64,000 nucleotides of DNA from Candidatus Uhrbacteria bacterium (GCA_016187485.1 JACPJO010000003.1:25587-89586), one strand, 5' to 3'. Shown: positions 1 to 64,000, counted from the first letter of the stretch. Notes: generated by a model not told the origin, from the letters alone. A program made the numbers and translations.

Positions 1-382
1 CCCACCAGCGTGTGTCCGGCCAAAGCGTCGGTCGCGATCTCGATCTCGAAATCGCACCACACAGTGTTCTCGCGCGTCCCTACGCCACGGTAGACGCCGA
101 CCGGAATCTCGACGAGGTTGCAGACCGTGTCGCAGGTCTGCACGTCGAAGGTCCGCGCCGTGTCGGTGGGCGTGAGCGTGACGTGGACGCCGGTGATGGG
201 TGCGGGGGCATCGATGTAAGCACTCCCGTACTCGACAGTGTCGTCGTCGCCGTTGCCGTCGTCGTCCGCGACCGGATCGTCGTCGCCCGTGGGCGACTCG
301 ACCGGCGTGCCGGGAGTGCATCCCACGAACATCATGAGGGCCAGAAGGGAAAGGAACTGCGCTGCGAAGATGCGGGTCATGA
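1..382 (-). CDS. putative lipoprotein, 5' part only (gene runs off window start)
   Basis: Minus-strand ATG at 380-382 preceded by AGGAGG. Translation starts MTRIFAAQFLSLLALMMFVGC (signal peptide with lipobox Cys) followed by an Asp/Gly-rich acidic region. Open to position 1; not in ORF track because it has no stop within the window. Confidence 0.5.
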
Positions 383-419
383 CCGCCTCCTCCGTTGCCC
401 ACCCAAGACATATGGGTGG

Positions 420-452
420 AACCTAATCTATAAGTACTATAAATAGGCATTT
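420..452 (-). promoter_or_regulatory. candidate sigma-70 promoter (TTGACA-N17-TACTTA) with palindrome AGGCATTTTTGTCAATGCCT overlapping the -35
   Basis: Read on the minus strand upstream of the lipoprotein start and its RBS. The perfect 20-nt palindrome is centred on the -35 hexamer. Confidence 0.3.
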
Positions 453-570
453 TTGTCAATGCCTATTTACTATCTTTTCGCCTAAACTTAGCGAATAAAC
501 ACTTCTCTGCCGAACACATTTTTTACTCTTTTTGTCATTTTTCCCTCACCTTAGCCACATTCCAGCTTAC

Positions 571-651
571 GAACTTCACACAAGTGCCGATCGGCACTTA
601 CGTGAGGTTTTTCTACTTATCCACATCCCGGTGCCAGGCACCGGCAATTTG
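571..651. repeat. bipartite palindromic module, copy 1: 38-nt imperfect palindrome (core AAGTGCCGATCGGCACTT), then GGTGCCAGGCACC and CAATTTG 20 nt downstream
   Basis: Seen directly in sequence. Same architecture and the same 20-nt spacing recur at 57781-57885. Lies in an AT-rich spacer. Confidence 0.6.
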
Positions 652-704
652 AAAGCGACCCGTGGGGGTCGCTGCGAAGAAGGAACAGGGGCAGAGCCGA
701 CGCG

Positions 705-1259
705 CTACGCGGCGGCTTCGCAGGTCTCGTCCCACCAGGTGGCGAGCGAGAAGGCCTCGTGTCGGCGCTGGATCTCCTCGGTCTCCGGATGTTCCACGCC
801 GTACTCGACGCAGAGCGCCGGGCTGTTGTTGTCTCCTCGCCCGATGTAGACGAGCGCGACACGCTCGCTCGTGATCGTGAAGCCCTCCTGGTTCCTGCCG
901 CCATCGCACGGGGCTCCCCAACCGAGCTTGACCTGCGAGATGGAAAGGCCGCGGCCCAGATCGAGCCACGCGTCGGGTTCGAGAAGGGAGAGCTGGTCGT
1001 TGGCGATCTCGTGGGCGCCAAGCGCGACCACGGCGCGCGTTCCGATGAGCCCGCGGATCTTGGGCTCGACCCAGGAGATGAAACGCATGACCTCGACGGC
1101 GTCGAGAACGTAGGTGGAGTCGGCCTTGTTGGGACCCTTGTTGGGACCCCAGCACAAGCCGATGCCATGGATGGGAAGTTCCGAGAAAGGAATGCGCGGC
1201 ACGGCAGTCTCCGGACAGGGTTGAGAAAACCACGCCAACCTTCCCAAATATAGGCCCAT
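705..1259 (-). CDS. hypothetical protein (184 aa)
   Basis: ORF with ordinary amino-acid composition. The overlapping ORFs 613-1371, 617-1270 and 759-1253 are R/P/S-rich high-GC artefacts. No family recognised. Confidence 0.45.
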   Translation of the reverse strand: MGLYLGRLAWFSQPCPETAVPRIPFSELPIHGIGLCWGPNKGPNKADSTYVLDAVEVMRFISWVEPKIRGLIGTRAVVALGAHEIANDQLSLLEPDAWLDLGRGLSISQVKLGWGAPCDGGRNQEGFTITSERVALVYIGRGDNNSPALCVEYGVEHPETEEIQRRHEAFSLATWWDETCEAAA

Positions 1260-1313
1260 TTGTCAACCACTTGACGGCTTTTTTGGAGTCTGGTAAAAGA
1301 AGGGCACTCGCGC

Positions 1314-1389
1314 GCGGGCGTAGCTCAATTGGTAGAGCAGCGGATTCCAAATCCGCATGTTGCGGGTTCAAGTCCTGTCGCCCGTGCCA
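1314..1389 (+). tRNA. tRNA-Trp (anticodon CCA), CCA encoded
   Basis: Cloverleaf folded by hand: acceptor GCGGGCG/CGCCCGU, D arm GCUC-AAUUGGU-AGAGC, anticodon stem GCGGA/UCCGC with loop UUCCAAA, T loop UUCAAGU, discriminator G plus CCA. Confidence 0.85.
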
Positions 1390-1577
1390 ATCTTCTCTTC
1401 TTTACCACCGGTCCTCCTGACCGGTTTTCCTTTTTTAAAAAGTTGACGGCCAGAGTATTTCTCCCTACTGTCTACCCTGCGAACCTTTACAGAACGGAGT
1501 CCCTCGTGTTTTCCTCCCTAAGGTACGGCGCCTACTCATTGCTGAGCGTATCCCTCTTCGCCTCTGCCTACCGTGTC

Positions 1578-2474
1578 ATGAACACCCAGGTGCATGGGCT
1601 CTCCACGCCGGTCGCGTTCCTGGTCTTCAGCGTCTTTGCTCTGGCGAGTTCCGTGGTGATCACGCGGTTGTTCCACGGAGACGTCTTCCGGCACCTCTTT
1701 GATGCCTGCAGGACGTGGCAGTCGTGGGTGGCCGCCCTGGCCTATGCCGTGGGTTTCTTCCTCGGTTTGCAGGTCTATCAAGGGCCTGCAGAGGCCATCA
1801 TCGTCTTCCTTGTTGCTGATCTGTTGACGGGACCGTGCAACATCGTGGGAGAGTTCTTCGTTCTTCAGAAGAAGCCACAGAAGCCGGTGCACTCCGCACT
1901 CGCGTTCCTCGTGATCCTCGGTTGTCTGTGGGTAGAGAAGTTCGGCGTGGGGCCTGTGAATCGCGCGTTCATGGTCGTGGATGCAGTACTCGTGTTTGCC
2001 TTTGCGAACGTCATCATGGGGACAGCGTCGGAAATCTCTCGCGCACACGGACGGCAGAAGGTCGGCCTTTCTAAAGATGGAGTGCTGGTTCACGGAAACA
2101 TCGTGGCCATTCTCTTCGCGCTTGCATGGATCGTGGCAGACGTTTACAACGTCTCGCTCCTCCCTCGTCTGCACGACGTCATGCCGCCGCGCCTTCCCAC
2201 GTCAGGGGAGTGGGTAGCGCTGGCCTACCTCGGGATTTTTCCAACAGCGATAGGTCTCTCCATCCAGCACACGGTGCAGGATAAAGCGGGGTTCTTCGTC
2301 TCCGAGGCGGTAGAGGGAGTGCGGCCACTCCTTGTCTACCTCTTTGGTTTCCTCCCACTGTCGTGGCTCGTGGCCAAAGACCAACAGTGGTCCGGCGAGA
2401 AGGCGGCGGCTCTCGTCCTTGCCTGTGTTGCCGCTGGAGCTATCGTCATTTTCGAGCGCCCGCCAGAGAAGTAG
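1578..2474 (+). CDS. EamA/DMT-family membrane transporter (about 10 TM)
   Basis: Highly hydrophobic 299-aa product with repeated TM segments. The track ORF 1329-2474 begins inside the tRNA-Trp gene, so the start was moved to the first ATG after the tRNA. A GTG at 1507 is possible. Confidence 0.55.
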   Translation: MNTQVHGLSTPVAFLVFSVFALASSVVITRLFHGDVFRHLFDACRTWQSWVAALAYAVGFFLGLQVYQGPAEAIIVFLVADLLTGPCNIVGEFFVLQKKPQKPVHSALAFLVILGCLWVEKFGVGPVNRAFMVVDAVLVFAFANVIMGTASEISRAHGRQKVGLSKDGVLVHGNIVAILFALAWIVADVYNVSLLPRLHDVMPPRLPTSGEWVALAYLGIFPTAIGLSIQHTVQDKAGFFVSEAVEGVRPLLVYLFGFLPLSWLVAKDQQWSGEKAAALVLACVAAGAIVIFERPPEK

Positions 2475-2493
2475 TTCTCGTCGCGGCGCTTCT

Positions 2494-2520
2494 GAGACCG
2501 GTCCCGGTCTCTTTCTTTTT
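2494..2520 (+). terminator. rho-independent terminator after the transporter gene
   Basis: GAGACCG-GUCC-CGGUCUC hairpin followed by a UUUCUUUUU run. Confidence 0.4.
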
Positions 2521-2580
2521 GCTTTTTGAAATACGAAAGACCTCCGGCGGGAGGTCTAGGGAAAAAGATCGTTGCGTCGT

Positions 2581-4458
2581 TTAGGGCGTGATGCCAAAGA
2601 CGCGGCAGTAGAACGCGAGCTCTTCTTCGAGAGCGCGCGTGATGTTCTTCGCGTCCACGAAGCCGTGGCCTTCTTCGGCGAAGGTGATGTACGTGCAGGG
2701 GACACCTCTGTGTTCGAGTGCCGCAACCATCTTCTCGGCCTGACTCGGCGGCACGGCTGTGTCCTCGAGTCCCTGGCAGATGAGCATGGGGCAGCGGAGG
2801 TGGTCCACGGCGTAGATGGGCGAACGCGTCCGCCACTCATCCTCGGGCACGAGGCCAAACAGATAGCGCGCCTCGAACTTGTGCGTGTCGTCGTTCAGCG
2901 TCGTGAGGTCGCAGATGCCGAAGTGCACGACGCCGGCCTTGAAGAAATCGGTCGTCGTGAGAGCGGCGAGCACCGTGAACCCGCTCGCGCTCTGGCCGCG
3001 AATGGCGACACGATCCTTGTCCACGCGTCCTTCGACGATGAGGTGCCGGGCGCCAGCGATGCAGTCATCCACATCGTAGATGCCCCACATGCCATTCAGG
3101 CGTTCGCGGTATTGCCGTCCGTGGTTCGAACTGCCGCGGTAGTCCACATCGAGGACGGCGAAACCGCGGCTCGTCCAGAACTGGATGATGGCGTTGAAGG
3201 AGAGGCTGGCCGCGCTTGTGGGACCTCCGTGCGAGGTCACGATGAGCGGCGGCTGCGTGCCTTCCGGCGCCTGATGTTCCGGATTCTTCGGCGGGTAGAA
3301 GAAGCCGAAAGCTCGATTGTCACCGGTCGTCTTGAACTCGATGGCCTCCGGGGTCGAGAGGTACGCCTCCGGAACAGGAGCCGTCTCTCCGATGGAGTGG
3401 AGAGGACCGCCCGGAGGGCCCACGTAGATGGTCTGGGGACGCGTCGGACTTCCCCCGAGAATGGCTACACGCGTGTTGCTCGTCCGCACCTCGGAGACTT
3501 CGGAGAGTGGCAAAGCTTTGGTGCTGTAGCGGGCGCGGGGCGTGATGGAATCTACCGCCCAGCCTTCACTCCGACGGCAGGCGGCGAAGATCACGCCGTT
3601 GCAGAACCCGTAGTGCGACAGGCCGAAGGCCCACGGGGGCCTGGTGTGCTCACCGCAGATGGGGTCGGCGGGGTTCTTGATGGTTCCGCGGCTCCAGGCG
3701 TAGATGTTCCACCACCCCGTGATGTCTGAGATGAAGTGGAGCATGCCTCCCGGCGACCACGAGGGTTCCAGAATGGACTCCGGGTGCAGCCCCTCACCAT
3801 CCACGATGATTCCGCTCTGACGAATGGTTCCGTCCGTCTGGAGCTTTCCCCGGCAGAGCTGGGTGGCGCCCCACGGCATATGGGGGTGATGCCACTGGAT
3901 CCATGCGATCTCCTTGCCGGAGGGCGAGAGCCGTGGCGCGGCATAGAAATCAGCGCCCGAAACGAGAGGGGTCACCGTGCCGTCTGCGAGGTTGATGGTC
4001 ACGATTTCGGTGGTCGCGTCCACGTTCTTTGTGGCGCCCACATGATTCTCGCGCACAGCGATGAGCCGGCGGCGCGGTCGATCCAGGGTGAGGTCGGCGT
4101 AGAGGTGGTCAGGCGCCTCTTGGGTGATGGGCACCGGAGTGTCGTCCCGCAGAGGGTTGTAGCTGTACACGCGCCCATCCTTCTTGTGGAGGAAAAAGAG
4201 CTCTCCCTCATCCACGGCCATAGCGCCGCCGCCGTAGTGTGCGGACGCGAACGCGCTCCAGGGGGCGGGGAGGACGTCTTCGGGCGTTCCGTCGGGGCCT
4301 TCCCGCACGATGACGTACCGGCCCTCCTCAACCGGCCGCTTCTCGATCCAGTACAGGCGGTCGCCGTCGAAGTGCATTTCGACCTTCGAGGCTGACGCCT
4401 TTGCCGCGAGGGCGGGCGTGAGGGGGCTTGACCAGAGGCCAAAGGGGGTAATGTGCAT
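2581..4458 (-). CDS. S9-family serine peptidase (prolyl oligopeptidase/acylaminoacyl-peptidase-like; beta-propeller plus alpha/beta hydrolase)
   Basis: 625 aa. C-terminal hydrolase domain with nucleophile elbow GQSASG and downstream Asp/His. N-terminal repeat region typical of S9 propellers. Confidence 0.85.
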   Translation of the reverse strand: MHITPFGLWSSPLTPALAAKASASKVEMHFDGDRLYWIEKRPVEEGRYVIVREGPDGTPEDVLPAPWSAFASAHYGGGAMAVDEGELFFLHKKDGRVYSYNPLRDDTPVPITQEAPDHLYADLTLDRPRRRLIAVRENHVGATKNVDATTEIVTINLADGTVTPLVSGADFYAAPRLSPSGKEIAWIQWHHPHMPWGATQLCRGKLQTDGTIRQSGIIVDGEGLHPESILEPSWSPGGMLHFISDITGWWNIYAWSRGTIKNPADPICGEHTRPPWAFGLSHYGFCNGVIFAACRRSEGWAVDSITPRARYSTKALPLSEVSEVRTSNTRVAILGGSPTRPQTIYVGPPGGPLHSIGETAPVPEAYLSTPEAIEFKTTGDNRAFGFFYPPKNPEHQAPEGTQPPLIVTSHGGPTSAASLSFNAIIQFWTSRGFAVLDVDYRGSSNHGRQYRERLNGMWGIYDVDDCIAGARHLIVEGRVDKDRVAIRGQSASGFTVLAALTTTDFFKAGVVHFGICDLTTLNDDTHKFEARYLFGLVPEDEWRTRSPIYAVDHLRCPMLICQGLEDTAVPPSQAEKMVAALEHRGVPCTYITFAEEGHGFVDAKNITRALEEELAFYCRVFGITP

Positions 4459-4558
4459 GGGGGATTCCTTTCGTCCGGCCCAATGACATCAAAGTGACGA
4501 TGGTTTGTAAAGTCGAAACCCCGCGGATGGGCGGGGTGTGAAGAAGGAACTTGTTGTC

Positions 4559-5989
4559 CTAGCTCATGGCTCTCTTGAGGTCCCACACGAACCGTTCAAG
4601 GTGAGGGATCGTGTGAGGCATGAGGCAGAGCTTGTAGACAGTGGCTGGGCACGCGTTGGGGTCGCGGCCGCTGCCATCGAGTCGCTCGATGTGGTCGCTG
4701 CGCAGGTGGTAGGGGGCCAACGGGCCGTCTCCCTGGCGCAGGTACTCGGGGATGGCGCCATCCTCGATGTTCACCTCAAGCGGCAGGAACGGCGTGGCCT
4801 TGTGGTACGGCCAGAACCGGATGCGTTCGTCGCCGTCGAAGCGATCCATGAGGAGTCCGCGCAGAAGGTCGCGCGCCCCGATGCACTTCTTCACGAACGC
4901 GCGCTGGCCCGACACGCCGAGACTGCGCATGAGGTACCACGCGAGCACGGGCGAGACGGCCGAACGCGACCCGGGAAGAGTGTCGTCCGCGTGTCCGTTC
5001 ACGTACGCGACGTCTTGGGTCACGAGTCCCTGAAGGCCCTTCCGGCAGAGGAAGATGCCGGCAGGGTAGGGCACGCCGCCCATCTTGTCGGCGTCCACCG
5101 CGATGGAGCGCACGGCGGGAAGGTCGAAGCCGAAGCGGATCTCGGGCGCCATGAAAGGGACCGTGAAGCCGCCGAAGGAGGCATCCACGTGCAGGTAGCA
5201 GTTGTCCCGTTCCCGGAGCAGGTGTGCGATCTCCTCGACAGGGTCCACGGCGCCGGTGAGGCAAACCCCCACGGTGGCGACGACGAGGAAGCGTCGGTAC
5301 CCGCCGCCCTCGAGAGACCGGATGGTCTCCATGAGGTGCTCGGGGTCCATCGCCCCGTCAGCGCGCAAGCGCACATGGAAGATCTGGCCGTGGCGCGGCT
5401 TGCTCTCGAAGCAGTGCTTCCGCCCACAGCGCGGGCATTTCTCCCAGTGCGCGCGGGCGATGTCGAGGAGCTGGGCGCCCTTGTAGACGGAGTAGTGCGC
5501 CGTCGGAGCCACGAGGATGGCGGTGCCAACCTCGAAGGGATCCGCGATCTTGCTCTGCAGGTACTCCCGTCCAATCCACATCCCCTGCAGGTTGGCTTCG
5601 GTGCCGCCGCCGCAGAAGAAACCGTCCACCGTGGCGGGCACTCCGCCCATCACACTGGCCACCATCCAGACAGCCTCGGCCTCCATACGCTGGATCTGCT
5701 CGAAGCCGCCTTCGCCCTCGGCGAACGACCAGCTATCGCCCTGCGCTTCTCCGTGCGTGTGCGTGCCGATCGCGTTCAAGTGCCGGACGAGCAGGGGGCC
5801 TGCGAGGTCCGCGAGCTCCCGCCGCAACGGGGTGCCCGGATAGCAGAAGGGGGGCGGGGTCGTCTCGTAGGGGGAGCCGATGGTCTGGACGAGTTCACGG
5901 ACTGTCTCGAGATTTGCTGGCTTCTCGGGCCAGCGCCAGGCAGGTTCTCCTGTCATGGTCAATTCTCCACGGTAGCGAACTACCGCCAT
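4559..5989 (-). CDS. PLP-dependent group II decarboxylase (aromatic-amino-acid/glutamate/MfnA-like family) with a CPRCGRKHC zinc-knuckle-like insert
   Basis: 476 aa. Fold-type I decarboxylase-like layout with VDADKMGG (PLP lysine region) and Gly-rich loops. The family call rests on motif-level similarity only. Confidence 0.7.
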   Translation of the reverse strand: MAVVRYRGELTMTGEPAWRWPEKPANLETVRELVQTIGSPYETTPPPFCYPGTPLRRELADLAGPLLVRHLNAIGTHTHGEAQGDSWSFAEGEGGFEQIQRMEAEAVWMVASVMGGVPATVDGFFCGGGTEANLQGMWIGREYLQSKIADPFEVGTAILVAPTAHYSVYKGAQLLDIARAHWEKCPRCGRKHCFESKPRHGQIFHVRLRADGAMDPEHLMETIRSLEGGGYRRFLVVATVGVCLTGAVDPVEEIAHLLRERDNCYLHVDASFGGFTVPFMAPEIRFGFDLPAVRSIAVDADKMGGVPYPAGIFLCRKGLQGLVTQDVAYVNGHADDTLPGSRSAVSPVLAWYLMRSLGVSGQRAFVKKCIGARDLLRGLLMDRFDGDERIRFWPYHKATPFLPLEVNIEDGAIPEYLRQGDGPLAPYHLRSDHIERLDGSGRDPNACPATVYKLCLMPHTIPHLERFVWDLKRAMS

Positions 5990-6135
5990 TACTCTACACT
6001 TGCCGGCTCCCTTGTCAACGGCGACTGATCAACACTAAGTGTGGATCAGTTTGTAGGGGAGAAATGCGATTTTCTAAAAGCTAGCAATTCGAAACCAGGC
6101 CTTGGGGCCTGGTGAGAGAGAAAGGATCGACTGAA

Positions 6136-7065
6136 CTAGTGGTCCCACGCGCCTTCCGGCTTGGGGGATTTCACGTCCTTCATGATTGCCCAGAGTTCCG
6201 GGTAGAGGCGTGCCGTGCGCAGGATCGCGTCGAGGTACGGGACCCCGTCTGATCCAGCGGTGCCCGCGGTGTTCGGACCCAGAAAGTGGATGGCGAGTTT
6301 GAGGTGCACCTGACGGAAGTCGAGGTACGTTTTCTCGAAGCGCCAGATTGCCTGGGCAAGCCGACGCAAGGGGTGACCCTTGTGCGCGTCGCTCATGAGG
6401 TCTCCGAGTGCGATCTCTGCCCGGACGAGCGCTTCCTTGAAGCGACACACGACCGACGGGGTACGGGCGCGCTCCTCCATCTTGAGCGTCCACCAGCGGG
6501 ACGAACGCCCGTGCATTCCTGCGGGGACGTTCATTGTTCCCCGGAACGTGAAGGTGCGACCGTGAATGGTCATGTAGGGCGAGTCCGACCGCATGCCGGC
6601 CAGGAGTTCCACCTCACGCGCCTGTGCGGATTCCGCACCGCTTGCCGGGACGACCTCGTCTCGGAACCCGACCCCTTTTTTCATGAACAGATCTTTGTCC
6701 ATGCGGAAGAGGAGGCGGGTGGAGTCGATGGCTGACTTCATCCAGGAGATGGCCCAGCGCATGTGCGGCAGGGCGCCATCGGAGTCGTCCTTCTCGATCG
6801 CGTCGCGCGTCATCTCGAGTTCACGGATGACGCGCAGAAGCGCGAGTTCGCATGCCTGGTGCACCACGATGAAGTTTGCCTCCTCGTGGTTGATCGCTGC
6901 ACGCGTGTGGGCACTGCCCACGTTCGGCTCGCCCGCTGCGGGAAGGATCACACGCAGGCCGATGTAGGTGCAGTAGTGTGGCTTGGCCGGATCGGCGACT
7001 TCATGCCCGCAGGCCAGAACGACCGTGCCGGGAGTGGATGACTCTCGCCAGTGGGACTCGTCCAT
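6136..7065 (-). CDS. tryptophan 2,3-dioxygenase-like heme-dependent aromatic oxygenase
   Basis: NHEEANFIVVHQACELAL matches the H-E-x-x-F-I-x-QHQ-x-SEL distal-His motif of TDO. C-terminal WRF...FRQVH...LGPNTAGTAGSDGVPYL matches the WRFRH...IGxxxGTGGSSG proximal region. The start codon overlaps the trpS stop (ATGA). Confidence 0.65.
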   Translation of the reverse strand: MDESHWRESSTPGTVVLACGHEVADPAKPHYCTYIGLRVILPAAGEPNVGSAHTRAAINHEEANFIVVHQACELALLRVIRELEMTRDAIEKDDSDGALPHMRWAISWMKSAIDSTRLLFRMDKDLFMKKGVGFRDEVVPASGAESAQAREVELLAGMRSDSPYMTIHGRTFTFRGTMNVPAGMHGRSSRWWTLKMEERARTPSVVCRFKEALVRAEIALGDLMSDAHKGHPLRRLAQAIWRFEKTYLDFRQVHLKLAIHFLGPNTAGTAGSDGVPYLDAILRTARLYPELWAIMKDVKSPKPEGAWDH

Positions 7066-8108
7066 CAGACACCCCGTACGCCCATGAGGTGCTTTGCGCG
7101 CGCCACCGTGGGAGCGATGTGCTCGCGCGCCCGCCGCCCGCCGTCATGCAGGATGGCCTCGATATAGTCGTCGCCCTGGGCCTTGATGGCCCGGTAGCGC
7201 TCCTGCAGGGGGGCGAGGAGGTTGACGATCCGATCGCCGAGGTCCGTCTTGCACGCTCCGCACTCGATGTCTCCGCTCTTGCAGGCGTTGCGGAGTTGCA
7301 GCTCGCGCGTGACATCGCCCGGCAGGAGCGTGTGGAGCTGGAAGACGCGGCAGATCTCGGGCTCTCCCGGACTGGCGCCGACGCGCGGCTCCACCGGGTC
7401 GGGCAGAGACGGGGTCGGCGGCAGCTTCTTGTCGGCGCGCCGGCACCGCTTCATGATCACGTCGGGCGTCTCGTCCAGACTGATGGTGCTCTCGGGATGG
7501 CTCTTTCCCATCTTGCCCGTACCCTTGAGGCCCGGGACGCGCACGCCGGGGCCATCCATCAGGTCGGGGACGGGGAAGAGTTCCTCGCCCACCATCTTGT
7601 TGAACCGGCGCGCAAGCGTGCGCGCCAGCTCCACGTGCGGGTGCTGGTCCTCGCCCACGGGCACGAGGTGCGCCGAGGGGGCCAGGATGTCGGCCGCCAT
7701 CAGGACGGGGTAGGTGTAGATGCCGGCGTTGGGCGGATTGCCGCCCGCGGCCATCTCGTCGCGCTTCTCCTTGAAGTGGGGAAGCCGGTCGAGCTCGCCC
7801 ATGCCCACCAGGCACATGAGCAGCCACGTGAGCTCCGTGATCTCGGGGACCGAGCTCTGCGCGTAGATGACGTGCCGCGCGGGGTCGATCCCGGCGGCCA
7901 AGTACCAGCGGACGATCTCGCGCATGTCTGCCTCGATCGCCTCGGACTCCTCGCGCGTCGTGAGCGTGTGGAGGTTGGCGATGAAGAAGAAGCACCGATA
8001 GTCGGGCTTCTCTGCGAGTTCCGCGAAGAAGCGGATGGCGCCCAGGTAGTTGCCGATGTGCAAGCGCCCGGTGGCGCGGATCCCGGAGAGGACGATTTGT
8101 GCGGACAT
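7065..8108 (-). CDS. trpS: tryptophanyl-tRNA synthetase
   Basis: Class I aaRS signatures HIGN (HIGH) and KMGKS (KMSKS). 347 aa, with a CKSGDIECGACK insertion. Confidence 0.9.
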   Translation of the reverse strand: MSAQIVLSGIRATGRLHIGNYLGAIRFFAELAEKPDYRCFFFIANLHTLTTREESEAIEADMREIVRWYLAAGIDPARHVIYAQSSVPEITELTWLLMCLVGMGELDRLPHFKEKRDEMAAGGNPPNAGIYTYPVLMAADILAPSAHLVPVGEDQHPHVELARTLARRFNKMVGEELFPVPDLMDGPGVRVPGLKGTGKMGKSHPESTISLDETPDVIMKRCRRADKKLPPTPSLPDPVEPRVGASPGEPEICRVFQLHTLLPGDVTRELQLRNACKSGDIECGACKTDLGDRIVNLLAPLQERYRAIKAQGDDYIEAILHDGGRRAREHIAPTVARAKHLMGVRGV

Positions 8109-8284
8109 GAGGTTTCCAGAGTACGCCCGGGGAGGAAGTTCCGCGGGGTGCCTTTACCCTAGAGCCAAGCGAAATACCTGTCAACTAAGCGAACCTCGCT
8201 GTCGTTATTTGACGTGCGTTACTCGCCTATAGTATGTTGTCTGCAGTCCTTTTCCTTATTTCAAAGCCATTGAACCGAGAAGTA

Positions 8285-8545
8285 GTAGCGTACAAGCTCC
8301 CTGGGTAGCGAGCGGGGGAGAGTGCAAGCCCCGTCATAGCGGTACGTGAAATTGGGCTCGGTGAGGCGGGTGTTGCATTGGTGACATCCCGGAAGCTCCC
8401 GTAACCATGAGCGAACGCATATCTACGGAGTGCGTAAAAGCGCCAGGCGTATTGTTTGGCAGAGAGGTGGTACCGCGGGAAGAATCCCCGTCCTCTCAAG
8501 TCACCTATGGTGGCTTGCAAGGACGGGGCTTTTTGTACCCGCACT
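8285..8545 (+). promoter_or_regulatory. T-box riboswitch leader (probably Trp-specific) with intrinsic terminator
   Basis: Conserved T-box sequence AGAGGUGGUACCGCGGG at 8463-8480. It is immediately followed by a terminator (CCCCGUCCUC...GAGGACGGGG plus UUUUU, 8487-8535) that overlaps the antiterminator. An upstream stem I candidate carries GUGAAAUUGGGC, with possible specifier UGG. Sits between trpS and the TrpD-like gene. Confidence 0.55.
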
Positions 8546-8557
8546 GGAGGAACGACG

Positions 8558-9919
8558 ATGCACAGCAAGATCCCTCTCTCCCCTGCCTACACGAAGAAGT
8601 TGCGCATGCGCGAGGCGCTGTTCGAACCCGCCCAGCTCCTTCCTGTCCAGGAACGTCTGCTTCGCTCCATCGGCAAGTATCGCTACACGGACCTCATCCG
8701 CGCGACGCTTGGCCGGCACCTCAACATGGAGGAGGCATTCGTCGCGATGTGCTACGCCCTTCGGGCCTCCAACGGCTACCTCGAACGCCTGTACCTCTCC
8801 GGACTTGACGATTTCGGCGAAACCGGAAACGTCATGGCGGCGCGGGAGATGCTCTCGGGTCTGGCCATGAAGGAGGCGTGGGCGCATCTTACGCCCTCTG
8901 AGATTGCCGGGATGGTCGCGGCAACCATGATGGATGTCATGCGCTTCCCCGCATACGGGGACCGTGTCTTCGAGAACTGCGGCATGGGAGGGGATCGCGG
9001 TGTTCAGTTCAACGGAGAGCCGTTCCGTCGCAAGACGATCAATGGCTCTACGCTCTCCACTCTCGTGCTGGCTACTCTGCGCATCATCCAGACGGCGAAG
9101 CACGGTTCCTACGCCAACACGTCTGCCGTGGGCTCAACGGACGCTATCGAGCACCTCGGCGTCCGCGTGGACCTGCCGAACGTTGGGGTGCAGAATCGTC
9201 TCGCTGCGCTCGGTTTCCACTTCACCGATGCCCACGCGTGGAAGACGATTCACGATCTCTCTCACGCGGAGCCGCGTCGGGAGACGGTGAACCACATCGT
9301 GGGACCGCTTACGCCCCCGATCCACCCGGACATCGAACTCTTCAAGATCGTCGGCGTGAGCGAGAAGATGCATCCGCAGATCGTCGCCAAAGCCCTTGCG
9401 GTTCTGGGTGACGAGGGGGTCTTCCGCCTCAAGCACGCTGCCGCCGTGTGTGGACTCGAACGCGTTATCGACGTCGAGGAAGTCTCCGTGCACGAGCGCG
9501 TGCGTAGTGTCACGGTCCTCGACGAGCTCTCGCCTATCGCTTCGGCGGTGGCCATTGTGAGGAACGGGGAGTACTGCGGTACGCATATTCTCACGCCGAG
9601 CATGTTCGGCACCGCTCCTTTCAAGAACCCGCTCTCGGTGTTTGTAGAGAATACGGTGGAGCGCATCATGGAGGCAAACCGCACCGCGCTCTCGGGCGTG
9701 GACGATGGAAGGGACCTCGTTCCCTTCCTCGCCATGAATGCGGCGTTCAGCCTCTACCTGGTGGACTGCCTCACGGATGATCCTGTGTCCGAGACACGGC
9801 CGCCGTCCAGGGATGCTCTCTCCACTTGCTACCAGCGCTGCCTCGATGTGCTCCAAAGCGGGCGCGTCAAGCAGTTCGTCGACGGTTACGCCGAGCGGAG
9901 CCAGACGATTCAAGACTGA
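8558..9919 (+). CDS. glycosyltransferase family 3 protein (anthranilate phosphoribosyltransferase TrpD-like), divergent with long N-terminus
   Basis: ENCGMGGDRG...KHGSYANTSAVGSTDAIEHLG and NHIVGPLTPP resemble the TrpD/family-3 CGTGGDG, KHGN...S and GPLTNP motifs. Start placed at the ATG with GGAGG 7 nt upstream; the track ORF start at 8456 would run through the T-box leader. Confidence 0.6.
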   Translation: MHSKIPLSPAYTKKLRMREALFEPAQLLPVQERLLRSIGKYRYTDLIRATLGRHLNMEEAFVAMCYALRASNGYLERLYLSGLDDFGETGNVMAAREMLSGLAMKEAWAHLTPSEIAGMVAATMMDVMRFPAYGDRVFENCGMGGDRGVQFNGEPFRRKTINGSTLSTLVLATLRIIQTAKHGSYANTSAVGSTDAIEHLGVRVDLPNVGVQNRLAALGFHFTDAHAWKTIHDLSHAEPRRETVNHIVGPLTPPIHPDIELFKIVGVSEKMHPQIVAKALAVLGDEGVFRLKHAAAVCGLERVIDVEEVSVHERVRSVTVLDELSPIASAVAIVRNGEYCGTHILTPSMFGTAPFKNPLSVFVENTVERIMEANRTALSGVDDGRDLVPFLAMNAAFSLYLVDCLTDDPVSETRPPSRDALSTCYQRCLDVLQSGRVKQFVDGYAERSQTIQD

Positions 9920-9965
9920 CGTTCTTTTCTTTCGGGCCTCCACGGGGGCCCTTTCCAAATTGACT

Positions 9966-10781
9966 ATGAATTCTTGTTTGTCACCACAAGTTATTGGGAT
10001 GGTGCACTTTTCCCCTCTGAATGGCGATCCGGCCTATCCAGGTGAAAAGATTCTTTTTGATCGAGCTCTCGCTGATATCCACGCCCTGCAAAATGGCGGA
10101 GTAGATGCCATCATGTTTGAGAATAATTTTGACAACCCAAAGTTTGAAATACTTCCCAAAGAACAGGCAGAGTCTTTTTCTTTACTTGTCGAGCGACTTC
10201 TTCCGAAAGTGAAGCTTCCATGGGGAGTGAGTGCTCTGTGGAATGATTATCGTCTGGCACTTTCTCTTTGCCAAAAGTTCGGCGGGGTGATGGTGCGCGT
10301 TCCGGTGTTTGCCGACCAAGTTGAGACGGTCTACGGGATCTTCGATGGACATCCAGAAGACGTTCTGTCATTCCGGTCGTCTATCGGCGCGGATCATGTA
10401 AAGATTTACGTAGACGTGCAAGTGAAGCATGCACGATTGACACAACCCCGCCCGCTTGCCGAATCCATCGCTGACACTGTTTCTTACCCGATTGACGGCA
10501 TCATTCTTACGGGGTCTTGGACAGGCGATCCACCGTCGGTGGAGGATTGCCAGCTTGCACGCTCTCTCGCTCCACGTCACATGGAAGTACTGACAGGAAG
10601 TGGCATGACGAGTGAAAATATCGGCGCTTTTCTTCCGTACATGCAGGGTTGTATTATTGGGACGGCGTTTAAAGAAGTAAAAGGACCCCAAAAGAGTGGG
10701 CCAAATGTTGTCGGGCCAGAGGTGCGTTACGATCCAGAACGAGTACAGGGGTTTATGCAAAAGATCCGGTGGCATACTTAG
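9966..10781 (+). CDS. BtpA/SgcQ-family TIM-barrel protein
   Basis: N-terminal VIGMVHFSPLNGDP matches the BtpA family signature. Lies in a low-GC (about 48%) islet. Confidence 0.55.
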   Translation: MNSCLSPQVIGMVHFSPLNGDPAYPGEKILFDRALADIHALQNGGVDAIMFENNFDNPKFEILPKEQAESFSLLVERLLPKVKLPWGVSALWNDYRLALSLCQKFGGVMVRVPVFADQVETVYGIFDGHPEDVLSFRSSIGADHVKIYVDVQVKHARLTQPRPLAESIADTVSYPIDGIILTGSWTGDPPSVEDCQLARSLAPRHMEVLTGSGMTSENIGAFLPYMQGCIIGTAFKEVKGPQKSGPNVVGPEVRYDPERVQGFMQKIRWHT

Positions 10782-10796
10782 CCAAAAGGATAGGAG

Positions 10797-11324
10797 ATGC
10801 ACTTGCAAAAGCTCATTCTCTTTGTCTGTAGGGGGAACATCCATCGCTCTGTGGTTGCCGAGCTTCTGGCGCGCAAGCTTCTTGTGGCGAACGGCCACCC
10901 GGATGTAGAGGTTGGGTCCCGTGGCCTGCAGTGGTACATGGGCGAACCGCCTCGCCATCCAAATCTGATGCATTACCCGTCGGCGTGGGAAGGATCGCGG
11001 GAAGCTCTTGCCGAGCGTGAAGTTGATGTGTCCCGGCACATTGCTCGTCGGCTTGAGCTTGAGGACATGGAGCGCGCAGATGCTGTCATTGTGATGGATC
11101 AGGAACTTCTCCGAGACAGTCCGACGAGTGTTCTCAACCTCTTCCCTTCGTATGGGGAGAAGACGCATCTCTTCTCCGAGCTGATTGACAAGATTCAAGA
11201 TGTAGAAGATCGTGGTGAGTACGCAAGCACGTCCGAGTATCGTGCAGCCGTGGAGGAAATCGAATCGACGCTCGTTTCCGGCCTGCCCCGCCTTCTCTTG
11301 TGGGTCGGTGAGGGTGTTCCTTAG
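10797..11324 (+). CDS. low-molecular-weight protein tyrosine phosphatase / ArsC-like
   Basis: P-loop VCRGNIHRS (C-X5-R) 10 residues from the N-terminus. Size 175 aa. Confidence 0.7.
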   Translation: MHLQKLILFVCRGNIHRSVVAELLARKLLVANGHPDVEVGSRGLQWYMGEPPRHPNLMHYPSAWEGSREALAEREVDVSRHIARRLELEDMERADAVIVMDQELLRDSPTSVLNLFPSYGEKTHLFSELIDKIQDVEDRGEYASTSEYRAAVEEIESTLVSGLPRLLLWVGEGVP

Positions 11325-11347
11325 CAATTTTCCATAGAGGTTTTGCA

Positions 11348-12319
11348 ATGAATCTTCCCGCTTACTTCTGGCATGTGCACAGCAATAACCCAAGCGGCGG
11401 GCCCAAGGTCATGGTCTTGGGCGGCACGCATGGGGATGAGCACACGGGACTCTGGGTCGTCCATCATCTGCTCAAGAAGTTCGGCATCGAGGGCGCGCCC
11501 TGCGGTTCGTACCAGGCCAATGGGATGTTGGGCGATCTCTACATCGGGATCGGCAACCCAGAGGCGGTTCTGCGCGGCGTGCGCGGTGTCTCCATCGAGA
11601 AGGACCTGAACCGGTGCTTCGAACCGATGGTCATGGACAGTCCGGCCAACACGTTCCACGATGTCATGCGGGCGCGGGAACTCTTCCCGCTCCTCTGTCA
11701 GATGGACTACCTCTTCGACATCCATGCCGTGAGCAACCCCAAAGCCTCACCCTTCGTCTGCTTCGGCAAGATGACGCCCGAGCACCGGCGGCTGTGCGAC
11801 CTCATTCCGGTCCGGCACATCCTCACGGACCCCGACAACATCCTGCCCACGGACGATCCGGGAAGCCAGATGCTCTCGACGACCGACGCGGTCGTGGACC
11901 GCAACGGCGGGACGGCGATCACCTACGAGACCGGCTTCCAGAGCGATGCATCCAAGCTCCCGCGGGCGATCCGTGTGCTCGTGCGGCTCCTGTGCGGGGA
12001 AGGGGCAGGGGTGATCGACGACCGTCTTGCACGGCACATCCTCAAGGGCGTCAAGTACGTGCGCCCTACGATGCCCGATCAACGCGTGTTCGCGCTGACC
12101 CATTGCCTCGTTGCCAGGAGCACAGACCTCGGGTTCGAGCATGGGAAGAAGAGCATGCTCAAGAACTGGCACCCTGTGTGCAAGGGGGAGCGCTACGGAC
12201 GCTACACGGATGATGGAGAGGTCGTCCTCATTCCGGCGGACGGGTTCATCGTTTTTCCCACGAAGCCCGACCGGATGAAGCCCAACAAGGCGATGGTCTA
12301 CATCGCCCGTGCACTCTAG
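11348..12319 (+). CDS. succinylglutamate desuccinylase/aspartoacylase (AstE/AspA, M14-like) family deacylase
   Basis: GGTHGDEHTG zinc-binding motif near the N-terminus. 323 aa. Confidence 0.65.
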   Translation: MNLPAYFWHVHSNNPSGGPKVMVLGGTHGDEHTGLWVVHHLLKKFGIEGAPCGSYQANGMLGDLYIGIGNPEAVLRGVRGVSIEKDLNRCFEPMVMDSPANTFHDVMRARELFPLLCQMDYLFDIHAVSNPKASPFVCFGKMTPEHRRLCDLIPVRHILTDPDNILPTDDPGSQMLSTTDAVVDRNGGTAITYETGFQSDASKLPRAIRVLVRLLCGEGAGVIDDRLARHILKGVKYVRPTMPDQRVFALTHCLVARSTDLGFEHGKKSMLKNWHPVCKGERYGRYTDDGEVVLIPADGFIVFPTKPDRMKPNKAMVYIARAL

Positions 12320-12342
12320 GGATCCATGATCTCTTTCTCTCC

Positions 12343-12371
12343 CTCGTCCACGGACGAGGTTTCGACTTTTT
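12343..12371 (+). terminator. rho-independent terminator
   Basis: CCUCGUC-ACG-GACGAGG hairpin plus UUUCGACUUUUU. Confidence 0.4.
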
Positions 12372-12428
12372 ACAGCGTTTCGAAAACCCGCCGATGTGCA
12401 GCGGGTAGGACTTCTCTGGCGGCGTTCT

Positions 12429-12878
12429 CTAGCCAAGCCGTTCGAAGTATTGAAGAAATGTACGTGCGTCGCCCTTGCGGCTCGAAGAAAAAAAGCGTCG
12501 TCCATGCCGAGTGTCCACCGCGTAGAGGAGGTTCTGACGGTCGGCGAGCATCATGCGCTGGTAGACGGTGCCATTTGCCACCCGGAAGAATTTATACGTC
12601 GCGAACGTGACAGGCACGCGTTCCTCGAACGCGTGGGCATCCTCTTCCGTACCAAAGCCCGCGCGGACAAGGCGTACTCCCTCCTTCATGCGACTCCCGA
12701 GAAGGTGGAAGTAGTCCGTCGGGAGCGGCTTTGTGAGTTCCTCTGCAAGGTCCATGGTTACCAGAATCTCCTCCCTTGCATTACCAACGAGGGACATGGC
12801 AAGGGAAAGAATCTGGTCTGCCGGAACGCAACAGCGACCGACAAGGAGCCGGCACAATTGCTGTTTAATCATGTGCAC
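12429..12878 (-). CDS. hypothetical protein (149 aa)
   Basis: Balanced composition, and a divergent promoter-like region lies between it and the 13022 gene. The overlapping plus-strand ORF 12396-13025 is K/R-rich and would cover the RBS of the next gene. Confidence 0.4.
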   Translation of the reverse strand: MHMIKQQLCRLLVGRCCVPADQILSLAMSLVGNAREEILVTMDLAEELTKPLPTDYFHLLGSRMKEGVRLVRAGFGTEEDAHAFEERVPVTFATYKFFRVANGTVYQRMMLADRQNLLYAVDTRHGRRFFSSSRKGDARTFLQYFERLG

Positions 12879-13021
12879 CTCGATCCGTGTTTAAGATACA
12901 GGAAGCGCGGATACCAAGCAATCTTCCTCTTTCAGCGTTCCGTGCCGGGCAAGTTATCCACAAAAATGTTTGCGCGAAAGGTGCTTGTTTTGAATACTCG
13001 AGTCCTAGGAGGTGCCAAGCC

Positions 13022-13963
13022 ATGACGGATCTCGGTATTGCTGCATCGGTCGCGGCCAACCAGATGCACGGGGACGATGGAGACGGTCGGATTATTCTCG
13101 CTCACGGCGACATCCGCCCTCTGCAGAGTCAGGTTGAGTCTGCTCATCAGACGCTCGACAACGTGGACCAGATCTTCCCCCTCGAAACGGGGGAAGGGGG
13201 GTCGGCGCCGGTCGAGGTTGATACGTCGGCCAACATGCTCGCGCCTCCGCCCCGCACTGACCCGGAGATCATCCGGCAGCTCTGGGAGAAGGTGAAGGAC
13301 ATGCGACGTCGCCGCCGGGCGCGGATCGATGAAGCGTGGAGGCGGTTGGGTGAGCTCGGTCGCGCGGCAGTCGAGCAGGCCGGCCCGCCTTCGACGGATG
13401 CTGTCGCAGTGGCTCTGCGTGAAATCGTGGGGCACGCGTACGCGGCCGCCGAGGTTACCGAGACGCTCCAGCGCCTGGGAGTGCTCGTCTCGTCGCGGCA
13501 GTCTCTTCTCGAGACCATGCTCTTCTGGCGCCTGTCCGAGTCCGTTCGGACCGAGATGCGCCACCAGGACCTCCTTACCCTCGTGAACGTGTTCATCGAG
13601 GTCGAGGAAGGGTTCCCCTACGCCTGGCCGTTTCAATTGTCGCCGCTCGTGTTCCCCTTCATCTCGGAAGAGGCGAATCATGCCCTCGCGCTCCTTGAGG
13701 GCAAGGCTTTGGCCTGTTGGGCTCCGGAAGGGGACGACGAGCGCGCGCCGGTGGTGCACGACCTGGCGCTTGAAGTGCTTCACGCGGCCACTGTCTGCGC
13801 AGGCTCTTCGCGCGAGGCATGTGCGCACGACCTCAACTGGAGCAACTGGCGCTACGCCATGATGACGCTCAAGCGCTACCCCAAGTACTGGCGACTGTGG
13901 GGCGACGCGCTCCAGTTCCTCTCCGTTCATTTTTTCGGATCGACGCTCCTCGAGAACGTCTGA
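13022..13963 (+). CDS. hypothetical protein (313 aa)
   Basis: ATG with AGGAGG 8 nt upstream. TTGCGC-N17-AATACT promoter-like element upstream. The antisense ORF 12932-14011 is R-rich. Confidence 0.55.
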   Translation: MTDLGIAASVAANQMHGDDGDGRIILAHGDIRPLQSQVESAHQTLDNVDQIFPLETGEGGSAPVEVDTSANMLAPPPRTDPEIIRQLWEKVKDMRRRRRARIDEAWRRLGELGRAAVEQAGPPSTDAVAVALREIVGHAYAAAEVTETLQRLGVLVSSRQSLLETMLFWRLSESVRTEMRHQDLLTLVNVFIEVEEGFPYAWPFQLSPLVFPFISEEANHALALLEGKALACWAPEGDDERAPVVHDLALEVLHAATVCAGSSREACAHDLNWSNWRYAMMTLKRYPKYWRLWGDALQFLSVHFFGSTLLENV

Positions 13964-13976
13964 CACGACTTTTCTT

Positions 13977-14005
13977 GCGACGCCAAAAGCGTCGCTTTCG
14001 ACTTT
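13977..14005 (+). terminator. rho-independent terminator
   Basis: GCGACGC-CAAAA-GCGUCGC plus UUUCGACUUU. Confidence 0.45.
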
Positions 14006-14338
14006 ATACACACAGGCGCCCCGTTTTGTCGGAAACTCCTGACAACACTTTTGCGCAAGAATGAGTTGTTTTCGTAACCCTTGTTGGAAACTAATGACAG
14101 AAACTGCTTAGTTTAGCCAAAAAACCATTGACAAAACCGCATTTTTCTGGCGTAATGACACTGTTAACACGCTCGATATGCCCACAAATATATCGAGGAC
14201 CGCCGGCGGTCGGTAATCGCGAGGATGGAGGTGCTACAATCTATAGAGCTCGTGTGCGTCCGTGTGGAATGCTTATGGATGTACATGTGGCCACACGACT
14301 TTTTGGACAGTCCCTTATGGGACAAGCATCTCATCTAT

Positions 14339-14944
14339 ATGATGTCCCCTGAACGTATTGGATATCTACTCCTAGGCCTCACCCTCGCGGCCGCCGTTTT
14401 GTACGGACTCTTCGAGCTTCGGGCCCGTACGAACACACAACCGTCGTCGCAGGCGGAATCGAGAGAGGGGGAGACCCCGCTTCCGCCTGGCGATGAACTT
14501 GATCGGATCTTGGCTTCACTACCTTCGTCGGAACGTTCCACGTTCGATCCTGCATCGATCGAGTGGGTTCCCTACACCGACGGCACGGACAAGTTTTTCC
14601 TCGAACGTCCGCGTGGGTGGGAAATAACCGAGACGGCTCATGCAACCTATCCGGAGGCTCGACGCATTACCGTAGTCGAGGGGCAAGCGGCGTTCACAAT
14701 CTATCCGCGCGGGGAATTCGACTACGGTCTTCCGGCGCGTCCGTCAGCCAGTACGGCGGTCGCGGTAAGTGGACGACCGGCGACTCTGCGTGAGTGGAAT
14801 CTGCCAGATGGGTCTTGGCTTGCTGTTGCGACGCTCGATGAGCAGCCAACCGAGGGATTCCGCATCGAACTCTCGGTTCTGAATCCAAGTCTTGTCTCAC
14901 AGCAGATTCTACGCGAGATGCTTAGTCGCTTTCAGCTTCTCTAA
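14339..14944 (+). CDS. hypothetical membrane-anchored/secreted protein
   Basis: Start placed at MMSPERIGYLLLGLTLAAAVLYG (N-terminal hydrophobic anchor). The longer upstream extension lacks coding character. Confidence 0.4.
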   Translation: MMSPERIGYLLLGLTLAAAVLYGLFELRARTNTQPSSQAESREGETPLPPGDELDRILASLPSSERSTFDPASIEWVPYTDGTDKFFLERPRGWEITETAHATYPEARRITVVEGQAAFTIYPRGEFDYGLPARPSASTAVAVSGRPATLREWNLPDGSWLAVATLDEQPTEGFRIELSVLNPSLVSQQILREMLSRFQLL

Positions 14945-15050
14945 ATTTTTCTCCCAGATCTCCCTTGCTTCCTGCCTAGGATAGCAGGGGAGGTCTCCCA
15001 AGTAATTCTGCTTGGGCGGTCTCACGGTGATTCTGTCACTGGAGAGAGCC

Positions 15051-17342
15051 ATGTTTCGTGTTCCTTTCTTTCCTTCCATCCGCTTCCTGCCCCGCGTGTT
15101 CTGGATCGTCATGGCGTTCTTCCTGTTCTGCGAGAACGGCTGCAACCTGAAGAGCGCGGACGACATCGCCGCCCTGCGCGCGGAACATCCGGACGGTGCC
15201 AACACGGGCGGCGAGGACACGGGCCACGGTGAGGACGACGAGTCCCCGCCGCTGCCCGGCGGCAACGACGACGGCGGCGAGGGCGGACCCACCGACGAGT
15301 GGGGGAACCCACTCCCGCTCCTCTCGCTTCCCTTCGAGGAAGGCGACGCACGTCTGTGCACGCAAGGTGCCAACGACCTGCCGACGCACCAGTTCCCCTC
15401 CACCAAGTGGGGGGTGGACTGGGACACGAGCAACACGGTGGACGAACCGGTGTTCTCGCCGGTGCCGGGTGTGGTACACGTGCACGACGACCCCACGAAC
15501 GGGTTCGGCCGGCACGTGTGCGTGGAACTTGACGATGCGATCAACCGCTCCGTCTGTCTGGCCCACCTCGACGCGATTTTCGTCGCCGACGGCACTCACG
15601 TGCAGGCGGGACAGATCATCGGCATCGAAGGATGCACTGGCAACTGCACGGGCGACCACGTCCACATGGGGCTCATGGAGGGCGACCCCTCGGCAAGCGC
15701 CGACGACCTCCTCTCGATTCCCTTCGCGTACCAGACGCGTGACGTAACGACGGATGAAGTCATGGCCTACAGCCTGCCGGTCGAAGACCTTGTCTGCGGC
15801 CTCACGACGGGACATCACTACGAGTCGCAGCTGCGCGCGCCGCGCTGGCACCCCGACGGGGTGCTCGTGCAAGTACCGGGCAGCCCCGACATCTACGTGG
15901 TGGACCAGGGCACGCTCCACCTCATCGAGGACGAAGAAGTGTTCTCGAGCTACAACTGGAAATTCTCGAACGTCGTCCAGATCTCGCCGCGTGAGTTCGC
16001 GTGCTGGGACGTGGGGGAGACCCTCATGGTTCCCGAGTGCTACCGCGCCGCCGTAGATTCGAACGGGATGGCGTGGATGGCCTACGAGTGCGCGGACAAC
16101 CCCGGTCGTTTCCGGCGTCCCGTTCCTTTCCAGCCGGCGGAGGCCGTGCTTGACTCGTGGGGGATTGTCTCGGTGGCGCCCTCCGGCTCCGTGCTCGCGG
16201 CCACGCTCCTCTCCTACCCGGTCGGTGTCGGCCCTGCGTATCTGCGTGACGGCACGATCGTACGAGAAACGTCGAGCGATCAGCTCTACGTCATCATCGA
16301 GAGCGTCGCCATGCCTTTCGACGACCCCTCGGTGTGGGAAGTCCTGGGCCTCTCCCGGCTCCCCGTCATCGTCGTGCCAGACGGAACGCTCGAAAGCATC
16401 GTGCTCGCGACGGGCGACTGCGATGCCTATCAAGGGTGTGTGGACTGGACGCGCGTGCTGCAGTGTGGCGGCTCCATTTCCACCGACTGGGTGGAAGACG
16501 GCGGGACGGGCGGAGACGATCCTCCCGAAGACCCTGCTTGCCTCATGGATGCCGATGGAGATGGCGTGGTGGACTGTGACGACAACTGCCCGCTTCACGA
16601 CAACGCCGATCAGGGCGACGTGGACGCGGATGGTGTCGGCGACTCGTGCGATCCGGATGCCGACGGCGACAGCGTGCCAAACGGCGAGGACTGCGACATG
16701 TTCGACGCGAGTGTGGGCGAGTGCCCGCCTCCGGGCGACGACGATGCCGTGCCTGACGACGATGACGAAACGCCTCCAGCCGATGATGACGACTCGCACG
16801 ACGAGGAGCCGGAGCATCCGCCCGCAGACGACGACGCAACGGAGGACGTGCCTGACGACGACGTAACCGAAGAGCCGACGCCGTCCAGTGATGACGACAG
16901 CACGGATCCGCCCGAGGAACTCGAGGACGACCCAACGCCGCCGCCCACGCCCGACGATCCGCCGGTGATCGAGGGGACCTCGATTCTCGAGATCTTCTAC
17001 ACGCCGCCGCCGTTCCTTTCGCCCTACACCGAGATCTCTCTTTCGGGCGAGTACATTCTGGCGGACGGCTCCTACGGCCTCCTCTGGACGTCAGGACTCA
17101 TGACGATGGTGAACGCCGGAAGCCTCTACTTCCTTCTGCCCGGCGTCGCAAGCGGCGACACTTTCCGCTTCTCCATCGAGTTCTACGATGCGCCCATGAA
17201 CTACCTCAACTGGGCCTGCGTGCCGCCCGCGCCCTACGCAACGGCGGGCACGCTCTCGGCCTTCGTGGACGGCAACCCCGTCTCGATCGCCCTCATCGAC
17301 AACTTTCTCGGTGGTTGCGAAGACTTCGTCATGATTCCGTAA
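15051..17342 (+). CDS. large lipoprotein with M23 (LytM) peptidase domain, thrombospondin type-3-like Ca-binding Asp repeats and acidic tail
   Basis: GGAGAG RBS then MFRV...FFLFCENGC signal/lipobox. M23 motifs HxxxD...GxTGxCTGDHVHMGL. Repeats DADGDGVVDCDDNCP, DADGVGDSCDPDADGDS. D/E/P-rich low-complexity region. Confidence 0.75.
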   Translation: MFRVPFFPSIRFLPRVFWIVMAFFLFCENGCNLKSADDIAALRAEHPDGANTGGEDTGHGEDDESPPLPGGNDDGGEGGPTDEWGNPLPLLSLPFEEGDARLCTQGANDLPTHQFPSTKWGVDWDTSNTVDEPVFSPVPGVVHVHDDPTNGFGRHVCVELDDAINRSVCLAHLDAIFVADGTHVQAGQIIGIEGCTGNCTGDHVHMGLMEGDPSASADDLLSIPFAYQTRDVTTDEVMAYSLPVEDLVCGLTTGHHYESQLRAPRWHPDGVLVQVPGSPDIYVVDQGTLHLIEDEEVFSSYNWKFSNVVQISPREFACWDVGETLMVPECYRAAVDSNGMAWMAYECADNPGRFRRPVPFQPAEAVLDSWGIVSVAPSGSVLAATLLSYPVGVGPAYLRDGTIVRETSSDQLYVIIESVAMPFDDPSVWEVLGLSRLPVIVVPDGTLESIVLATGDCDAYQGCVDWTRVLQCGGSISTDWVEDGGTGGDDPPEDPACLMDADGDGVVDCDDNCPLHDNADQGDVDADGVGDSCDPDADGDSVPNGEDCDMFDASVGECPPPGDDDAVPDDDDETPPADDDDSHDEEPEHPPADDDATEDVPDDDVTEEPTPSSDDDSTDPPEELEDDPTPPPTPDDPPVIEGTSILEIFYTPPPFLSPYTEISLSGEYILADGSYGLLWTSGLMTMVNAGSLYFLLPGVASGDTFRFSIEFYDAPMNYLNWACVPPAPYATAGTLSAFVDGNPVSIALIDNFLGGCEDFVMIP

Positions 17343-17366
17343 GGGGAACGGACGCAACCACTCTTG

Positions 17367-17395
17367 CCCCGCCATTCGCGGGGCTTTCGAAATTT
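17367..17395 (+). terminator. rho-independent terminator
   Basis: CCCCGC-CAUUC-GCGGGG plus CUUUCGAAAUUU. Confidence 0.45.
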
Positions 17396-17439
17396 AGGAG
17401 GACTATTACTTCGGGGACCGTTCCCTCTATCGTTGTGGA

Positions 17440-17467
17440 AAGCTTTTTCCCCAGCGGTGCTATAATG
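17440..17467 (+). promoter_or_regulatory. extended -10 promoter (TGcTATAAT) about 12 nt upstream of the VirB6-like ATG (short leader)
   Basis: GGTGCTATAATG at 17456-17467. Start codon at 17479. Confidence 0.35.
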
Positions 17468-17478
17468 AACACCAGAAT

Positions 17479-20250
17479 ATGCGCGCGTGGATCAAACACG
17501 CCATTTCGGTTTTGGGAAGGAAAAAAATCTTGCCGCTTGTTTTGTTTTTTTTGCTCGTCCCCGCATTTGCGTTTGCGGCGGATACGGAAATTCCCGACGG
17601 CATCGAATCTTTTTTGCTTGTGATCGGCGGGCTCATGCTTCACGTGGTGAACGCGATGGGGAAACTCATCTCTACACTCATGGAGCTCGTGATTGTTCCT
17701 ATCATGCAGTACGACGGGTTTGCGTCGAGTAAGGTGATCGGCGCTGGGTGGGGAGTGGTGCGCGACATCATGAACATGGGGTTCATCGTGGCACTGCTCA
17801 TTATCGCCATGGTGACGATATTTGGCGGGCAAGTAGGATCATGGTCGGTGAAGTGGCAGCAGCAGATTCCGCGGCTTCTCCTTTTCGCTATCCTTATCAA
17901 CTTCAGCCGTCTTATTTGCAGCCTGCTTATTGATATTGGGCAGGTGTTCATGCTCACGTTCGCCAACGCCGTCAAAGACATCGCCGGTGGGAATATTATC
18001 CAACTCTTTGGTTTGCCGGATATTGTCAGCTTTGATACCGACAAAATCGCCAAACTCTTGGAAAAGGATCCAAACGGGCAGGGAGTGGATCCCTTTGGGC
18101 TTTTCGCTTCGGCATTTTTGGCGCTCATCATGATGCTTGTTGTGCTTGGCACCATGATTATTCTTACCGTCGTTCTTATCTACCGCATCGTAATGCTTTG
18201 GATTTTGGTTGTTCTCTCGCCGCTCGCATTTTTCTTTGGTGGCGCTAAAGGACTTTTTGGTAGCAAGGTGAAACCCTATGAAGACTGGTGGGCGAAGTTC
18301 ACAGGCTCTGTGGCCGTCGGTCCCGTGCTCATTTTCTTCTTATGGCTCACGCTTTCGGTAGCGGGAAGCGGTAATATTGCAGCGTCGGAAGAGTTCCCCG
18401 TGGGCACATCCGCACGGACAGATTTTGATGCAAGCGGTCCAAACGGCAACCAATTTTTGATCCGCATCGGCGAACCTGGACGACTTTTAAGCTTCATTAT
18501 CGGCATTGGCATGATGTATGCGGGTTTTGAAGCAGCCACGAGTTTTGCCGGCGCGCTTCCGGGCGCCGCATCCAAATTGGTATCGGGCGGCGTGCGCGGC
18601 GCGCTTGGCATTGGGGCGGGAGCGACGGCGGGCGCTGCTTTGTTGGCCGGACGCGGCGCGCTCAAGGCGGGCGCGCTTGGTGCGCGTGGCGCCGCAGCTG
18701 TTGGGGGTGCAGGTTTTGGGTTTCTGGCAAAAACAGGTGGAGGTCAAGCGGTTCAAAGCGCTGTGGCGGGAGCGGCTCGTGGGCTTGGAGGCGCGCTTCA
18801 GGGAACGGGTGCTCTTGGTGCGGCGTTGGGGCTTCGTGCTCTTGGACGCAAGGCAACGCGTACGGGCACCGAGCTTGAGGAGAACCGCCGTACCGCTCTT
18901 GCGGAGCGCGTGAAGAAAGAGGGCGAGGACGTTAAGGAATACACAAAGGATGAAATTGACGCGAACTTGAAGTCGAAAGCACTGACACCAGACGGCGTGG
19001 CGCGTCAGCAGGCTATGCGCTATCGCGTGCTTACGGACGACAAACTGCGTAAAGAGTACGACCAGGAAGATCTCCAGAAGATGGTGGGCGAGTTTGAAAA
19101 AGCCGGAGGCGAGGAAATGCTTCATGGCGACCACGACATGGAGAAGAAGTACAAGGATGCGTTGAAGAAGCGGCCGGACTTGATTGGCGATCCGGCGAAA
19201 CGCGAAAAGGTGATTGGCGAACTGGATGAGACAGAGATCTTGGGACTCGACGCCGACGCGTATAAAGACGGTGCTGTGCAATCTCGCCTCAAGGAGATGA
19301 AGTGGTACGACCGCGGAGCCAATAAAGAAATCTCTATGTACGATCGCATCAAGGGCGGTCGTGGCGGCGTGAAGAAATCTCTCCAGAAGGCTTTGGAGGA
19401 AGCCGAATCCGGGAAAACACTTGATGCCACAAAGATTTCGGACGATGGAACCCGTGCGCTTCCGGAATCCAAACAGACGGAAGCAAACTTGGCAGAACTG
19501 GCGAGACAAGACAAGAATGATGCGCGGCCACTTGGGAAGCTCACCAGTCTGGTGGAATCGCCTAATTTCCAGATTCAGCGCCTTGATGTTGGTCTGTTGA
19601 ACGATCCCAAAGCGGCAGCAGCGCTTGCCGCAGCAACCCCGCAAGCGCTCTCGCGTTTAGCGCAGCACCCCGAACAGTCCTCCGCATTCCAGGCGGGTCT
19701 TGCCGAGGCACTGGCGGATCCGGCGGTCGCAGGCAAAACGAAAGGTCAAATGCGCGAGGCGATGCTCATGAGCGCGGGCGACAGCAGCAAACTGCACGAA
19801 TCGTTTGGCTACAACCAAACAACAAACACTGTTTCGACAGAAGGAGCCGCGGCACTCAAGTCAGCGCTCAAAGCACGTCCCGAACTTGCCATTAAATTTG
19901 GCGGGGATATCACGGTGAAAAACGGGTTTGGGAAAGCAATCGCGGCCAACATCGACATTAATCAGCTAAGCCAGGCATACCGTTCTGCCGACGCGACGCA
20001 GAAAGACGACTACGCGAAGGTCTTTGAAAATCTCGGCGATCTTCTTGACGATCGTACGATGGAACTTGAGCGCACGGTGGAGGATCGTACACTGGTGAGC
20101 AAGATAGCTATCCAGAATCAACTTGCAGGAATTTCGCTCTCGGACGGAGAGCGCGCGGCGATTGATGCTCTGCATGCAACAGAAAAAGAGTTAGCCGCTA
20201 TCAAGCGCAACATGGATAATTTCCGCCGCCTCAACCCCAATAGTACCTAA
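17479..20250 (+). CDS. VirB6/TrbL-like polytopic membrane protein with Gly/Ala-rich segment and long C-terminal coiled-coil domain
   Basis: 923 aa. Signal peptide (LVPAFAFAAD), at least 6 TM helices in the first about 330 aa, GAGA-rich linker, then about 450 aa of charged coiled-coil-like sequence. Sits at the head of a VirB3/VirB4 cluster. Confidence 0.5.
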   Translation: MRAWIKHAISVLGRKKILPLVLFFLLVPAFAFAADTEIPDGIESFLLVIGGLMLHVVNAMGKLISTLMELVIVPIMQYDGFASSKVIGAGWGVVRDIMNMGFIVALLIIAMVTIFGGQVGSWSVKWQQQIPRLLLFAILINFSRLICSLLIDIGQVFMLTFANAVKDIAGGNIIQLFGLPDIVSFDTDKIAKLLEKDPNGQGVDPFGLFASAFLALIMMLVVLGTMIILTVVLIYRIVMLWILVVLSPLAFFFGGAKGLFGSKVKPYEDWWAKFTGSVAVGPVLIFFLWLTLSVAGSGNIAASEEFPVGTSARTDFDASGPNGNQFLIRIGEPGRLLSFIIGIGMMYAGFEAATSFAGALPGAASKLVSGGVRGALGIGAGATAGAALLAGRGALKAGALGARGAAAVGGAGFGFLAKTGGGQAVQSAVAGAARGLGGALQGTGALGAALGLRALGRKATRTGTELEENRRTALAERVKKEGEDVKEYTKDEIDANLKSKALTPDGVARQQAMRYRVLTDDKLRKEYDQEDLQKMVGEFEKAGGEEMLHGDHDMEKKYKDALKKRPDLIGDPAKREKVIGELDETEILGLDADAYKDGAVQSRLKEMKWYDRGANKEISMYDRIKGGRGGVKKSLQKALEEAESGKTLDATKISDDGTRALPESKQTEANLAELARQDKNDARPLGKLTSLVESPNFQIQRLDVGLLNDPKAAAALAAATPQALSRLAQHPEQSSAFQAGLAEALADPAVAGKTKGQMREAMLMSAGDSSKLHESFGYNQTTNTVSTEGAAALKSALKARPELAIKFGGDITVKNGFGKAIAANIDINQLSQAYRSADATQKDDYAKVFENLGDLLDDRTMELERTVEDRTLVSKIAIQNQLAGISLSDGERAAIDALHATEKELAAIKRNMDNFRRLNPNST

Positions 20251-20251
20251 C

Positions 20252-21766
20252 ATGGAGGACGTGTCTCCCGCCCAATCTGCCGCGTATCCAACGGAGGTCT
20301 ACGACATCTTAGCCGATGAGAGCTCTATCGATGTGATTCGCGCTATCATGCGCGACCATCATTTGGAAGAGAAAGCGTATGAGGTGCTTGCGCCAATTCA
20401 GCGTCTGATGGTAGAGGGGAAGTTGGAACCGAAAAATCTTTCGGCGCGTTTTGAGGAACGGCTGAAGCTTCCACCGGAGCAGGCGCGCGTCTTGGCTCAC
20501 GACGTCCTGCAAAAACTTCTACGTTCTCTTGCACCGTGGATCCCTGCGATTTCTTCTGCCATGAATGAAACGGGAGTCTCCCCGATCGTCCCTGCTCCCG
20601 TGCCGGACCTTCCCGTCCCGCTTACTCCCATGATGTTTGTGGAGCGTGAACTAGAGAAGTTTCACTTGGAGCTGCCGGAACCTCGCGTGCAGGACCGCTT
20701 TCGTACACTGCTTGCAAATTTTGTCGCCGGCTCCAAGCCGCGCGCAGAGGTAATGGACATGCTCACACGGGCACGAAAAGTGGGAGGGCTGGAGCTTGAT
20801 GCTGCAGCGTCTGAAGAACTCCTGCGCGGATTAGAAGAAGAGGCAAAAAATACCGTGATCGCCAAACCACTCAAGCCGGAAGTTCCTGTGCGTCTTCCCC
20901 CGCTTCCTCAACCCGCATCCGCTCCTGTCGCCCCGCAAAAAAAATTCGAGGCAGAAACGATAAAACCCGAAGATCAATCGGAAGTGGAAGCGCACAAAGG
21001 ACGTATCCCGACTCACCCCCCTCTGCACAACATAGACGAAGCGATGGCAGAGGTTGTGAAAGTTGCAAAGGCGCTTGCCTTGTCCGAAAAAGAGGCACGT
21101 CAGTTTTCGCACATTGCGGATACGCGTTTGAAAGATGTGCGGGATGCCTACGCAACGCGGCGTGCGCTTGAAGATGAACCGGTCTTTGGTGGTCTCGGAC
21201 TTTCTGGCACCCGCCTCTCGCAAGCCTTAGAAATTATTGAGGGGGCTTACAGCCGGCTTGAACAGTCTGCACACGAGACGCTGCGCCAGCAACGTGATGC
21301 GTACATCCGCGCGCGTCAGGAAAAACACCTCAAGCCGGAAATACCGGAACCAGATTCTTCGTCTCTACCCGCACCCGTTCCCTCGTCGCCTCCGCCACAT
21401 GCTTCGCGCGGGCGCGTGCAAGATGTTGCCCCGCCTCGGCGTTTGTCCGGACCACTGGAAGAGCTTGCCACGATGGGGCTAGCCGATTTCCGCCGGTTGG
21501 GCGCAAATGAAAGAGAATCCTCCGACCGCATTGTTCAGATGTTGGAACTTCTCGGCGAAGAGTCCTACGGGAAACGTCTAGCGGGACTTCAGGCTTGGCG
21601 TAAGAGTCCACTTACCGCCCAATACATTTCCCTCCTCACGCAGGCTCTGCGTGACCACAAGTCCGTGGCAGACATTCTGGCGGTTCATCGTAAAGTAGGG
21701 GAGGATACCCTCTCGCTTGGGGAGTTTCAAGCGCTGGTTCTCCTCAACGGAAGACTGAAGATTTGA
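20252..21766 (+). CDS. hypothetical soluble protein (504 aa) with Pro-rich linkers
   Basis: Tightly packed (2-nt gap) after the VirB6-like gene. No recognisable family. Confidence 0.45.
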   Translation: MEDVSPAQSAAYPTEVYDILADESSIDVIRAIMRDHHLEEKAYEVLAPIQRLMVEGKLEPKNLSARFEERLKLPPEQARVLAHDVLQKLLRSLAPWIPAISSAMNETGVSPIVPAPVPDLPVPLTPMMFVERELEKFHLELPEPRVQDRFRTLLANFVAGSKPRAEVMDMLTRARKVGGLELDAAASEELLRGLEEEAKNTVIAKPLKPEVPVRLPPLPQPASAPVAPQKKFEAETIKPEDQSEVEAHKGRIPTHPPLHNIDEAMAEVVKVAKALALSEKEARQFSHIADTRLKDVRDAYATRRALEDEPVFGGLGLSGTRLSQALEIIEGAYSRLEQSAHETLRQQRDAYIRARQEKHLKPEIPEPDSSSLPAPVPSSPPPHASRGRVQDVAPPRRLSGPLEELATMGLADFRRLGANERESSDRIVQMLELLGEESYGKRLAGLQAWRKSPLTAQYISLLTQALRDHKSVADILAVHRKVGEDTLSLGEFQALVLLNGRLKI

Positions 21767-21778
21767 TATACTCGACCT

Positions 21779-22234
21779 GTGCAGTCCCAATTTACTGTTC
21801 CACAATTCATAGATGCCGAGGATAAAATTATCGGACCGATCACGGTTCGGCAGTTTGTCATCCTGCTTGTGGCGGGACTCTTAGCCACGCTCTTTTATCG
21901 CCTCTTTGATTTCTCCTTATTCCTCTTGATAGCGGTACCCCTTCTTATGTTTTCGGGACTTCTTGCGTTCATGAAAGTAAACGGCGTACCGGTGCATTTT
22001 TTCATCTTGAACGTTATTCAGACGTTTCGCCGTCCGGCGCGTCGCGTATGGGATAAATCCCTTACAGACGCCCAACTGAAAGAGCGCATGCACGCAGAAG
22101 TAGTTGTCGCGTTACCGGAAACTCCGCGAAAAGCGCCGCTCAATAGCTCGCGTATCGCGGACCTGTCGCTTATTGTAAACACGGGTGGTGTGTACAACCC
22201 TGACGAAGATACGGTGTATGGCTCGCAAAAATGA
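21779..22234 (+). CDS. PrgI/VirB3-like small two-TM protein
   Basis: N-terminus FTVPQFIDAEDKIIGPITVRQFVILLVAGLLAT resembles the PrgI-family start (IPKD...GLTxRQ) followed by two TM helices. Position immediately upstream of VirB4. Confidence 0.5.
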   Translation: MQSQFTVPQFIDAEDKIIGPITVRQFVILLVAGLLATLFYRLFDFSLFLLIAVPLLMFSGLLAFMKVNGVPVHFFILNVIQTFRRPARRVWDKSLTDAQLKERMHAEVVVALPETPRKAPLNSSRIADLSLIVNTGGVYNPDEDTVYGSQK

Positions 22235-22916
22235 TCCGCAAAAACAAAAGAAGGCTAAGCCGGGATTGCCGACCCAGCGGTATCTTGATATCGCGGAGGT
22301 TCGGGAAGACAGTGTGGTGCTGAAAGACGGAACGATGCGTGCCGTGCTTATGGTCTCGAGCATTAACTTTGCGCTCAAAAGCGAGGACGAGCAGACCGCG
22401 ATTATCCAGAGCTATATGGCATTTTTGAACGCGCTTGAATACCCCATTCAAGTCGTCATCCAGTCGCGCAAGATGAATATTGATCGTTATCTGAAGACGC
22501 TTGCGAGTGCTGAGCGCACGACGCAAAACGATGCGCTACGCAATCAAATCACCGATTACCGTGCCTTTGTGCGCGAGCTGGTGAGTCTTGGCGAGATCAT
22601 GGAGAAGCGTTTTTACGTCGTCGTCCCTTATGACCCACACACGGACAAAGGAAAGGGATTTTTCCGCCGCTTGAAGGAATCGCTCTCTCCCTCCACCGTA
22701 CTTCGTCTCAAAGCCAAGCAATTTGCAGACCGGTTGGAGCAACTCAATCGCCGTGTCTCTATTATCCAGGGGGCACTGCAGAGCATGTCGCTTAGTAGCG
22801 CGCGTCTGGACACACAGGGACTCATAGAACTCTACTACATTGCGTACAACCCTGACGTGTTTGAGCAAGAGCGTATGACGGATATTTCTAAACTGCGCGT
22901 GGAAGAAAACTTTTAG
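22218..22916 (+). CDS. VirB4/TrbE N-terminal-domain-like protein (separate cistron)
   Basis: LDIAEVREDSVVLKDGTMRAVLMVSSINFALKSEDEQ matches the CagE/TrbE/VirB4 N-terminal pattern (KDGSL...F.L.G.D..S.SEEE). Start chosen at MARKNDPQ, overlapping the preceding gene by 17 nt. Stop TAG lies 2 nt before the ATG of the ATPase ORF. Confidence 0.5.
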   Translation: MARKNDPQKQKKAKPGLPTQRYLDIAEVREDSVVLKDGTMRAVLMVSSINFALKSEDEQTAIIQSYMAFLNALEYPIQVVIQSRKMNIDRYLKTLASAERTTQNDALRNQITDYRAFVRELVSLGEIMEKRFYVVVPYDPHTDKGKGFFRRLKESLSPSTVLRLKAKQFADRLEQLNRRVSIIQGALQSMSLSSARLDTQGLIELYYIAYNPDVFEQERMTDISKLRVEENF

Positions 22917-22918
22917 TT

Positions 22919-24895
22919 ATGGCTTTTGACGTTTCACAATTAAAACGCGATGCGACTTCGAGCGCGCCACAGGCGGCGCCGACGCTTTCGGATAAAGAAA
23001 TCCAAGAACAGGAGACGACACAACTTATTGAAGAGGAGCGCATTTATGCGCGCGGCACGGCGGCGGTGCGCGACCTCATTGCGCCCGCGGCGTTTGAAGT
23101 GAACCCGCGCTTTCTTCTGCTTTCAGGCGTGTATGTGCGCACGATCTTCATTGTCAATTATCCGCGGTACGTGTCGGTGGGGTGGTCGGCGTCTATCATC
23201 AACATGAACAAGACGTTTGACGTCGGCATGTTCTTCTATCCCGTGAAGGCCTCCATTATTCTCAAGCAATTGCAGAAGAAAGTCGGCGTGCTTGAAGCGG
23301 GAATTGCGGGCGATCACGAAAAAGGCAAGCCGCGCGATCCTATTAAGGAAACGGCACTTCGCGACATTGAACAATTGCGCGACGACCTCACACAAGGTAT
23401 TGAGCACTTTTTCCAGTTTGCTTTCTATCTGACTATCTATGCCAAGACCGAAGACGATCTGGACCGGCTAAGCGGGGAGATTGAGTCTGAGTTTGGCGGG
23501 AAGCTCATCTTCAGCAAAAAAGGTTTTTATCAGTCCGAGCAGGGATTCAACTCTACGCTCCCGCTTGGCAATGACGAACTCCTCATTACGTTTAACATGA
23601 ACACCTCGCCTATCGCGAGTTCATTCCCGTTCATTTCTGCCGATCTCACTTCCGACAACGGTATTCTCTATGGCGTAAATCGGCACAACAACAGTTTGAT
23701 TATCTTCGATCGGTTCAGCCTGCAAAACGCGAACTCTGTGGTCTTTGCTACGTCGGGTGCGGGGAAAAGTTATGCCATTAAACTGGAGATCATCCGCTCG
23801 CTGATGCTTGGCACGGAAGTGATTGTGATTGACCCGGAGATGGAATACAAAACGCTCTCCGAAGCGGTGGGCGGAACATATGTAAACATCTCGCTTTCGT
23901 CAGAGGCGAAAGTCAATCCTTTTGACCTCCCGCGTCCCAAAGGAGAGGAGGCCGATGTTGACGACATTATCCGTTCGGCGGTCATTACGCTTAAGGGATT
24001 GCTCCGTATCATGATTGGTCAACCGATCGGGGGGAGCTCGGTGATTGGCTTTACCCCGCAGGAAGATTCTATTTTGGATCGAGCGCTCATTGAAACGTAC
24101 GCCAAGAAAGACATTACGGCAGAGACGCGAGACCTTACGGGGCTTGAAATGCCCATCATGCAGGACTTGATTGATATACTTGCGGGCATGGAGGGGGCGG
24201 GGAATTTGGTGGAGCGGCTGGAAAAGTACGCAACGGGCACCTTCTCAGGACTCCTCAATTCTCCAACCACAGTGGAAATGAACAACCAGTTGGTGGTCTA
24301 TTCCGTGCGTGATTTGGAGGATGAACTGCGCCCCACGGCGGTGTATACCATCGTGAACCACATTTGGAACGTGGTGAGGTCGGAACGCAAAAAGCGCCTA
24401 TTGGTGATCGATGAAGCCTGGTGGCTCATGCAACATGATGATTCGGCGAAATTCATTTTCGCACTTGTGAAGCGTGCGCGCAAATACTATTTGGGCGTCA
24501 CGACGATCACACAGGATGTGAATGACTTTTTGCGCTCGCCCTACGGACAGGCGATCGTGACGAACTCGTCGCTCCAACTTCTTATGAAGCAATCCCCGGC
24601 GGGGGTAGAATTAGTGAAAGAGACTTTTCACTTAACGGACAACGAAAAATATCTTCTTCTGGAGGCTGGCGTGGGAGAGGGGATTCTTTTCGCGGGAAGC
24701 AAGCATGCGGCGATTAAAGTCGTTGCCTCGTATAACGAAGATCGTATTATTACAACGAACCCCGAACAACTGCTGCGTATAGAGGAAGAGCGGGCAAAGG
24801 CGGCGGCAGAGAACGCTCCAACGGAGACTGGAGGAAGGCCGGATATTCGCACGCAAGCGGCGGCGGCGCTTGAGGCGCCCGAAAATCTTGTATGA
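22919..24895 (+). CDS. VirB4/TrbE/PrgJ-family type IV secretion ATPase (C-terminal two-thirds)
   Basis: Walker A ATSGAGKS, Walker B LLVIDEAWW, and an upstream segment GVYVRTIFIVNYPRYVSVGW typical of VirB4. 658 aa, with Walker A at about residue 270; this suggests the N-terminal domain is supplied by the upstream ORF. Confidence 0.8.
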   Translation: MAFDVSQLKRDATSSAPQAAPTLSDKEIQEQETTQLIEEERIYARGTAAVRDLIAPAAFEVNPRFLLLSGVYVRTIFIVNYPRYVSVGWSASIINMNKTFDVGMFFYPVKASIILKQLQKKVGVLEAGIAGDHEKGKPRDPIKETALRDIEQLRDDLTQGIEHFFQFAFYLTIYAKTEDDLDRLSGEIESEFGGKLIFSKKGFYQSEQGFNSTLPLGNDELLITFNMNTSPIASSFPFISADLTSDNGILYGVNRHNNSLIIFDRFSLQNANSVVFATSGAGKSYAIKLEIIRSLMLGTEVIVIDPEMEYKTLSEAVGGTYVNISLSSEAKVNPFDLPRPKGEEADVDDIIRSAVITLKGLLRIMIGQPIGGSSVIGFTPQEDSILDRALIETYAKKDITAETRDLTGLEMPIMQDLIDILAGMEGAGNLVERLEKYATGTFSGLLNSPTTVEMNNQLVVYSVRDLEDELRPTAVYTIVNHIWNVVRSERKKRLLVIDEAWWLMQHDDSAKFIFALVKRARKYYLGVTTITQDVNDFLRSPYGQAIVTNSSLQLLMKQSPAGVELVKETFHLTDNEKYLLLEAGVGEGILFAGSKHAAIKVVASYNEDRIITTNPEQLLRIEEERAKAAAENAPTETGGRPDIRTQAAAALEAPENLV

Positions 24896-25446
24896 GCAGA
24901 CGAACAAAAATCACTGTCCTCTTACTGGTTCTTTTGCTTGCGCTTCTTTTGTGGTGGCTTTTGCGTCGCAAGGAAGAGATAGTGACGCCGGTACAAAACC
25001 AGCCAGCGGCAGAAGAGCAAGCCACGCCAACAAAGACATCTCTCGTCGCGCCGCTTGTGGTGCGTGAAAGCGCTAGCGAAGAAGAAGCGGGAGCGGTGGC
25101 GGTGGCGCGCATGTTTGCCGAACGTTATACAAGCTTTTCGTCTGAGAGCGATTTTGCCAACGTGCGTGATCTCTTTCCGCTCATGACCGCGTCTCTTTTG
25201 GCAAAAGAAGAAGCGCGTATACATGCGGCAGGCACAGAGGGCGCGTATCTGGGCATCACGTCGTCCGTCGTTACCATTGCAACAGTGGAGATGGATGAAG
25301 CACGGGCGGTGGTGGATGTTGGTCTACAACGACAAATAACACAGGGAGAAGAACGCGTACGCGAGACCCGCTACGAGACGCTGCGCCTTACGCTTATACA
25401 AGAAGAAGGGGAGTGGTTGGTGTCCGTGGCGGCGTGGCTCAAATAG
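24892..25446 (+). CDS. hypothetical membrane-anchored protein (184 aa)
   Basis: ATGA overlap with the VirB4 stop. N-terminal TM ITVLLLVLLLALLLWWLL. Confidence 0.5.
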   Translation: MSRRTKITVLLLVLLLALLLWWLLRRKEEIVTPVQNQPAAEEQATPTKTSLVAPLVVRESASEEEAGAVAVARMFAERYTSFSSESDFANVRDLFPLMTASLLAKEEARIHAAGTEGAYLGITSSVVTIATVEMDEARAVVDVGLQRQITQGEERVRETRYETLRLTLIQEEGEWLVSVAAWLK

Positions 25447-25452
25447 ACTCCT

Positions 25453-26124
25453 ATGTGGCAATGGTTTCTTGAGGGGTTGTTTCCGCGTCTGTGCGTGCGC
25501 TGTGGCAAGGAGGGAGCCGATGTATGCCCGACGTGCTTTGCTACGGTTTTTGAAAATGCGCCGCGGTTGGCGTGCCCCGTGTGCAACACATACTCCTCGA
25601 TTGGTGCGCGGTGTGGTTCGTGCAAAGGGGCCCTCGACGGGCTTTTATTTTGTGCATCCTACGCGGATCCTGTGGTGCGCGGTCTTATTGAGCGCTGGAA
25701 GTTTTCGTTTGCGCGCACCGTTGAAGAATCTCTGGCACAACTTTTTTCGCGTGCCCCACTGGATCGAGCGCTGGCCGGTGACGACTGGGTAGTGGTTCCT
25801 ATTCCGCTCCACGCAAAACGCAAACGCTGGCGCGGGTTCAATCAAGCAGAGTGGGTGGCACGACAGGTGGGGACGCGTCTGCGGCTTCCCGTGGTTCAGG
25901 CGCTTGCGCGCACGCGTGCGACAACGCAACAAGCACGCCGCTCCGCTGAACAAAAAAAGAGAGGGGACCTCTCTGGCGTATTTGAGGCCGCACAACCCGT
26001 CACCGGCCGGGTGATTCTCTGTGATGATGTTTACACCTCTGGCGCCACGATGGAAGCTGCTGCCTCGGCCCTCAAACAGGCCGGCGCTACATCCGTCTGG
26101 GGTGTCGCCATTGCACGGAGTTAG
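25453..26124 (+). CDS. comFC: ComF-family protein (double zinc-ribbon plus phosphoribosyltransferase domain)
   Basis: CxxC...CxxC pairs at the N-terminus, then RGFNQ and ILCDDVYTSGATM PRTase motifs. Confidence 0.8.
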   Translation: MWQWFLEGLFPRLCVRCGKEGADVCPTCFATVFENAPRLACPVCNTYSSIGARCGSCKGALDGLLFCASYADPVVRGLIERWKFSFARTVEESLAQLFSRAPLDRALAGDDWVVVPIPLHAKRKRWRGFNQAEWVARQVGTRLRLPVVQALARTRATTQQARRSAEQKKRGDLSGVFEAAQPVTGRVILCDDVYTSGATMEAAASALKQAGATSVWGVAIARS

Positions 26125-26169
26125 GTAGCGTTGATCCATTATCGAAATCCTGATAGAGTGCCCGCGCGT

Positions 26170-26232
26170 GGAGAGGTGCCCGAGCGGCTGCCCGCCAAAG
26201 GCGGGTCCGCCTCTGGCGGAAAGGGAGCAGTT
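26170..26232 (+). repeat. duplicated 5' fragment of tRNA-Ser(GCU) (33 nt) interrupted by a 30-nt twin-hairpin insert in the D-loop
   Basis: GGAGAGGTGCCCGAGCGGCTG plus AAGGGAGCAGTT is identical to the 5' end of the intact tRNA at 26490. The insert CCCGCCAAAGGCGGGTCCGCCTCTGGCGGA splits it. Confidence 0.7.
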
Positions 26233-26489
26233 ATATGCCCATCGTCTACGTCCTATTAAGCGATAAAACAGGCAGGCATTATACGGGGTCTTCTCGTGAC
26301 GATAACGTGGACGGTCGTCTCAAGAGGCATAATACTGGCCTTGTTCAATCCACAAAGCATGGTAGGCCTTGGCGTGTTGTACTCACGCAGATGTACGATA
26401 CGTACCGTGAGGCAAGAAAGCAGGAATTGTTTCTCAAATCTGGTGTGGGTCGTGAGAAATTGAGAGAGTTCTTTAATGATCCAAAACAC

Positions 26490-26787
<298 letters not shown>

Positions 26788-26875
26788 GGAGAGGTGGCCG
26801 AGTGGTTGAAGGCACCGGTCTTGAAAACCGGCAGACCGAAAGGTCTCGTGAGTTCGAATCTCACCCTCTCCGCCA
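26788..26875 (+). tRNA. tRNA-Ser (anticodon UGA), type II, CCA encoded
   Basis: Acceptor GGAGAGG/CCUCUCC, anticodon stem CCGGU/ACCGG with loop CUUGAAA, variable arm CAGACCGAAAGGUCUC, T arm GUGAG-UUCGAAU-CUCAC. Confidence 0.85.
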
Positions 26876-26933
26876 AGTTTTACATTCAGAGTGGTCTCGA
26901 CAGCCGTTACTAGTAGTGTCTTAAGGACTACCT

Positions 26934-27473
26934 GTGTCTATCACTTTCGTTACGGGAAATCAGGACAAAGCGGATTATCTTGCGCGGTACTTGGGTATGC
27001 CGCTTGAACATACAAAACTTACGCTTGAAGAAATCCAATCACTTGATTTACAAAAAATTGTCGAACACAAGGCGCGACAAGCATACACACAACTACAACG
27101 ACCAGTAATCGTAGAGGACAACTCTGTAGAATTCGACGCCCTCGGTGGACTCCCGGGCCCGTTTATCAAGTTTTTTGTAGACCACGTCCCACTTGAAGTC
27201 ATCTGTGGAATGATACATGGCCAATCCCGTGGCGCAACCGCACGCACAGTTATGGGGTACTTCAACGGGACAGGACTGCGTCTTTTTGAAACGTCCTTGC
27301 GTGGATCAATCGCACAGGTGCCTGCTGGCGCAAACAGTTTTGGCTGGGACAAGATTTTTATTCCAGACGGCTACACCATCACCCGTGCGCAGATGGACGA
27401 CGCGGACTATCAGACAACGTATCTCAAAATTAAACCCCTTGCACAAGTAAAGGAATTTCTTTTAGAGGGGTAA
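26934..27473 (+). CDS. non-canonical purine NTP pyrophosphatase (RdgB/HAM1 ITPase family)
   Basis: ITFVTGNQDK near the N-terminus and EDNSVEFDALGGLPGPFIKFF match Ham1 motifs (TGNxxK, DDSGL...LxGxPGxYSAR). Confidence 0.85.
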   Translation: MSITFVTGNQDKADYLARYLGMPLEHTKLTLEEIQSLDLQKIVEHKARQAYTQLQRPVIVEDNSVEFDALGGLPGPFIKFFVDHVPLEVICGMIHGQSRGATARTVMGYFNGTGLRLFETSLRGSIAQVPAGANSFGWDKIFIPDGYTITRAQMDDADYQTTYLKIKPLAQVKEFLLEG

Positions 27474-27495
27474 GACCCAGCCCCTCTTTATTTAA
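27464..27495. terminator. bidirectional intrinsic terminator
   Basis: AGAGGGG-UAAGACCCAG-CCCCUCU flanked by U runs on both strands, between convergent genes. Confidence 0.45.
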
Positions 27496-27788
27496 TGGGT
27501 AACGTGTTTCGCCACTGCTCCCTGGAGCAGACGGTAAACAGAGCGATGCTCTTTTTTGTATATAGTAAGAATTCCCAAACGTTTTGCGCATCCCACGCAT
27601 GTCAAATTCTGCGTGGACTTTGTCCACCCCTGCATTCTATCTATATACAAGCGTTTAAGGCTTCCTGTGCCGTCCTTTTGGTACAGGCACACGCGTTCAC
27701 CGCATGCGGCGCAACGGATGTCGAGGAGACGGGAGTGCCCCCCGCGGGCCTTCTTAAACCGATCGGATTTTAAGGCGGACTTTTTCAT
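27492..27788 (-). CDS. small zinc-ribbon protein (98 aa)
   Basis: Two CxxC pairs (CAACGERVC...CVGCAKRL). Chosen over the overlapping plus-strand ORFs because of the motif and convergent terminator geometry. Weak call. Confidence 0.35.
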   Translation of the reverse strand: MKKSALKSDRFKKARGGHSRLLDIRCAACGERVCLYQKDGTGSLKRLYIDRMQGWTKSTQNLTCVGCAKRLGILTIYKKEHRSVYRLLQGAVAKHVTH

Positions 27789-27833
27789 GAAGGTCTATTA
27801 TAGCGGAGGGTTGTGCTCTCTGTGTAGCACCCC

Positions 27834-27862
27834 CTTGCGCCCAAGGTGAAAGTGGCTATAAT
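27834..27862 (+). promoter_or_regulatory. candidate promoter TTGCGC-N17-TATAAT for the liv-like operon
   Basis: Hexamers at 27834-27839 and 27857-27862, 31 nt before the LivK start. Confidence 0.35.
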
Positions 27863-27893
27863 GGCCTCATCCTTTGAAAATTAATCAAAGCAT

Positions 27894-29057
27894 ATGTCAT
27901 CAGCAACCAAGGTACTGTTGAGTTTCATCCTTGGGGTCATTGTGGGCTGGGCAGGCTTCGCGGCCTACGGCAACAATGCAGCTCCATTGGACGAGGAGGG
28001 TGGGGAGGAACGGGCGGATATCGAGGCTTCCGAGCCGATTACGCTCGGCTTTATTGGCCCTCTCACTGGGGATGCGGCGTCGCTGGGGCTCGCCTCGCGC
28101 GCGGCCGTAGAGCTGGCGGTGGAGGACGTCAACCAGGACGGAGGAGTGAACGGACACCGCTTGGAGGTCATTTATGAAGACGGTCAATGCAACCCAACCG
28201 CGGGGACCAACGCGGCGGCGAAGCTCATGAACGTGGACAAGGTACCACTCATCATCGGTGGCTTGTGCTCCAGCGAGACGTCGGCCTTTGGCCCGGCAGC
28301 CATGCAGAACAAGACGGTAGTACTTTCGTACTGCTCGTCCGCGCCGTCTCTGTCGGATCTCGGAAAGTATTTCTTCCGCGACTATCCGTCTGACTTGGGA
28401 CAAGGAAAGGTGGCGGCAGAGTATGCCTTCGAAAAACTCAAAGCCCAGAACGTTGCTGTTTTGTTCCACGACACAGCGTGGGGAACAGGACTTCGGGACG
28501 TGTTCAAGGGGCGCTTTGAAGAACTTGGCGGAAAAATCGTAAGCGTGGACGGAGCGCCGCAAGATTCGCGTGACTACCGCACTGTGCTCACCAAGATTAA
28601 GAACTCCGCGCCTGATGTCATTTACTTTGCCGGCTATCCGGAGGGCAGCATCGCGGCCTTGAAGCAAGCGAACGAGCTTGGGATTACTACACAGTTCCTC
28701 GGCGGGGATGCATGGGACGACCCGAAGCTGCACACAGAAGTGAGCGGAAAGGGATCCTATCGCTATGTCGTGCCTGTGGCGAACTTCCCTGAAGATTTCA
28801 AGAGTCGGTTGCTTGGAAAGACGGGCGGCGAGCAAGTGCCGATCTGCGCCCCGCAGGCTTATGATGCGGTGAAAGTTGCCACGGAAGTGCTGAAGGCCGT
28901 TGGTACGGATCCAGATAAGATTGAGCAAGCAATGCGCAAAGTGAATTACTACGGCGTCTCCGGCCAGATTGCTTTCGACGAAAAAGGAGATTTGACGAGC
29001 GGCTCGTATGCGATCCGCGAAGTGAGGGGGGGAAGTTCCGTCGAGGTAAGCGAATAG
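27894..29057 (+). CDS. branched-chain amino acid ABC transporter substrate-binding protein (LivJ/K-like, type I PBP)
   Basis: N-terminal TM/signal anchor, then ITLGFIGPLTGDAASLG...VNGHRLEV typical of LivK-family binding proteins. Confidence 0.8.
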   Translation: MSSATKVLLSFILGVIVGWAGFAAYGNNAAPLDEEGGEERADIEASEPITLGFIGPLTGDAASLGLASRAAVELAVEDVNQDGGVNGHRLEVIYEDGQCNPTAGTNAAAKLMNVDKVPLIIGGLCSSETSAFGPAAMQNKTVVLSYCSSAPSLSDLGKYFFRDYPSDLGQGKVAAEYAFEKLKAQNVAVLFHDTAWGTGLRDVFKGRFEELGGKIVSVDGAPQDSRDYRTVLTKIKNSAPDVIYFAGYPEGSIAALKQANELGITTQFLGGDAWDDPKLHTEVSGKGSYRYVVPVANFPEDFKSRLLGKTGGEQVPICAPQAYDAVKVATEVLKAVGTDPDKIEQAMRKVNYYGVSGQIAFDEKGDLTSGSYAIREVRGGSSVEVSE

Positions 29058-29108
29058 GGAAAAACAAAACAGCCCACAGGGCTGTTTTGTTATTGGGCGC
29101 GTTTTGTT

Positions 29109-29984
29109 ATGATTTCGCCCATGGCTGTCTTTTTCCAACTCCTTGCAAACGGTCTTGTGGCCGCCGCGCTTTATGGCATTTCCGCCATTGGGTTTGGACT
29201 CGTCATCCGTACGGGGAAGTTTTTCAATTTGGCTCATGGAGCCTTTGCGGTCATCGGTGCCTACACGGCGTTTGCGTTCGTCCGTCTCGGTTTGCCGTTT
29301 GGGTGGACGGTACTCCTTTCGCTTACCGCCGCCGTTATCTCTGGCGCGCTGAGTTATGCGCTTGTTATTTTACCTTTGCGGCGCCGGTCGGCTTCTTCGC
29401 TTGTCCTTCTTATCGCTACGCTTGGCGTTTTCACGTTTGTTCCCCCGATGCTTGCCATCGCCTTTGGCAGTGAATACTATTTGCTCCACATCCCGCTGTT
29501 CTTTTCCCGCGTCGTCTCTCTTGCCGGTGCGGCTGTCACTCTGTGGCAGATCACCTTCATGTTGATTTTCGTGCTCCTTATTGTTGGGACCGCGCTTTTT
29601 CTTCGCTATACGGCCTTTGGAAAAGCTGTGCGCGCCGTAAGCGACGATGAAGAGGTTTCAAAGATCATCGGCATTAACACAGATCGTGTCGTTTTCGTGG
29701 TCATTCTTTTCGCGGCTTTTACCGCGGGACTCGCTGGTCTTTTCAAGGCGGGCGACCTGGGACTTGAGCCCACCATGGGGTTCACTCTCTTGCTTGAGAC
29801 TCTCATTGTGGCCGTGGTGGGCGGGATGTACCGGCTTGGGGGAACCGTCATGGGAGCGCTTGTCCTCGGACTCGCGGAAAGTTTTGGTGTGTGGTTTGTG
29901 CCGAACGAATGGAAAGAGGCGATCTCGTTTGGGATTTTGATTCTCTTTTTACTGATCCGGCCGCAGGGGATTCTCTCACGTTGA
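29109..29984 (+). CDS. branched-chain amino acid ABC transporter permease (LivH-like)
   Basis: Polytopic. FFQLLANGLVAAALYGISAIGFGLV...FNLAHGAF is the LivH N-terminus. Confidence 0.8.
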   Translation: MISPMAVFFQLLANGLVAAALYGISAIGFGLVIRTGKFFNLAHGAFAVIGAYTAFAFVRLGLPFGWTVLLSLTAAVISGALSYALVILPLRRRSASSLVLLIATLGVFTFVPPMLAIAFGSEYYLLHIPLFFSRVVSLAGAAVTLWQITFMLIFVLLIVGTALFLRYTAFGKAVRAVSDDEEVSKIIGINTDRVVFVVILFAAFTAGLAGLFKAGDLGLEPTMGFTLLLETLIVAVVGGMYRLGGTVMGALVLGLAESFGVWFVPNEWKEAISFGILILFLLIRPQGILSR

Positions 29985-29985
29985 T

Positions 29986-30831
29986 ATGGAGTACGCACTT
30001 CATCTTTTCATATTTTCTGGCATCTCCGTCATTTTGGCACTTGCGCTCAACGCGGTGGTTGGGTTTAACGGTTTCCTCTCGCTTGCCTCACCGGCCTTTT
30101 ACGGTATCGGGGCCTATGCCGCGGCTATTTTTCTGAAGGACTATCACATCCCGTTTTTCTTTGCGCTTCTTCTTGCGATGATCGTCACGGCCGTACCCGC
30201 TGCGGGGATCGGACTTGTGCTCTCTCGCCTGAAGGAAGATTACTACATGCTCGCTTCGCTTGGATTTGCGTCTATTGCGCACCGGACGTTTGTGAACTGG
30301 CGATCCGTGACGAATGGATCGCTTGGATTTGCCGGCGTGCCGCGCGTTGGCGACATCGGTGAAGTAGCCTTGTGGACGCTTGGAGCGATCGTGGTGGTGT
30401 GGGGACTTCTTCATCTGCTTATGCGTTCGTCGTTTGGGAGAATCTTGCGCGCCATTCGGGAGGATGAACTTGTGACGGCGACTTTTGGCATCAAGACGGC
30501 CTACTTCAAATTAGCGATCTTCGTTATCTCTGCCATGTTTATGGCCCTCGGTGGCGCTATCTACGCCACGTATCTTACCTATGTTGATCCGGCCGCTTTT
30601 CATCCCGCTGTGGCGATCCTCTTGTTGGCGATGGTCGTCGTGGGGGGGCTTGCCAGTCTTCCCGGCGCGGTGCTTGGCGCAGTAGTGCTGAATCTTCTGC
30701 CGGAGCTTCTGCGATTTTTCGGATTCCCTCCGTCCGTGATCGGACAAGTGCGTTTGGCGCTTTACGGACTCGTCCTCACGCTTCTTATGCTCTATCGCCC
30801 CCGAGGATTTATGGGTGCGTACAAGCTCTAG
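29986..30831 (+). CDS. branched-chain amino acid ABC transporter permease (LivM-like)
   Basis: Polytopic, with GFNGFLSLASPAFYGIGAYAAAI. 1-nt gap after livH-like. Confidence 0.8.
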   Translation: MEYALHLFIFSGISVILALALNAVVGFNGFLSLASPAFYGIGAYAAAIFLKDYHIPFFFALLLAMIVTAVPAAGIGLVLSRLKEDYYMLASLGFASIAHRTFVNWRSVTNGSLGFAGVPRVGDIGEVALWTLGAIVVVWGLLHLLMRSSFGRILRAIREDELVTATFGIKTAYFKLAIFVISAMFMALGGAIYATYLTYVDPAAFHPAVAILLLAMVVVGGLASLPGAVLGAVVLNLLPELLRFFGFPPSVIGQVRLALYGLVLTLLMLYRPRGFMGAYKL

Positions 30832-31564
30832 TATGTTTGCGATCGAAACAAAAAATCTCTCAAAACATTTCGGCGGCGTGTATGCAGTTGATCGTCTTTC
30901 GGTTTCAGTAGGGAAGGGGGCGATCACGAGTATTGTAGGGCCCAATGGGTCAGGGAAGACCACGCTCACGCACCTTCTTTCTGGGGTCTTGCCGTGGGAT
31001 GAAGGTACGGTGATCTTTGGTGGAAAAGAACTCAAGCGCTTGGCGCCCCACGCGGGGCGCGAACTCGGTGTGGCGCGTACCTTCCAGCACGTTCGCCTCT
31101 TTGAACAAATGAGCGTCTACGAAAATTTGACTCTTGTTTTGGCAAAACGCACCGTTCTTGCCTCTATCTTTGAGCAAAAGGGGAGTGGGCTGCAGGACAG
31201 AGCGAAAGAACTTCTTTTGCGCGTCGGTCTGTGGGAAAAACGCGATGCGCCAGCTGGAGAGCTTTCGTATGGGCAGCGCAAACTTTTGGAAGTGGCCCGC
31301 GTGCTTGGCGCACGAGCTCGCATTATTCTTTTCGATGAACCCTTTGCCGGACTCTTTCCCGGAATGGTCGAGATGCTCTGTGACGTTATGAGGGAGATGC
31401 GTGGGTCAGGGTGTTCTGTTGTGTTGATCGAACACAACATGAAAATCATCCGTGAGCTCTCCGACGAAGTTTTCGTGATGGATGCCGGAAAACTTCTTGC
31501 ATGCGGGAAACCGGCGGAGGTCCTTGCCCGCAAGGATGTACGCGAAGCGTATCTTGGCGTATGA
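30815..31564 (+). CDS. ABC transporter ATP-binding protein (LivG-like)
   Basis: Walker A GPNGSGKTT, signature LSYGQRKLLEVARVL, Walker B ILFDEP. An ATG at 30833 is an alternative start. Confidence 0.85.
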   Translation: MRTSSSMFAIETKNLSKHFGGVYAVDRLSVSVGKGAITSIVGPNGSGKTTLTHLLSGVLPWDEGTVIFGGKELKRLAPHAGRELGVARTFQHVRLFEQMSVYENLTLVLAKRTVLASIFEQKGSGLQDRAKELLLRVGLWEKRDAPAGELSYGQRKLLEVARVLGARARIILFDEPFAGLFPGMVEMLCDVMREMRGSGCSVVLIEHNMKIIRELSDEVFVMDAGKLLACGKPAEVLARKDVREAYLGV

Positions 31565-32289
31565 ACGGATCTACTCTCCAATTGGAAAAAATCTCGGTGT
31601 ACTATGGGGGTGTGCGTGCGCTTCATGATGTCTCGCTTAAGGTGGATGAGGGGGAAACCGTGGCGCTTCTTGGACCAAACGGCGCGGGGAAATCCACGGT
31701 GCTCAAAGCTATGTTTGGCCTTGTGCAGATGTCCTCTGGCCGAATGCTCTGGCAGGGAAGCACCCTTCGGCCCATCCCACACGAGGTTGTGCACAAAGGG
31801 ATTGCGTTCGTGCCGCAGGGACGGCGGGTTTTCGCCCACCTCTCGGTAGAGGAGAATTTGGATATTGGGGCATGGATTGTGACGGACAAAACGGAGCGCG
31901 AGCGGCGGAGCGAGGAGGTCATGCAGACGTTTCCGGCTCTTCGTGCAAAACGGCGTGCCGTGGCGGGGACGCTTTCTGGCGGGCAGCAGCAGATGCTGGC
32001 GATTGCGCGCGGTCTTATGACCGACCCCAAAATTCTGCTGCTCGATGAACCGTCACTGGGGCTTGCGCCAAAAATTGTGCGCGAGGTGTTTGCGGCCATC
32101 GGGAGCATTCATGAGCGGCACAAGACGGCAGTGGTCATTGTGGAGCACAACATTCCTTCTTTGCTGCCGATCGTGGACCGTGCCTACGTGCTTGATCGCG
32201 GAGAAGTGGTGGCGCAGGGAAGTGGGAAAGAAATTTTAGAGGGGGATACGCTTACGCGTGTTTTGCTTGGAGAGCCTGTGCATGTGTAG
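31561..32289 (+). CDS. ABC transporter ATP-binding protein (LivF-like)
   Basis: ATGA overlap with livG-like. Walker A GPNGAGKST, signature LSGGQQQMLAIARGL, Walker B LLLDEPS. Confidence 0.85.
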   Translation: MNGSTLQLEKISVYYGGVRALHDVSLKVDEGETVALLGPNGAGKSTVLKAMFGLVQMSSGRMLWQGSTLRPIPHEVVHKGIAFVPQGRRVFAHLSVEENLDIGAWIVTDKTERERRSEEVMQTFPALRAKRRAVAGTLSGGQQQMLAIARGLMTDPKILLLDEPSLGLAPKIVREVFAAIGSIHERHKTAVVIVEHNIPSLLPIVDRAYVLDRGEVVAQGSGKEILEGDTLTRVLLGEPVHV

Positions 32290-32295
32290 TAGAAT

Positions 32296-32775
32296 GTGGG
32301 GCGTATGGAGACGATTCTTTTGGAGTGGGAGGTGCCGGAGTATCAGCACTACGACCGTTCACGTCGGTGGTACGTGTGGTTTGGGATTGCCCTCGCCGTG
32401 CTGGTGGGGTACGCGATCTTCACCGCGAACTTCACTTTTGCCATCATTCTGGTCATGGGCGGCATCATCATGTTTTTGAGCACAGGGCGCGAGCCGGCCA
32501 AAGTGCCGTTTGCGGTAACGCCCGCCGGGTTTCTTATCGGCGAACATTTTCACCCCTATCATGAGTTCCGCAACTTTGCGATTCTCTACAACCCCCCGCA
32601 CGTCAAAAGTCTCTACCTCACATCGGATAAACGATTTCGCCCGGTGGTAACGATCTCGCTTCAGGACATGGATCCAAATACGGTGCGTGAGACGCTTATG
32701 GGGTATTTGCCCGAGGACTTAAACCGCACCGAGGAGACGCTGACAGAGATGGTCGCGAGAGTCGCAAAGTTGTAG
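32296..32775 (+). CDS. hypothetical two-TM membrane protein
   Basis: WYVWFGIALAVLVGYAIFTANFTFAIILVMGGIIMFL hydrophobic pair. Follows the liv-like operon. Confidence 0.45.
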   Translation: MGRMETILLEWEVPEYQHYDRSRRWYVWFGIALAVLVGYAIFTANFTFAIILVMGGIIMFLSTGREPAKVPFAVTPAGFLIGEHFHPYHEFRNFAILYNPPHVKSLYLTSDKRFRPVVTISLQDMDPNTVRETLMGYLPEDLNRTEETLTEMVARVAKL

Positions 32776-32834
32776 GGGAGGCAGAGACTTCACAAAACAA
32801 AGGAACTTCTATAGAATAGCGGAGCGCTGCGTAT

Positions 32835-32911
32835 GCGCCCGTAGCTCAGCTGGATAGAGCGTCAGGTTGCGGACCTGAAGGCCGCACGTTCGAGTCGTGC
32901 CGGGCGCACCA
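32835..32911 (+). tRNA. tRNA-Arg (anticodon GCG), CCA encoded
   Basis: Acceptor GCGCCCG/CGGGCGC, D arm GCUC-AGCUGGAUA-GAGC, anticodon stem UCAGG/CCUGA with loop UUGCGGA, T arm GCACG-UUCGAGU-CGUGC, discriminator A plus CCA. Confidence 0.8.
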
Positions 32912-32912
32912 A

Positions 32913-32944
32913 AAGAACTCCTAGACAGGAGTTCTTTTGTTTGT
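32913..32944 (+). terminator. rho-independent terminator after tRNA-Arg
   Basis: AAGAACUCC-UAGACA-GGAGUUCUU plus UUUGUUUG. Confidence 0.5.
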
Positions 32945-33044
32945 GGTGATGACACCGAGTGTTGTCAGTTGTTAACACGGAAAATCGAAAGCCACCTGTA
33001 TTGGTGGCCTGAAAGAAAAGGGCGGTTGCTTCTTGTAGCGAATG

Positions 33045-33512
33045 CTACCACACTTGGGCGAGCTTCTTGGCGAGCAGGTGCCGCTTCGTCCAGCTCACGA
33101 GCCAGCCGAAGGTGAGGAGGGAGGTGATGCTCTGGCGGAGCTTCGCATCGTCACGCGGCTCGTAGCCATCGAGAGTTTCGAGTTGGACGTTCGGGAAATA
33201 GCGTTGCCACATCCATCCCATCGTCTCTGCTTCCTCGCCCATCTGCGCTGCCCGCGATGCCCACGACCAGTTGAGCAGCTTGCCAAGCTCATCCGTGTCG
33301 AGGGGGAAGCCGAACCTTTCCTCGATGCGCCACGAGATCTCGAGGAAGTCGATGGATTCGAGGGTGAGGTCAGCGAAGAGAGTGGCTTCCTCGACAACCT
33401 CGTGTTCCTCCAGACCGCGCGTCTCCACCAAGATGATGCGGAGCGTGTCGACAACCTCTGCGTGTGACGGAGTCTTGGACACAGGAACCTCCGAGAACGG
33501 GTGTGCCGGCAT
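33045..33512 (-). CDS. acyl-carrier-protein-like (phosphopantetheine-binding) protein with about 80-aa C-terminal extension
   Basis: ATLFADLTLESIDFLEISWRIEERFG resembles the ACP DLGxDSLD Ser motif inside a four-helix-sized N-terminal domain. The hydrophobic tail ITSLLTFGWLVSW follows. Start moved to MPAHPF. Confidence 0.4.
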   Translation of the reverse strand: MPAHPFSEVPVSKTPSHAEVVDTLRIILVETRGLEEHEVVEEATLFADLTLESIDFLEISWRIEERFGFPLDTDELGKLLNWSWASRAAQMGEEAETMGWMWQRYFPNVQLETLDGYEPRDDAKLRQSITSLLTFGWLVSWTKRHLLAKKLAQVW

Positions 33513-33581
33513 CCTAGCGGAATACGAGATTTTTGCCAATATGACCGTGACGGTCACCACGCGCATTGATATGATACCGGC

Positions 33582-35636
33582 ATGCCGACTCTCTACGACA
33601 AAATCACCACGCTTCGAGGTCTGGGGCCGGTGGCGGCGCGGGCACTTTTGCAGGCCGGTGTAAAAACCGTACGTGACCTTTTGTCCTATCTTCCGTATCG
33701 ATACGAAGACTTCTCGCAGCGTAAACGTGTTAATGCTCTATTGGCAGGAGACACTGTGACGGTTTTTGTTGAGGTAGTATCTGTCAGGGCTCGACCGTCG
33801 TTTAAGAGCCGCGTCATGGTAACCGAAGCCACTGTTCGTGACGAGACAGGAACGCTTACGGTCAAATGGTTCAACCAGCCGTTTCTCGCAAAGACGTTCA
33901 AGCCCGGCATGCGGTTGGCGCTTGCTGGCACGGTGGATGCGCGCAAGGGACTGGTGCTTGTGAATCCGCGCTACGAGCGTGTGGGCGAAGAAGCGCCACT
34001 TCATACCGGACGCATCATTCCTCTCTATCCGCGCTCAAGCTCGCTTGGGGAGAAGCGTTTGCGTTCTGCTCTTGCGCAAGTCATACCTCTTGCAGATCGT
34101 CTGGAGGATCCTCTGCCTGCACAGATTCTGGATGCCGAAGGATTGCTCCCGCTTGGGACAGCCATGCGCCACATCCACTTTCCTGAACGCATGAAGGACG
34201 TGGATGCTGCTGTGTCGCGTCTCAAATTCGACGAACTGTTTTTGCACCAACTCTTTTTTGCACGCGTGCGTGCTGCACGACAGGAGGGGAGCGCGTATCA
34301 AATTCCCGTAGACGAAGTTGCTCTGCGCGCCTTTGTGTCGCGTCTGCCGTTTACTCTCACAGCGGAACAGAAACGTGCGGCGTGGGAAGTTATCCAGGAT
34401 CTCTCGCATGAACACCCCATGAATCGTCTTTTGGAAGGAGATGTCGGTTCCGGCAAAACCGTTGTGGCGGCCATGGCGATATGCTCTGTGCTGGAAGCGG
34501 GAAAGGAGGCCGTGTATTTGGCGCCCACAGAGATCCTTGCGGAGCAGCAGTATAAGAATCTGCGCCGCTTTTTGCCTGACGCCGATGTGATACTTCTCAC
34601 ACGTTCTCGTTGCCTACTCCGTGACGAAAAGGTGAGTCGTCCACGCGTGGCGGAGATCTTTCATACTCGCGGGCCATTTGTCGTCGTCTCCACGCATGCG
34701 ATTTTAGAGGATGCGTGGGATACCCCTCTGCTCGCGCTTGTCGTGGTGGACGAACAACATCGTTTCGGGGTGCGTGATCGCCACCGACTTCTTGCGCGCT
34801 ACGATATCGCCCCCCACCTTCTTTCCATGACCGCCACGCCCATCCCGCGGTCGCTTGCCCTTACGGTGCATGGAGATTTGGACATCTCCCTTATAAAAGA
34901 ACTTCCGAAAGGACGTCGTCCCGTGATGACACGGCTCGTGACTGACAGAGACGAAGGGGTGATGATGCGAAAAGTGCGTGAAGAGATCGATGTGGGTCAT
35001 GTTGTGTACGTGGTCTGTCCGCTTATTGATCCCTCGGATAAGCTCGGTGTCGCCTCGGTGGCCGAGACGGCGAGTCGGCTCGCCGCGGGATCGCTTAGGG
35101 GCGTAAAAATCGGACAACTTCACGGAAGGATGAAGACGGAGGAGAAGGAGGAAGTGATGGAAGCATTTCGTTCAGGCCACACACCGGTGCTGGTGGCCAC
35201 GTCGGTTGTTGAGGTTGGTATGGACGTGCCGAGTGCCACCATAATGGTGGTCGAGGCCGCCGAACGTTTTGGACTGGCGCAACTTCACCAATTGCGCGGA
35301 CGTGTAGGTCGCAGCGATGCTTTATCGTATTGCTTTTTGCGCACGTCGGGGGCACAGAGTGCTGCCTCAAAAGAGCGGTTGGGCGCCATGGTGCGATGTC
35401 AAAACGGGTTTGAACTTGCCGAAATGGATTTGAAATTCCGCGGGCCCGGCAATTTATTTGGAGATGCACAGTCGGGACTGCCAGACTTTCAACTCGCCAC
35501 GCTGGCAGATGTGTCGATTATGAAAAGCGCGCGTGATTGGGCCACGCGCCTGCTTGCCGAGGATCCAGAACTCTTGGTATACCCTACTCTACGCGAGCAT
35601 CTTAACGATGCCCTCGCCGACATCCATCTCGAATAG
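33582..35636 (+). CDS. recG: ATP-dependent DNA helicase RecG
   Basis: 684 aa. N-terminal wedge/OB region, helicase motifs GDVGSGKT (Walker A) and DEQHRFG (DEAH-like), and a C-terminal helicase domain. Confidence 0.9.
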   Translation: MPTLYDKITTLRGLGPVAARALLQAGVKTVRDLLSYLPYRYEDFSQRKRVNALLAGDTVTVFVEVVSVRARPSFKSRVMVTEATVRDETGTLTVKWFNQPFLAKTFKPGMRLALAGTVDARKGLVLVNPRYERVGEEAPLHTGRIIPLYPRSSSLGEKRLRSALAQVIPLADRLEDPLPAQILDAEGLLPLGTAMRHIHFPERMKDVDAAVSRLKFDELFLHQLFFARVRAARQEGSAYQIPVDEVALRAFVSRLPFTLTAEQKRAAWEVIQDLSHEHPMNRLLEGDVGSGKTVVAAMAICSVLEAGKEAVYLAPTEILAEQQYKNLRRFLPDADVILLTRSRCLLRDEKVSRPRVAEIFHTRGPFVVVSTHAILEDAWDTPLLALVVVDEQHRFGVRDRHRLLARYDIAPHLLSMTATPIPRSLALTVHGDLDISLIKELPKGRRPVMTRLVTDRDEGVMMRKVREEIDVGHVVYVVCPLIDPSDKLGVASVAETASRLAAGSLRGVKIGQLHGRMKTEEKEEVMEAFRSGHTPVLVATSVVEVGMDVPSATIMVVEAAERFGLAQLHQLRGRVGRSDALSYCFLRTSGAQSAASKERLGAMVRCQNGFELAEMDLKFRGPGNLFGDAQSGLPDFQLATLADVSIMKSARDWATRLLAEDPELLVYPTLREHLNDALADIHLE

Positions 35637-35656
35637 GTCGGTACCTGGTACCGCCG

Positions 35657-36880
35657 TCACTTCAGGCAATCGATGAGGATTCGGGCATGCTCTGGAGATA
35701 TGGCGCGGTCGAATCCCAAGCGTTTCGCCTCTTTTGTACGCCGATCGACACCGGGGACACGGCGGATCTCACCCGACAGTCCTACTTCACCAAACACGAC
35801 CGTCTTTTCGGCGGTGGGCTTATCCGAAAGCGCGCTTGCAATCGCCAAACATACGGCCAAATCTGCCGCAGGCTCTTGCAGGCGTAGGCCGCCCACCACG
35901 TTTACATATACGTCTTTGTCGGCGAGTTTGAGTCCAGCCCGCCGCGACAAAATGGCGCATAACATAAGGAGCCGGGAGACGAGTGCTTGTACTTCCACCA
36001 AAAACACACGCGACCCCTCAAGTGCCGCCGTGATGACAGATCCCGCAGCTGCAACGCGCTCCTCTAAAAAATAACTTGAGGGATTTGCTACCTCGACAAG
36101 TCCACCCTGCTGCATGTCAAACACGCCGACTTCGTCGGTGCTCCCAAAGCGATTTTTGCTTGCGCGCAAGATGCGTGACGACATGGCTGCTTCACCTTCT
36201 AGAACCAGAACTACATCAACCAAATGTTCCAGCGTCTTGGGACCTGCGGCTGCCCCGTCTTTCGTCACTTGGCCGATGAGGAGGATGCATGCTCCGGTAG
36301 TTTTGGCGGTCTGCACAAGAAGACTCGTTGCGTAACGCACGAGGGAGGCGCCACCCTCGGCCAAATCGGCAGCTGAGGACGTGAGGGTTTGGACGGAGTC
36401 TACAATGACAACACGCGGTCGGCTTTCGTTTATACTTGCACAGAGTGCCTCGACATCTGTTTCGCTTGAAAAAGAAAAATGCGACAGGCCGCAGTCGATC
36501 CTACCTAGCCGTGTGGCAAGTTGGTGAGCGGACTCTTCTCCCGATGCGTAGAGCGTGGGTTTCTCCGTTGTCCCCATGCGATTTCCCACAATAGCGGCAA
36601 GCGTAGATTTTCCGATTCCTGGCTCTCCGAACAACAATACAGCACTTCCCGTGACCAGTCCGCCGCCCAGCACGCGATCCCACTCCTCCATGCCGGAAGA
36701 TTGCCGTGCCGCCGCTCCTTGCTCGATTGTGAGAGGAGCGAAAATGGCCGGAGCTACATGTGAGAGCGCCCTCTTTCCGCTTACCCCCGCCTCCTCTACA
36801 AGCGTGCCCCACCCCTGGCAGGTAGGACACCGCCCGCTCCATTTCGGTTGTTGGCTGTCACATTTGGTGCAGGAGAACAT
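35657..36880 (-). CDS. radA: DNA repair protein RadA/Sms
   Basis: N-terminal zinc finger CTKCDSQQPKWSGRCPTCQGW, Walker A GEPGIGKST, and a C-terminal Lon-like domain. The track start (GTG at 36931) is the alternative. Confidence 0.85.
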   Translation of the reverse strand: MFSCTKCDSQQPKWSGRCPTCQGWGTLVEEAGVSGKRALSHVAPAIFAPLTIEQGAAARQSSGMEEWDRVLGGGLVTGSAVLLFGEPGIGKSTLAAIVGNRMGTTEKPTLYASGEESAHQLATRLGRIDCGLSHFSFSSETDVEALCASINESRPRVVIVDSVQTLTSSAADLAEGGASLVRYATSLLVQTAKTTGACILLIGQVTKDGAAAGPKTLEHLVDVVLVLEGEAAMSSRILRASKNRFGSTDEVGVFDMQQGGLVEVANPSSYFLEERVAAAGSVITAALEGSRVFLVEVQALVSRLLMLCAILSRRAGLKLADKDVYVNVVGGLRLQEPAADLAVCLAIASALSDKPTAEKTVVFGEVGLSGEIRRVPGVDRRTKEAKRLGFDRAISPEHARILIDCLK

Positions 36881-36915
36881 AGGTAGGCGAGAGAGAACGA
36901 GGCAACGTAACAACT

Positions 36916-38118
36916 CTAGTTCGTCGGACACTGCGAGGGATTATTTCCGGGACACGTCTTGATGGTCACCTTGCCGCCGGCGCTTACTGCCCTTGTGTAC
37001 GCAGTACTCCCTTCCCCTGTGTAGAGGTCAAGGCGGCGCCCCTTAATCCATGCCCCACCATCTTCGGCATACCACACAGCATTATTTGCCTCGCCAAGAG
37101 GGGAGTCGAAGATTTTAAACACGGTGCCTTTAGGCAGACAAGAACTTACCGCAGCCGTGTGGAACGCTTGGGGGAGGACGGCGGGTGGGCTGGTTTGGTT
37201 GCAGTAGGTGGTGCCTTCGGGGAACGGAACACAGGGCTGCCACTTTCCTCCGGCGGCGCTGCAGGAAGATTCAGGTTGTCTACCATTCGGACACGTACAC
37301 TGCATAGCGATGTTGCATTCAAAACTTTGATACGCCTGCTTCTCTCCGTAAGACGGTTTGTAATATCCTGTTGTGAAAAATGTTACGCCATTTCTCAACT
37401 CTTCCGTGCTCGGGCACCCCATTCCTTTGAATTCCTCTGCCGTGTCGGCCAACTCTGGGTGAGCGACGATACTTGCGGTGAAGTCTGCATCCGAACGCTC
37501 GATTACTTTAAAACTGATTGGCCGCGAGACGACGAGCTGCGGATTCACCGTGTAGAGGAGCAGATAACTGGCAAGGAGAATGACAAATCCCACGATGGCG
37601 TTTTTTATACGCTCCATGCCTTCCTTCGCGCCCTTGCCGGTGGCGCCGAGCATATACTGAATGCCGCCTACCATGATCATCACCACGGCGAAAACGGCAG
37701 CAATGCCGATGAGCCACCGGTAAATGCCGACGATGTATTGGCCAATGAAGTTCACGGAGACACTCCCGTTTTCAAAGACAGGCTTTGTGAACGAGAAGTT
37801 TGGAATGGGCACGGAAAGGCGCGGGACAATGGGGGATGGCTCGACAGCAGGGGGCGTGTCCTCTACGATTTCTGACCGTGCTTCGGAAGAAATAAAGGTG
37901 CCTCCGGCTTGCTGGACCCGTTCCATACACTGCGTCTGACAACGTTCGTTCAATGGTGTGGAACCGGTCTCGGGAATAAACGCCAAACGTGCAGCGGTGC
38001 TTTTTCCGGTCGGGTAGTAATTGCAGTGGCACGCTTCAACGGTTGTTGTTTCTGCCTGCCCAGACGAAGGAAGAAGTGTCCCAAGAATGAAGACAAGGAT
38101 AAGAGCACGCCGCATCAT
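36916..38118 (-). CDS. secreted Cys-rich protein with internal TM segment and C-terminal 3D (MltA/RlpA-like) domain
   Basis: Signal peptide MMRRALILVFILGTLLPSSGQA. Central hydrophobic stretch IGIAAVFAVVMIMVGGIQY. C-terminal GTVFKIFDSPLG...AEDGGAWIKGRRLDLYTGEG resembles the three-Asp 3D domain. Confidence 0.5.
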   Translation of the reverse strand: MMRRALILVFILGTLLPSSGQAETTTVEACHCNYYPTGKSTAARLAFIPETGSTPLNERCQTQCMERVQQAGGTFISSEARSEIVEDTPPAVEPSPIVPRLSVPIPNFSFTKPVFENGSVSVNFIGQYIVGIYRWLIGIAAVFAVVMIMVGGIQYMLGATGKGAKEGMERIKNAIVGFVILLASYLLLYTVNPQLVVSRPISFKVIERSDADFTASIVAHPELADTAEEFKGMGCPSTEELRNGVTFFTTGYYKPSYGEKQAYQSFECNIAMQCTCPNGRQPESSCSAAGGKWQPCVPFPEGTTYCNQTSPPAVLPQAFHTAAVSSCLPKGTVFKIFDSPLGEANNAVWYAEDGGAWIKGRRLDLYTGEGSTAYTRAVSAGGKVTIKTCPGNNPSQCPTN

Positions 38119-38780
38119 AGGGAAGACGTCAGCATTTGCTGGATTAATGCGCGCAGGGTCTCGGCATCTGGGGTGCCGACGAGTCGCTCTGTGCCTACAA
38201 AGACGGTTGGTGTTGCACTGATGGACAAGGCGAGCCCCTCCTCAAAGTCTTTCTGCACGCGCGGCAGGGTTGCTTTCGCATTCACGCAACGGTCAAAAGC
38301 GTCTGTGTTGAGTTTAAGCGTACGGGCGAGGGCTGTGTACGTGGTGGCACTTAAGAGTTCGCGTTGCGTGAAGAGGAGGTCATGGTAAGGCCAAAAGGCT
38401 CCTTGTTCTTGCGCGCACCTGGCGGCAACGGCTGCGTCTGTGGCAGAGGGATGGAGGTCTTCGTTTGGAAAATCCTTCCACACGACGCGTACTCTGCCTT
38501 CGAATTCCTTCACGAAGGATTCAAGGAGAGCAGACGTATCGGCGCAGGCGGGACAGGCAAAGTCGCCGAACTCCACCAGAGTGACAATGGCGCCCGGGGG
38601 TCCCAAGACAGGGTTGATAATCTCGACACGTGGGGAGGAAAGAGTCGTAGACGTTTCCGCTGGCGGGGAGTTCTTTTCTTTTTTTGCAGATGACAAATAC
38701 AAATGGAACGTAAGAAATACCACCACGAACAAGAAGCTCAAGATCAAGATAGCGCTCCAACGTTCCTCGTGCGTTTGCAT
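38115..38780 (-). CDS. DsbA-family thiol:disulfide oxidoreductase
   Basis: N-terminal TM anchor plus thioredoxin-fold active site FACPAC. 4-nt overlap with the downstream gene. Confidence 0.75.
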   Translation of the reverse strand: MQTHEERWSAILILSFLFVVVFLTFHLYLSSAKKEKNSPPAETSTTLSSPRVEIINPVLGPPGAIVTLVEFGDFACPACADTSALLESFVKEFEGRVRVVWKDFPNEDLHPSATDAAVAARCAQEQGAFWPYHDLLFTQRELLSATTYTALARTLKLNTDAFDRCVNAKATLPRVQKDFEEGLALSISATPTVFVGTERLVGTPDAETLRALIQQMLTSSL

Positions 38781-38782
38781 AG

Positions 38783-40027
38783 TTATTTCAATCGCAGGAT
38801 CTGAAGAATGCCCGTGGAGGCATTTGTGAAGAAGAGGTTCCCTCCATCCTCGCTCACGCTTACGTGATCAATGGACTGCGGTGTGTCGGGAATGGCGACA
38901 AGCTCGGCCGACCCCGTTTCTACATTCACGCGGTAAATAGCGTCGGCACTCTGGGCGGAGAGTTGTCGCTGTAATCCCACGTTTGCCGGCAAGCGTTGCG
39001 GCACGGCGCAGTAAAGTGTTGTTCCTGATGTAAACGAGCATTTGTCCGCCCATGTTTCTACACCGAGACTCTTCCGGTTGTCCCCGATGGATTGGGCGCG
39101 GCCGCTCACCGCCCAGAGCATCGGGCGGTAGCCGTTTGTGTCACCCACCGCGGAGTACACAAGCGCGTCACCCTGCGTATTCCACAAAGGTTGGAAATCA
39201 AATCCTTCCACCACGAGCCCCTTAAAGTTTTCTTCATTCTTGCCGATAGGGATAATCATTTTGCGTCCAAAGCCCGAAAGTGTGGGACCGGTGTCGGAGA
39301 ATGCGATGACTTGATCGTTTGGCGACCAACTTGGGATCACCTTGTCCGCGTTATCGCCAAGAGCAGCGATGGCACGCGTGTTTGAGCCGTCTGTTTTCGT
39401 GATGACGAGGGCGCGGTTACTCGGATCGATCCCTATGCTTTTCGCAAGAATTTCGTCCCCTCTTGGTGCGAAGGAAAAATCTTCCCAGTGGCGCGGTAAG
39501 GACACTTGTTTGCCAGCAGAAAAGTCATAAACAACATTAGATCCGTCGGGGAATTCAAGCACCGCTGATGATCCTTTGGCGTTCCACGTCACGTTCTCGA
39601 CGTTTGCAAACTTTTTGTCAGAGATTCTCTCTACATCTCCCCCTGTGCTAATCCGATAGAATCGCCCGTCTGCTTTATCGTAGTATTGCATGCCATTGCC
39701 GTCTTGGCTCAACGTGGGCGCCGTGACGCGCGCGCTTGTGAGAGCTTGCGTCTGCGTGACGCCCCCTTCTGCAACGGGTTTCGCGCCCGGAAGAGTTTGC
39801 GCGCGCGGAATTTCCGCCGTTCCTTCCGGAGAGGCTGTTCCTGGGGGAGCGCCGAGGCCTGCAGCAGGAAGCCCCGTCTCTTCACGCGTTGTCTCCGCGG
39901 GAGGGATTGCCTCGGGCACGCGTGCCTGCGGGGTTTTGAAAAACACCAAGTAGATAGCCGCGCCCATGGCAGCGATGAGAACAATGAACCCGAGGATAAG
40001 CAGGACCTGCCGAAGACGTGGGGACAT
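38783..40027 (-). CDS. membrane-anchored TolB-like beta-propeller protein
   Basis: N-terminal TM, Pro/Ala-rich linker, and repeats of the PD40/WD40-like type (SWSPNDQVIAFSD, FTNASTG). Confidence 0.5.
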   Translation of the reverse strand: MSPRLRQVLLILGFIVLIAAMGAAIYLVFFKTPQARVPEAIPPAETTREETGLPAAGLGAPPGTASPEGTAEIPRAQTLPGAKPVAEGGVTQTQALTSARVTAPTLSQDGNGMQYYDKADGRFYRISTGGDVERISDKKFANVENVTWNAKGSSAVLEFPDGSNVVYDFSAGKQVSLPRHWEDFSFAPRGDEILAKSIGIDPSNRALVITKTDGSNTRAIAALGDNADKVIPSWSPNDQVIAFSDTGPTLSGFGRKMIIPIGKNEENFKGLVVEGFDFQPLWNTQGDALVYSAVGDTNGYRPMLWAVSGRAQSIGDNRKSLGVETWADKCSFTSGTTLYCAVPQRLPANVGLQRQLSAQSADAIYRVNVETGSAELVAIPDTPQSIDHVSVSEDGGNLFFTNASTGILQILRLK

Positions 40028-40029
40028 AG

Positions 40030-40668
40030 TTATGTTTCAATCTCTGGGAGAAAATTTGGCATGAGAGCGCGGAACATCGGGCGCATTTCCGGGAACGAGG
40101 TATAGGCGTCCAAAGGGTTGAATGCGGCCCACATCACAAAGGCGATGGAGGGGAGGACCACAAAGAAAAGAAACGCAAGAAGCAGGAAGCCCATAGCGAA
40201 GGTGCTCTTTTCAATCAAGTTCATCTTGACGGTGATGGATTTTAGAAAAGGATTTTTACTTTTTGTTATGGTCCGCCAAAACTCAAGAGATCTCCATGCC
40301 ATCCATGTTGCTCCTGCAACGACGCTGCCAAGAATCGTCTCGGCGGTTATGAGAGCCGTACCCAGAAGTGCGCGCTGTTCGTTTCGCACAAACGGCCGTT
40401 TAAGATCTTCTTGTTTTTCTTCTTCCTGTGCCGCATCCTCCGACGCCGACCCCGCCGCAATATTTCCTGCCTCTGCCTCTCGCGCTCGGGCAATTTGTGA
40501 GGCGCGTTCTGCCTCAAGCGTCAGCGCAGCTGCCATGACTGCATCCTCGTCTGCTTGATCTATTGTTGCCGGCCGTGGGATTGCCTCTGTACGCCCAAAA
40601 GAAAGGGGCGCAGCTTTTCCCCCTTCGAATTGCAGCCAACGTTCGTGCTCCACGGCAATGTCGGCCAT
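40030..40668 (-). CDS. hypothetical membrane protein
   Basis: 212 aa. Acidic N-terminal half, then 2-3 TM helices. No family recognised. Confidence 0.4.
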   Translation of the reverse strand: MADIAVEHERWLQFEGGKAAPLSFGRTEAIPRPATIDQADEDAVMAAALTLEAERASQIARAREAEAGNIAAGSASEDAAQEEEKQEDLKRPFVRNEQRALLGTALITAETILGSVVAGATWMAWRSLEFWRTITKSKNPFLKSITVKMNLIEKSTFAMGFLLLAFLFFVVLPSIAFVMWAAFNPLDAYTSFPEMRPMFRALMPNFLPEIET

Positions 40669-40677
40669 AGGCCAACA

Positions 40678-43191
40678 TTATATCACGCGCGCGTTCTCGA
40701 CGACGAGGATATTTCCTTTGAGGCTTACGCGAAGTTTTTTTGGCTTTTTTTGCAGAATCCTGTCCGCAATGAGCGGCTCGACTTCCGTCTCGATAATATG
40801 GCGGAGCGCGCGCGCACCGCCGGTCTCGCGCATAGCATGCAGGGCGAGCCAGGGCGCGACGGCTTTGCCGATCTGGATAGCAACACCCCGCTCTTCCAGT
40901 CGAGAGGCGAGTTCCGCAAAATGCTGCTCCGCAATATCCTCAAGATGCTTTGTTTCAAGAGGACGGAACAAGAGCGTATGATCGATACGGTTTAAGAGTT
41001 CCGGACGCAGAAGATTCTCCAAATCTGTCCGGACATCTTTCATCTCCGGTAGATGTTCCTGCTTGTCTCCAAACCCGAGTTTTGCCCCAGCCCATCGAGC
41101 CGAGCCTATATTGGATGTGAGAACGATGATGGTGTTGCGGAAATTGATCTTGCGACCGGTGGCATCATGCAGTTCTCCTTGATCCAAAATTTGGAGCAGA
41201 ATATTTTGTACGTCGCGGTGCGCTTTCTCGATCTCGTCGAACAGCACAACCGCGTAGGGACGTGCTTTCACTTGGTCGGTGAGTTTTGCTGCCTCGCGGT
41301 ACCCGACATATCCGGCGGGAGCCCCAATCAGTTTAGAGAGGGAAAAGCTTTCACTGAATTCGCTCATGTCGAGCACGACGAGAGATCGTTTGTCTTCAAA
41401 GAGGTACGTGGCAAGCTGGCGCGCGGTTTCGGTTTTCCCCACGCCTGACGGTCCCACGAAAAGGAAGGATGCCAAGGGGCGGTTGTGGTTGTTGATGCCT
41501 GTTTTTGCCCGCAGGATGGCCTTCGCGACTTCATCTGTTGCGTGGCTTTGCCCCACAATCTGCCGGCGCAAATGCGGTCCGAGTTGCATCGTACGCTCGC
41601 GCTCTTCAGCGACGAGTTCCTGTGCAGGAATGCCTGTGGCGCGGCTGATGACTTCCGCAACTTCTTCCACATCGACGACGAACAGGCGGGGTTCCTCTGG
41701 AGCTACCCCCTCCCAATTCTCGATTTCTTTTTTAAGCGCCTGCTCTTTTGTGCGGAGCTGGATAGCCTCCTCAAGCCGTTCGTGTTCGATAGCCTCGCGT
41801 TTTTTTGCGATGATCTGCGCCATAGCCTCTTCTTTCTCACGGAGCTTTCTCCCTTCGGGTACCGGCTGTGCCGAGCGGACGCGCAACATTGCGGCAGCCT
41901 CATCCAACAAGTCGATCGCTTTATCCGGCAAGAAACGGTCGTGCAGATAGCGCGTGCTTAACCGGATGGCTGCAGAGAGGGCCGCGGGCGTAATACGCAC
42001 GTGGTGGTATTTCTCGTAAGCGGGCATGAGCCCTTCGAGCATAGTGAGGGCGACGGAAGCGGTAGGCTCAAGAATCTGCACGGGTTGGAATCGGCGTTCC
42101 AGTGCCGCATCGGTTTCAAAATGTTTTTTGTACTCTGCCGGCGTTGTGGCGCCGATACAGCGAATCTCTCCGCGCGCGAGCGCAGGCTTCAGAAGATGTG
42201 CCGCATCCAGGGACCCGGAGGCAGACCCTGCGCCGATGATGGTGTGGATTTCGTCAATGAAAAGAATGAGATCGGGATGTTCACGCGCCTCCTCGATGAT
42301 TTGCTTCATGCGTCCCTCGAACTCGCCGCGGTAGACCGTGCCCGCAACGATGCTAGGTAAGTCTAAAAGGAGGATGCGTTTCTTGAAAAGGGGGGCCGGC
42401 ACGTCTCCGCTAGCAATACGTTTTGCAAGTCCTTCCACGACTGCGGTCTTTCCCACACCCGGCTCGCCCAGGAGAAGCGGATTATTTTTGGTGCGCCGGC
42501 AGAGGATTTCGATGGTGCGCGTAATTTCGGCCTCGCGAGCGAGGACGGGATCCAGTTCTGTCGCGACACGGGGGGCCGTCAGGTCGCGCGCGAAAAAATC
42601 AAGCGCAGGGGTCTCCGATTTTCCCCCGCCAGACTCCTCTTTCTCCTCTTCGTGATCTTCTTGCCCCAGTTCAGGAATGGGTTTAAGAGCCGTCTCTCGC
42701 GAGGGGATGGCATCACGCAGCATTTCCTCCATCTCTGGAAATCGGGACGCGCTCTTTAAAACTTGAATAACTTGCTCCTGCAAGGTGGACGTGAGAACGC
42801 CTTCGCTTGTGAAAAATGAGGCGACATCGGGGTCCTGCACTTCGAGCATGGCACCGAGAAGGTGCTCTGTCCCCACGTACGGGTGCCCGTAGGTGTGGGC
42901 GATCCATACGGCCTTTTCCAGCATGCGGCGTGATGTTTCCGCGAGCGGCGGGGTAGGGTTGATCGAATCATGCGCGCGCATGCCTTGCGCTACAAAGGAA
43001 CGAAGGCCAGATACGTGTACATGCTGGCGCCGCAGGACTTCGGCTCCCACGCATCCCTTTTGCGTGCCAAGTGCCCACAGCAACATGGCGGGTGTTACGG
43101 CCGGTTGTTTTTCTTCCACAGCAAAAACAAGCGCTCGCGTGAGAACATTTTTTAAGTGAGTGGTGAAACGATCAACGATGTCGCGGGGCAT
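40678..43191 (-). CDS. Clp/Hsp100 AAA+ chaperone ATPase (ClpC/ClpB-like)
   Basis: 837 aa. Duplicated Clp-N repeats. Two AAA modules with Walker A GEPGVGKT and GPSGVGKT, the sensor motif, and a short middle domain. Confidence 0.85.
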   Translation of the reverse strand: MPRDIVDRFTTHLKNVLTRALVFAVEEKQPAVTPAMLLWALGTQKGCVGAEVLRRQHVHVSGLRSFVAQGMRAHDSINPTPPLAETSRRMLEKAVWIAHTYGHPYVGTEHLLGAMLEVQDPDVASFFTSEGVLTSTLQEQVIQVLKSASRFPEMEEMLRDAIPSRETALKPIPELGQEDHEEEKEESGGGKSETPALDFFARDLTAPRVATELDPVLAREAEITRTIEILCRRTKNNPLLLGEPGVGKTAVVEGLAKRIASGDVPAPLFKKRILLLDLPSIVAGTVYRGEFEGRMKQIIEEAREHPDLILFIDEIHTIIGAGSASGSLDAAHLLKPALARGEIRCIGATTPAEYKKHFETDAALERRFQPVQILEPTASVALTMLEGLMPAYEKYHHVRITPAALSAAIRLSTRYLHDRFLPDKAIDLLDEAAAMLRVRSAQPVPEGRKLREKEEAMAQIIAKKREAIEHERLEEAIQLRTKEQALKKEIENWEGVAPEEPRLFVVDVEEVAEVISRATGIPAQELVAEERERTMQLGPHLRRQIVGQSHATDEVAKAILRAKTGINNHNRPLASFLFVGPSGVGKTETARQLATYLFEDKRSLVVLDMSEFSESFSLSKLIGAPAGYVGYREAAKLTDQVKARPYAVVLFDEIEKAHRDVQNILLQILDQGELHDATGRKINFRNTIIVLTSNIGSARWAGAKLGFGDKQEHLPEMKDVRTDLENLLRPELLNRIDHTLLFRPLETKHLEDIAEQHFAELASRLEERGVAIQIGKAVAPWLALHAMRETGGARALRHIIETEVEPLIADRILQKKPKKLRVSLKGNILVVENARVI

Positions 43192-43233
43192 AGGGGGAGT
43201 TGCCGAGTTGCAAAGTGGGAGAGTGCAGAGTAA

Positions 43234-44124
43234 CTAGGCGCTTGCACCGAGAGAACGCAGCCGCCGGATACGGTCCTCAATGGGCGGATGCGTGGAGAAC
43301 AACGTTTCAAACTTTCGGTGCGTAATGTGCGGGTCGAAGGGATTCGCAATGTAGAGGTGCGCCGTGGCGTGATTAGCTCGCGCAAGCGGCTGGTCGAGCG
43401 TGGCAATTTTTTCGAGCGCCCGCGCCAATCCTTCTGGATACCGCGTGGTCATCGCGGCTGTCGCGTCTGCCAAATACTCGCGTTCTCGCGAGACGGCGAG
43501 TTTGATGAGTTCGGCGATAAAGGGAGAGAGAATGGCAAGGACAAGGCCCACGATGAGCAAAGGCCCGGCATTCCGGTTGTCACGGTCGCGCCCCCACAAG
43601 AAACTCCGTGTGAGCATGTCCGACAGCAGAATGATAGAGCCCACCAGGACGACGACGAGTGTCATGAAGCGCACGTCCGCATTCTTGATGTGTCCGAGTT
43701 CGTGCGCCAGCACTCCTTCAAGTTCGACCTTCTCGAGAGTGTCGAGGAGTCCTTGTGTCACGGCGATCACTGCATGTTTCGGATCGCGTCCGGCGGCAAA
43801 AGCATTGGGCGCTCTGTCGCTGATGAGGTACACGGATGGCGTGGGGAGGCCCTCGCTGATCGCCAGATTTTCCACGAGCCGATAGAGTTCCGGGTGATCG
43901 CGCCGCTCAACTTTTTTGGCCCCCGCGACAGCCAGCGCCACCTTGTCTCCGGCAAAATATCCTATAAGCGTGGTGAGGAGAGCAATGGCCCCAGCAATCA
44001 CGAGCCCGTTCGTGGGGTTACCAAGCCATACGCCCAACGCCCATCCTAGAGCGAGCAAGAGGAGGACAAAGGCAAAGACGAGAAGCGCGCTTTTGCGCTT
44101 GTTTTGGGCGAGGGCGTTATACAT
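43234..44124 (-). CDS. htpX: M48 zinc metalloprotease HtpX
   Basis: HELGH zinc motif, TM helices, 296 aa. Adjacent to lemA, as commonly seen. Confidence 0.85.
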   Translation of the reverse strand: MYNALAQNKRKSALLVFAFVLLLLALGWALGVWLGNPTNGLVIAGAIALLTTLIGYFAGDKVALAVAGAKKVERRDHPELYRLVENLAISEGLPTPSVYLISDRAPNAFAAGRDPKHAVIAVTQGLLDTLEKVELEGVLAHELGHIKNADVRFMTLVVVLVGSIILLSDMLTRSFLWGRDRDNRNAGPLLIVGLVLAILSPFIAELIKLAVSREREYLADATAAMTTRYPEGLARALEKIATLDQPLARANHATAHLYIANPFDPHITHRKFETLFSTHPPIEDRIRRLRSLGASA

Positions 44125-44125
44125 G

Positions 44126-44680
44126 TTAGAAGCTCACTTTTGGCGGGTTCACGAGCTCGTCGGGAGCGTCGAAGAACTCGGAAGCGGTAAAGCCGAACCT
44201 TCCGGCCACGAGATTGTTTGGAAAGACCTGGATCCGCGTGTTGTAATCACGCACTTGGCCGTTGTAGAAACGGCGCGCTGCCTGGATTTTGTCTTCGGCG
44301 TCGGTGAGGTCGCGCTGAAGATCCAGAAAGTTTTGCGAGGCTTGAAGCGTGGGATAGTTTTCGGAAACGGCGAAGAGAGACTTGAGTGTTTGTGAGAGCA
44401 TGTTTTCAGCGGCGGCCTGGTCGTGCGGCGTCGTGGCGCTCATCGCCTGTGCGCGTGCGTGCGTCACACGGTCGAACACGTCCTTTTCATGCGCCGCATA
44501 TCCCTGGACTGTCGAAATAAGATTGGGAATCAGGTCGTGTCGGCGCTTCAATTGTACCTCGATGTCTGACCACCCTTCATGGACGCGGTTGCGTGCATGC
44601 ACCAGGCCGTTAAAGGTGATAACGAGCCATAAAATGGCTAAAACAACAACGGCTAAAATGATGAGAAAAACAGGTGACAT
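44126..44680 (-). CDS. lemA: LemA-family protein
   Basis: N-terminal TM, then LemA-like helical domain (NGLVHARNRVHEGWSDIEVQLKRRHDLIPNL). Confidence 0.8.
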   Translation of the reverse strand: MSPVFLIILAVVVLAILWLVITFNGLVHARNRVHEGWSDIEVQLKRRHDLIPNLISTVQGYAAHEKDVFDRVTHARAQAMSATTPHDQAAAENMLSQTLKSLFAVSENYPTLQASQNFLDLQRDLTDAEDKIQAARRFYNGQVRDYNTRIQVFPNNLVAGRFGFTASEFFDAPDELVNPPKVSF

Positions 44681-44733
44681 AGAAAGAATATTCGTGTATC
44701 CTCATCCTACGTCGGCGGGGAGGCCGCGTCAAT

Positions 44734-46083
44734 ATGAATGTTCCAAAAACCATCTTTAAATCGTACGATATTCGTGGGCTTGCGCAGGGAGAATTAAGCC
44801 AAGAATTAGCGCGCCGTGTTGGCGCGGCCGTCGTGCGTCTCACGGGAGCGAAACGTTTGGTTGTTGGACGCGATATGCGCGAGACAAGTCCCGCGTTTGC
44901 AGAAGCTGTTGTTGGGGGAGCAATGGCGGAAGGCGCGCATGTGGTGGATATTGGGCTTTGCTCCACGCCGCTTTTCAATTTTGCCGTGACGCATTATCCC
45001 GACCATGACGCAGGCGTGATGGTGACGGCTTCGCACAATCCTGTTGCCTACAACGGATTTAAAATAGTGCGCCATGACGGTACGGTGGTCGGAGGAGGGG
45101 ATGGAATGGAGGCGGTGGCGGAGTTCGTGCTTTCGGATGCGCCTGTGTCGGATCATGCCGCGGGAAGTGTGACGTCGCTCAACGTGGAAGAAGAGTATCT
45201 GCAGGAGATTTTTTCACAATCTGCCCCGCTTCCTGATCTTTCTGGATTTGTTGTTGCGGTAGATGCGGGTAATGGGATGGGGAGTCTCGTTCTGCGACCG
45301 CTTTTTGAAAAGCTTGGATGCGCATGGCAAGGACTCTACCTTGATCCAGACGGCCGTTTCCCCAACCACGAGGCGAATCCATTGAAGGAAGAAACCCTTC
45401 ACGATATACGGAGGCTCATGGAGACCGCGCATGCGCACGTCGGTATTGCGCTCGATGGAGATGGTGACCGCGTAGTCTTTTTGGACGAAACAGGGGCGGT
45501 GATCCGCGGAGACCACATTATCGCCATGCTGGCGCCTGATATCTTGCGACGGTACCCGGGCGGGAAAATTTACTACGATCTTCGCTCGACACGTCGCGTG
45601 GCAGAAGCGGTGACCTCCGCGGGCGGCGTGCCGGTTATGTCCGAAGTGGGACATGCAAATTTCAAGCGCCACTTGGTGCGCGACGGCGGCGTTTTTGGCG
45701 GGGAGTTCTCCTGTCACTTCTTCTTTAAAGAATTTGGTTCTGCGGAAGCGTCGGAGTATATGATTGTTCTTCTCTTGTCTCATCTTGCCCGTTCAGGGAA
45801 AAAGCTCTCCGAACTTGTGGCGCCCTTTCGCACGCCGCACAGCGGCGAGATCAATTTTGAGGTTGCCGATAGGGAAGCGGCTCTTGCGCGCGTGGTTGAA
45901 AGATACGGGGGGGTAGCGAAACAACGACTGGACATCGACGGCGTCTCGTTCTTTTTTGACGGGTGGTGGTTTAACCTTCGTCCTTCCAACACGGAGCCTC
46001 TTGTGCGGCTGACGCTCGAGGCGGATTCGGCGGAGCTCATGGAGCAGAAGAAGGCGGAGATTTCCTCGCTTGTGGCGGTATGA
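44734..46083 (+). CDS. phosphomannomutase/phosphoglucomutase (alpha-D-phosphohexomutase family)
   Basis: Active-site TASHNP, metal-binding DGDGDR, sugar-binding GGEFSCH. 449 aa. Confidence 0.85.
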   Translation: MNVPKTIFKSYDIRGLAQGELSQELARRVGAAVVRLTGAKRLVVGRDMRETSPAFAEAVVGGAMAEGAHVVDIGLCSTPLFNFAVTHYPDHDAGVMVTASHNPVAYNGFKIVRHDGTVVGGGDGMEAVAEFVLSDAPVSDHAAGSVTSLNVEEEYLQEIFSQSAPLPDLSGFVVAVDAGNGMGSLVLRPLFEKLGCAWQGLYLDPDGRFPNHEANPLKEETLHDIRRLMETAHAHVGIALDGDGDRVVFLDETGAVIRGDHIIAMLAPDILRRYPGGKIYYDLRSTRRVAEAVTSAGGVPVMSEVGHANFKRHLVRDGGVFGGEFSCHFFFKEFGSAEASEYMIVLLLSHLARSGKKLSELVAPFRTPHSGEINFEVADREAALARVVERYGGVAKQRLDIDGVSFFFDGWWFNLRPSNTEPLVRLTLEADSAELMEQKKAEISSLVAV

Positions 46084-46775
46084 TAACGAACATCTATACG
46101 GACTATCGCCATCCAGAGGTTCGAGGATGGATGGCGGGGAAAGAACCCCGGGCTTTTGCGGTCGCTGGCGAGGAGTTGGTAGATATTTGGTCTCGTCCCA
46201 TTCGCCAGATAGAACTAGCAAAGAGCGAAACGCGCAATCGTCTGCGCGCGACGCAAATCACGCGCAAGGATCCTTCCTTGCACATTCTTTCGCCTGACAT
46301 CGAAGGGTGGGTTCTTGTGCGCTTGCATGAAGGAACGGTGGGGTGGGCGCGCAAAGAAGCCTTGCGTGTTGTGGAAACACCTGAACATCCTCACGAGCCT
46401 CTGCTGACCGACGCGGCGTTTTTCGAACTCTATCGTCACACACCCTATGTACGCGGCGGCAACACGCCAAAAGGTATAGATTGCTCTGGGTTTGTGCAAA
46501 GATATTTTGCGCTTGTACACGGAGTCTGGCTTCCGCGACACTCGACGGATCAATGGAAGGCCGGTCGGCCTCTGCACGATGAACCCTGTTTGCCGGGCGA
46601 TATTTTGCAATTGCGTCATCGAGAGAGCAGCCGCGACCATGTGGGTATTTGTTGGGAAGGGGGCCAAGTGCTTCACGCCTGTCTTGACCAGCAAGGCGTG
46701 TCGCTCGAGTCCAAAAAATCGGTACAAGAACGGTATGACATTCTCGGAACCACACGCATTCGATCTCACGAATAA
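46080..46775 (+). CDS. NlpC/P60-family cysteine peptidase with N-terminal SH3-like region
   Basis: Catalytic Cys in GIDCSGFVQRYF, His in SRDHVGICWEG. 231 aa. Confidence 0.7.
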   Translation: MITNIYTDYRHPEVRGWMAGKEPRAFAVAGEELVDIWSRPIRQIELAKSETRNRLRATQITRKDPSLHILSPDIEGWVLVRLHEGTVGWARKEALRVVETPEHPHEPLLTDAAFFELYRHTPYVRGGNTPKGIDCSGFVQRYFALVHGVWLPRHSTDQWKAGRPLHDEPCLPGDILQLRHRESSRDHVGICWEGGQVLHACLDQQGVSLESKKSVQERYDILGTTRIRSHE

Positions 46776-48162
46776 GACGCAGAATATCCATGTTGTTGGC
46801 GCGAGCGGCGTGGAAGGCACGACGGTGCTCTTGTTTTTGCGACGCGAAGGCTTTCAAAACATCGTGGGACACGCTCTGTGTGCGAAAGAGTCGTTTGAAA
46901 AAGAAATTCTGCAGAGCCACGGTTTACAAGAGCCCGCTCAAAAAAACGAACTCCTCTCTCGTGTGCGTGCCGCTGCCGTGCCGCTTCACTGCGACACGGA
47001 GTATCTTTCTGGCGTTGAAGAGGCCGACATTATTTTTGTGCCGCAGTCGTGGGAACTCTATCCGGAGAATGCACGACTCGCGTCACTGCGCGAGCGTTTG
47101 CGTAACGTGATGCAATTATATGTGGCGCTGGCTCCGTGCAAAACCATCGGTGTGACAGGGAGTGATGGGAAGACAACGACCGCTCACCTTATTTGGCACA
47201 TTCTCTTATCGGCAGGGAAACCCGCGTGGCTTTCGGGCAATTACCGTCACGGTCCGCATATGCTTGCAGAACTCTCCACGCTTGATCCGAACGGTTTTCT
47301 CGTTTTGGAAATCAGTAATCGCCACCTGAATTTTGGTCTTCCGAAGACCCCCAACATCGCGGTCATTACCAACGTTACGCAGAATCATTTGACGGAATAT
47401 AAAGCGTTCGATGAATACATCGAGACAAAAGGGAGAATTCTTGGTTCGGGGACGGTGGCGGTGCTTAACGCCGATAACCCCATCACGGCGTGTTACCAAA
47501 ACAAGAGACTCGCCAACCGTTTCTTATTTTCAAAGCATCTTGAGGTAAACGGCGCCTGTGTGCGTGGAGAAGAAATATGGATGCAGGATGAGTGCCTTCT
47601 TTCTCTCGCTGACATGCCGCTTGCAGGGGAACATAATGTGGAGAATGTGTTGGCCGCGGTTACTGCAGTGAAGCTTCTTGGTTTGTCGTCTGCAGAGATC
47701 AAAAAAGGCGTGCGGACATTTGCGGCGGTGAAAGAACGTCTGCAGTCGCTTGGGTTTGTGGACGAGCGGGAACTGATCAACGATTTGAGCGGGACGAGCA
47801 TGGAGTCCACGCGGCGTGGGGTGAAAGCGTTTTCCGGACGACCATTGGCGGTGGTGCTTGGTGGTTCAACTAAAGGGGTGGATTATGCGCCGCTCGCGCA
47901 AACCCTGAAGGAGCAAGGTGTTGTGGTCTGTGGAGTGGAAAGTGAGGTAGCCGATGCACTTCGCACGCTTGGCGTCCCTCTTTCCACTTTTAACACGGCG
48001 CGTGAGGCGCTTGAAGACGCGCACAAAAAAACTCCACGCGGGGGAGCGATCCTTGTCTCGCCGGCTGGAGCGTTTTTTGCCTCGCGGTATCTCCCGCAGG
48101 GACTCGAGGCCGTTATTTCATCTCTTCAATGGCGCGTAGAGAAACAGGCTCAAGCGAAGTAA
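46735..48162 (+). CDS. murD: UDP-N-acetylmuramoylalanine--D-glutamate ligase
   Basis: Mur ligase P-loop GVTGSDGKTTT. N-terminal Rossmann IHVVGASGVEG. C-terminal domain. Start trimmed from the track ORF (46492) to the first ATG that gives a MurD-like N-terminus; it overlaps the preceding gene by 41 nt. Confidence 0.75.
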   Translation: MTFSEPHAFDLTNKTQNIHVVGASGVEGTTVLLFLRREGFQNIVGHALCAKESFEKEILQSHGLQEPAQKNELLSRVRAAAVPLHCDTEYLSGVEEADIIFVPQSWELYPENARLASLRERLRNVMQLYVALAPCKTIGVTGSDGKTTTAHLIWHILLSAGKPAWLSGNYRHGPHMLAELSTLDPNGFLVLEISNRHLNFGLPKTPNIAVITNVTQNHLTEYKAFDEYIETKGRILGSGTVAVLNADNPITACYQNKRLANRFLFSKHLEVNGACVRGEEIWMQDECLLSLADMPLAGEHNVENVLAAVTAVKLLGLSSAEIKKGVRTFAAVKERLQSLGFVDERELINDLSGTSMESTRRGVKAFSGRPLAVVLGGSTKGVDYAPLAQTLKEQGVVVCGVESEVADALRTLGVPLSTFNTAREALEDAHKKTPRGGAILVSPAGAFFASRYLPQGLEAVISSLQWRVEKQAQAK

Positions 48163-48262
48163 GCTCAAGCTCGGCGCCGCAATTCTCGCACACGGAAACG
48201 TGCCCCACGGATGGGTCCTCCGGCAACGCGATTTCGGCAGAACAGTCTGGGCAGGAAGGCAT
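48113..48262 (-). CDS. LysW/ArgW-like small zinc-ribbon protein (49 aa) with atypical C-terminus
   Basis: MPSCPDCSAEIALPEDPSVGHVSVCENCGAELELTSLEPVSLRAIEEMK. The pattern CPxCxAEIxL...CExCGAELEL...L.P matches the amino-group carrier protein LysW, but the tail ends EEMK rather than EDWGE. Below the ORF-track size cut-off. Overlaps the murD 3' end by 50 nt on the opposite strand. Confidence 0.4.
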   Translation of the reverse strand: MPSCPDCSAEIALPEDPSVGHVSVCENCGAELELTSLEPVSLRAIEEMK

Positions 48263-48303
48263 AGAAGGAATAGATAAATCTTGTCTGTGCTAGTATAGCG
48301 CGT

Positions 48304-49173
48304 ATGTATCTTACCCCTCTAGAGGAGTCAAGAGATCTTGCGGAAGCGCTTGGCGTGGAGCGCATGTTTTTGAAGAGGGAGGATCAGACGCCGACCGGCT
48401 CGTTTAAGTATCGAAGCGCTCTCCGGCAGATAGAGGATATGGTGGAGCATGGAGAGCGTGCCGGGGTGGTTTCCTCTTCGGGGAATGCGGCAATCTCGCT
48501 TGCGCACGAGGCGAAAGCCCAGGGGGTCACGCTTTTTGCTTTTGTCCCGCCCAATCTTTCTTCTGCAAAGACGGCAGCGCTTTTGGCGTACGACCCTGTG
48601 GTGATTCAATCAACACGCGCCATGAGACTCGCGAACTATCTTGCGGCCCACTATCGCATACGCAATCTTCGTCCTTCGATAGACGATCGTGCGGTACTTG
48701 GGTTTGTCCCGCTTGGAGAAGAACTTGCCGAGCAGGTGGAGGAATACGGGGGAGTGGATGTAATCGTGAGTTTTTGCACAAGCGGGGCCAGCATGCTTGG
48801 CATGTGCCGTGGCTATCGTGCGGAACCGCGCCCAAAGTTTTTTGCCGCGAGGAACCTGTCGGTGGGGTGTTATGGGATTGAAAAGAGCCCTCGTCTTGCG
48901 GATGTTGCAGACGTTGCGGAACTTGTAGATGTCTCAGACGATGCCGTAGAGCGAACACAAAAGTTGCTCACGCGTGCGGGCATATGCGTTGCCAGAGAAG
49001 CGGCGGCGAGTCTTGCCATCGTTTTAGAGCGCCAGCTTAATGGGCGCATTCTATGGATCGTTTCTGGAAAGGATTGGGGTGTGGGAACCATGAATCCACA
49101 AGCCGCAAACCTCTATCGCGCAGAGACCTTTGAGGATGTTGACAGAATCTATGCAGAACATGCCCGCGTTTGA
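48304..49173 (+). CDS. fold-type II PLP-dependent enzyme (threonine synthase/cysteine synthase/Ser-Thr dehydratase-racemase-like)
   Basis: PLP lysine motif TGSFKYRS and glycine-rich SSGNAAISLA loop. 289 aa. Confidence 0.7.
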   Translation: MYLTPLEESRDLAEALGVERMFLKREDQTPTGSFKYRSALRQIEDMVEHGERAGVVSSSGNAAISLAHEAKAQGVTLFAFVPPNLSSAKTAALLAYDPVVIQSTRAMRLANYLAAHYRIRNLRPSIDDRAVLGFVPLGEELAEQVEEYGGVDVIVSFCTSGASMLGMCRGYRAEPRPKFFAARNLSVGCYGIEKSPRLADVADVAELVDVSDDAVERTQKLLTRAGICVAREAAASLAIVLERQLNGRILWIVSGKDWGVGTMNPQAANLYRAETFEDVDRIYAEHARV

Positions 49174-50317
49174 AGAACCTATTTTTGTTGTCCATCCGCA
49201 TGACCTTTACTTGTGGGGTCTCGAGGAAGTGTTTCCAAACGCATGTTTTCTTGTAGACCAACCGGGGTGCCTTTCAACGATTGATTTATTTGAGTATGCA
49301 GATGTTACCCGGCGTATCCCAAAAAACTCTGCCGTTCTTGTTATGAAGCCAGCGCCCAAGCTCTCCAAGATAGCAGGGGATCGTGGGTGGAGACTTTGCG
49401 CGCCGTCGGTCGAGTTGAATCGTCGTTTTGAAAACAAGCTCACCATCAATAACGAATTTCTTGCGGTGCATTTGCCGACTCTCCCGTATCTCGTAAGCCC
49501 GCTTGAGAAGCTCTCGTATGCAGCGCTTCGTGAGCGGTTTGGCCCCCGTCTTGTTGTACAGAAAGAGCGAGGGCACGCAGGATCAAGCACGCATGGAGTC
49601 GGATCTCTGGAAGTCTTTGAGAATTTGAAGAAAGAAATTGCCTCCTTTCCCGCAAAGATAAGCCCGTGGTTGGAAGGAGAAACGTGGACATTGAACGGTG
49701 TTGTGACAAGATTTGGCACCCTTGTTTCGCGTCCATTTCTCCAGCTTCAAAATGTTGCGGCTTACGGAACATCGAATCCTTTTACGACGTGCGGGAATGC
49801 GCATGTTCCCATTGGGGATGAGTTGGCGCTTGAAATCATGGGGCAGGCGGAGCGGTTTGGCGCACATCTTCACCGGGAAGGATACAGCGGGTGGTTCGGT
49901 CTTGATGTGCTGGTGAAAGATGGAACTATCGTGGGGTGGATTGAGTGTAATCCGCGGCTCACGGCTTCGTGCGGAGTATTTTCCGCCATGCAAAAAGAGG
50001 CAGGGCAGACGCCCTTTGCGCTTCTTCACGTTCTCGAGACACTCGGAATCCCCTATACACTTGATCTTGTCCAGGAACAGCGACGTCTGGCGGATGGATT
50101 TATGGAATCGCATGTCGTGTTGCGCAACGAGAAATCAGAAACCATGAAATGTTCTTCTGTGCCGCCACGCACTCCGTGGAGCGTATTGCGCGGGGGGGAG
50201 AAGACGATGGTGGCAAGGGCTCCCGGCACAGAGGTTCCGCCGGGCGAGCCGTTTGCGGTGGTGTACAAACGCGGTCTCTTCTCGCCAGAGGAATTGGCAG
50301 GATTGCCTACATGTTAA
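49160..50317 (+). CDS. ATP-grasp carboxylate-amine ligase (CarB-module/L-amino-acid-ligase-like)
   Basis: GWFGLDVLVKDGTIVGWIECNPRLTASCGVFSAMQKEAGQTPFALL parallels the IEVNPRASRS...ATG.P.A segment of CPSase-type ATP-grasp domains. Start uncertain (49130-49160). Confidence 0.6.
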   Translation: MPAFEEPIFVVHPHDLYLWGLEEVFPNACFLVDQPGCLSTIDLFEYADVTRRIPKNSAVLVMKPAPKLSKIAGDRGWRLCAPSVELNRRFENKLTINNEFLAVHLPTLPYLVSPLEKLSYAALRERFGPRLVVQKERGHAGSSTHGVGSLEVFENLKKEIASFPAKISPWLEGETWTLNGVVTRFGTLVSRPFLQLQNVAAYGTSNPFTTCGNAHVPIGDELALEIMGQAERFGAHLHREGYSGWFGLDVLVKDGTIVGWIECNPRLTASCGVFSAMQKEAGQTPFALLHVLETLGIPYTLDLVQEQRRLADGFMESHVVLRNEKSETMKCSSVPPRTPWSVLRGGEKTMVARAPGTEVPPGEPFAVVYKRGLFSPEELAGLPTC

Positions 50318-50365
50318 AACGAAATCCCGCCAAGTAAGGGCGGGATGTGGAGAAAGAACGAGGAA

Positions 50366-51490
50366 TTAGAGCGTTTGAATACCGACCTCGCCATCGAGAA
50401 AGCGGTGCATTTCTCCTTGCGTGGCGAGGTGCGCCAAGCGGGAGAGCGCCAGGTCTTCGCCGTTGTGCGGCGAGAGCGTTGCGAGTTCGTGGCGCATCTG
50501 CTCTTGCGTCTGCTCGAAGACGGTGTTGACGGCACGGCGGACGTCTTCATCGAGGGCAAGAATGTCCAGGACCTTGCCCGTTTCGGTCTGGCTGACACGC
50601 GCGGCCGCGACGAGATCGTCAAGGCTCTGGCGCGGGAAGTGCATACCCTTCGTGATGTAGGGCAGGAGCTCCGTGAAGCGCGACTCCTGCAGAACGAGGA
50701 TGCGTGCCACAAGGCCGATGCGCGCGATCATCTTGCTCTTCTTTGAACGGGTGTCGGCGATGGTGGTCATGATTCGGCGGATCAAGGTTACACGGTCGCG
50801 AAAGGTTCGGGGCACGCCGCGTAAGCGGGTCCAGTACTGGTAGGCCTCGAAGGCTTCCCAGATGTGGCAGTGCCCGTAGTCCACTCGCAGAGGAAAGATG
50901 AGCCGAGAGATGCGCTCCTTCTTGTAGCGCAGGGCCATCTCTGCCATGAGCGTCGCGGCCTCCTCCATGTGCGTGTCGGCGAGGATGACGACGAACTCGT
51001 CGCCACCGTGCCGCACCCCGAAGTGGCGCAGAAGGAGGACGTTCTCTCCATGCTCGTCGTATCCCGTCGCGAGGCGTTCGGTGTCGAGGAAGCTCTGCAA
51101 GGTCGCGCCGAAGCGCTCCAGAACCTGGTCGCCCACCTCATGCCCGTAGGCATTGGCGAGCGCCAAGTAAGAGAGATCTCCCCAGATGAGCGTGGTGTTC
51201 ATCGAGGCGATTTCCGCTGGCGTCAGGTTCTCGATCGGGAGTCCTCGCATGAGTTTTCCCGCCACGGGCGTGTCCATGAAGCGGCGGATGAGCGCGGCCA
51301 AGTGCGGCCAGAGCTCGTCGCGGCGGAACAGCCCAGTGAGACCGTCGCGCCGCCGCCGTTGGATCTCGGCGTCTTTCCGCTCCAGGTCTCTGTTGAGGCG
51401 CTCGACCTCTTTTTCTTCTGCGAGGATTCTGTCCTCGAGTTCTCGAATGCGCGCGTGAGCTTCGAGCAGGGTCGTCGGTAGAGTATCCAC
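50366..51490 (-). CDS. GGDEF-domain protein (putative diguanylate cyclase) with N-terminal coiled coil
   Basis: RHGGDEFVVIL GG(D/E)EF motif. N-terminal heptad-rich segment. 62% GC. Confidence 0.8.
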   Translation of the reverse strand: MDTLPTTLLEAHARIRELEDRILAEEKEVERLNRDLERKDAEIQRRRRDGLTGLFRRDELWPHLAALIRRFMDTPVAGKLMRGLPIENLTPAEIASMNTTLIWGDLSYLALANAYGHEVGDQVLERFGATLQSFLDTERLATGYDEHGENVLLLRHFGVRHGGDEFVVILADTHMEEAATLMAEMALRYKKERISRLIFPLRVDYGHCHIWEAFEAYQYWTRLRGVPRTFRDRVTLIRRIMTTIADTRSKKSKMIARIGLVARILVLQESRFTELLPYITKGMHFPRQSLDDLVAAARVSQTETGKVLDILALDEDVRRAVNTVFEQTQEQMRHELATLSPHNGEDLALSRLAHLATQGEMHRFLDGEVGIQTL

Positions 51491-52100
51491 AGAATCTCCG
51501 ATGGGTACGAAGAAAAGGCCGTGGGGCCTTTTGAAGGGAACGACCGAGGGACTCGGTCAGCGCTTGGGAATGGACGACGGGGACTTGCTCCCCGTGTCTC
51601 GTCGGTCGTCGCGGTTGGGCGGCGGCAGGCGCACGGGGCGGCTCCGCAAGTCCGCCGCGAGTTCTTCCACGACATCGGCGTGGCTTGGGCGAACGAGGAA
51701 CGGATCGAAGGGTCGTTGGCTTGGCATGGATCCTCCAGGGTGAAACCCGCCATGAAGCTACCTTGTTTTTTGAATCTCGTCAATCCCGTCTGTTCAACAC
51801 TAGGTGTCGGACAATAAAATAAAAAAACAAGAGAGCACCGAAGTGCTCTCGAGGGAGAAGGATCAAAGAAACAGGAGCGGCCACCGGGAGCGTTACACGC
51901 GCTCCGGGGGGGGAGGGTTGGCGAGCGCGCTTGGCGCTTCCCAGTGGCCGTCCTGTTTTTGCCCCGCGCATGGTTGCGGGTGACCGGCGGGGCTCGCCGA
52001 GACGCCGTGTTGGGGCCGCGCGGTCCCGGCTGCTGCTCCCATACCACCACACCCATCTTCCTTTGTCAACGCGCGGCAAAACAGGTATCATTTCGTCACT

Positions 52101-53204
52101 ATGTTCGTCACGGTCCTCGTGTTCATTGCCGTTCTTTCCCTCCTCGTTTTTGCGCATGAGTTTGGTCACTTTCTTATGGCGCGGCGGGCAGGGATGAAGG
52201 TAGAAGAATTTGGCTTCGGATTTCCCCCACGATTGTTTGGGATGCGTCGTGGTGCCACCCTCTACTCCATTAACGCAATCCCGCTTGGTGGCTTTGTGAA
52301 AATAAAAGGGGAGAGCGGGGACTATGCCGAGGAAGGGGACAGCTTTGCCCACAAATCAGTCTTTGTCCGTTTTAGCGTACTCGTCGCAGGTGTGGCGATG
52401 AATGTGATTTTAGCATTTGTTCTTCTCTCGGTTGGGTTTGCGACAGGACTTCCCTCGGTGGTAGACGACACGCTTCCCGCAAGCGCGCGCGTGCACGGGG
52501 AGGCGACGCGCATTGTAGAAGTTCTTCCGGAGAGTCCCGCAGACCGCGCAGGAATAAAAGTGGCCGATGAGCTTGTCATGATAGACAATCAGCTTTTTTC
52601 AACCACCGAAATGGCCTACAGCTATTTAGCTCGCGCAGAGGAGCCCGTGGAGCTTTTGCTCCGCCGTGGGGAAACGCACGTGCGCCTCACGCTGACAAAA
52701 GAAGAGATTGCCGGTGTGGAAGGTTCCGTGATCGGCGTGGTGCTTATGCGTTCGGGGATCGTGTCATACCCGGTTCCTTCAGCAGTTGCTCACGGGGCTG
52801 TGGCGACGGGGCAACTCACGCGGAGTATTGTCGTGGGGTTTTGGGACCTTCTCCGCTCGCTCGTGAACGCCAAGCCTGTACCCTTTGAAGTCTCTGGGCC
52901 TGTGGGGATTGCGGTTATGACAGGCGAGGTTGCGCGTCTTGGCATCCCCTACCTTATTCAATTTACCGCCCTCCTCTCCCTTAATCTGGCAGTGCTGAAC
53001 ATTCTGCCGATCCCCGCTCTCGATGGCGGGCGGATCTTCTTTCTTCTCATCGAGGCTGTACGCGCGCGGCGTGTGAGCGCGCATGTTGAGACCGTTGTGC
53101 ATAATCTCGGGTTCCTTCTTCTTTTGCTTCTTGTCGTGCTGGTGACGTATCGTGATCTTGTGCGGCTTGGCCGCGAACTTTTTGGTGCCTTTACTTCTGC
53201 CTAG
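52101..53204 (+). CDS. rseP: RIP metalloprotease RseP (site-2 protease, M50 with PDZ)
   Basis: HEFGH in the first TM, a PDZ-like middle segment, and C-terminal LDGG motif. Confidence 0.85.
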   Translation: MFVTVLVFIAVLSLLVFAHEFGHFLMARRAGMKVEEFGFGFPPRLFGMRRGATLYSINAIPLGGFVKIKGESGDYAEEGDSFAHKSVFVRFSVLVAGVAMNVILAFVLLSVGFATGLPSVVDDTLPASARVHGEATRIVEVLPESPADRAGIKVADELVMIDNQLFSTTEMAYSYLARAEEPVELLLRRGETHVRLTLTKEEIAGVEGSVIGVVLMRSGIVSYPVPSAVAHGAVATGQLTRSIVVGFWDLLRSLVNAKPVPFEVSGPVGIAVMTGEVARLGIPYLIQFTALLSLNLAVLNILPIPALDGGRIFFLLIEAVRARRVSAHVETVVHNLGFLLLLLLVVLVTYRDLVRLGRELFGAFTSA

Positions 53205-53207
53205 CAT

Positions 53208-54245
53208 ATGGAAGACCTGTTTATCTCGATGACGGAAGAGGGGAAAAAACTTTTTGCGCAGGCGAATTCCGCCGAAGCGCTTGAGCATGCGCGTGTCGCG
53301 GTGCTTGGCCGCAAAGGGATGCTGACGCAGGCGATGGATAAGCTTAACGTGACCTCTCCCGAAGAGCGTAAGGCATTTGGCCAAGCGGCCAATACCGCAA
53401 AGACGGAACTCGCGCGTGCTTTTGAAGAGGCCGCGTCGCGTCTAGGCAAAGCAGAGAAAGCGTCGCTCGGAAAAGAAGAGTGGATCGACGTGACGCTTCC
53501 CGGCACGGCGCCGAGGGCAGGTCATCTTCATATTGTTTCGCAGACGATTGCCGAAGTGGAGAAAATTTTTGCGCGCATCGGCTTCACGCGCTATCCCGTG
53601 CCCGAAGTGGATTGGGATTACTACGCGTTTGAGGCTCTTAACATGCCCCCCGATCACCCGGCGCGTGATAATTGGGAAACATATTTTCTGGACGTGCCGG
53701 AAGGGCCAAAGGGGAAGCTGCTTGCTACGCCACATCCCTCGAACAATCAGGTGCGTCTTATGGAAACATTGAAACCGCCATTCCGCGCGCTTTATATTGG
53801 GAAGGCTTATCGGCGACAGTCGGACGTTTCTCATGTGCCGATTCATCACCAATTTGAGACGGAGGTGATTGACAAGCAAGCGACGTTTACCGAGTTGAAA
53901 GGGGTCATCGAGTTTTTTGTGTACGAATACTTTGGACGCAATCGGAAAATTCGTCTGCGCCCGCATCACTTCCGCTTTACCGAGCCGAGTTTCGAGATTG
54001 ATATTAACTGTGCGGTCTGTGGCGGGAGTGGTTGTCGCTTGTGTAAGCAAGGATGGCTTGAACTTGCCGGAGCGGGCATGACACATCCGAACGTGCTTCG
54101 TGCCGGCGGGCTTGATCCGAAGATCTATCGTGGTTTTGCGTTTGCATTTGGTGTTGAACGCGTCCTTATGATGCGCGATGGAATCCGCTTGCCAGATATG
54201 CGTGAGTTGTATAAGAACGATTTGCGATTCTTGAAACAGTTTTAG
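53208..54245 (+). CDS. pheS: phenylalanyl-tRNA synthetase alpha subunit
   Basis: Class II motifs (DHPARD, FRxE, GxGxERV). 345 aa. Directly followed by pheT. Confidence 0.9.
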   Translation: MEDLFISMTEEGKKLFAQANSAEALEHARVAVLGRKGMLTQAMDKLNVTSPEERKAFGQAANTAKTELARAFEEAASRLGKAEKASLGKEEWIDVTLPGTAPRAGHLHIVSQTIAEVEKIFARIGFTRYPVPEVDWDYYAFEALNMPPDHPARDNWETYFLDVPEGPKGKLLATPHPSNNQVRLMETLKPPFRALYIGKAYRRQSDVSHVPIHHQFETEVIDKQATFTELKGVIEFFVYEYFGRNRKIRLRPHHFRFTEPSFEIDINCAVCGGSGCRLCKQGWLELAGAGMTHPNVLRAGGLDPKIYRGFAFAFGVERVLMMRDGIRLPDMRELYKNDLRFLKQF

Positions 54246-54248
54246 CGT

Positions 54249-56636
54249 ATGAACATCCTTGCTCCCTATTCTTGGATCAAAGACTATCTGAAGAACCCGG
54301 CCGCGCCGGAGGAATTTGCCAAACGCATGTCCGCATCGGGTATGTCGGTCGAGTACCGGCATGAACTCACGGAACGTTTTGCCCACATTGTTGTGGGGCG
54401 CATCAAAGACGTGCGTGCGCATCCTACGGCGGATCGACTTCGGCTTGTGGACGTGGATGTGGGAGAGAAGACGGTGCAAGTTGTGTGCGGAGGGACAAAC
54501 GTTGCTCCGGGTCTCTCCGTGGCCGTTGCTCTTCCGGGGGCTCATGTGCGTTGGCATGGAGAGGGGGAACTCGTAACGATCGAAGAGACAGAAATCCGTG
54601 GCGAGAAAAGTCACGGCATGATTTGCGCAGCCGACGAGATCGGGTTTGAAAAACTCTCCCAGCCTGACGGAGCTATTTGGGACATCTCGGTACTGACGTC
54701 TGCCGAGCCGGGTACGTTGGCGGCAGAGGCGCTTGACCTTGACGACACGTTGTTTGATATCGAAGTCACGACAAATCGCCCCGATGCAATGAGCATGGTG
54801 GGGCTTGCACGAGAGGCGGGAGCCGTGGAGGCTGGACAATTTGTGTGGAAGCCCGATCCCCAGATCCCAGAGGCCGAGGAGATTTCTTTGTCGGTACATG
54901 TTCGCGAACCCGCACTCTGCCCGCGGTATCAAGGCATCGTGCTTGACGGCGTGAAGATCGAACCTTCGCCCTGGTGGCTTCAAAAACGGCTCCTGCTTGC
55001 CGGGCACCGTCCGATTAACGTGGTGGTGGACGTCACGAACTATGTGCTGCACGCGTACGGCCAGCCCATGCATGCCTTCGACTACGATAAACTTTCTGGC
55101 GGAGAAATTGTTGTGCGCCGCGCACAAAAAGGGGAGCATCTTATGGCGCTCAATGGAAATGCTTACGAACTTAAGCCTGACAATCTCGTGATTGCCGATG
55201 CAACGCACCCTGTTGCGGTGGCTGGCGTGATGGGTGGACAAGAAACGGGAGTGTCAGAGGCGACAACGCGCGTGGTGCTTGAGTGCGCCACCTTCGAGCC
55301 GGTGCAGGTGCGTCGCACAGCTCGCGCCCTCAATCTTTTCTCGGACTCCCAACTGTTGTTTGAGAAAGGTCTTTCCACCGAAGCGCCGCCATTTGCGCTC
55401 TCCTGTGCGGTGGAGATGTTACAGGAGTTGGCGGGAGCACGCGTGGCGAGCCGGCTTGTGGACATCCGTGAAGAGGCCTACCACCCGCTCACATTTCCCT
55501 ACAGCGCGGACGAGGTGAATGATCGTTTGGGTTACGAGATTCCTCCGCATGAGCAGCGCCGGATTCTTGAATCGCTCGGATTTGAATTTGTAAACGAGGA
55601 AGGCTCCCCTATGCTCCGCGTGCCGTTTTGGCGCGACCATGATATTGAGGAAAGCGTGGATTTTACCGAGGAAGTGGCGCGCGTCTTTGGCTACGCGAAT
55701 CTGCCGGCGACCCTGCCGCGTGCGCCGGTGCAGCCCGATGTCTGGAGCCCCGTTCTCTATTGGAATGAGCAGGCAAAAGAAATTATGGGGCAGGCGGGAG
55801 CCACGGAGCTTTATCATTATTCGTTTGCCAGCGAAGAGGACCTGCGTGATTTCGGCCATATGCCATCCGACGCGCTTGCATTTGTGAATCCACTCTCGGA
55901 AGATCAAAAATATCTGCGCGTCTCTCTCATCCCAAGTGTGCTCCGGACGATCGAGCGCAACCAGGGTGCTACTTCTTCTGAGCGCGTGTTTGAACTTGCT
56001 GCCGTGTATATACCGCGAATGGGAGATTTGCCCCGCGAAGAGACACGACTTGTTTACGCCGGCTACGGACGGGAGGCCAACGATTTTCTTTCTGCGAAAG
56101 GAGTACTCGAGCGCTTGCTTGGAGCCATGGGGATCGTCGGGTGGACGTTTGAACGCTTGACGGATGACCCACACTGGCATCCTGGCCGGAGTGCCTGCAT
56201 AAAGAAGGGAGGGGTGACACTTGGCGTGCTAGGTGAAATGGCGCCGGATGTGCAAAAGCGTTTTGGTATACACGAGCGCGTAACGCTGTTCGAGCTTGAT
56301 ATGCCGCAACTTGTGCCGCTGGCAAATAAAACAAAGATGTTCAGCGCTTTGCCGCAGTTTCCAAGCGTGAAACGTGACGTGGCGTTTGTGATTGAGCGCA
56401 CCGTAGAGCACCGCGCCATACAGGAAGCGTTGGCCGGAGCGCACCCGCTTCTGCGCGAAAGCGAGATGTTTGATGCCTATGAAGGGGAGGGGATCGAGAA
56501 AGGGAAAAAGTCTATGGCATGGCACGTGGAATTCCGCGCCGATGATCGGACGCTCACGTCCGAAGAGGTGGAGCGTGCATTATCCACTGTGACACAGATG
56601 CTCGAAAAACAATTTCGTGTTACCATGCGCACATAA
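54249..56636 (+). CDS. pheT: phenylalanyl-tRNA synthetase beta subunit
   Basis: 795 aa. tRNA-binding N-terminus (VGRIKDVRAHPTADRL), B3/B4, B5, FDX-ACB C-terminus. Confidence 0.9.
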   Translation: MNILAPYSWIKDYLKNPAAPEEFAKRMSASGMSVEYRHELTERFAHIVVGRIKDVRAHPTADRLRLVDVDVGEKTVQVVCGGTNVAPGLSVAVALPGAHVRWHGEGELVTIEETEIRGEKSHGMICAADEIGFEKLSQPDGAIWDISVLTSAEPGTLAAEALDLDDTLFDIEVTTNRPDAMSMVGLAREAGAVEAGQFVWKPDPQIPEAEEISLSVHVREPALCPRYQGIVLDGVKIEPSPWWLQKRLLLAGHRPINVVVDVTNYVLHAYGQPMHAFDYDKLSGGEIVVRRAQKGEHLMALNGNAYELKPDNLVIADATHPVAVAGVMGGQETGVSEATTRVVLECATFEPVQVRRTARALNLFSDSQLLFEKGLSTEAPPFALSCAVEMLQELAGARVASRLVDIREEAYHPLTFPYSADEVNDRLGYEIPPHEQRRILESLGFEFVNEEGSPMLRVPFWRDHDIEESVDFTEEVARVFGYANLPATLPRAPVQPDVWSPVLYWNEQAKEIMGQAGATELYHYSFASEEDLRDFGHMPSDALAFVNPLSEDQKYLRVSLIPSVLRTIERNQGATSSERVFELAAVYIPRMGDLPREETRLVYAGYGREANDFLSAKGVLERLLGAMGIVGWTFERLTDDPHWHPGRSACIKKGGVTLGVLGEMAPDVQKRFGIHERVTLFELDMPQLVPLANKTKMFSALPQFPSVKRDVAFVIERTVEHRAIQEALAGAHPLLRESEMFDAYEGEGIEKGKKSMAWHVEFRADDRTLTSEEVERALSTVTQMLEKQFRVTMRT

Positions 56637-56644
56637 GGAGGACT

Positions 56645-56938
56645 ATGTTGCTTGACGCTAAAGACATTCTGTTTATCGTACTCGCTTTTTGCGCGCTGTG
56701 GTTTACGGCGTTTGCATGTTGGCTTATTTATCAGTTGGCGGTGTTTCTGAAAAATGTAAATGACACGGTTTCTGATGTGCGCGGGTCGGTGGCGAAACTT
56801 GAGCAGGCAGTCAGCGGTATCCGCAACAGGTTTGATCACGCGACGTCTGGCATGATGCTGGCGCTTGAGGCGGGGAAGAAAATTGTGGATATGCTTGCCA
56901 CCCGGCGAGAGGAGAAGAAGGTGAAGAAAAAGAAATAG
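56645..56938 (+). CDS. hypothetical small membrane protein with Lys-rich tail
   Basis: Single TM ILFIVLAFCALWFTAFACWLIY, then a helical region. RBS GGAGGA. Confidence 0.45.
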   Translation: MLLDAKDILFIVLAFCALWFTAFACWLIYQLAVFLKNVNDTVSDVRGSVAKLEQAVSGIRNRFDHATSGMMLALEAGKKIVDMLATRREEKKVKKKK

Positions 56939-56945
56939 AGATAGA

Positions 56946-56970
56946 AAAACGGGGCTCGTGCCCCGTTTTG
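56946..56970 (+). terminator. rho-independent terminator
   Basis: ACGGGGC-UCGU-GCCCCGU plus UUUG after AAAA (bidirectional-looking). Confidence 0.55.
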
Positions 56971-57048
56971 ATATTGGTTGACATTCGCTCGTTATGGTGA
57001 TCAAATGCCTGCACCCCGTTTCGTCAACATCCACCGGTAGGAGGTTCC

Positions 57049-57692
57049 GTGGACACAGACTCTACGAGCAACATCTCGCGCATTCTCAAAGAGACAGGGG
57101 CAGTTCTCACGGACGGGCCTTCGTCTACACGAGCGGACGTCACGGGAATGCCTACGTCAACAAGGACGCCATCTACCCACACACGGAGAAGGTCACCGCT
57201 CTGTGCTGGTACCTGGCTCAGGCATTCGACACGGACCAGGTGGACGTCGTCGTGGGTCCGGCCATGGGCGGGATCATTCTCTCCCAGTGGACGGCGCATC
57301 ATCTGCGGTCCCGGACTTCGATTGGGGTCCTGGCGGCCTATGCCGACAAGGCGCCGACGGGCTTTGTTCTCAATCGCGGCTACGGCGCGTTGGTCCAGGG
57401 CAAGCGGGTGCTCGTGGTGGAGGACGTTCTCACCACGGGAGAGTCGGTACGCGGGGCGGTCTTCGCCGTGCGTGCGGTGGGTGGCGATGTGGTGGGCGTG
57501 GGCGCGCTCTGCAACCGCGGTGGGGTGATGGCCAGACACGTGGGCGAAGTGCCCAAGCTCGTATCGCTTCTCAACATCACGCTTGACTCCTGGGGCGAGC
57601 TGGCGTGCCCACTGTGCGCAAAGGGGGTTCCTGTCAACACGGATGTCGGCAAGGGCCACGACTTCCTCGCTCGCAAGGCTACCCACTCGTGA
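57049..57692 (+). pseudogene. pyrE: orotate phosphoribosyltransferase (pyrE) with apparent single-nucleotide frameshift near 57115-57125
   Basis: RBS AGGAGG plus GTG 57049 gives MDTDSTSNISRILKETGAVLTDG in frame 1. The OPRT body (FVYTSGRHGNAYVNKD...VLVVEDVLTTGES...) continues in frame 0 from about 57120. Either frame alone lacks part of the enzyme. Confidence 0.55.
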
Positions 57693-57725
57693 GCAGAGCG
57701 ATCTGAACAAAGTTCTTTCTTTACA

Positions 57726-57756
57726 GCCACGTCCTAGAGACGTGGTTTCGAGTTTT
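57726..57756 (+). terminator. rho-independent terminator after pyrE
   Basis: CCACGUC-CUAGAG-ACGUGG plus UUUCGAGUUUUU. Confidence 0.45.
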
Positions 57757-57780
57757 TGAGAGAGGACTAAAAGCTGGTTT

Positions 57781-57885
57781 CGAACCTCACCTAAGTGTCG
57801 ATCGGCACTTATATGAGGTTCGGATCTTGAGCCAAGCATTTCGGTGCCTGGCACCAATTTGCTCAATGTTTTGGTGCCTGGCACC
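57781..57885. repeat. bipartite palindromic module, copy 2: 42-nt imperfect palindrome (core AAGTGTCGATCGGCACTT), GGTGCCTGGCACC and CAATTTG 20 nt downstream, and a second GGTGCCTGGCACC
   Basis: Seen directly. Same element order and identical 20-nt spacing as copy 1 (571-651). Lies about 250 bp upstream of ORF 58138. Confidence 0.6.
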
Positions 57886-58137
57886 TTTTTACGTTTTTGA
57901 TTGACACCCGCCTTTTATGGTGCTCAAATACGTTCAACCCGCTTCGTCAACGGGTTCCTGTCGCTGACAGGTCAAAAGCCGCCGCTCAATTCTGGGCGGC
58001 CGCCGGCGTCACTGACGCAGGAAGGACAATAAGGGACGACCCCCGCTCTGCGGGGCCCTCTCGCCGTGCCGAGTTAGTCACTTGGCACACCCCGTCTCTG
58101 ACGGCTCGCGAGGTTCCAAACGACTAGAGGTGACGAC

Positions 58138-58986
58138 ATGCCTGTTAAGAAAAAGGACCTTCGGGTCGACTCCTACATGGAGTTCGTCGAGTTCGTTCCC
58201 GCCCCCCTTCGTCCATTGTACTGCGTCCTTCTGGCGCTCTCGCAGAGCATGGGCCAGGTGTACGAGTACCACAAGCTCCTGTCGGCCCACTGGCAGCTCG
58301 TGAAGGCTGACGTGATCCGTCTGAAGAAGGTCTGGAAGGACCTGAACGGTGGTGACCTCGGCCGTACCTTCTACAAGCTCCAGCTTCTCGAAGCCTCGCG
58401 AGCACTCCTTCTCCTGCAGTGGTCCGTAGACCCTCAGACAAATGTCTCTGGCTACTACATCGATCGTCTTGTCGAGGCGTTCGGAGGGAATCGATCAGAG
58501 GGGCGTTCTCCGTCTTCATCTTGCGTTCTGCTTGTAGAGGAGGCTGAGGGAGTGACGGGGGTGACGGAGGAGACCCTCTCCAGGTTTCAGAGCCCTGCCA
58601 TGTTTACCGTTGAGATGATCGAATGTCTGATGAACGCGAGTGTCGAGCTCCATCAATATCCGAATCGTGGATGGATGGTCGAAGTGTGCGCAGCAGATGC
58701 CTCGTTCCAGAGGCTCGATGCACATGTTGTCGACCGCTTCATCGATAAGGTTCCTAAGGAGTTTGTTCTGATTCAACGGCACAGCGGTACGCGGGGACGG
58801 TCTGCCGCAACGACTTCCTGCACGATGTGCATCACGGTACCCTGCAACCTGCCGCTCGAGGCGAGCTCATCGGTCACGATGGGCGAATGGATCGCACCCG
58901 ATGCGTTTCTCTCTGACCTCAAGGTAGCTCTGAATGCGGCGGGAGTCCCGGTCTCTGACATCAGGCGTCCCATCAAGGCTGCCTGA
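58138..58986 (+). CDS. hypothetical protein (282 aa)
   Basis: RBS GAGGTGA plus ATG. No recognisable family. Followed by the conserved 3' element A. Confidence 0.45.
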   Translation: MPVKKKDLRVDSYMEFVEFVPAPLRPLYCVLLALSQSMGQVYEYHKLLSAHWQLVKADVIRLKKVWKDLNGGDLGRTFYKLQLLEASRALLLLQWSVDPQTNVSGYYIDRLVEAFGGNRSEGRSPSSSCVLLVEEAEGVTGVTEETLSRFQSPAMFTVEMIECLMNASVELHQYPNRGWMVEVCAADASFQRLDAHVVDRFIDKVPKEFVLIQRHSGTRGRSAATTSCTMCITVPCNLPLEASSSVTMGEWIAPDAFLSDLKVALNAAGVPVSDIRRPIKAA

Positions 58987-58994
58987 TCCACCAA

Positions 58995-59072
58995 CCTCGC
59001 TCGCCTCTTGGGTGCCAACGCGCCTTCGGGCCGAGCCAACAATCTCAACCCAGTCGTCTGACTGGGTTTCGA
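58995..59072. repeat. cassette 3' element A (imperfect palindrome GGGTGCCAACGCGCCTTCGGGCCGAGCC ... CCCAGTCGTCTGACTGGGTTTCGA)
   Basis: About 85% identical to element B at 60626-60696. Ends in a 7-bp hairpin and a short U tract (terminator-like). Confidence 0.55.
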
Positions 59073-59141
59073 CTTTTACAACCACAACCACCCCCGTGGA
59101 GACGAAGGTGGAGTGGTGTTCCCGGATCTTGCCTCTGTGGC

Positions 59142-59217
59142 TGGTGGAACTGACCGGATTCGAACCGGCAACTCTAGGTGTCGACGCTAGTGAGGTTACC
59201 ATTACCTCTACAGTCCC
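59142..59217 (-). tRNA. tRNA-like gene with atypical anticodon arm (possible pseudo-tRNA or recombination site)
   Basis: Minus strand: acceptor GGGACUG/CAGUUCC (one G-U), D arm GAGG-UAAUGGUAA-CCUC, T arm GCCGG-UUCGAAU-CCGGU, discriminator A plus CCA. The anticodon stem is CUAG/CUAG plus a C-C mismatch, and the loop is GUCGACA (anticodon CGA). This is inconsistent with the short variable arm. Confidence 0.4.
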
Positions 59218-59393
59218 ACGGATCCGGGGTGAAACAAATACAACTCACCAGGGGAGAGTTGTATTTGAGACACCTAGATAGAGGAAATACCTCACTAGCT
59301 TAGGTGCATTCCACCACAGAATTGTCTCTTTGTCAATGGCATTTTGTGGATTATTCCTCTTTGCCACGGTGCCACTTTGCAACTCTTTCGAGG

Positions 59394-59435
59394 TTTCTCT
59401 CTAAGTTGTCTCTTAGAGATCACTAAGAGAGAATT
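59394..59435. repeat. 42-nt direct repeat copy 1 (TTTCTCTCTAAGTTGTCTCTTAGAGATCACTAAGAGAGAATT) with internal dyad symmetry
   Basis: Perfect copy at 60859-60900. About 280 nt upstream of ORF 59717. Confidence 0.65.
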
Positions 59436-59716
59436 TATGTCGACACTCCGGTTATTGACACCTCTCTCCGATAGTGCTCAAATAGCCGCATCCTGCCTTG
59501 TCAGCGGGACTCATACGAGGACGTATGATGCTATCCGGCCTCTCTCAATCATGGGAGAAAACGTTGCGGGGACGCAGCGGGTCGGCGAAACAACATCCCA
59601 GGCAAATCCGTCGGGAGACGGATGGGACATTTCCAAGCCGGATGTGGTCAGTCGGTTTGGTTCTGCGGGGACGCAGAGCGCCTTTGGCGGAATGGTTTCA
59701 CGACCTTGGACAAACC

Positions 59717-60616
59717 ATGTCGACGTTCAGTGAGATTCTTGAGCACTTCAGGAAGCTTGGCTACAGGGATCCGAAGAAGCTCGCGCGGATCTGGCAGATG
59801 GCTGTGAGCGTGCGTGACGTTCGACGTCTGCACGACATCATGCCCGAGGGGGATCAGCTGCTCCGGCACGATCGGCGGCTTCTTGAGAAGGGTTGGGAGG
59901 ACTACACGAAGACGCGTCCCAAGCCGTGGCGTCGTTTCGATGATGACGTAGCGAAGGCAGAGCTCTCCGAATACGCATCCCTCTGTGCCCACCATCCCTA
60001 CTACGCTCGTACCATCGTCCACGCGCACATGCAGGAGAGGAAGGGGGCACCGCACCCGCGTCGATCGGAGTACTGGTCCGTAGGCGCACCTCGTCCGCAT
60101 CTCTCCATCGTTCAGCGGAGCCTCGAGCCCCACATCCTCTGCGATGCATTCACGGGATACCTTGCCGGCGTCCTGTGCCAGATCGCATGCCTCTACAATA
60201 GGCAGACCAGCCCCGCCGAGTTCCTCGTGGAGGTCACGATCGACGCATCGTGCCTTACGCACACTGCGTCAACGCTTCTCCTGCCGGTGCTGACCTGCGA
60301 GGACCACTGCTTAGATGCGGTCAACAATCGGTTGGAGTTCCGCTACATCATCTCCGCCGACAGCCTGGTCTCACACCTCAAGAAGGTGGAACGGCCTAGT
60401 GGTCGTGTTCACGTCGTGGCGGAGCCCGGGTTCGCTGCCGCGCTTGAAGGTGTTCTGCGGGAGAACGGCCTTCAGACCATCGAGCAGATCAAGCTCGTCC
60501 TGCCTGATCTCGTCCTGGCATCGGGGCATGAAATCGACGACAGGAGGAGTAGAGGAGCGTATTTCACGGTCGACTCCCGTGACCCGCACTGCGTCGTCAC
60601 CATGAATGTTTCCTGA
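59717..60616 (+). CDS. hypothetical protein (299 aa)
   Basis: Start moved to MSTFSEILEHFRKLGY; the upstream part of the track ORF is R/G-rich. Followed by 3' element B. Confidence 0.45.
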   Translation: MSTFSEILEHFRKLGYRDPKKLARIWQMAVSVRDVRRLHDIMPEGDQLLRHDRRLLEKGWEDYTKTRPKPWRRFDDDVAKAELSEYASLCAHHPYYARTIVHAHMQERKGAPHPRRSEYWSVGAPRPHLSIVQRSLEPHILCDAFTGYLAGVLCQIACLYNRQTSPAEFLVEVTIDASCLTHTASTLLLPVLTCEDHCLDAVNNRLEFRYIISADSLVSHLKKVERPSGRVHVVAEPGFAAALEGVLRENGLQTIEQIKLVLPDLVLASGHEIDDRRSRGAYFTVDSRDPHCVVTMNVS

Positions 60617-60625
60617 CCTCACCAT

Positions 60626-60696
60626 CTTGCTCGGCTCGGGGGTGCCAACGCGCCTCCGGGCCGAGCCCATCAACCCAGTCATCTGACTGGGTTTCG
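60626..60696. repeat. cassette 3' element B (GGGTGCCAACGCGCCTCCGGGCCGAGCC ... CCCAGTCATCTGACTGGGTTTCGA)
   Basis: Paralogous to element A at 58995-59072. Confidence 0.55.
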
Positions 60697-60858
60697 AATT
60701 CCTGACTTCTCTTTGGGCCGCCTCTTCGTGGCGACATAGGAGTCGATGAGTAATATCAACCTCAGTCGTGATCTTCATGTAAGGACCGATCGGCCCTTGC
60801 GTGAAGACCGGTGCCTATAAGACTTTCTGCAAGGCCGTGTTTCTACGACGGAATTGAA

Positions 60859-60900
60859 TTTCTCTCTAAGTTGTCTCTTAGAGATCACTAAGAGAGAATT
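60859..60900. repeat. 42-nt direct repeat copy 2, 46 nt upstream of the dnaE start
   Basis: Identical to 59394-59435. Confidence 0.65.
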
Positions 60901-60946
60901 GGTATCCAATACGCTTAGTACTGGACAACTCCCGCCGGGAGGCCCG

Positions 60947-63900
60947 ATGTGGTACGCTTTGGCCGGTATGCCAAGCCCGTTCGTCCACCTCCATGTGCAC
61001 AGTCATTACTCTCTTTTGGAGGCTCTTCCGAAAGTGAAGGAACTGGTAAAGTTTTGTGATGCGCAAAACATGGACGCCATGGCGCTTACAGACAATGGGG
61101 TACTCTATGGGGCCATTGAGTTTTATCAAAAAATGACAGAGGCCGGGAAGAAGCCCCTTATCGGCATGGACGTCTATCTGGCGCCTTACGGCCGTACACA
61201 AAAGCGCGCGCGTATTGATACGCGGCCGTGGCGGCTCGTGCTTCTTGCGGAAAATGAAACAGGGTACCGAAACCTCATGAAACTTTCCTCACAAGGTTTC
61301 CTCGAGGGATTTTATTATAAACCACGTCTCGATGACGAGTTGCTTGCGAGCATGAAGGAGGGTCTCATCTGCCTCTCCGGCGGCTATCACAGCGAGCTTG
61401 CCACGTTGGCGCGGCAAGGAGCTGATCGTACCAAGCTCCGAGAAGTTGCAGAGCGGTACAGAGACATGTTCGGGCCAGAGCACTTTTATCTTGAACTTGT
61501 GGATCGGCCCGAGCTGGCCGAACAGCGCACGGTGAACAGCCTTCTTGTGGAAATAGGGAAGGAGTGTGGGATCCCGCTTGTGGTGACGCGCGACGCCTAT
61601 TATCTTGCCCGCGGCGACCAAGAGGCTTGGCGCGTGCAATCGTGTATTCAAGGGAGTCGGACACTCGAGGAAGTCGAGCGCGGCACGCAGAATGATTTTG
61701 ACGCCTCGCTTTCTGATGCAGAGGGGATTGCCGCCCGTTTTGCGGATCTCCCGGAAGCCATTGAAAACACGCGCCGCATCGCCGACCGGTGTAATCTCAC
61801 GCTTGATCTTGGCAAGTGGAATTTCGCCAACATTGATATTCCTGCAGGGAAGACAGCCATTGAATTTTTGCGCGAACGCGCGTATGCCGAGCTCGCACAA
61901 AAAGTTCCTGAAATTACAGAGGAGATGCAAAAGCGTTTGGACTATGAACTCGGCGTCATTGACTTCAAGGCTTTTGCGCCATACTTCTTGATCGTCTCTG
62001 ACTATATTCAGTATGCGCGGCGCAACGGCATCGTGACCACGACGCGCGGCTCGGCGGCCGGGTCCCTCGTAAGTTACGCCATCGGCATTTCTACCGTAGA
62101 TCCGCTCCGCTACCGTCTTCCATTTGAGCGCTTTTTGAATCCCGAGCGTCCCTCCGCCCCCGATGTGGACGGAGACTTTGCGGACAACCGGCGTGATGAA
62201 ATGCTGGCATACGTGACGGAGAAATACGGTGCCGATAAAGTGGCGCAGATTTGTACGTTTGGCACGATGTTGGCGCGCGGAAGTGTCCGCGATGTTGGTC
62301 GTGCGCTCGGTTTTTCCTATGGATTTGTAGATGGAGTCGCCAAACTTGTGCCGATGGGAAGCCAGGGATTTCCTATGACGCTTGAGCGCGCGCTTGGAGA
62401 AAGCCCGGACTTAAAAAAGCGCTACGACACGGAGCCGGATGTCCGGCGCGTGATTGACGTAGCACGCCGTATTGAGGGCCGGGCGCGGCATGTCTCCATT
62501 CACGCCGCCGGCACCGTTATTGCGCCTACCCCTCTTGTAAACTTTACGCCGCTCCAGCGCGATACGCGTGAGGGGAAAGTGATCACGCAGTACGAAATGA
62601 AATCTGTCGAAGCCGCCGGGCTTCTCAAGATGGATTTTCTTGGCATCCGCAACCTCTCCATTCTTGGAGATGCGGTCAAGTTGGTGCGCAAGCTTAAGGG
62701 AGTCGAGATTGAACTTGAGAAAATTCCTGTGGATGACGGGAAGACTTTTTCCCTATTAGCACGCGGGGAAACGATGGGGCTGTTTCAGTTGAATGGGGAT
62801 GGCATGACGAAGTATCTCATGGAGCTTAAGCCGGAACGTATTGAAGACATCATGGCGATGGTGGCCTTGTATCGTCCGGGGCCTATTGAATCTATTCCCG
62901 AGTACATCCGCCGCAAGCACAATGCGTCTCTTATCCAGTATCTGGATCCGCGCATGGAAAGTATCCTCGATATGTCGTATGGCGTTATTGTCTATCAGGA
63001 TGACGTGATGCTTATTGCCATTCACCTCGCGGGCTATTCGTGGCTTGAAGCCGACAAATTGCGCAAAGCGATGGGGAAGAAAATTCCCGAAGAGATGGCC
63101 AAGCAGAAAGAGAAGCTGCTTGAAGGATTCGTGGCGCATGGACTGTCGGCCAAAAAAGCGCACGAGCTGTGGTTGCTTATTGAGCCGTTTGCGGCATATG
63201 GATTCAACAAGGCGCATGCCGCGTCCTACGGGATGGTGGCGTACCAGACAGCGTACATGAAGGCGAATTACCCGGCGGAGTACATGACAGCGCTCATGAC
63301 GGCAGAGGCTTCCGACTTGGATAAGATCGCCGCGGCTGTTACGGAATGCCGCCGCATGGGCATGGATGTGTTGGGCCCCGATGTGAATATTTCATTTAGA
63401 GATTTCACTTACGTGGACGATAAAACAATCCGCTTTGGGCTTTTGGTCGTGAAGAATCTTGGTGTAGAAGTGGTGAATACTATTGTGGAGGAACGAAAGA
63501 CGCACGGGACGTTTACTGATCTTGCGGATTTTGCCGCTCGTGTGACGCACCGCGCGTTTAATAAAAAATCTCTGGAGGCTCTTATCAAGGCGGGAGCACT
63601 AGATGTTTTCGGGGAGCGCCGGCAGATGCTCGAAAACGTGGATCAAATCCTTGCGTACAACAAACATGTTCAAAAAGCGCGTGAACAAAAACAAACGTCG
63701 TTCTTTGACCTCTCGCCCTCTGCCACCGGCGAACGTCTCTCCCTCTCGCCTGCTCCTGCGGCAAGCCGTTTTGAACGATTGGCATGGGAGAAAGAACTTC
63801 TCGGCTTGTATGTAAGTGCGCATCCGTGGTCGGAAGTCCTCCCACACGTCTCGAAGTATGTTGTGTCGATCGCCGACGCTATAGGGCAGAAGCCGGATAC

Positions 63901-64000
63901 GTTCGCACGCGTAGGGGGGATGCTCTCGGATCTTTCCGTGATTACTACAAAAAAAGGGGACCAGATGGCCTTTGCGCGGCTCGGTGACGGAAGAGCCCAG
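60947..64000 (+). CDS. dnaE: DNA polymerase III alpha subunit, N-terminal about 1018 aa (continues beyond window)
   Basis: RBS GGGAGG plus ATG. PHP domain VHLHVHSHYSLLE. Long uninterrupted frame-2 ORF with polymerase palm/fingers signatures (FDIDFC-like DVDGDFA, GRARHVSIHAAG). No stop within the window, hence absent from the ORF track. Confidence 0.85.
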   Translation, partial: MWYALAGMPSPFVHLHVHSHYSLLEALPKVKELVKFCDAQNMDAMALTDNGVLYGAIEFYQKMTEAGKKPLIGMDVYLAPYGRTQKRARIDTRPWRLVLLAENETGYRNLMKLSSQGFLEGFYYKPRLDDELLASMKEGLICLSGGYHSELATLARQGADRTKLREVAERYRDMFGPEHFYLELVDRPELAEQRTVNSLLVEIGKECGIPLVVTRDAYYLARGDQEAWRVQSCIQGSRTLEEVERGTQNDFDASLSDAEGIAARFADLPEAIENTRRIADRCNLTLDLGKWNFANIDIPAGKTAIEFLRERAYAELAQKVPEITEEMQKRLDYELGVIDFKAFAPYFLIVSDYIQYARRNGIVTTTRGSAAGSLVSYAIGISTVDPLRYRLPFERFLNPERPSAPDVDGDFADNRRDEMLAYVTEKYGADKVAQICTFGTMLARGSVRDVGRALGFSYGFVDGVAKLVPMGSQGFPMTLERALGESPDLKKRYDTEPDVRRVIDVARRIEGRARHVSIHAAGTVIAPTPLVNFTPLQRDTREGKVITQYEMKSVEAAGLLKMDFLGIRNLSILGDAVKLVRKLKGVEIELEKIPVDDGKTFSLLARGETMGLFQLNGDGMTKYLMELKPERIEDIMAMVALYRPGPIESIPEYIRRKHNASLIQYLDPRMESILDMSYGVIVYQDDVMLIAIHLAGYSWLEADKLRKAMGKKIPEEMAKQKEKLLEGFVAHGLSAKKAHELWLLIEPFAAYGFNKAHAASYGMVAYQTAYMKANYPAEYMTALMTAEASDLDKIAAAVTECRRMGMDVLGPDVNISFRDFTYVDDKTIRFGLLVVKNLGVEVVNTIVEERKTHGTFTDLADFAARVTHRAFNKKSLEALIKAGALDVFGERRQMLENVDQILAYNKHVQKAREQKQTSFFDLSPSATGERLSLSPAPAASRFERLAWEKELLGLYVSAHPWSEVLPHVSKYVVSIADAIGQKPDTFARVGGMLSDLSVITTKKGDQMAFARLGDGRAQ

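Follow-up and report, generated by a model that had tools for sequence, protein, structure and literature searches.

The locus studied here raises the question of how a small genome comes to have 4.0 kb of DNA (56939-60946) between p97, a small 97-aa gene, and dnaE, and whether the ORFs and palindromes of this island are cassettes of an integron-like system. The window, which is the whole 64-kb stretch of DNA that has been analyzed, is from the genome of a Candidatus Uhrbacteria (CPR) bacterium. In 43 relatives, p97 adjoins dnaE and the order pheS-pheT-p97-dnaE is conserved; in 24 of these genomes, p97 is directly followed by dnaE, with a gap of less than 650 nt, and in the other 19, there are other, unrelated inserts at this junction. 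The phosphoribosyltransferase (PRTase), ORF1, ORF2, or tRNA gene is found between p97 and dnaE in none of the 43 related genomes, and no nucleotide similarity to the island is found in any relative. Because the junction is without the island genes in all 43 relatives, the comparison supports the interpretation that the island is accessory DNA, inserted at an otherwise conserved junction. This is in agreement with the first-pass annotation, which had proposed an insertion site and whose listed features can all be confirmed, with positions that are either exact or off by a few bases; the comparison of the pyrE-dnaE content across relatives, which it had suggested, shows no conserved synteny of the island genes among the 43 genomes. 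The PRTase gene that it names pyrE and uses as the left border does exist, but this gene is itself part of the insertion, and the left border is p97.

The insert consists of three single-gene units, all on the plus strand, being a frameshifted OPRT-like PRTase, ORF1, and ORF2, and of a tRNA-like gene that lies between the latter two on the minus strand. For the three island genes, GC3 is 0.69-0.81, as compared with 0.53-0.62 for most housekeeping genes of the window. The features of the units and the right border are as follows.

56978-57035, plus strand: module P0, before the PRTase gene, TTGACA-N13-GTGATCAAAT, then CCCCGTTTCGTCAAC; third copy of the motif
57049-57692, plus strand: OPRT-like phosphoribosyltransferase gene, GTG start at 57049, 1-nt deletion near 57118
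57725-57760, plus strand: predicted PRTase terminator, hairpin CCACGTC/GACGTGG, then TTTCGAGTTTTT
57901-57955, plus strand: module P1, before ORF1, TTGACA-N13-GTGCTCAAATA, then a CCCGCTTCGTCAACGGG hairpin
57956-58137, plus strand: ORF1 leader, non-coding, no codon periodicity, ribosome-binding site GAGGTGA 7 nt before the ATG
58138-58986, plus strand: ORF1 (HYW18_01290), orphan protein of 282 aa
58970-59075, plus strand: 3' module copy 1, with the last five codons and stop, H1, predicted terminator hairpin, and TTTCGACTTTT
59455-59508, plus strand: module P2, before ORF2, aligned with P0 and P1
59509-59716, plus strand: ORF2 leader, non-coding and structured (folding z = -3.9 for 59490-59725)
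59717-60616, plus strand: ORF2 (HYW18_01300), orphan protein of 299 aa
60600-60700, plus strand: 3' module copy 2, with the last five codons and stop, H1, predicted terminator hairpin, and TTTCGAATT
60947-64000, plus strand: dnaE, running off the window, with its ATG at 60947; conserved right border of the insertion

The reading frame of the PRTase gene shifts after codon 23 because of the 1-nt deletion, which is present in all five independent Logan contigs that cover the site. The repaired protein has 214 residues and matches homologues of about 211 aa across 96-98% of the length. With 130 bits, the 'pyrE' score is below the NCBIfam cut-off of 150 (pyrE_Therm). The PRTase gene is widely conserved.

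The 5' module, of about 55 nt, is common to the ORF1 and ORF2 units, with a third copy at the 'pyrE' unit, and is missed by the first-pass annotation. Its promoter motif has three matches in the window when allowing up to three mismatches, only at 56978, 57901, and 59455, versus 0.06 expected. The similarity of the modules runs past the promoter into the start of the leader, and the leaders of the units are 210-230 nt long. As judged from the consensus, P0, P1, and P2 would be sigma70-type promoters together with the first ~25 nt of the leader, and TTGACA-N17-TCAAAT with a TGn extension appears to mark a class of high-GC3, probably acquired, genes.

The shared 3' elements are also real, with exactly two copies in 64 kb versus 0 expected, but the similarity does not begin 10-40 nt downstream of the ORFs, as had been described, but inside them: the last five codons and the stop are common to ORF1 and ORF2, in register. 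Identity between the two copies is 78% in the first 68 nt and 94% in the terminal 31 nt, the stem of the terminator hairpin being nearly the same in both. The H1 palindrome is a 17-bp stem (GCTCGGC...GCCGAGC, loop CAAC), which is perfect only in copy 2 (60629-60666); the earlier description of an imperfect palindrome holds for copy 1 (58999-59036), which has three mismatches. H1 is followed by the predicted terminator hairpin (59047-59068 in copy 1, 60672-60693 in copy 2), and the module folds as two hairpins (z = -4.4 and -6.5). The folding energies are better for the plus strand than for the minus strand, being -51.3 versus -43.8 kcal/mol for RNA and -26.7 versus -21.7 kcal/mol for DNA, because of G-U pairs.

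The second hairpin has 9 bp and is followed by UUUCGACUUUU or UUUCGAAUU, 3' of the stop on the coding strand, which is the arrangement of an intrinsic terminator. A hairpin followed by TTTCGA is found after the PRTase gene, ORF1, ORF2, and six other high-GC3 genes of the window, and a close variant, TTTCG, is found after two more; the p97 terminator has TTTTGA instead. This is the form of terminator of most single-gene high-GC3 units in the window, and it appears to mark the same, probably acquired, class of genes. Consensus and folding point to terminator activity, and the 3' module most likely functions within the transcript: H1 would shield the 3' end, and transcription would stop at the second hairpin and its TTTCGA-U tail.

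The earlier statement that ORF1 and ORF2 are unrelated in sequence agrees with BLASTP, which finds no similarity (best E = 20). The Smith-Waterman score has z = 1.9 and is equaled or exceeded in 11 of 300 shuffles, and hhalign gives a collinear alignment of marginal significance (p = 0.036), such that there is at most a weak sequence signal of paralogy. The AlphaFold models, with pLDDT values of 35 and 41, are too poor for a fold comparison. At the nucleotide level, the similarity is confined to 57895-57955 versus 59449-59508 and to 58946-59075 versus 60575-60700.

These observations are probably, with moderate confidence, best explained by a lineage-specific expansion of the p97-dnaE junction by 4.0 kb, with a row of units, copied modules, and an old duplication of the ORF1/ORF2 unit. 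Along the plus strand of the expansion, single-gene units would follow one another, each with its own transcription, while the tRNA-like gene is on the minus strand, and the non-coding DNA would have been assembled from a few locally copied modules, being a promoter with the start of the leader (three copies), a 3' GC-rich hairpin with an intrinsic terminator (two copies), and REP-like palindromes. ORF1 and ORF2 would most economically be derived from one whole unit by an old duplication, in which the regulatory ends, the stop, and the last five codons have been kept and the coding interior has diverged beyond recognition. This duplication history is something that we infer, as would be any function of the proteins. 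It is unusual that non-coding ends remain 70-94% identical while coding interiors randomize, and this pattern also fits module transfer or cassette swapping.

It is possible, although unlikely, that the 5' and 3' modules came to lie beside unrelated genes as small regulatory elements that are mobile or prone to copying (like MITEs, REPs, or Correia elements) and that ORF1 and ORF2 have never been paralogues. The ORF interiors indeed have no significant similarity, the promoter module also precedes the PRTase gene, which is unrelated and widely conserved, the window has several other families of palindromic repeats both inside and outside the island, and the last codons and stop that the ORFs share could come from an element that had inserted at the end of an ORF. 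However, the two 3' modules and the three 5' modules of the 64 kb are all inside the 4-kb island, neither terminal inverted repeats nor target duplications are seen around the modules, and there are no matches in IMG/VR or in the JGI metagenomes.

The palindromic repeats of the island belong to three families.

57778-57822: CGATCG-centered palindrome, copy 2, 84-88% identical to copy 1 at 567-609
57843-57855 and 57873-57885: two GGTGCCTGGCACC palindromes, third copy at 630-642; 0.1 expected by chance
59394-59435: 42-nt dyad repeat, copy 1
60766-60808: CGATCG-centered palindrome, copy 3, degenerate, 67% identity; not listed previously
60859-60900: 42-nt dyad repeat, copy 2, containing TTGTCT-N17-GAGAAT

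The first of these is the palindromic module that had been reported to open the island, and it is indeed found there. In copy 3, the stem is kept by compensatory changes, as read by eye from the sequences. The copies at 567-609 and 630-642 show that palindrome families also exist outside the island; each family has 2-3 copies in 64 kb, mostly within the island, and no transposase is seen. The 42-nt direct repeat is perfect and has dyad symmetry, as had been reported; the two copies have a spacing of 1465 nt and are absent elsewhere in the window, and copy 2 abuts the ancestral -35 box of dnaE (TTGAAT, 60854-60859) and ends 46 nt before the dnaE ATG. Like the other palindromes, these repeats look like REP-type intergenic hairpin repeats. 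An old duplication does not account for perfect 42-nt repeats on both sides of exactly one unit, and these need a separate, recent event.

Such an event could have been the integration of the ORF2 unit (59436-60858) as a separate, excisable segment, with the 42-nt repeats as att-like or recombination junctions: a circle would have inserted at the 42-mer by site-specific or homologous recombination, or the segment would loop out between the repeats. The repeats are identical at 42 of 42 positions, as compared with 70-94% for the other shared modules, and the event would therefore be recent. They flank exactly one promoter-ORF-terminator unit and one palindrome, and copy 2 lies directly against the ancestral dnaE -35 box, TTGAATTTC, which relatives also have. 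A Logan unitig of 1483 nt is exactly the segment between the repeats, as a circle would also give, but this unitig, and contig breaks at 59423, are expected from a 42-nt repeat at k = 31, and neither is therefore evidence for excision. Moreover, a recombinase is missing from the segment, each of the nine Logan contigs matches the window at 100% identity with no empty-site variant being seen, the 42-mer is a long dyad like the other REP-type palindromes of the island, and a perfect repeat would also result if a small palindromic element had inserted twice, independently. On balance, excision or separate integration is improbable and ranks just behind the mobile-element possibility.

A far less likely possibility is that ORF1 and ORF2 are not genes, the region being non-coding or a decaying remnant. 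This would fit the frameshift in the neighboring PRTase gene, the very low AlphaFold confidence, and the lack of homologues in the databases searched, since both ORFs find only themselves among 5.8 billion cluster representatives, and ORF2, by full HMMER, finds only itself among 1.84 billion representatives. However, both ORFs have a clear three-base periodicity (GC1/2/3 of 0.61/0.42/0.69 for ORF1 and 0.64/0.42/0.74 for ORF2) and positive in-frame codon scores (0.19 and 0.15) within the range of the real genes of the window, whereas the leaders have a flat composition with neither property. The open frames, with 282 and 299 codons, are each placed exactly from a promoter module to a terminator module, and ORF1 has a strong ribosome-binding site.

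The integron or CALIN reading, which takes up a resemblance noted in the first-pass annotation and in which the 3' elements are attC-type sites and a tyrosine recombinase encoded elsewhere has captured ORF1 and ORF2, is the least probable explanation, although it would account for accessory DNA with two unrelated ORFs that are each followed by a related imperfect palindrome. On both strands, the 3' elements and their surroundings (58940-59140 and 60570-60760, and likewise 57700-57900 and 59380-59450) are free of RYYYAAC (R'') and GTTRRRY (R'), and the whole island has no R''/R' pair at attC spacing. The activity of attC depends on folding of the bottom strand with extrahelical bases. When compared with these structural rules, as had been proposed, the perfect stem of copy 2 has no extrahelical bases, R/L boxes are missing, and the preference for the plus strand is the opposite of that of attC, which argues against this reading. 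Each unit has its own promoter module and a long leader, whereas cassettes are promoterless, and the second hairpin with TTTCGA is the usual terminator of the high-GC3 single-gene units of the window. The search for a nearby IntI or other tyrosine recombinase gives no recombinase or integrase Pfam match in the 58 kb covered (the window up to 26.6 kb and from 32.8 kb on), and neither IMG/VR nor the JGI metagenomes contain the element. The integron idea is largely refuted and can be dropped, and the island is no new mobile-element mechanism.

Of all parts of the locus, the tRNA-like RNA is of the greatest interest; its gene has the following features.

59088-59111, minus strand: terminator-like hairpin downstream of the tRNA-like gene
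59142-59217, minus strand: tRNA-like RNA, 76 nt, with G1-C72, G2-C71, G3-U70, A73, and encoded CCA
59218-59307, minus strand: leader of the tRNA-like RNA, with Box A, Box B, and a second hairpin at 59228-59274
59308-59336, minus strand: promoter-like site, TTGACA-N17-TGGAAT

ARAGORN calls this gene a Ser(cga) tRNA of 76 nt, and its Rfam score is 43.6 bits, as compared with 55-68 bits for the other four tRNAs of the window. It had been described as a pseudo-tRNA with a defective anticodon arm; the arm is weak (loop GUCGACA, with a C31-C39 mismatch, G32, and C37) and on the minus strand, but the gene belongs to a conserved tRNA-like family. This family has four distinct members, from different Patescibacteria, and has other contexts in other genomes, and a decayed integration relic is rejected on these grounds. 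In the four members taken together, pairing of the anticodon stem reaches only 75% of cells, and G3-U70, A73, and G2-C71 are invariant in all four, as in the identity set of alanine tRNAs, which suggests charging with alanine. A canonical bacterial tRNA-Ser, which would have a long variable arm, a purine at position 37, and an anticodon stem of 5 bp, is rejected because the variable loop has only 4 nt (AGUU), the anticodon stem is incompletely paired, and three members have C and one has G at position 37; the regular tRNA-Ser genes of the window are 88 and 93 nt long. Reassignment of UCG/UCA to alanine is also rejected, since UCG in dnaE, pheT, and pheS aligns with Ser at 42% and with Ala at 6%, like other Ser codons.

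Box A (59289-59299) of the leader is complementary to 59186-59196 of the tRNA-like body, and Box B (59269-59278) is complementary to 59173-59182; both boxes covary with the anticodon arm. The promoter-like arrangement is repeated in L093, L094, and L095. We know of no tRNA or tRNA-like family with leader boxes that covary with the anticodon arm, and a limited literature search has found no description of such a family. The RNA, a cloverleaf with an alanine-type acceptor end and an intrinsically unstable anticodon arm, would have a promoter of its own, and its leader, of about 90-130 nt, would contain two boxes of 10-12 nt that pair with both strands of the anticodon arm, the 'anticodon' included. 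The leader could work as an intrinsic lock or switch that governs maturation or function, and the RNA could donate alanyl groups or act as a regulator, apart from normal decoding. The joint proposal, of an undescribed class of Patescibacteria RNA that acts in this way and, independently, of an ORF2 unit that is excisable at att-like 42-nt repeats, is tentative, its chance being somewhat short of even.

The island is an example of a small CPR genome gaining accessory genes at a conserved junction through repeated use of a few promoter, terminator, and palindrome modules, and these modules are useful for the annotation of CPR transcription signals. The four members of the tRNA-like family combine an acceptor stem of alanine identity, an anticodon arm that appears unfit for decoding, and a covarying, complementary leader; should the RNA be aminoacylated and have a role apart from translation, or should the leader control its maturation, this would be a new type among the few bacterial tRNA mimics.

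When compared with known systems, the island shares with integrons and CALINs the unrelated ORFs of the same orientation, each with a related imperfect palindrome, and the status of accessory DNA. It differs by having no R/L core boxes, extrahelical bases, or bottom-strand preference, and by having units with their own promoter and terminator, only two copies of the element, and no integron integrase found in 58 kb. Like phage morons, the units are single genes that each bring a promoter and an intrinsic terminator, have been inserted between two conserved genes, and are unlike the flanks in composition; here, however, there is no phage context (no PHROG and no IMG/VR matches), and regulatory modules that are copied and shared among units are not a defining property of morons. 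The short imperfect palindrome families (the 42-nt CGATCG, the 13-nt GGTGCCTGGCACC, and the 42-nt dyad), which are intergenic only and often placed after genes, resemble REP/BIME repeats, although the families have only 2-3 copies in 64 kb, no RAYT-type transposase is seen, and the 5' GTAG-type motif of REPs is not identified in them. Alanine-accepting tRNA mimics that act outside translation include the tRNA-like domain of tmRNA and cell-wall tRNAs of Gram-positive bacteria (PMC7826273, PMC2175331). The tRNA-like RNA has the same type of acceptor end (G1-C72, G2-C71, G3-U70, A73, CCA), with a canonical T arm and an anticodon arm that looks unfit for decoding. Being a full cloverleaf of 76 nt, it is not a tmRNA, and it differs from these tRNA mimics by its two leader boxes, which covary with the anticodon arm.

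The gene order pheS-pheT-p97-dnaE is kept across the relatives fetched with a DnaE fragment as query (80 related loci, DnaE identity 51-71%), p97 being a 97-aa ORF that lies at 56645-56938 in the window. In 24 of the 43 relatives having p97 upstream of dnaE, the gap between these two genes is shorter than 650 nt and contains no gene of at least 150 aa, and in such simple junctions the -35 box of dnaE is provided by the tail of the p97 terminator, for example ...TTTTGAATTTC-N-TAAGCT. The other 19 have inserts of 0.8-6.7 kb. In the window, dnaE starts at 60947, and the intervening DNA contains the following features.

57049-57692, plus strand: OPRT-like PRTase ("pyrE"), with a 1-nt deletion near 57118, after codon 23
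58138-58986, plus strand: ORF1, hypothetical protein HYW18_01290, Candidatus Uhrbacteria bacterium (CPR/Patescibacteria)
59717-60616, plus strand: ORF2, hypothetical protein HYW18_01300, Candidatus Uhrbacteria bacterium (CPR/Patescibacteria)
56978, 57901 and 59455: promoter-like module, before PRTase, ORF1 and ORF2, respectively
57778-57822: CGATCG-centred palindrome opening the island, with a close copy at 567-609 and a degenerate third copy at 60766-60808
57843 and 57873: GGTGCCTGGCACC, found also at 630 with the central base complemented
59394-59435 and 60859-60900: 42-nt direct repeat (42-mer), perfect
59142-59217, minus strand: tRNA-like gene, 76 nt

PRTase, ORF1, ORF2 and any tRNA are absent from the p97-dnaE junction in all relatives compared, and blastn against the relatives finds no significant nucleotide match to the island; because of this, the whole 56939-60946 stretch is, by sequence comparison, best described as a lineage-specific insertion. 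All sequence features listed in the first-pass annotation are confirmed, and the insertion agrees with its proposal of a site of insertion that carries accessory genes, but the island is bigger than noted there, "pyrE" itself lying within the insertion. A dedicated integration hotspot is not indicated, since the inserts of other lineages at this junction are miscellaneous genes (AAA ATPase, DUF11, CitMHS transporter, spermine-synthase-like, orphans), in which no recombinase or tRNA is found; differing content at one junction, at such evolutionary depth, does not prove one.

The three protein-coding units share regulatory modules. The promoter-like module TTGACA-N13-GTGMTCAAAT (three copies in the window versus 0.06 expected by chance) may be interpreted as a -35 box separated by 17 nt from a TCAAAT -10 box that has a TGn extension, and the similarity among the copies extends about 25 nt into the predicted transcript (CCCGYTTCGTCAAC). 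When the ORF1 and ORF2 units are aligned globally, identity above background is seen in two places only, being this 5' module and the last ~40 nt of the ORF plus the 3' element, where the alignment keeps the final five codons and the TGA stop in register. The leaders of these two units, from promoter to start, are 210-230 nt long, have no codon periodicity and are predicted to fold stably (z = -2.0 and -3.9).

The paralogous 3' elements of the first-pass annotation are indeed present, with two copies in 64 kb versus none expected, which share 78% identity across 68 nt and 94% across the last 31 nt. A search of the 64-kb window for further copies of this element and of the 42-mer returns none of either, and the 3' element is also absent from JGI metagenomes; a 22-mer of it found in three IMG/VR contigs is a chance coding match inside a 661-aa ORF (...IVGANAPSGL...), read as a terminase gene. 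The element consists of hairpin H1, in which CAAC loops out of a GC-rich stem of 17 bp (perfect in copy 2, with three mismatches in copy 1), and a second hairpin of 9 bp followed by UUUCGA and U residues. Because of three G-U pairs, the plus-strand fold is clearly better (-51.3 versus -43.8 kcal/mol for the minus strand as RNA; -26.7 versus -21.7 kcal/mol as DNA), and this preference points to a predicted function in the transcript.

A hairpin with TTTCGA(N)TTT occurs behind PRTase, ORF1, ORF2 and six other high-GC3 genes of the window, and a hairpin with the variant TTTCG behind two more; the p97 terminator ends with TTTTGA, not TTTCGA. Since the same form is found behind other high-GC3 genes, the terminal part of the paralogous element appears to be the terminator type that these genes ordinarily have, and only H1 and the particular terminator stem are specific to ORF1 and ORF2. 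Genes of the window fall into a low-GC3 group (~0.53-0.62) and a high-GC3 group (0.69-0.91; for example in 2581-9919, 11348-13963, 15012-17342, 33045-33566, 50366-51490 and 57049-60616), with a few genes between, which suggests that the high-GC3 genes are a distinct, probably acquired, class with its own terminator style. One high-GC3 cluster (4559-8108, minus strand) encodes a PLP-dependent decarboxylase, a tryptophan 2,3-dioxygenase-like protein and a class I Trp/Tyr-type tRNA synthetase (GC3 0.91), and may be an acquired tryptophan-related module; its decarboxylase gene appears leaderless, as TTGACA-N16-TAGAGT ends 1 nt before the ATG.

In the model that the data support best, autonomous promoter-leader-ORF-hairpin-terminator units stand in a row that would have grown through local copying of regulatory modules and would be decorated by REP-like palindromes. 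Most likely, the row would have arisen when a whole unit was duplicated and the coding part then diverged to an extreme degree.

Both ORFs have coding periodicity (GC1/2/3 of 0.61/0.42/0.69 for ORF1 and 0.64/0.42/0.74 for ORF2) and positive in-frame codon scores. Among 5.8 billion cluster representatives neither has a match other than itself, and the same holds for ORF2 when 1.84 billion representatives are scanned with full HMMER; nothing significant is found in Pfam, PHROGs, PADLOC, NCBIfam or PDB sequences; the weak profile matches to CATASP (E = 0.087) and Spx (E = 0.09) are disregarded. By these searches, both ORFs are complete orphans. No relationship between them is detectable by BLASTP, in line with the first-pass annotation; with a collinear alignment by hhalign at P = 0.036 and a z of 1.9 by Smith-Waterman, the two may be distant paralogues. 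Structure prediction, which that annotation had proposed, was run for both, and the AlphaFold2 single-sequence models (mean pLDDT 35 for ORF1, 41 for ORF2) are too poor for use.

The PRTase starts with GTG at 57049, preceded by a GGAGG ribosome-binding site, and its frame shifts after codon 23 because one base is missing from a His codon. The repaired protein (214 aa) has thousands of ~211-aa homologues in CPR and other bacteria, the alignments covering 96-98% of its length, and it scores 130 bits against pyrE_Therm, under the 150-bit cut-off. All five independent Logan contigs (metagenome assemblies) that span the site carry this same deletion, and the PRTase would be either a recent pseudogene or a gene requiring frameshifting.

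Three repeat families were considered. As noted previously, a palindrome copy opens the island, and in the additional, degenerate third copy we read several stem pairs as kept via compensatory changes; the 4-kb island holds eight of the window's ten palindrome copies. The copy at 567-609 is followed by GGTGCCAGGCACC, and the two together (567-642) repeat the two-part arrangement of 57778-57885; they lie near tRNA-Trp, downstream of a high-GC ORF on the minus strand. A possible 24-codon small ORF (MSNINLSRDLHVRTDRPLREDRCL; 60747-60821), behind AGGAG, overlaps the third copy, between the ORF2 terminator and the second 42-mer. A sigma-54 reading of TGGCACC-N-TTGC at 57849 is rejected by inspection, the GG-GC spacing being off by one.

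The 42-mer, reported earlier as a direct repeat with dyad symmetry, is a long dyad (-18 kcal/mol as RNA). Its second copy overlaps the ancestral dnaE -35 box TTGAAT by one base, which ends the box and starts the repeat, and this copy contains TTGTCT-N17-GAGAAT, a possible replacement promoter. Since the two 42-mers are perfectly identical and every other module is just 70-94% identical, they would record something recent, which is either the integration or duplication of the ORF2 unit at this site or two independent insertions of a small palindromic element. In the Logan data all contigs end at 59423 and ORF2 is on a 1483-nt unitig, which is the expected product of a 42-nt repeat at k=31; these assemblies are therefore rejected as presence/absence evidence and are equally compatible with both explanations. 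IMG/VR contains neither the second hairpin of the 3' element nor the 42-mer nor the CGATCG palindrome. Elsewhere, a Logan contig of the same organism (L098) has at 17219-17268 51 nt (17 codons, in frame) that are missing near 35974 from the radA-like gene of the window (35657-36931, minus strand), a difference that reflects either variation within the population or an artefact in assembling the deposited MAG.

The integron- or CALIN-like cassettes proposed in the first-pass annotation are not supported, and this mechanism is judged wrong: RYYYAAC/GTTRRRY (R/L-type) core sites are absent in and near the 3' elements on either strand, the island has no attC-spaced core-site pair, the folds have no extrahelical bases and favour the top strand, not the bottom, each unit has its own promoter-like module, and no recombinase or transposase domain is found in 620-12316, 12919-26579 and 32834-59423. 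Separately, T4SS/conjugation-like genes (PrgI, TraC-like, VirB4/TraG-like ATPase, T4SS pilin) are present at 17479-25446 and 36916-38118, adjoined by a Peptidase_M23 gene.

The most interesting element at the locus is the conserved tRNA-like RNA embedded in the island. Its gene lies between ORF1 and ORF2 on the opposite strand, as described before, and had been taken for a pseudo-tRNA with a defective anticodon arm; it is not decayed but belongs to a conserved family. One relative is found by ARAGORN in the fetched loci (L044) and further ones by a pattern scan of JGI metagenomes, giving four distinct members (window, L044/L093, L094/L096 and L095). The loci, including leaders, are as follows.

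Window, 59142-59336, minus strand: tRNA-like gene with leader
L093, 3130-3440: tRNA-like gene with leader
L094, 905-1210: tRNA-like gene with leader
L095, 680-985: tRNA-like gene with leader

All four members are 76 nt long and share an alanine-type acceptor end (G1-C72, G2-C71, G3-U70, A73 and an encoded CCA), the D loop UAAWGGUAA, the 4-nt variable loop AGUU, a canonical T arm and the anticodon loop U-N-G-A-(C/G)-A. Every one of these genes is preceded by a predicted TTGACA-N17-TNNAAT promoter of its own and a leader of ~90-130 nt; a stem joins leader and trailer, and a predicted terminator follows. Two leader boxes are complementary to the tRNA body, box A to positions 22-32 and box B to positions 36-45, the "anticodon" included. 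For the 19 leader-body pairs, 96% of the cells are paired across the four sequences, versus 75% for the anticodon stem, and 12 of the 19 pairs are changed on both sides (3 of 5 in the anticodon stem). In shuffle tests the observed value is reached in 0 of 500 cases (1 of 500 for one of the five measures), and just 28-42% are paired when the partners are slid by 1-3 columns. The predicted duplex energy is -14 to -20 kcal/mol per box, versus 0 to -2.9 kcal/mol for the isolated anticodon arm. The leader has two boxes that, as judged from these 12 compensatory pairs, covary with the weak anticodon arm, and we infer that this arm is engaged by its own leader.

The tRNA-like RNA is probably a tRNA mimic and probably alanine-accepting, with donation for non-ribosomal aminoacyl transfer, or processing-gated regulation, as candidate roles. 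Codon reassignment is rejected because UCG codons of dnaE, pheT and pheS align with Ser in relatives, not with Ala, and an internal promoter (TTGACA in the anticodon loop) is rejected for its wrong spacing. In other genomes the neighbours, as read from ORF translations, are thrS, a class I tRNA synthetase fragment and uvrB, and these differing neighbourhoods untie the gene from the cassettes and from dnaE. The window's leader has no Rfam match, and the family is not found in the literature searched. Bacterial tRNAs with 4-bp anticodon stems are described in PMC13092985, where Patescibacteria are not mentioned; as described there, the top stem pair is unpaired in these tRNAs, and this feature differs from that of the tRNA-like RNA.
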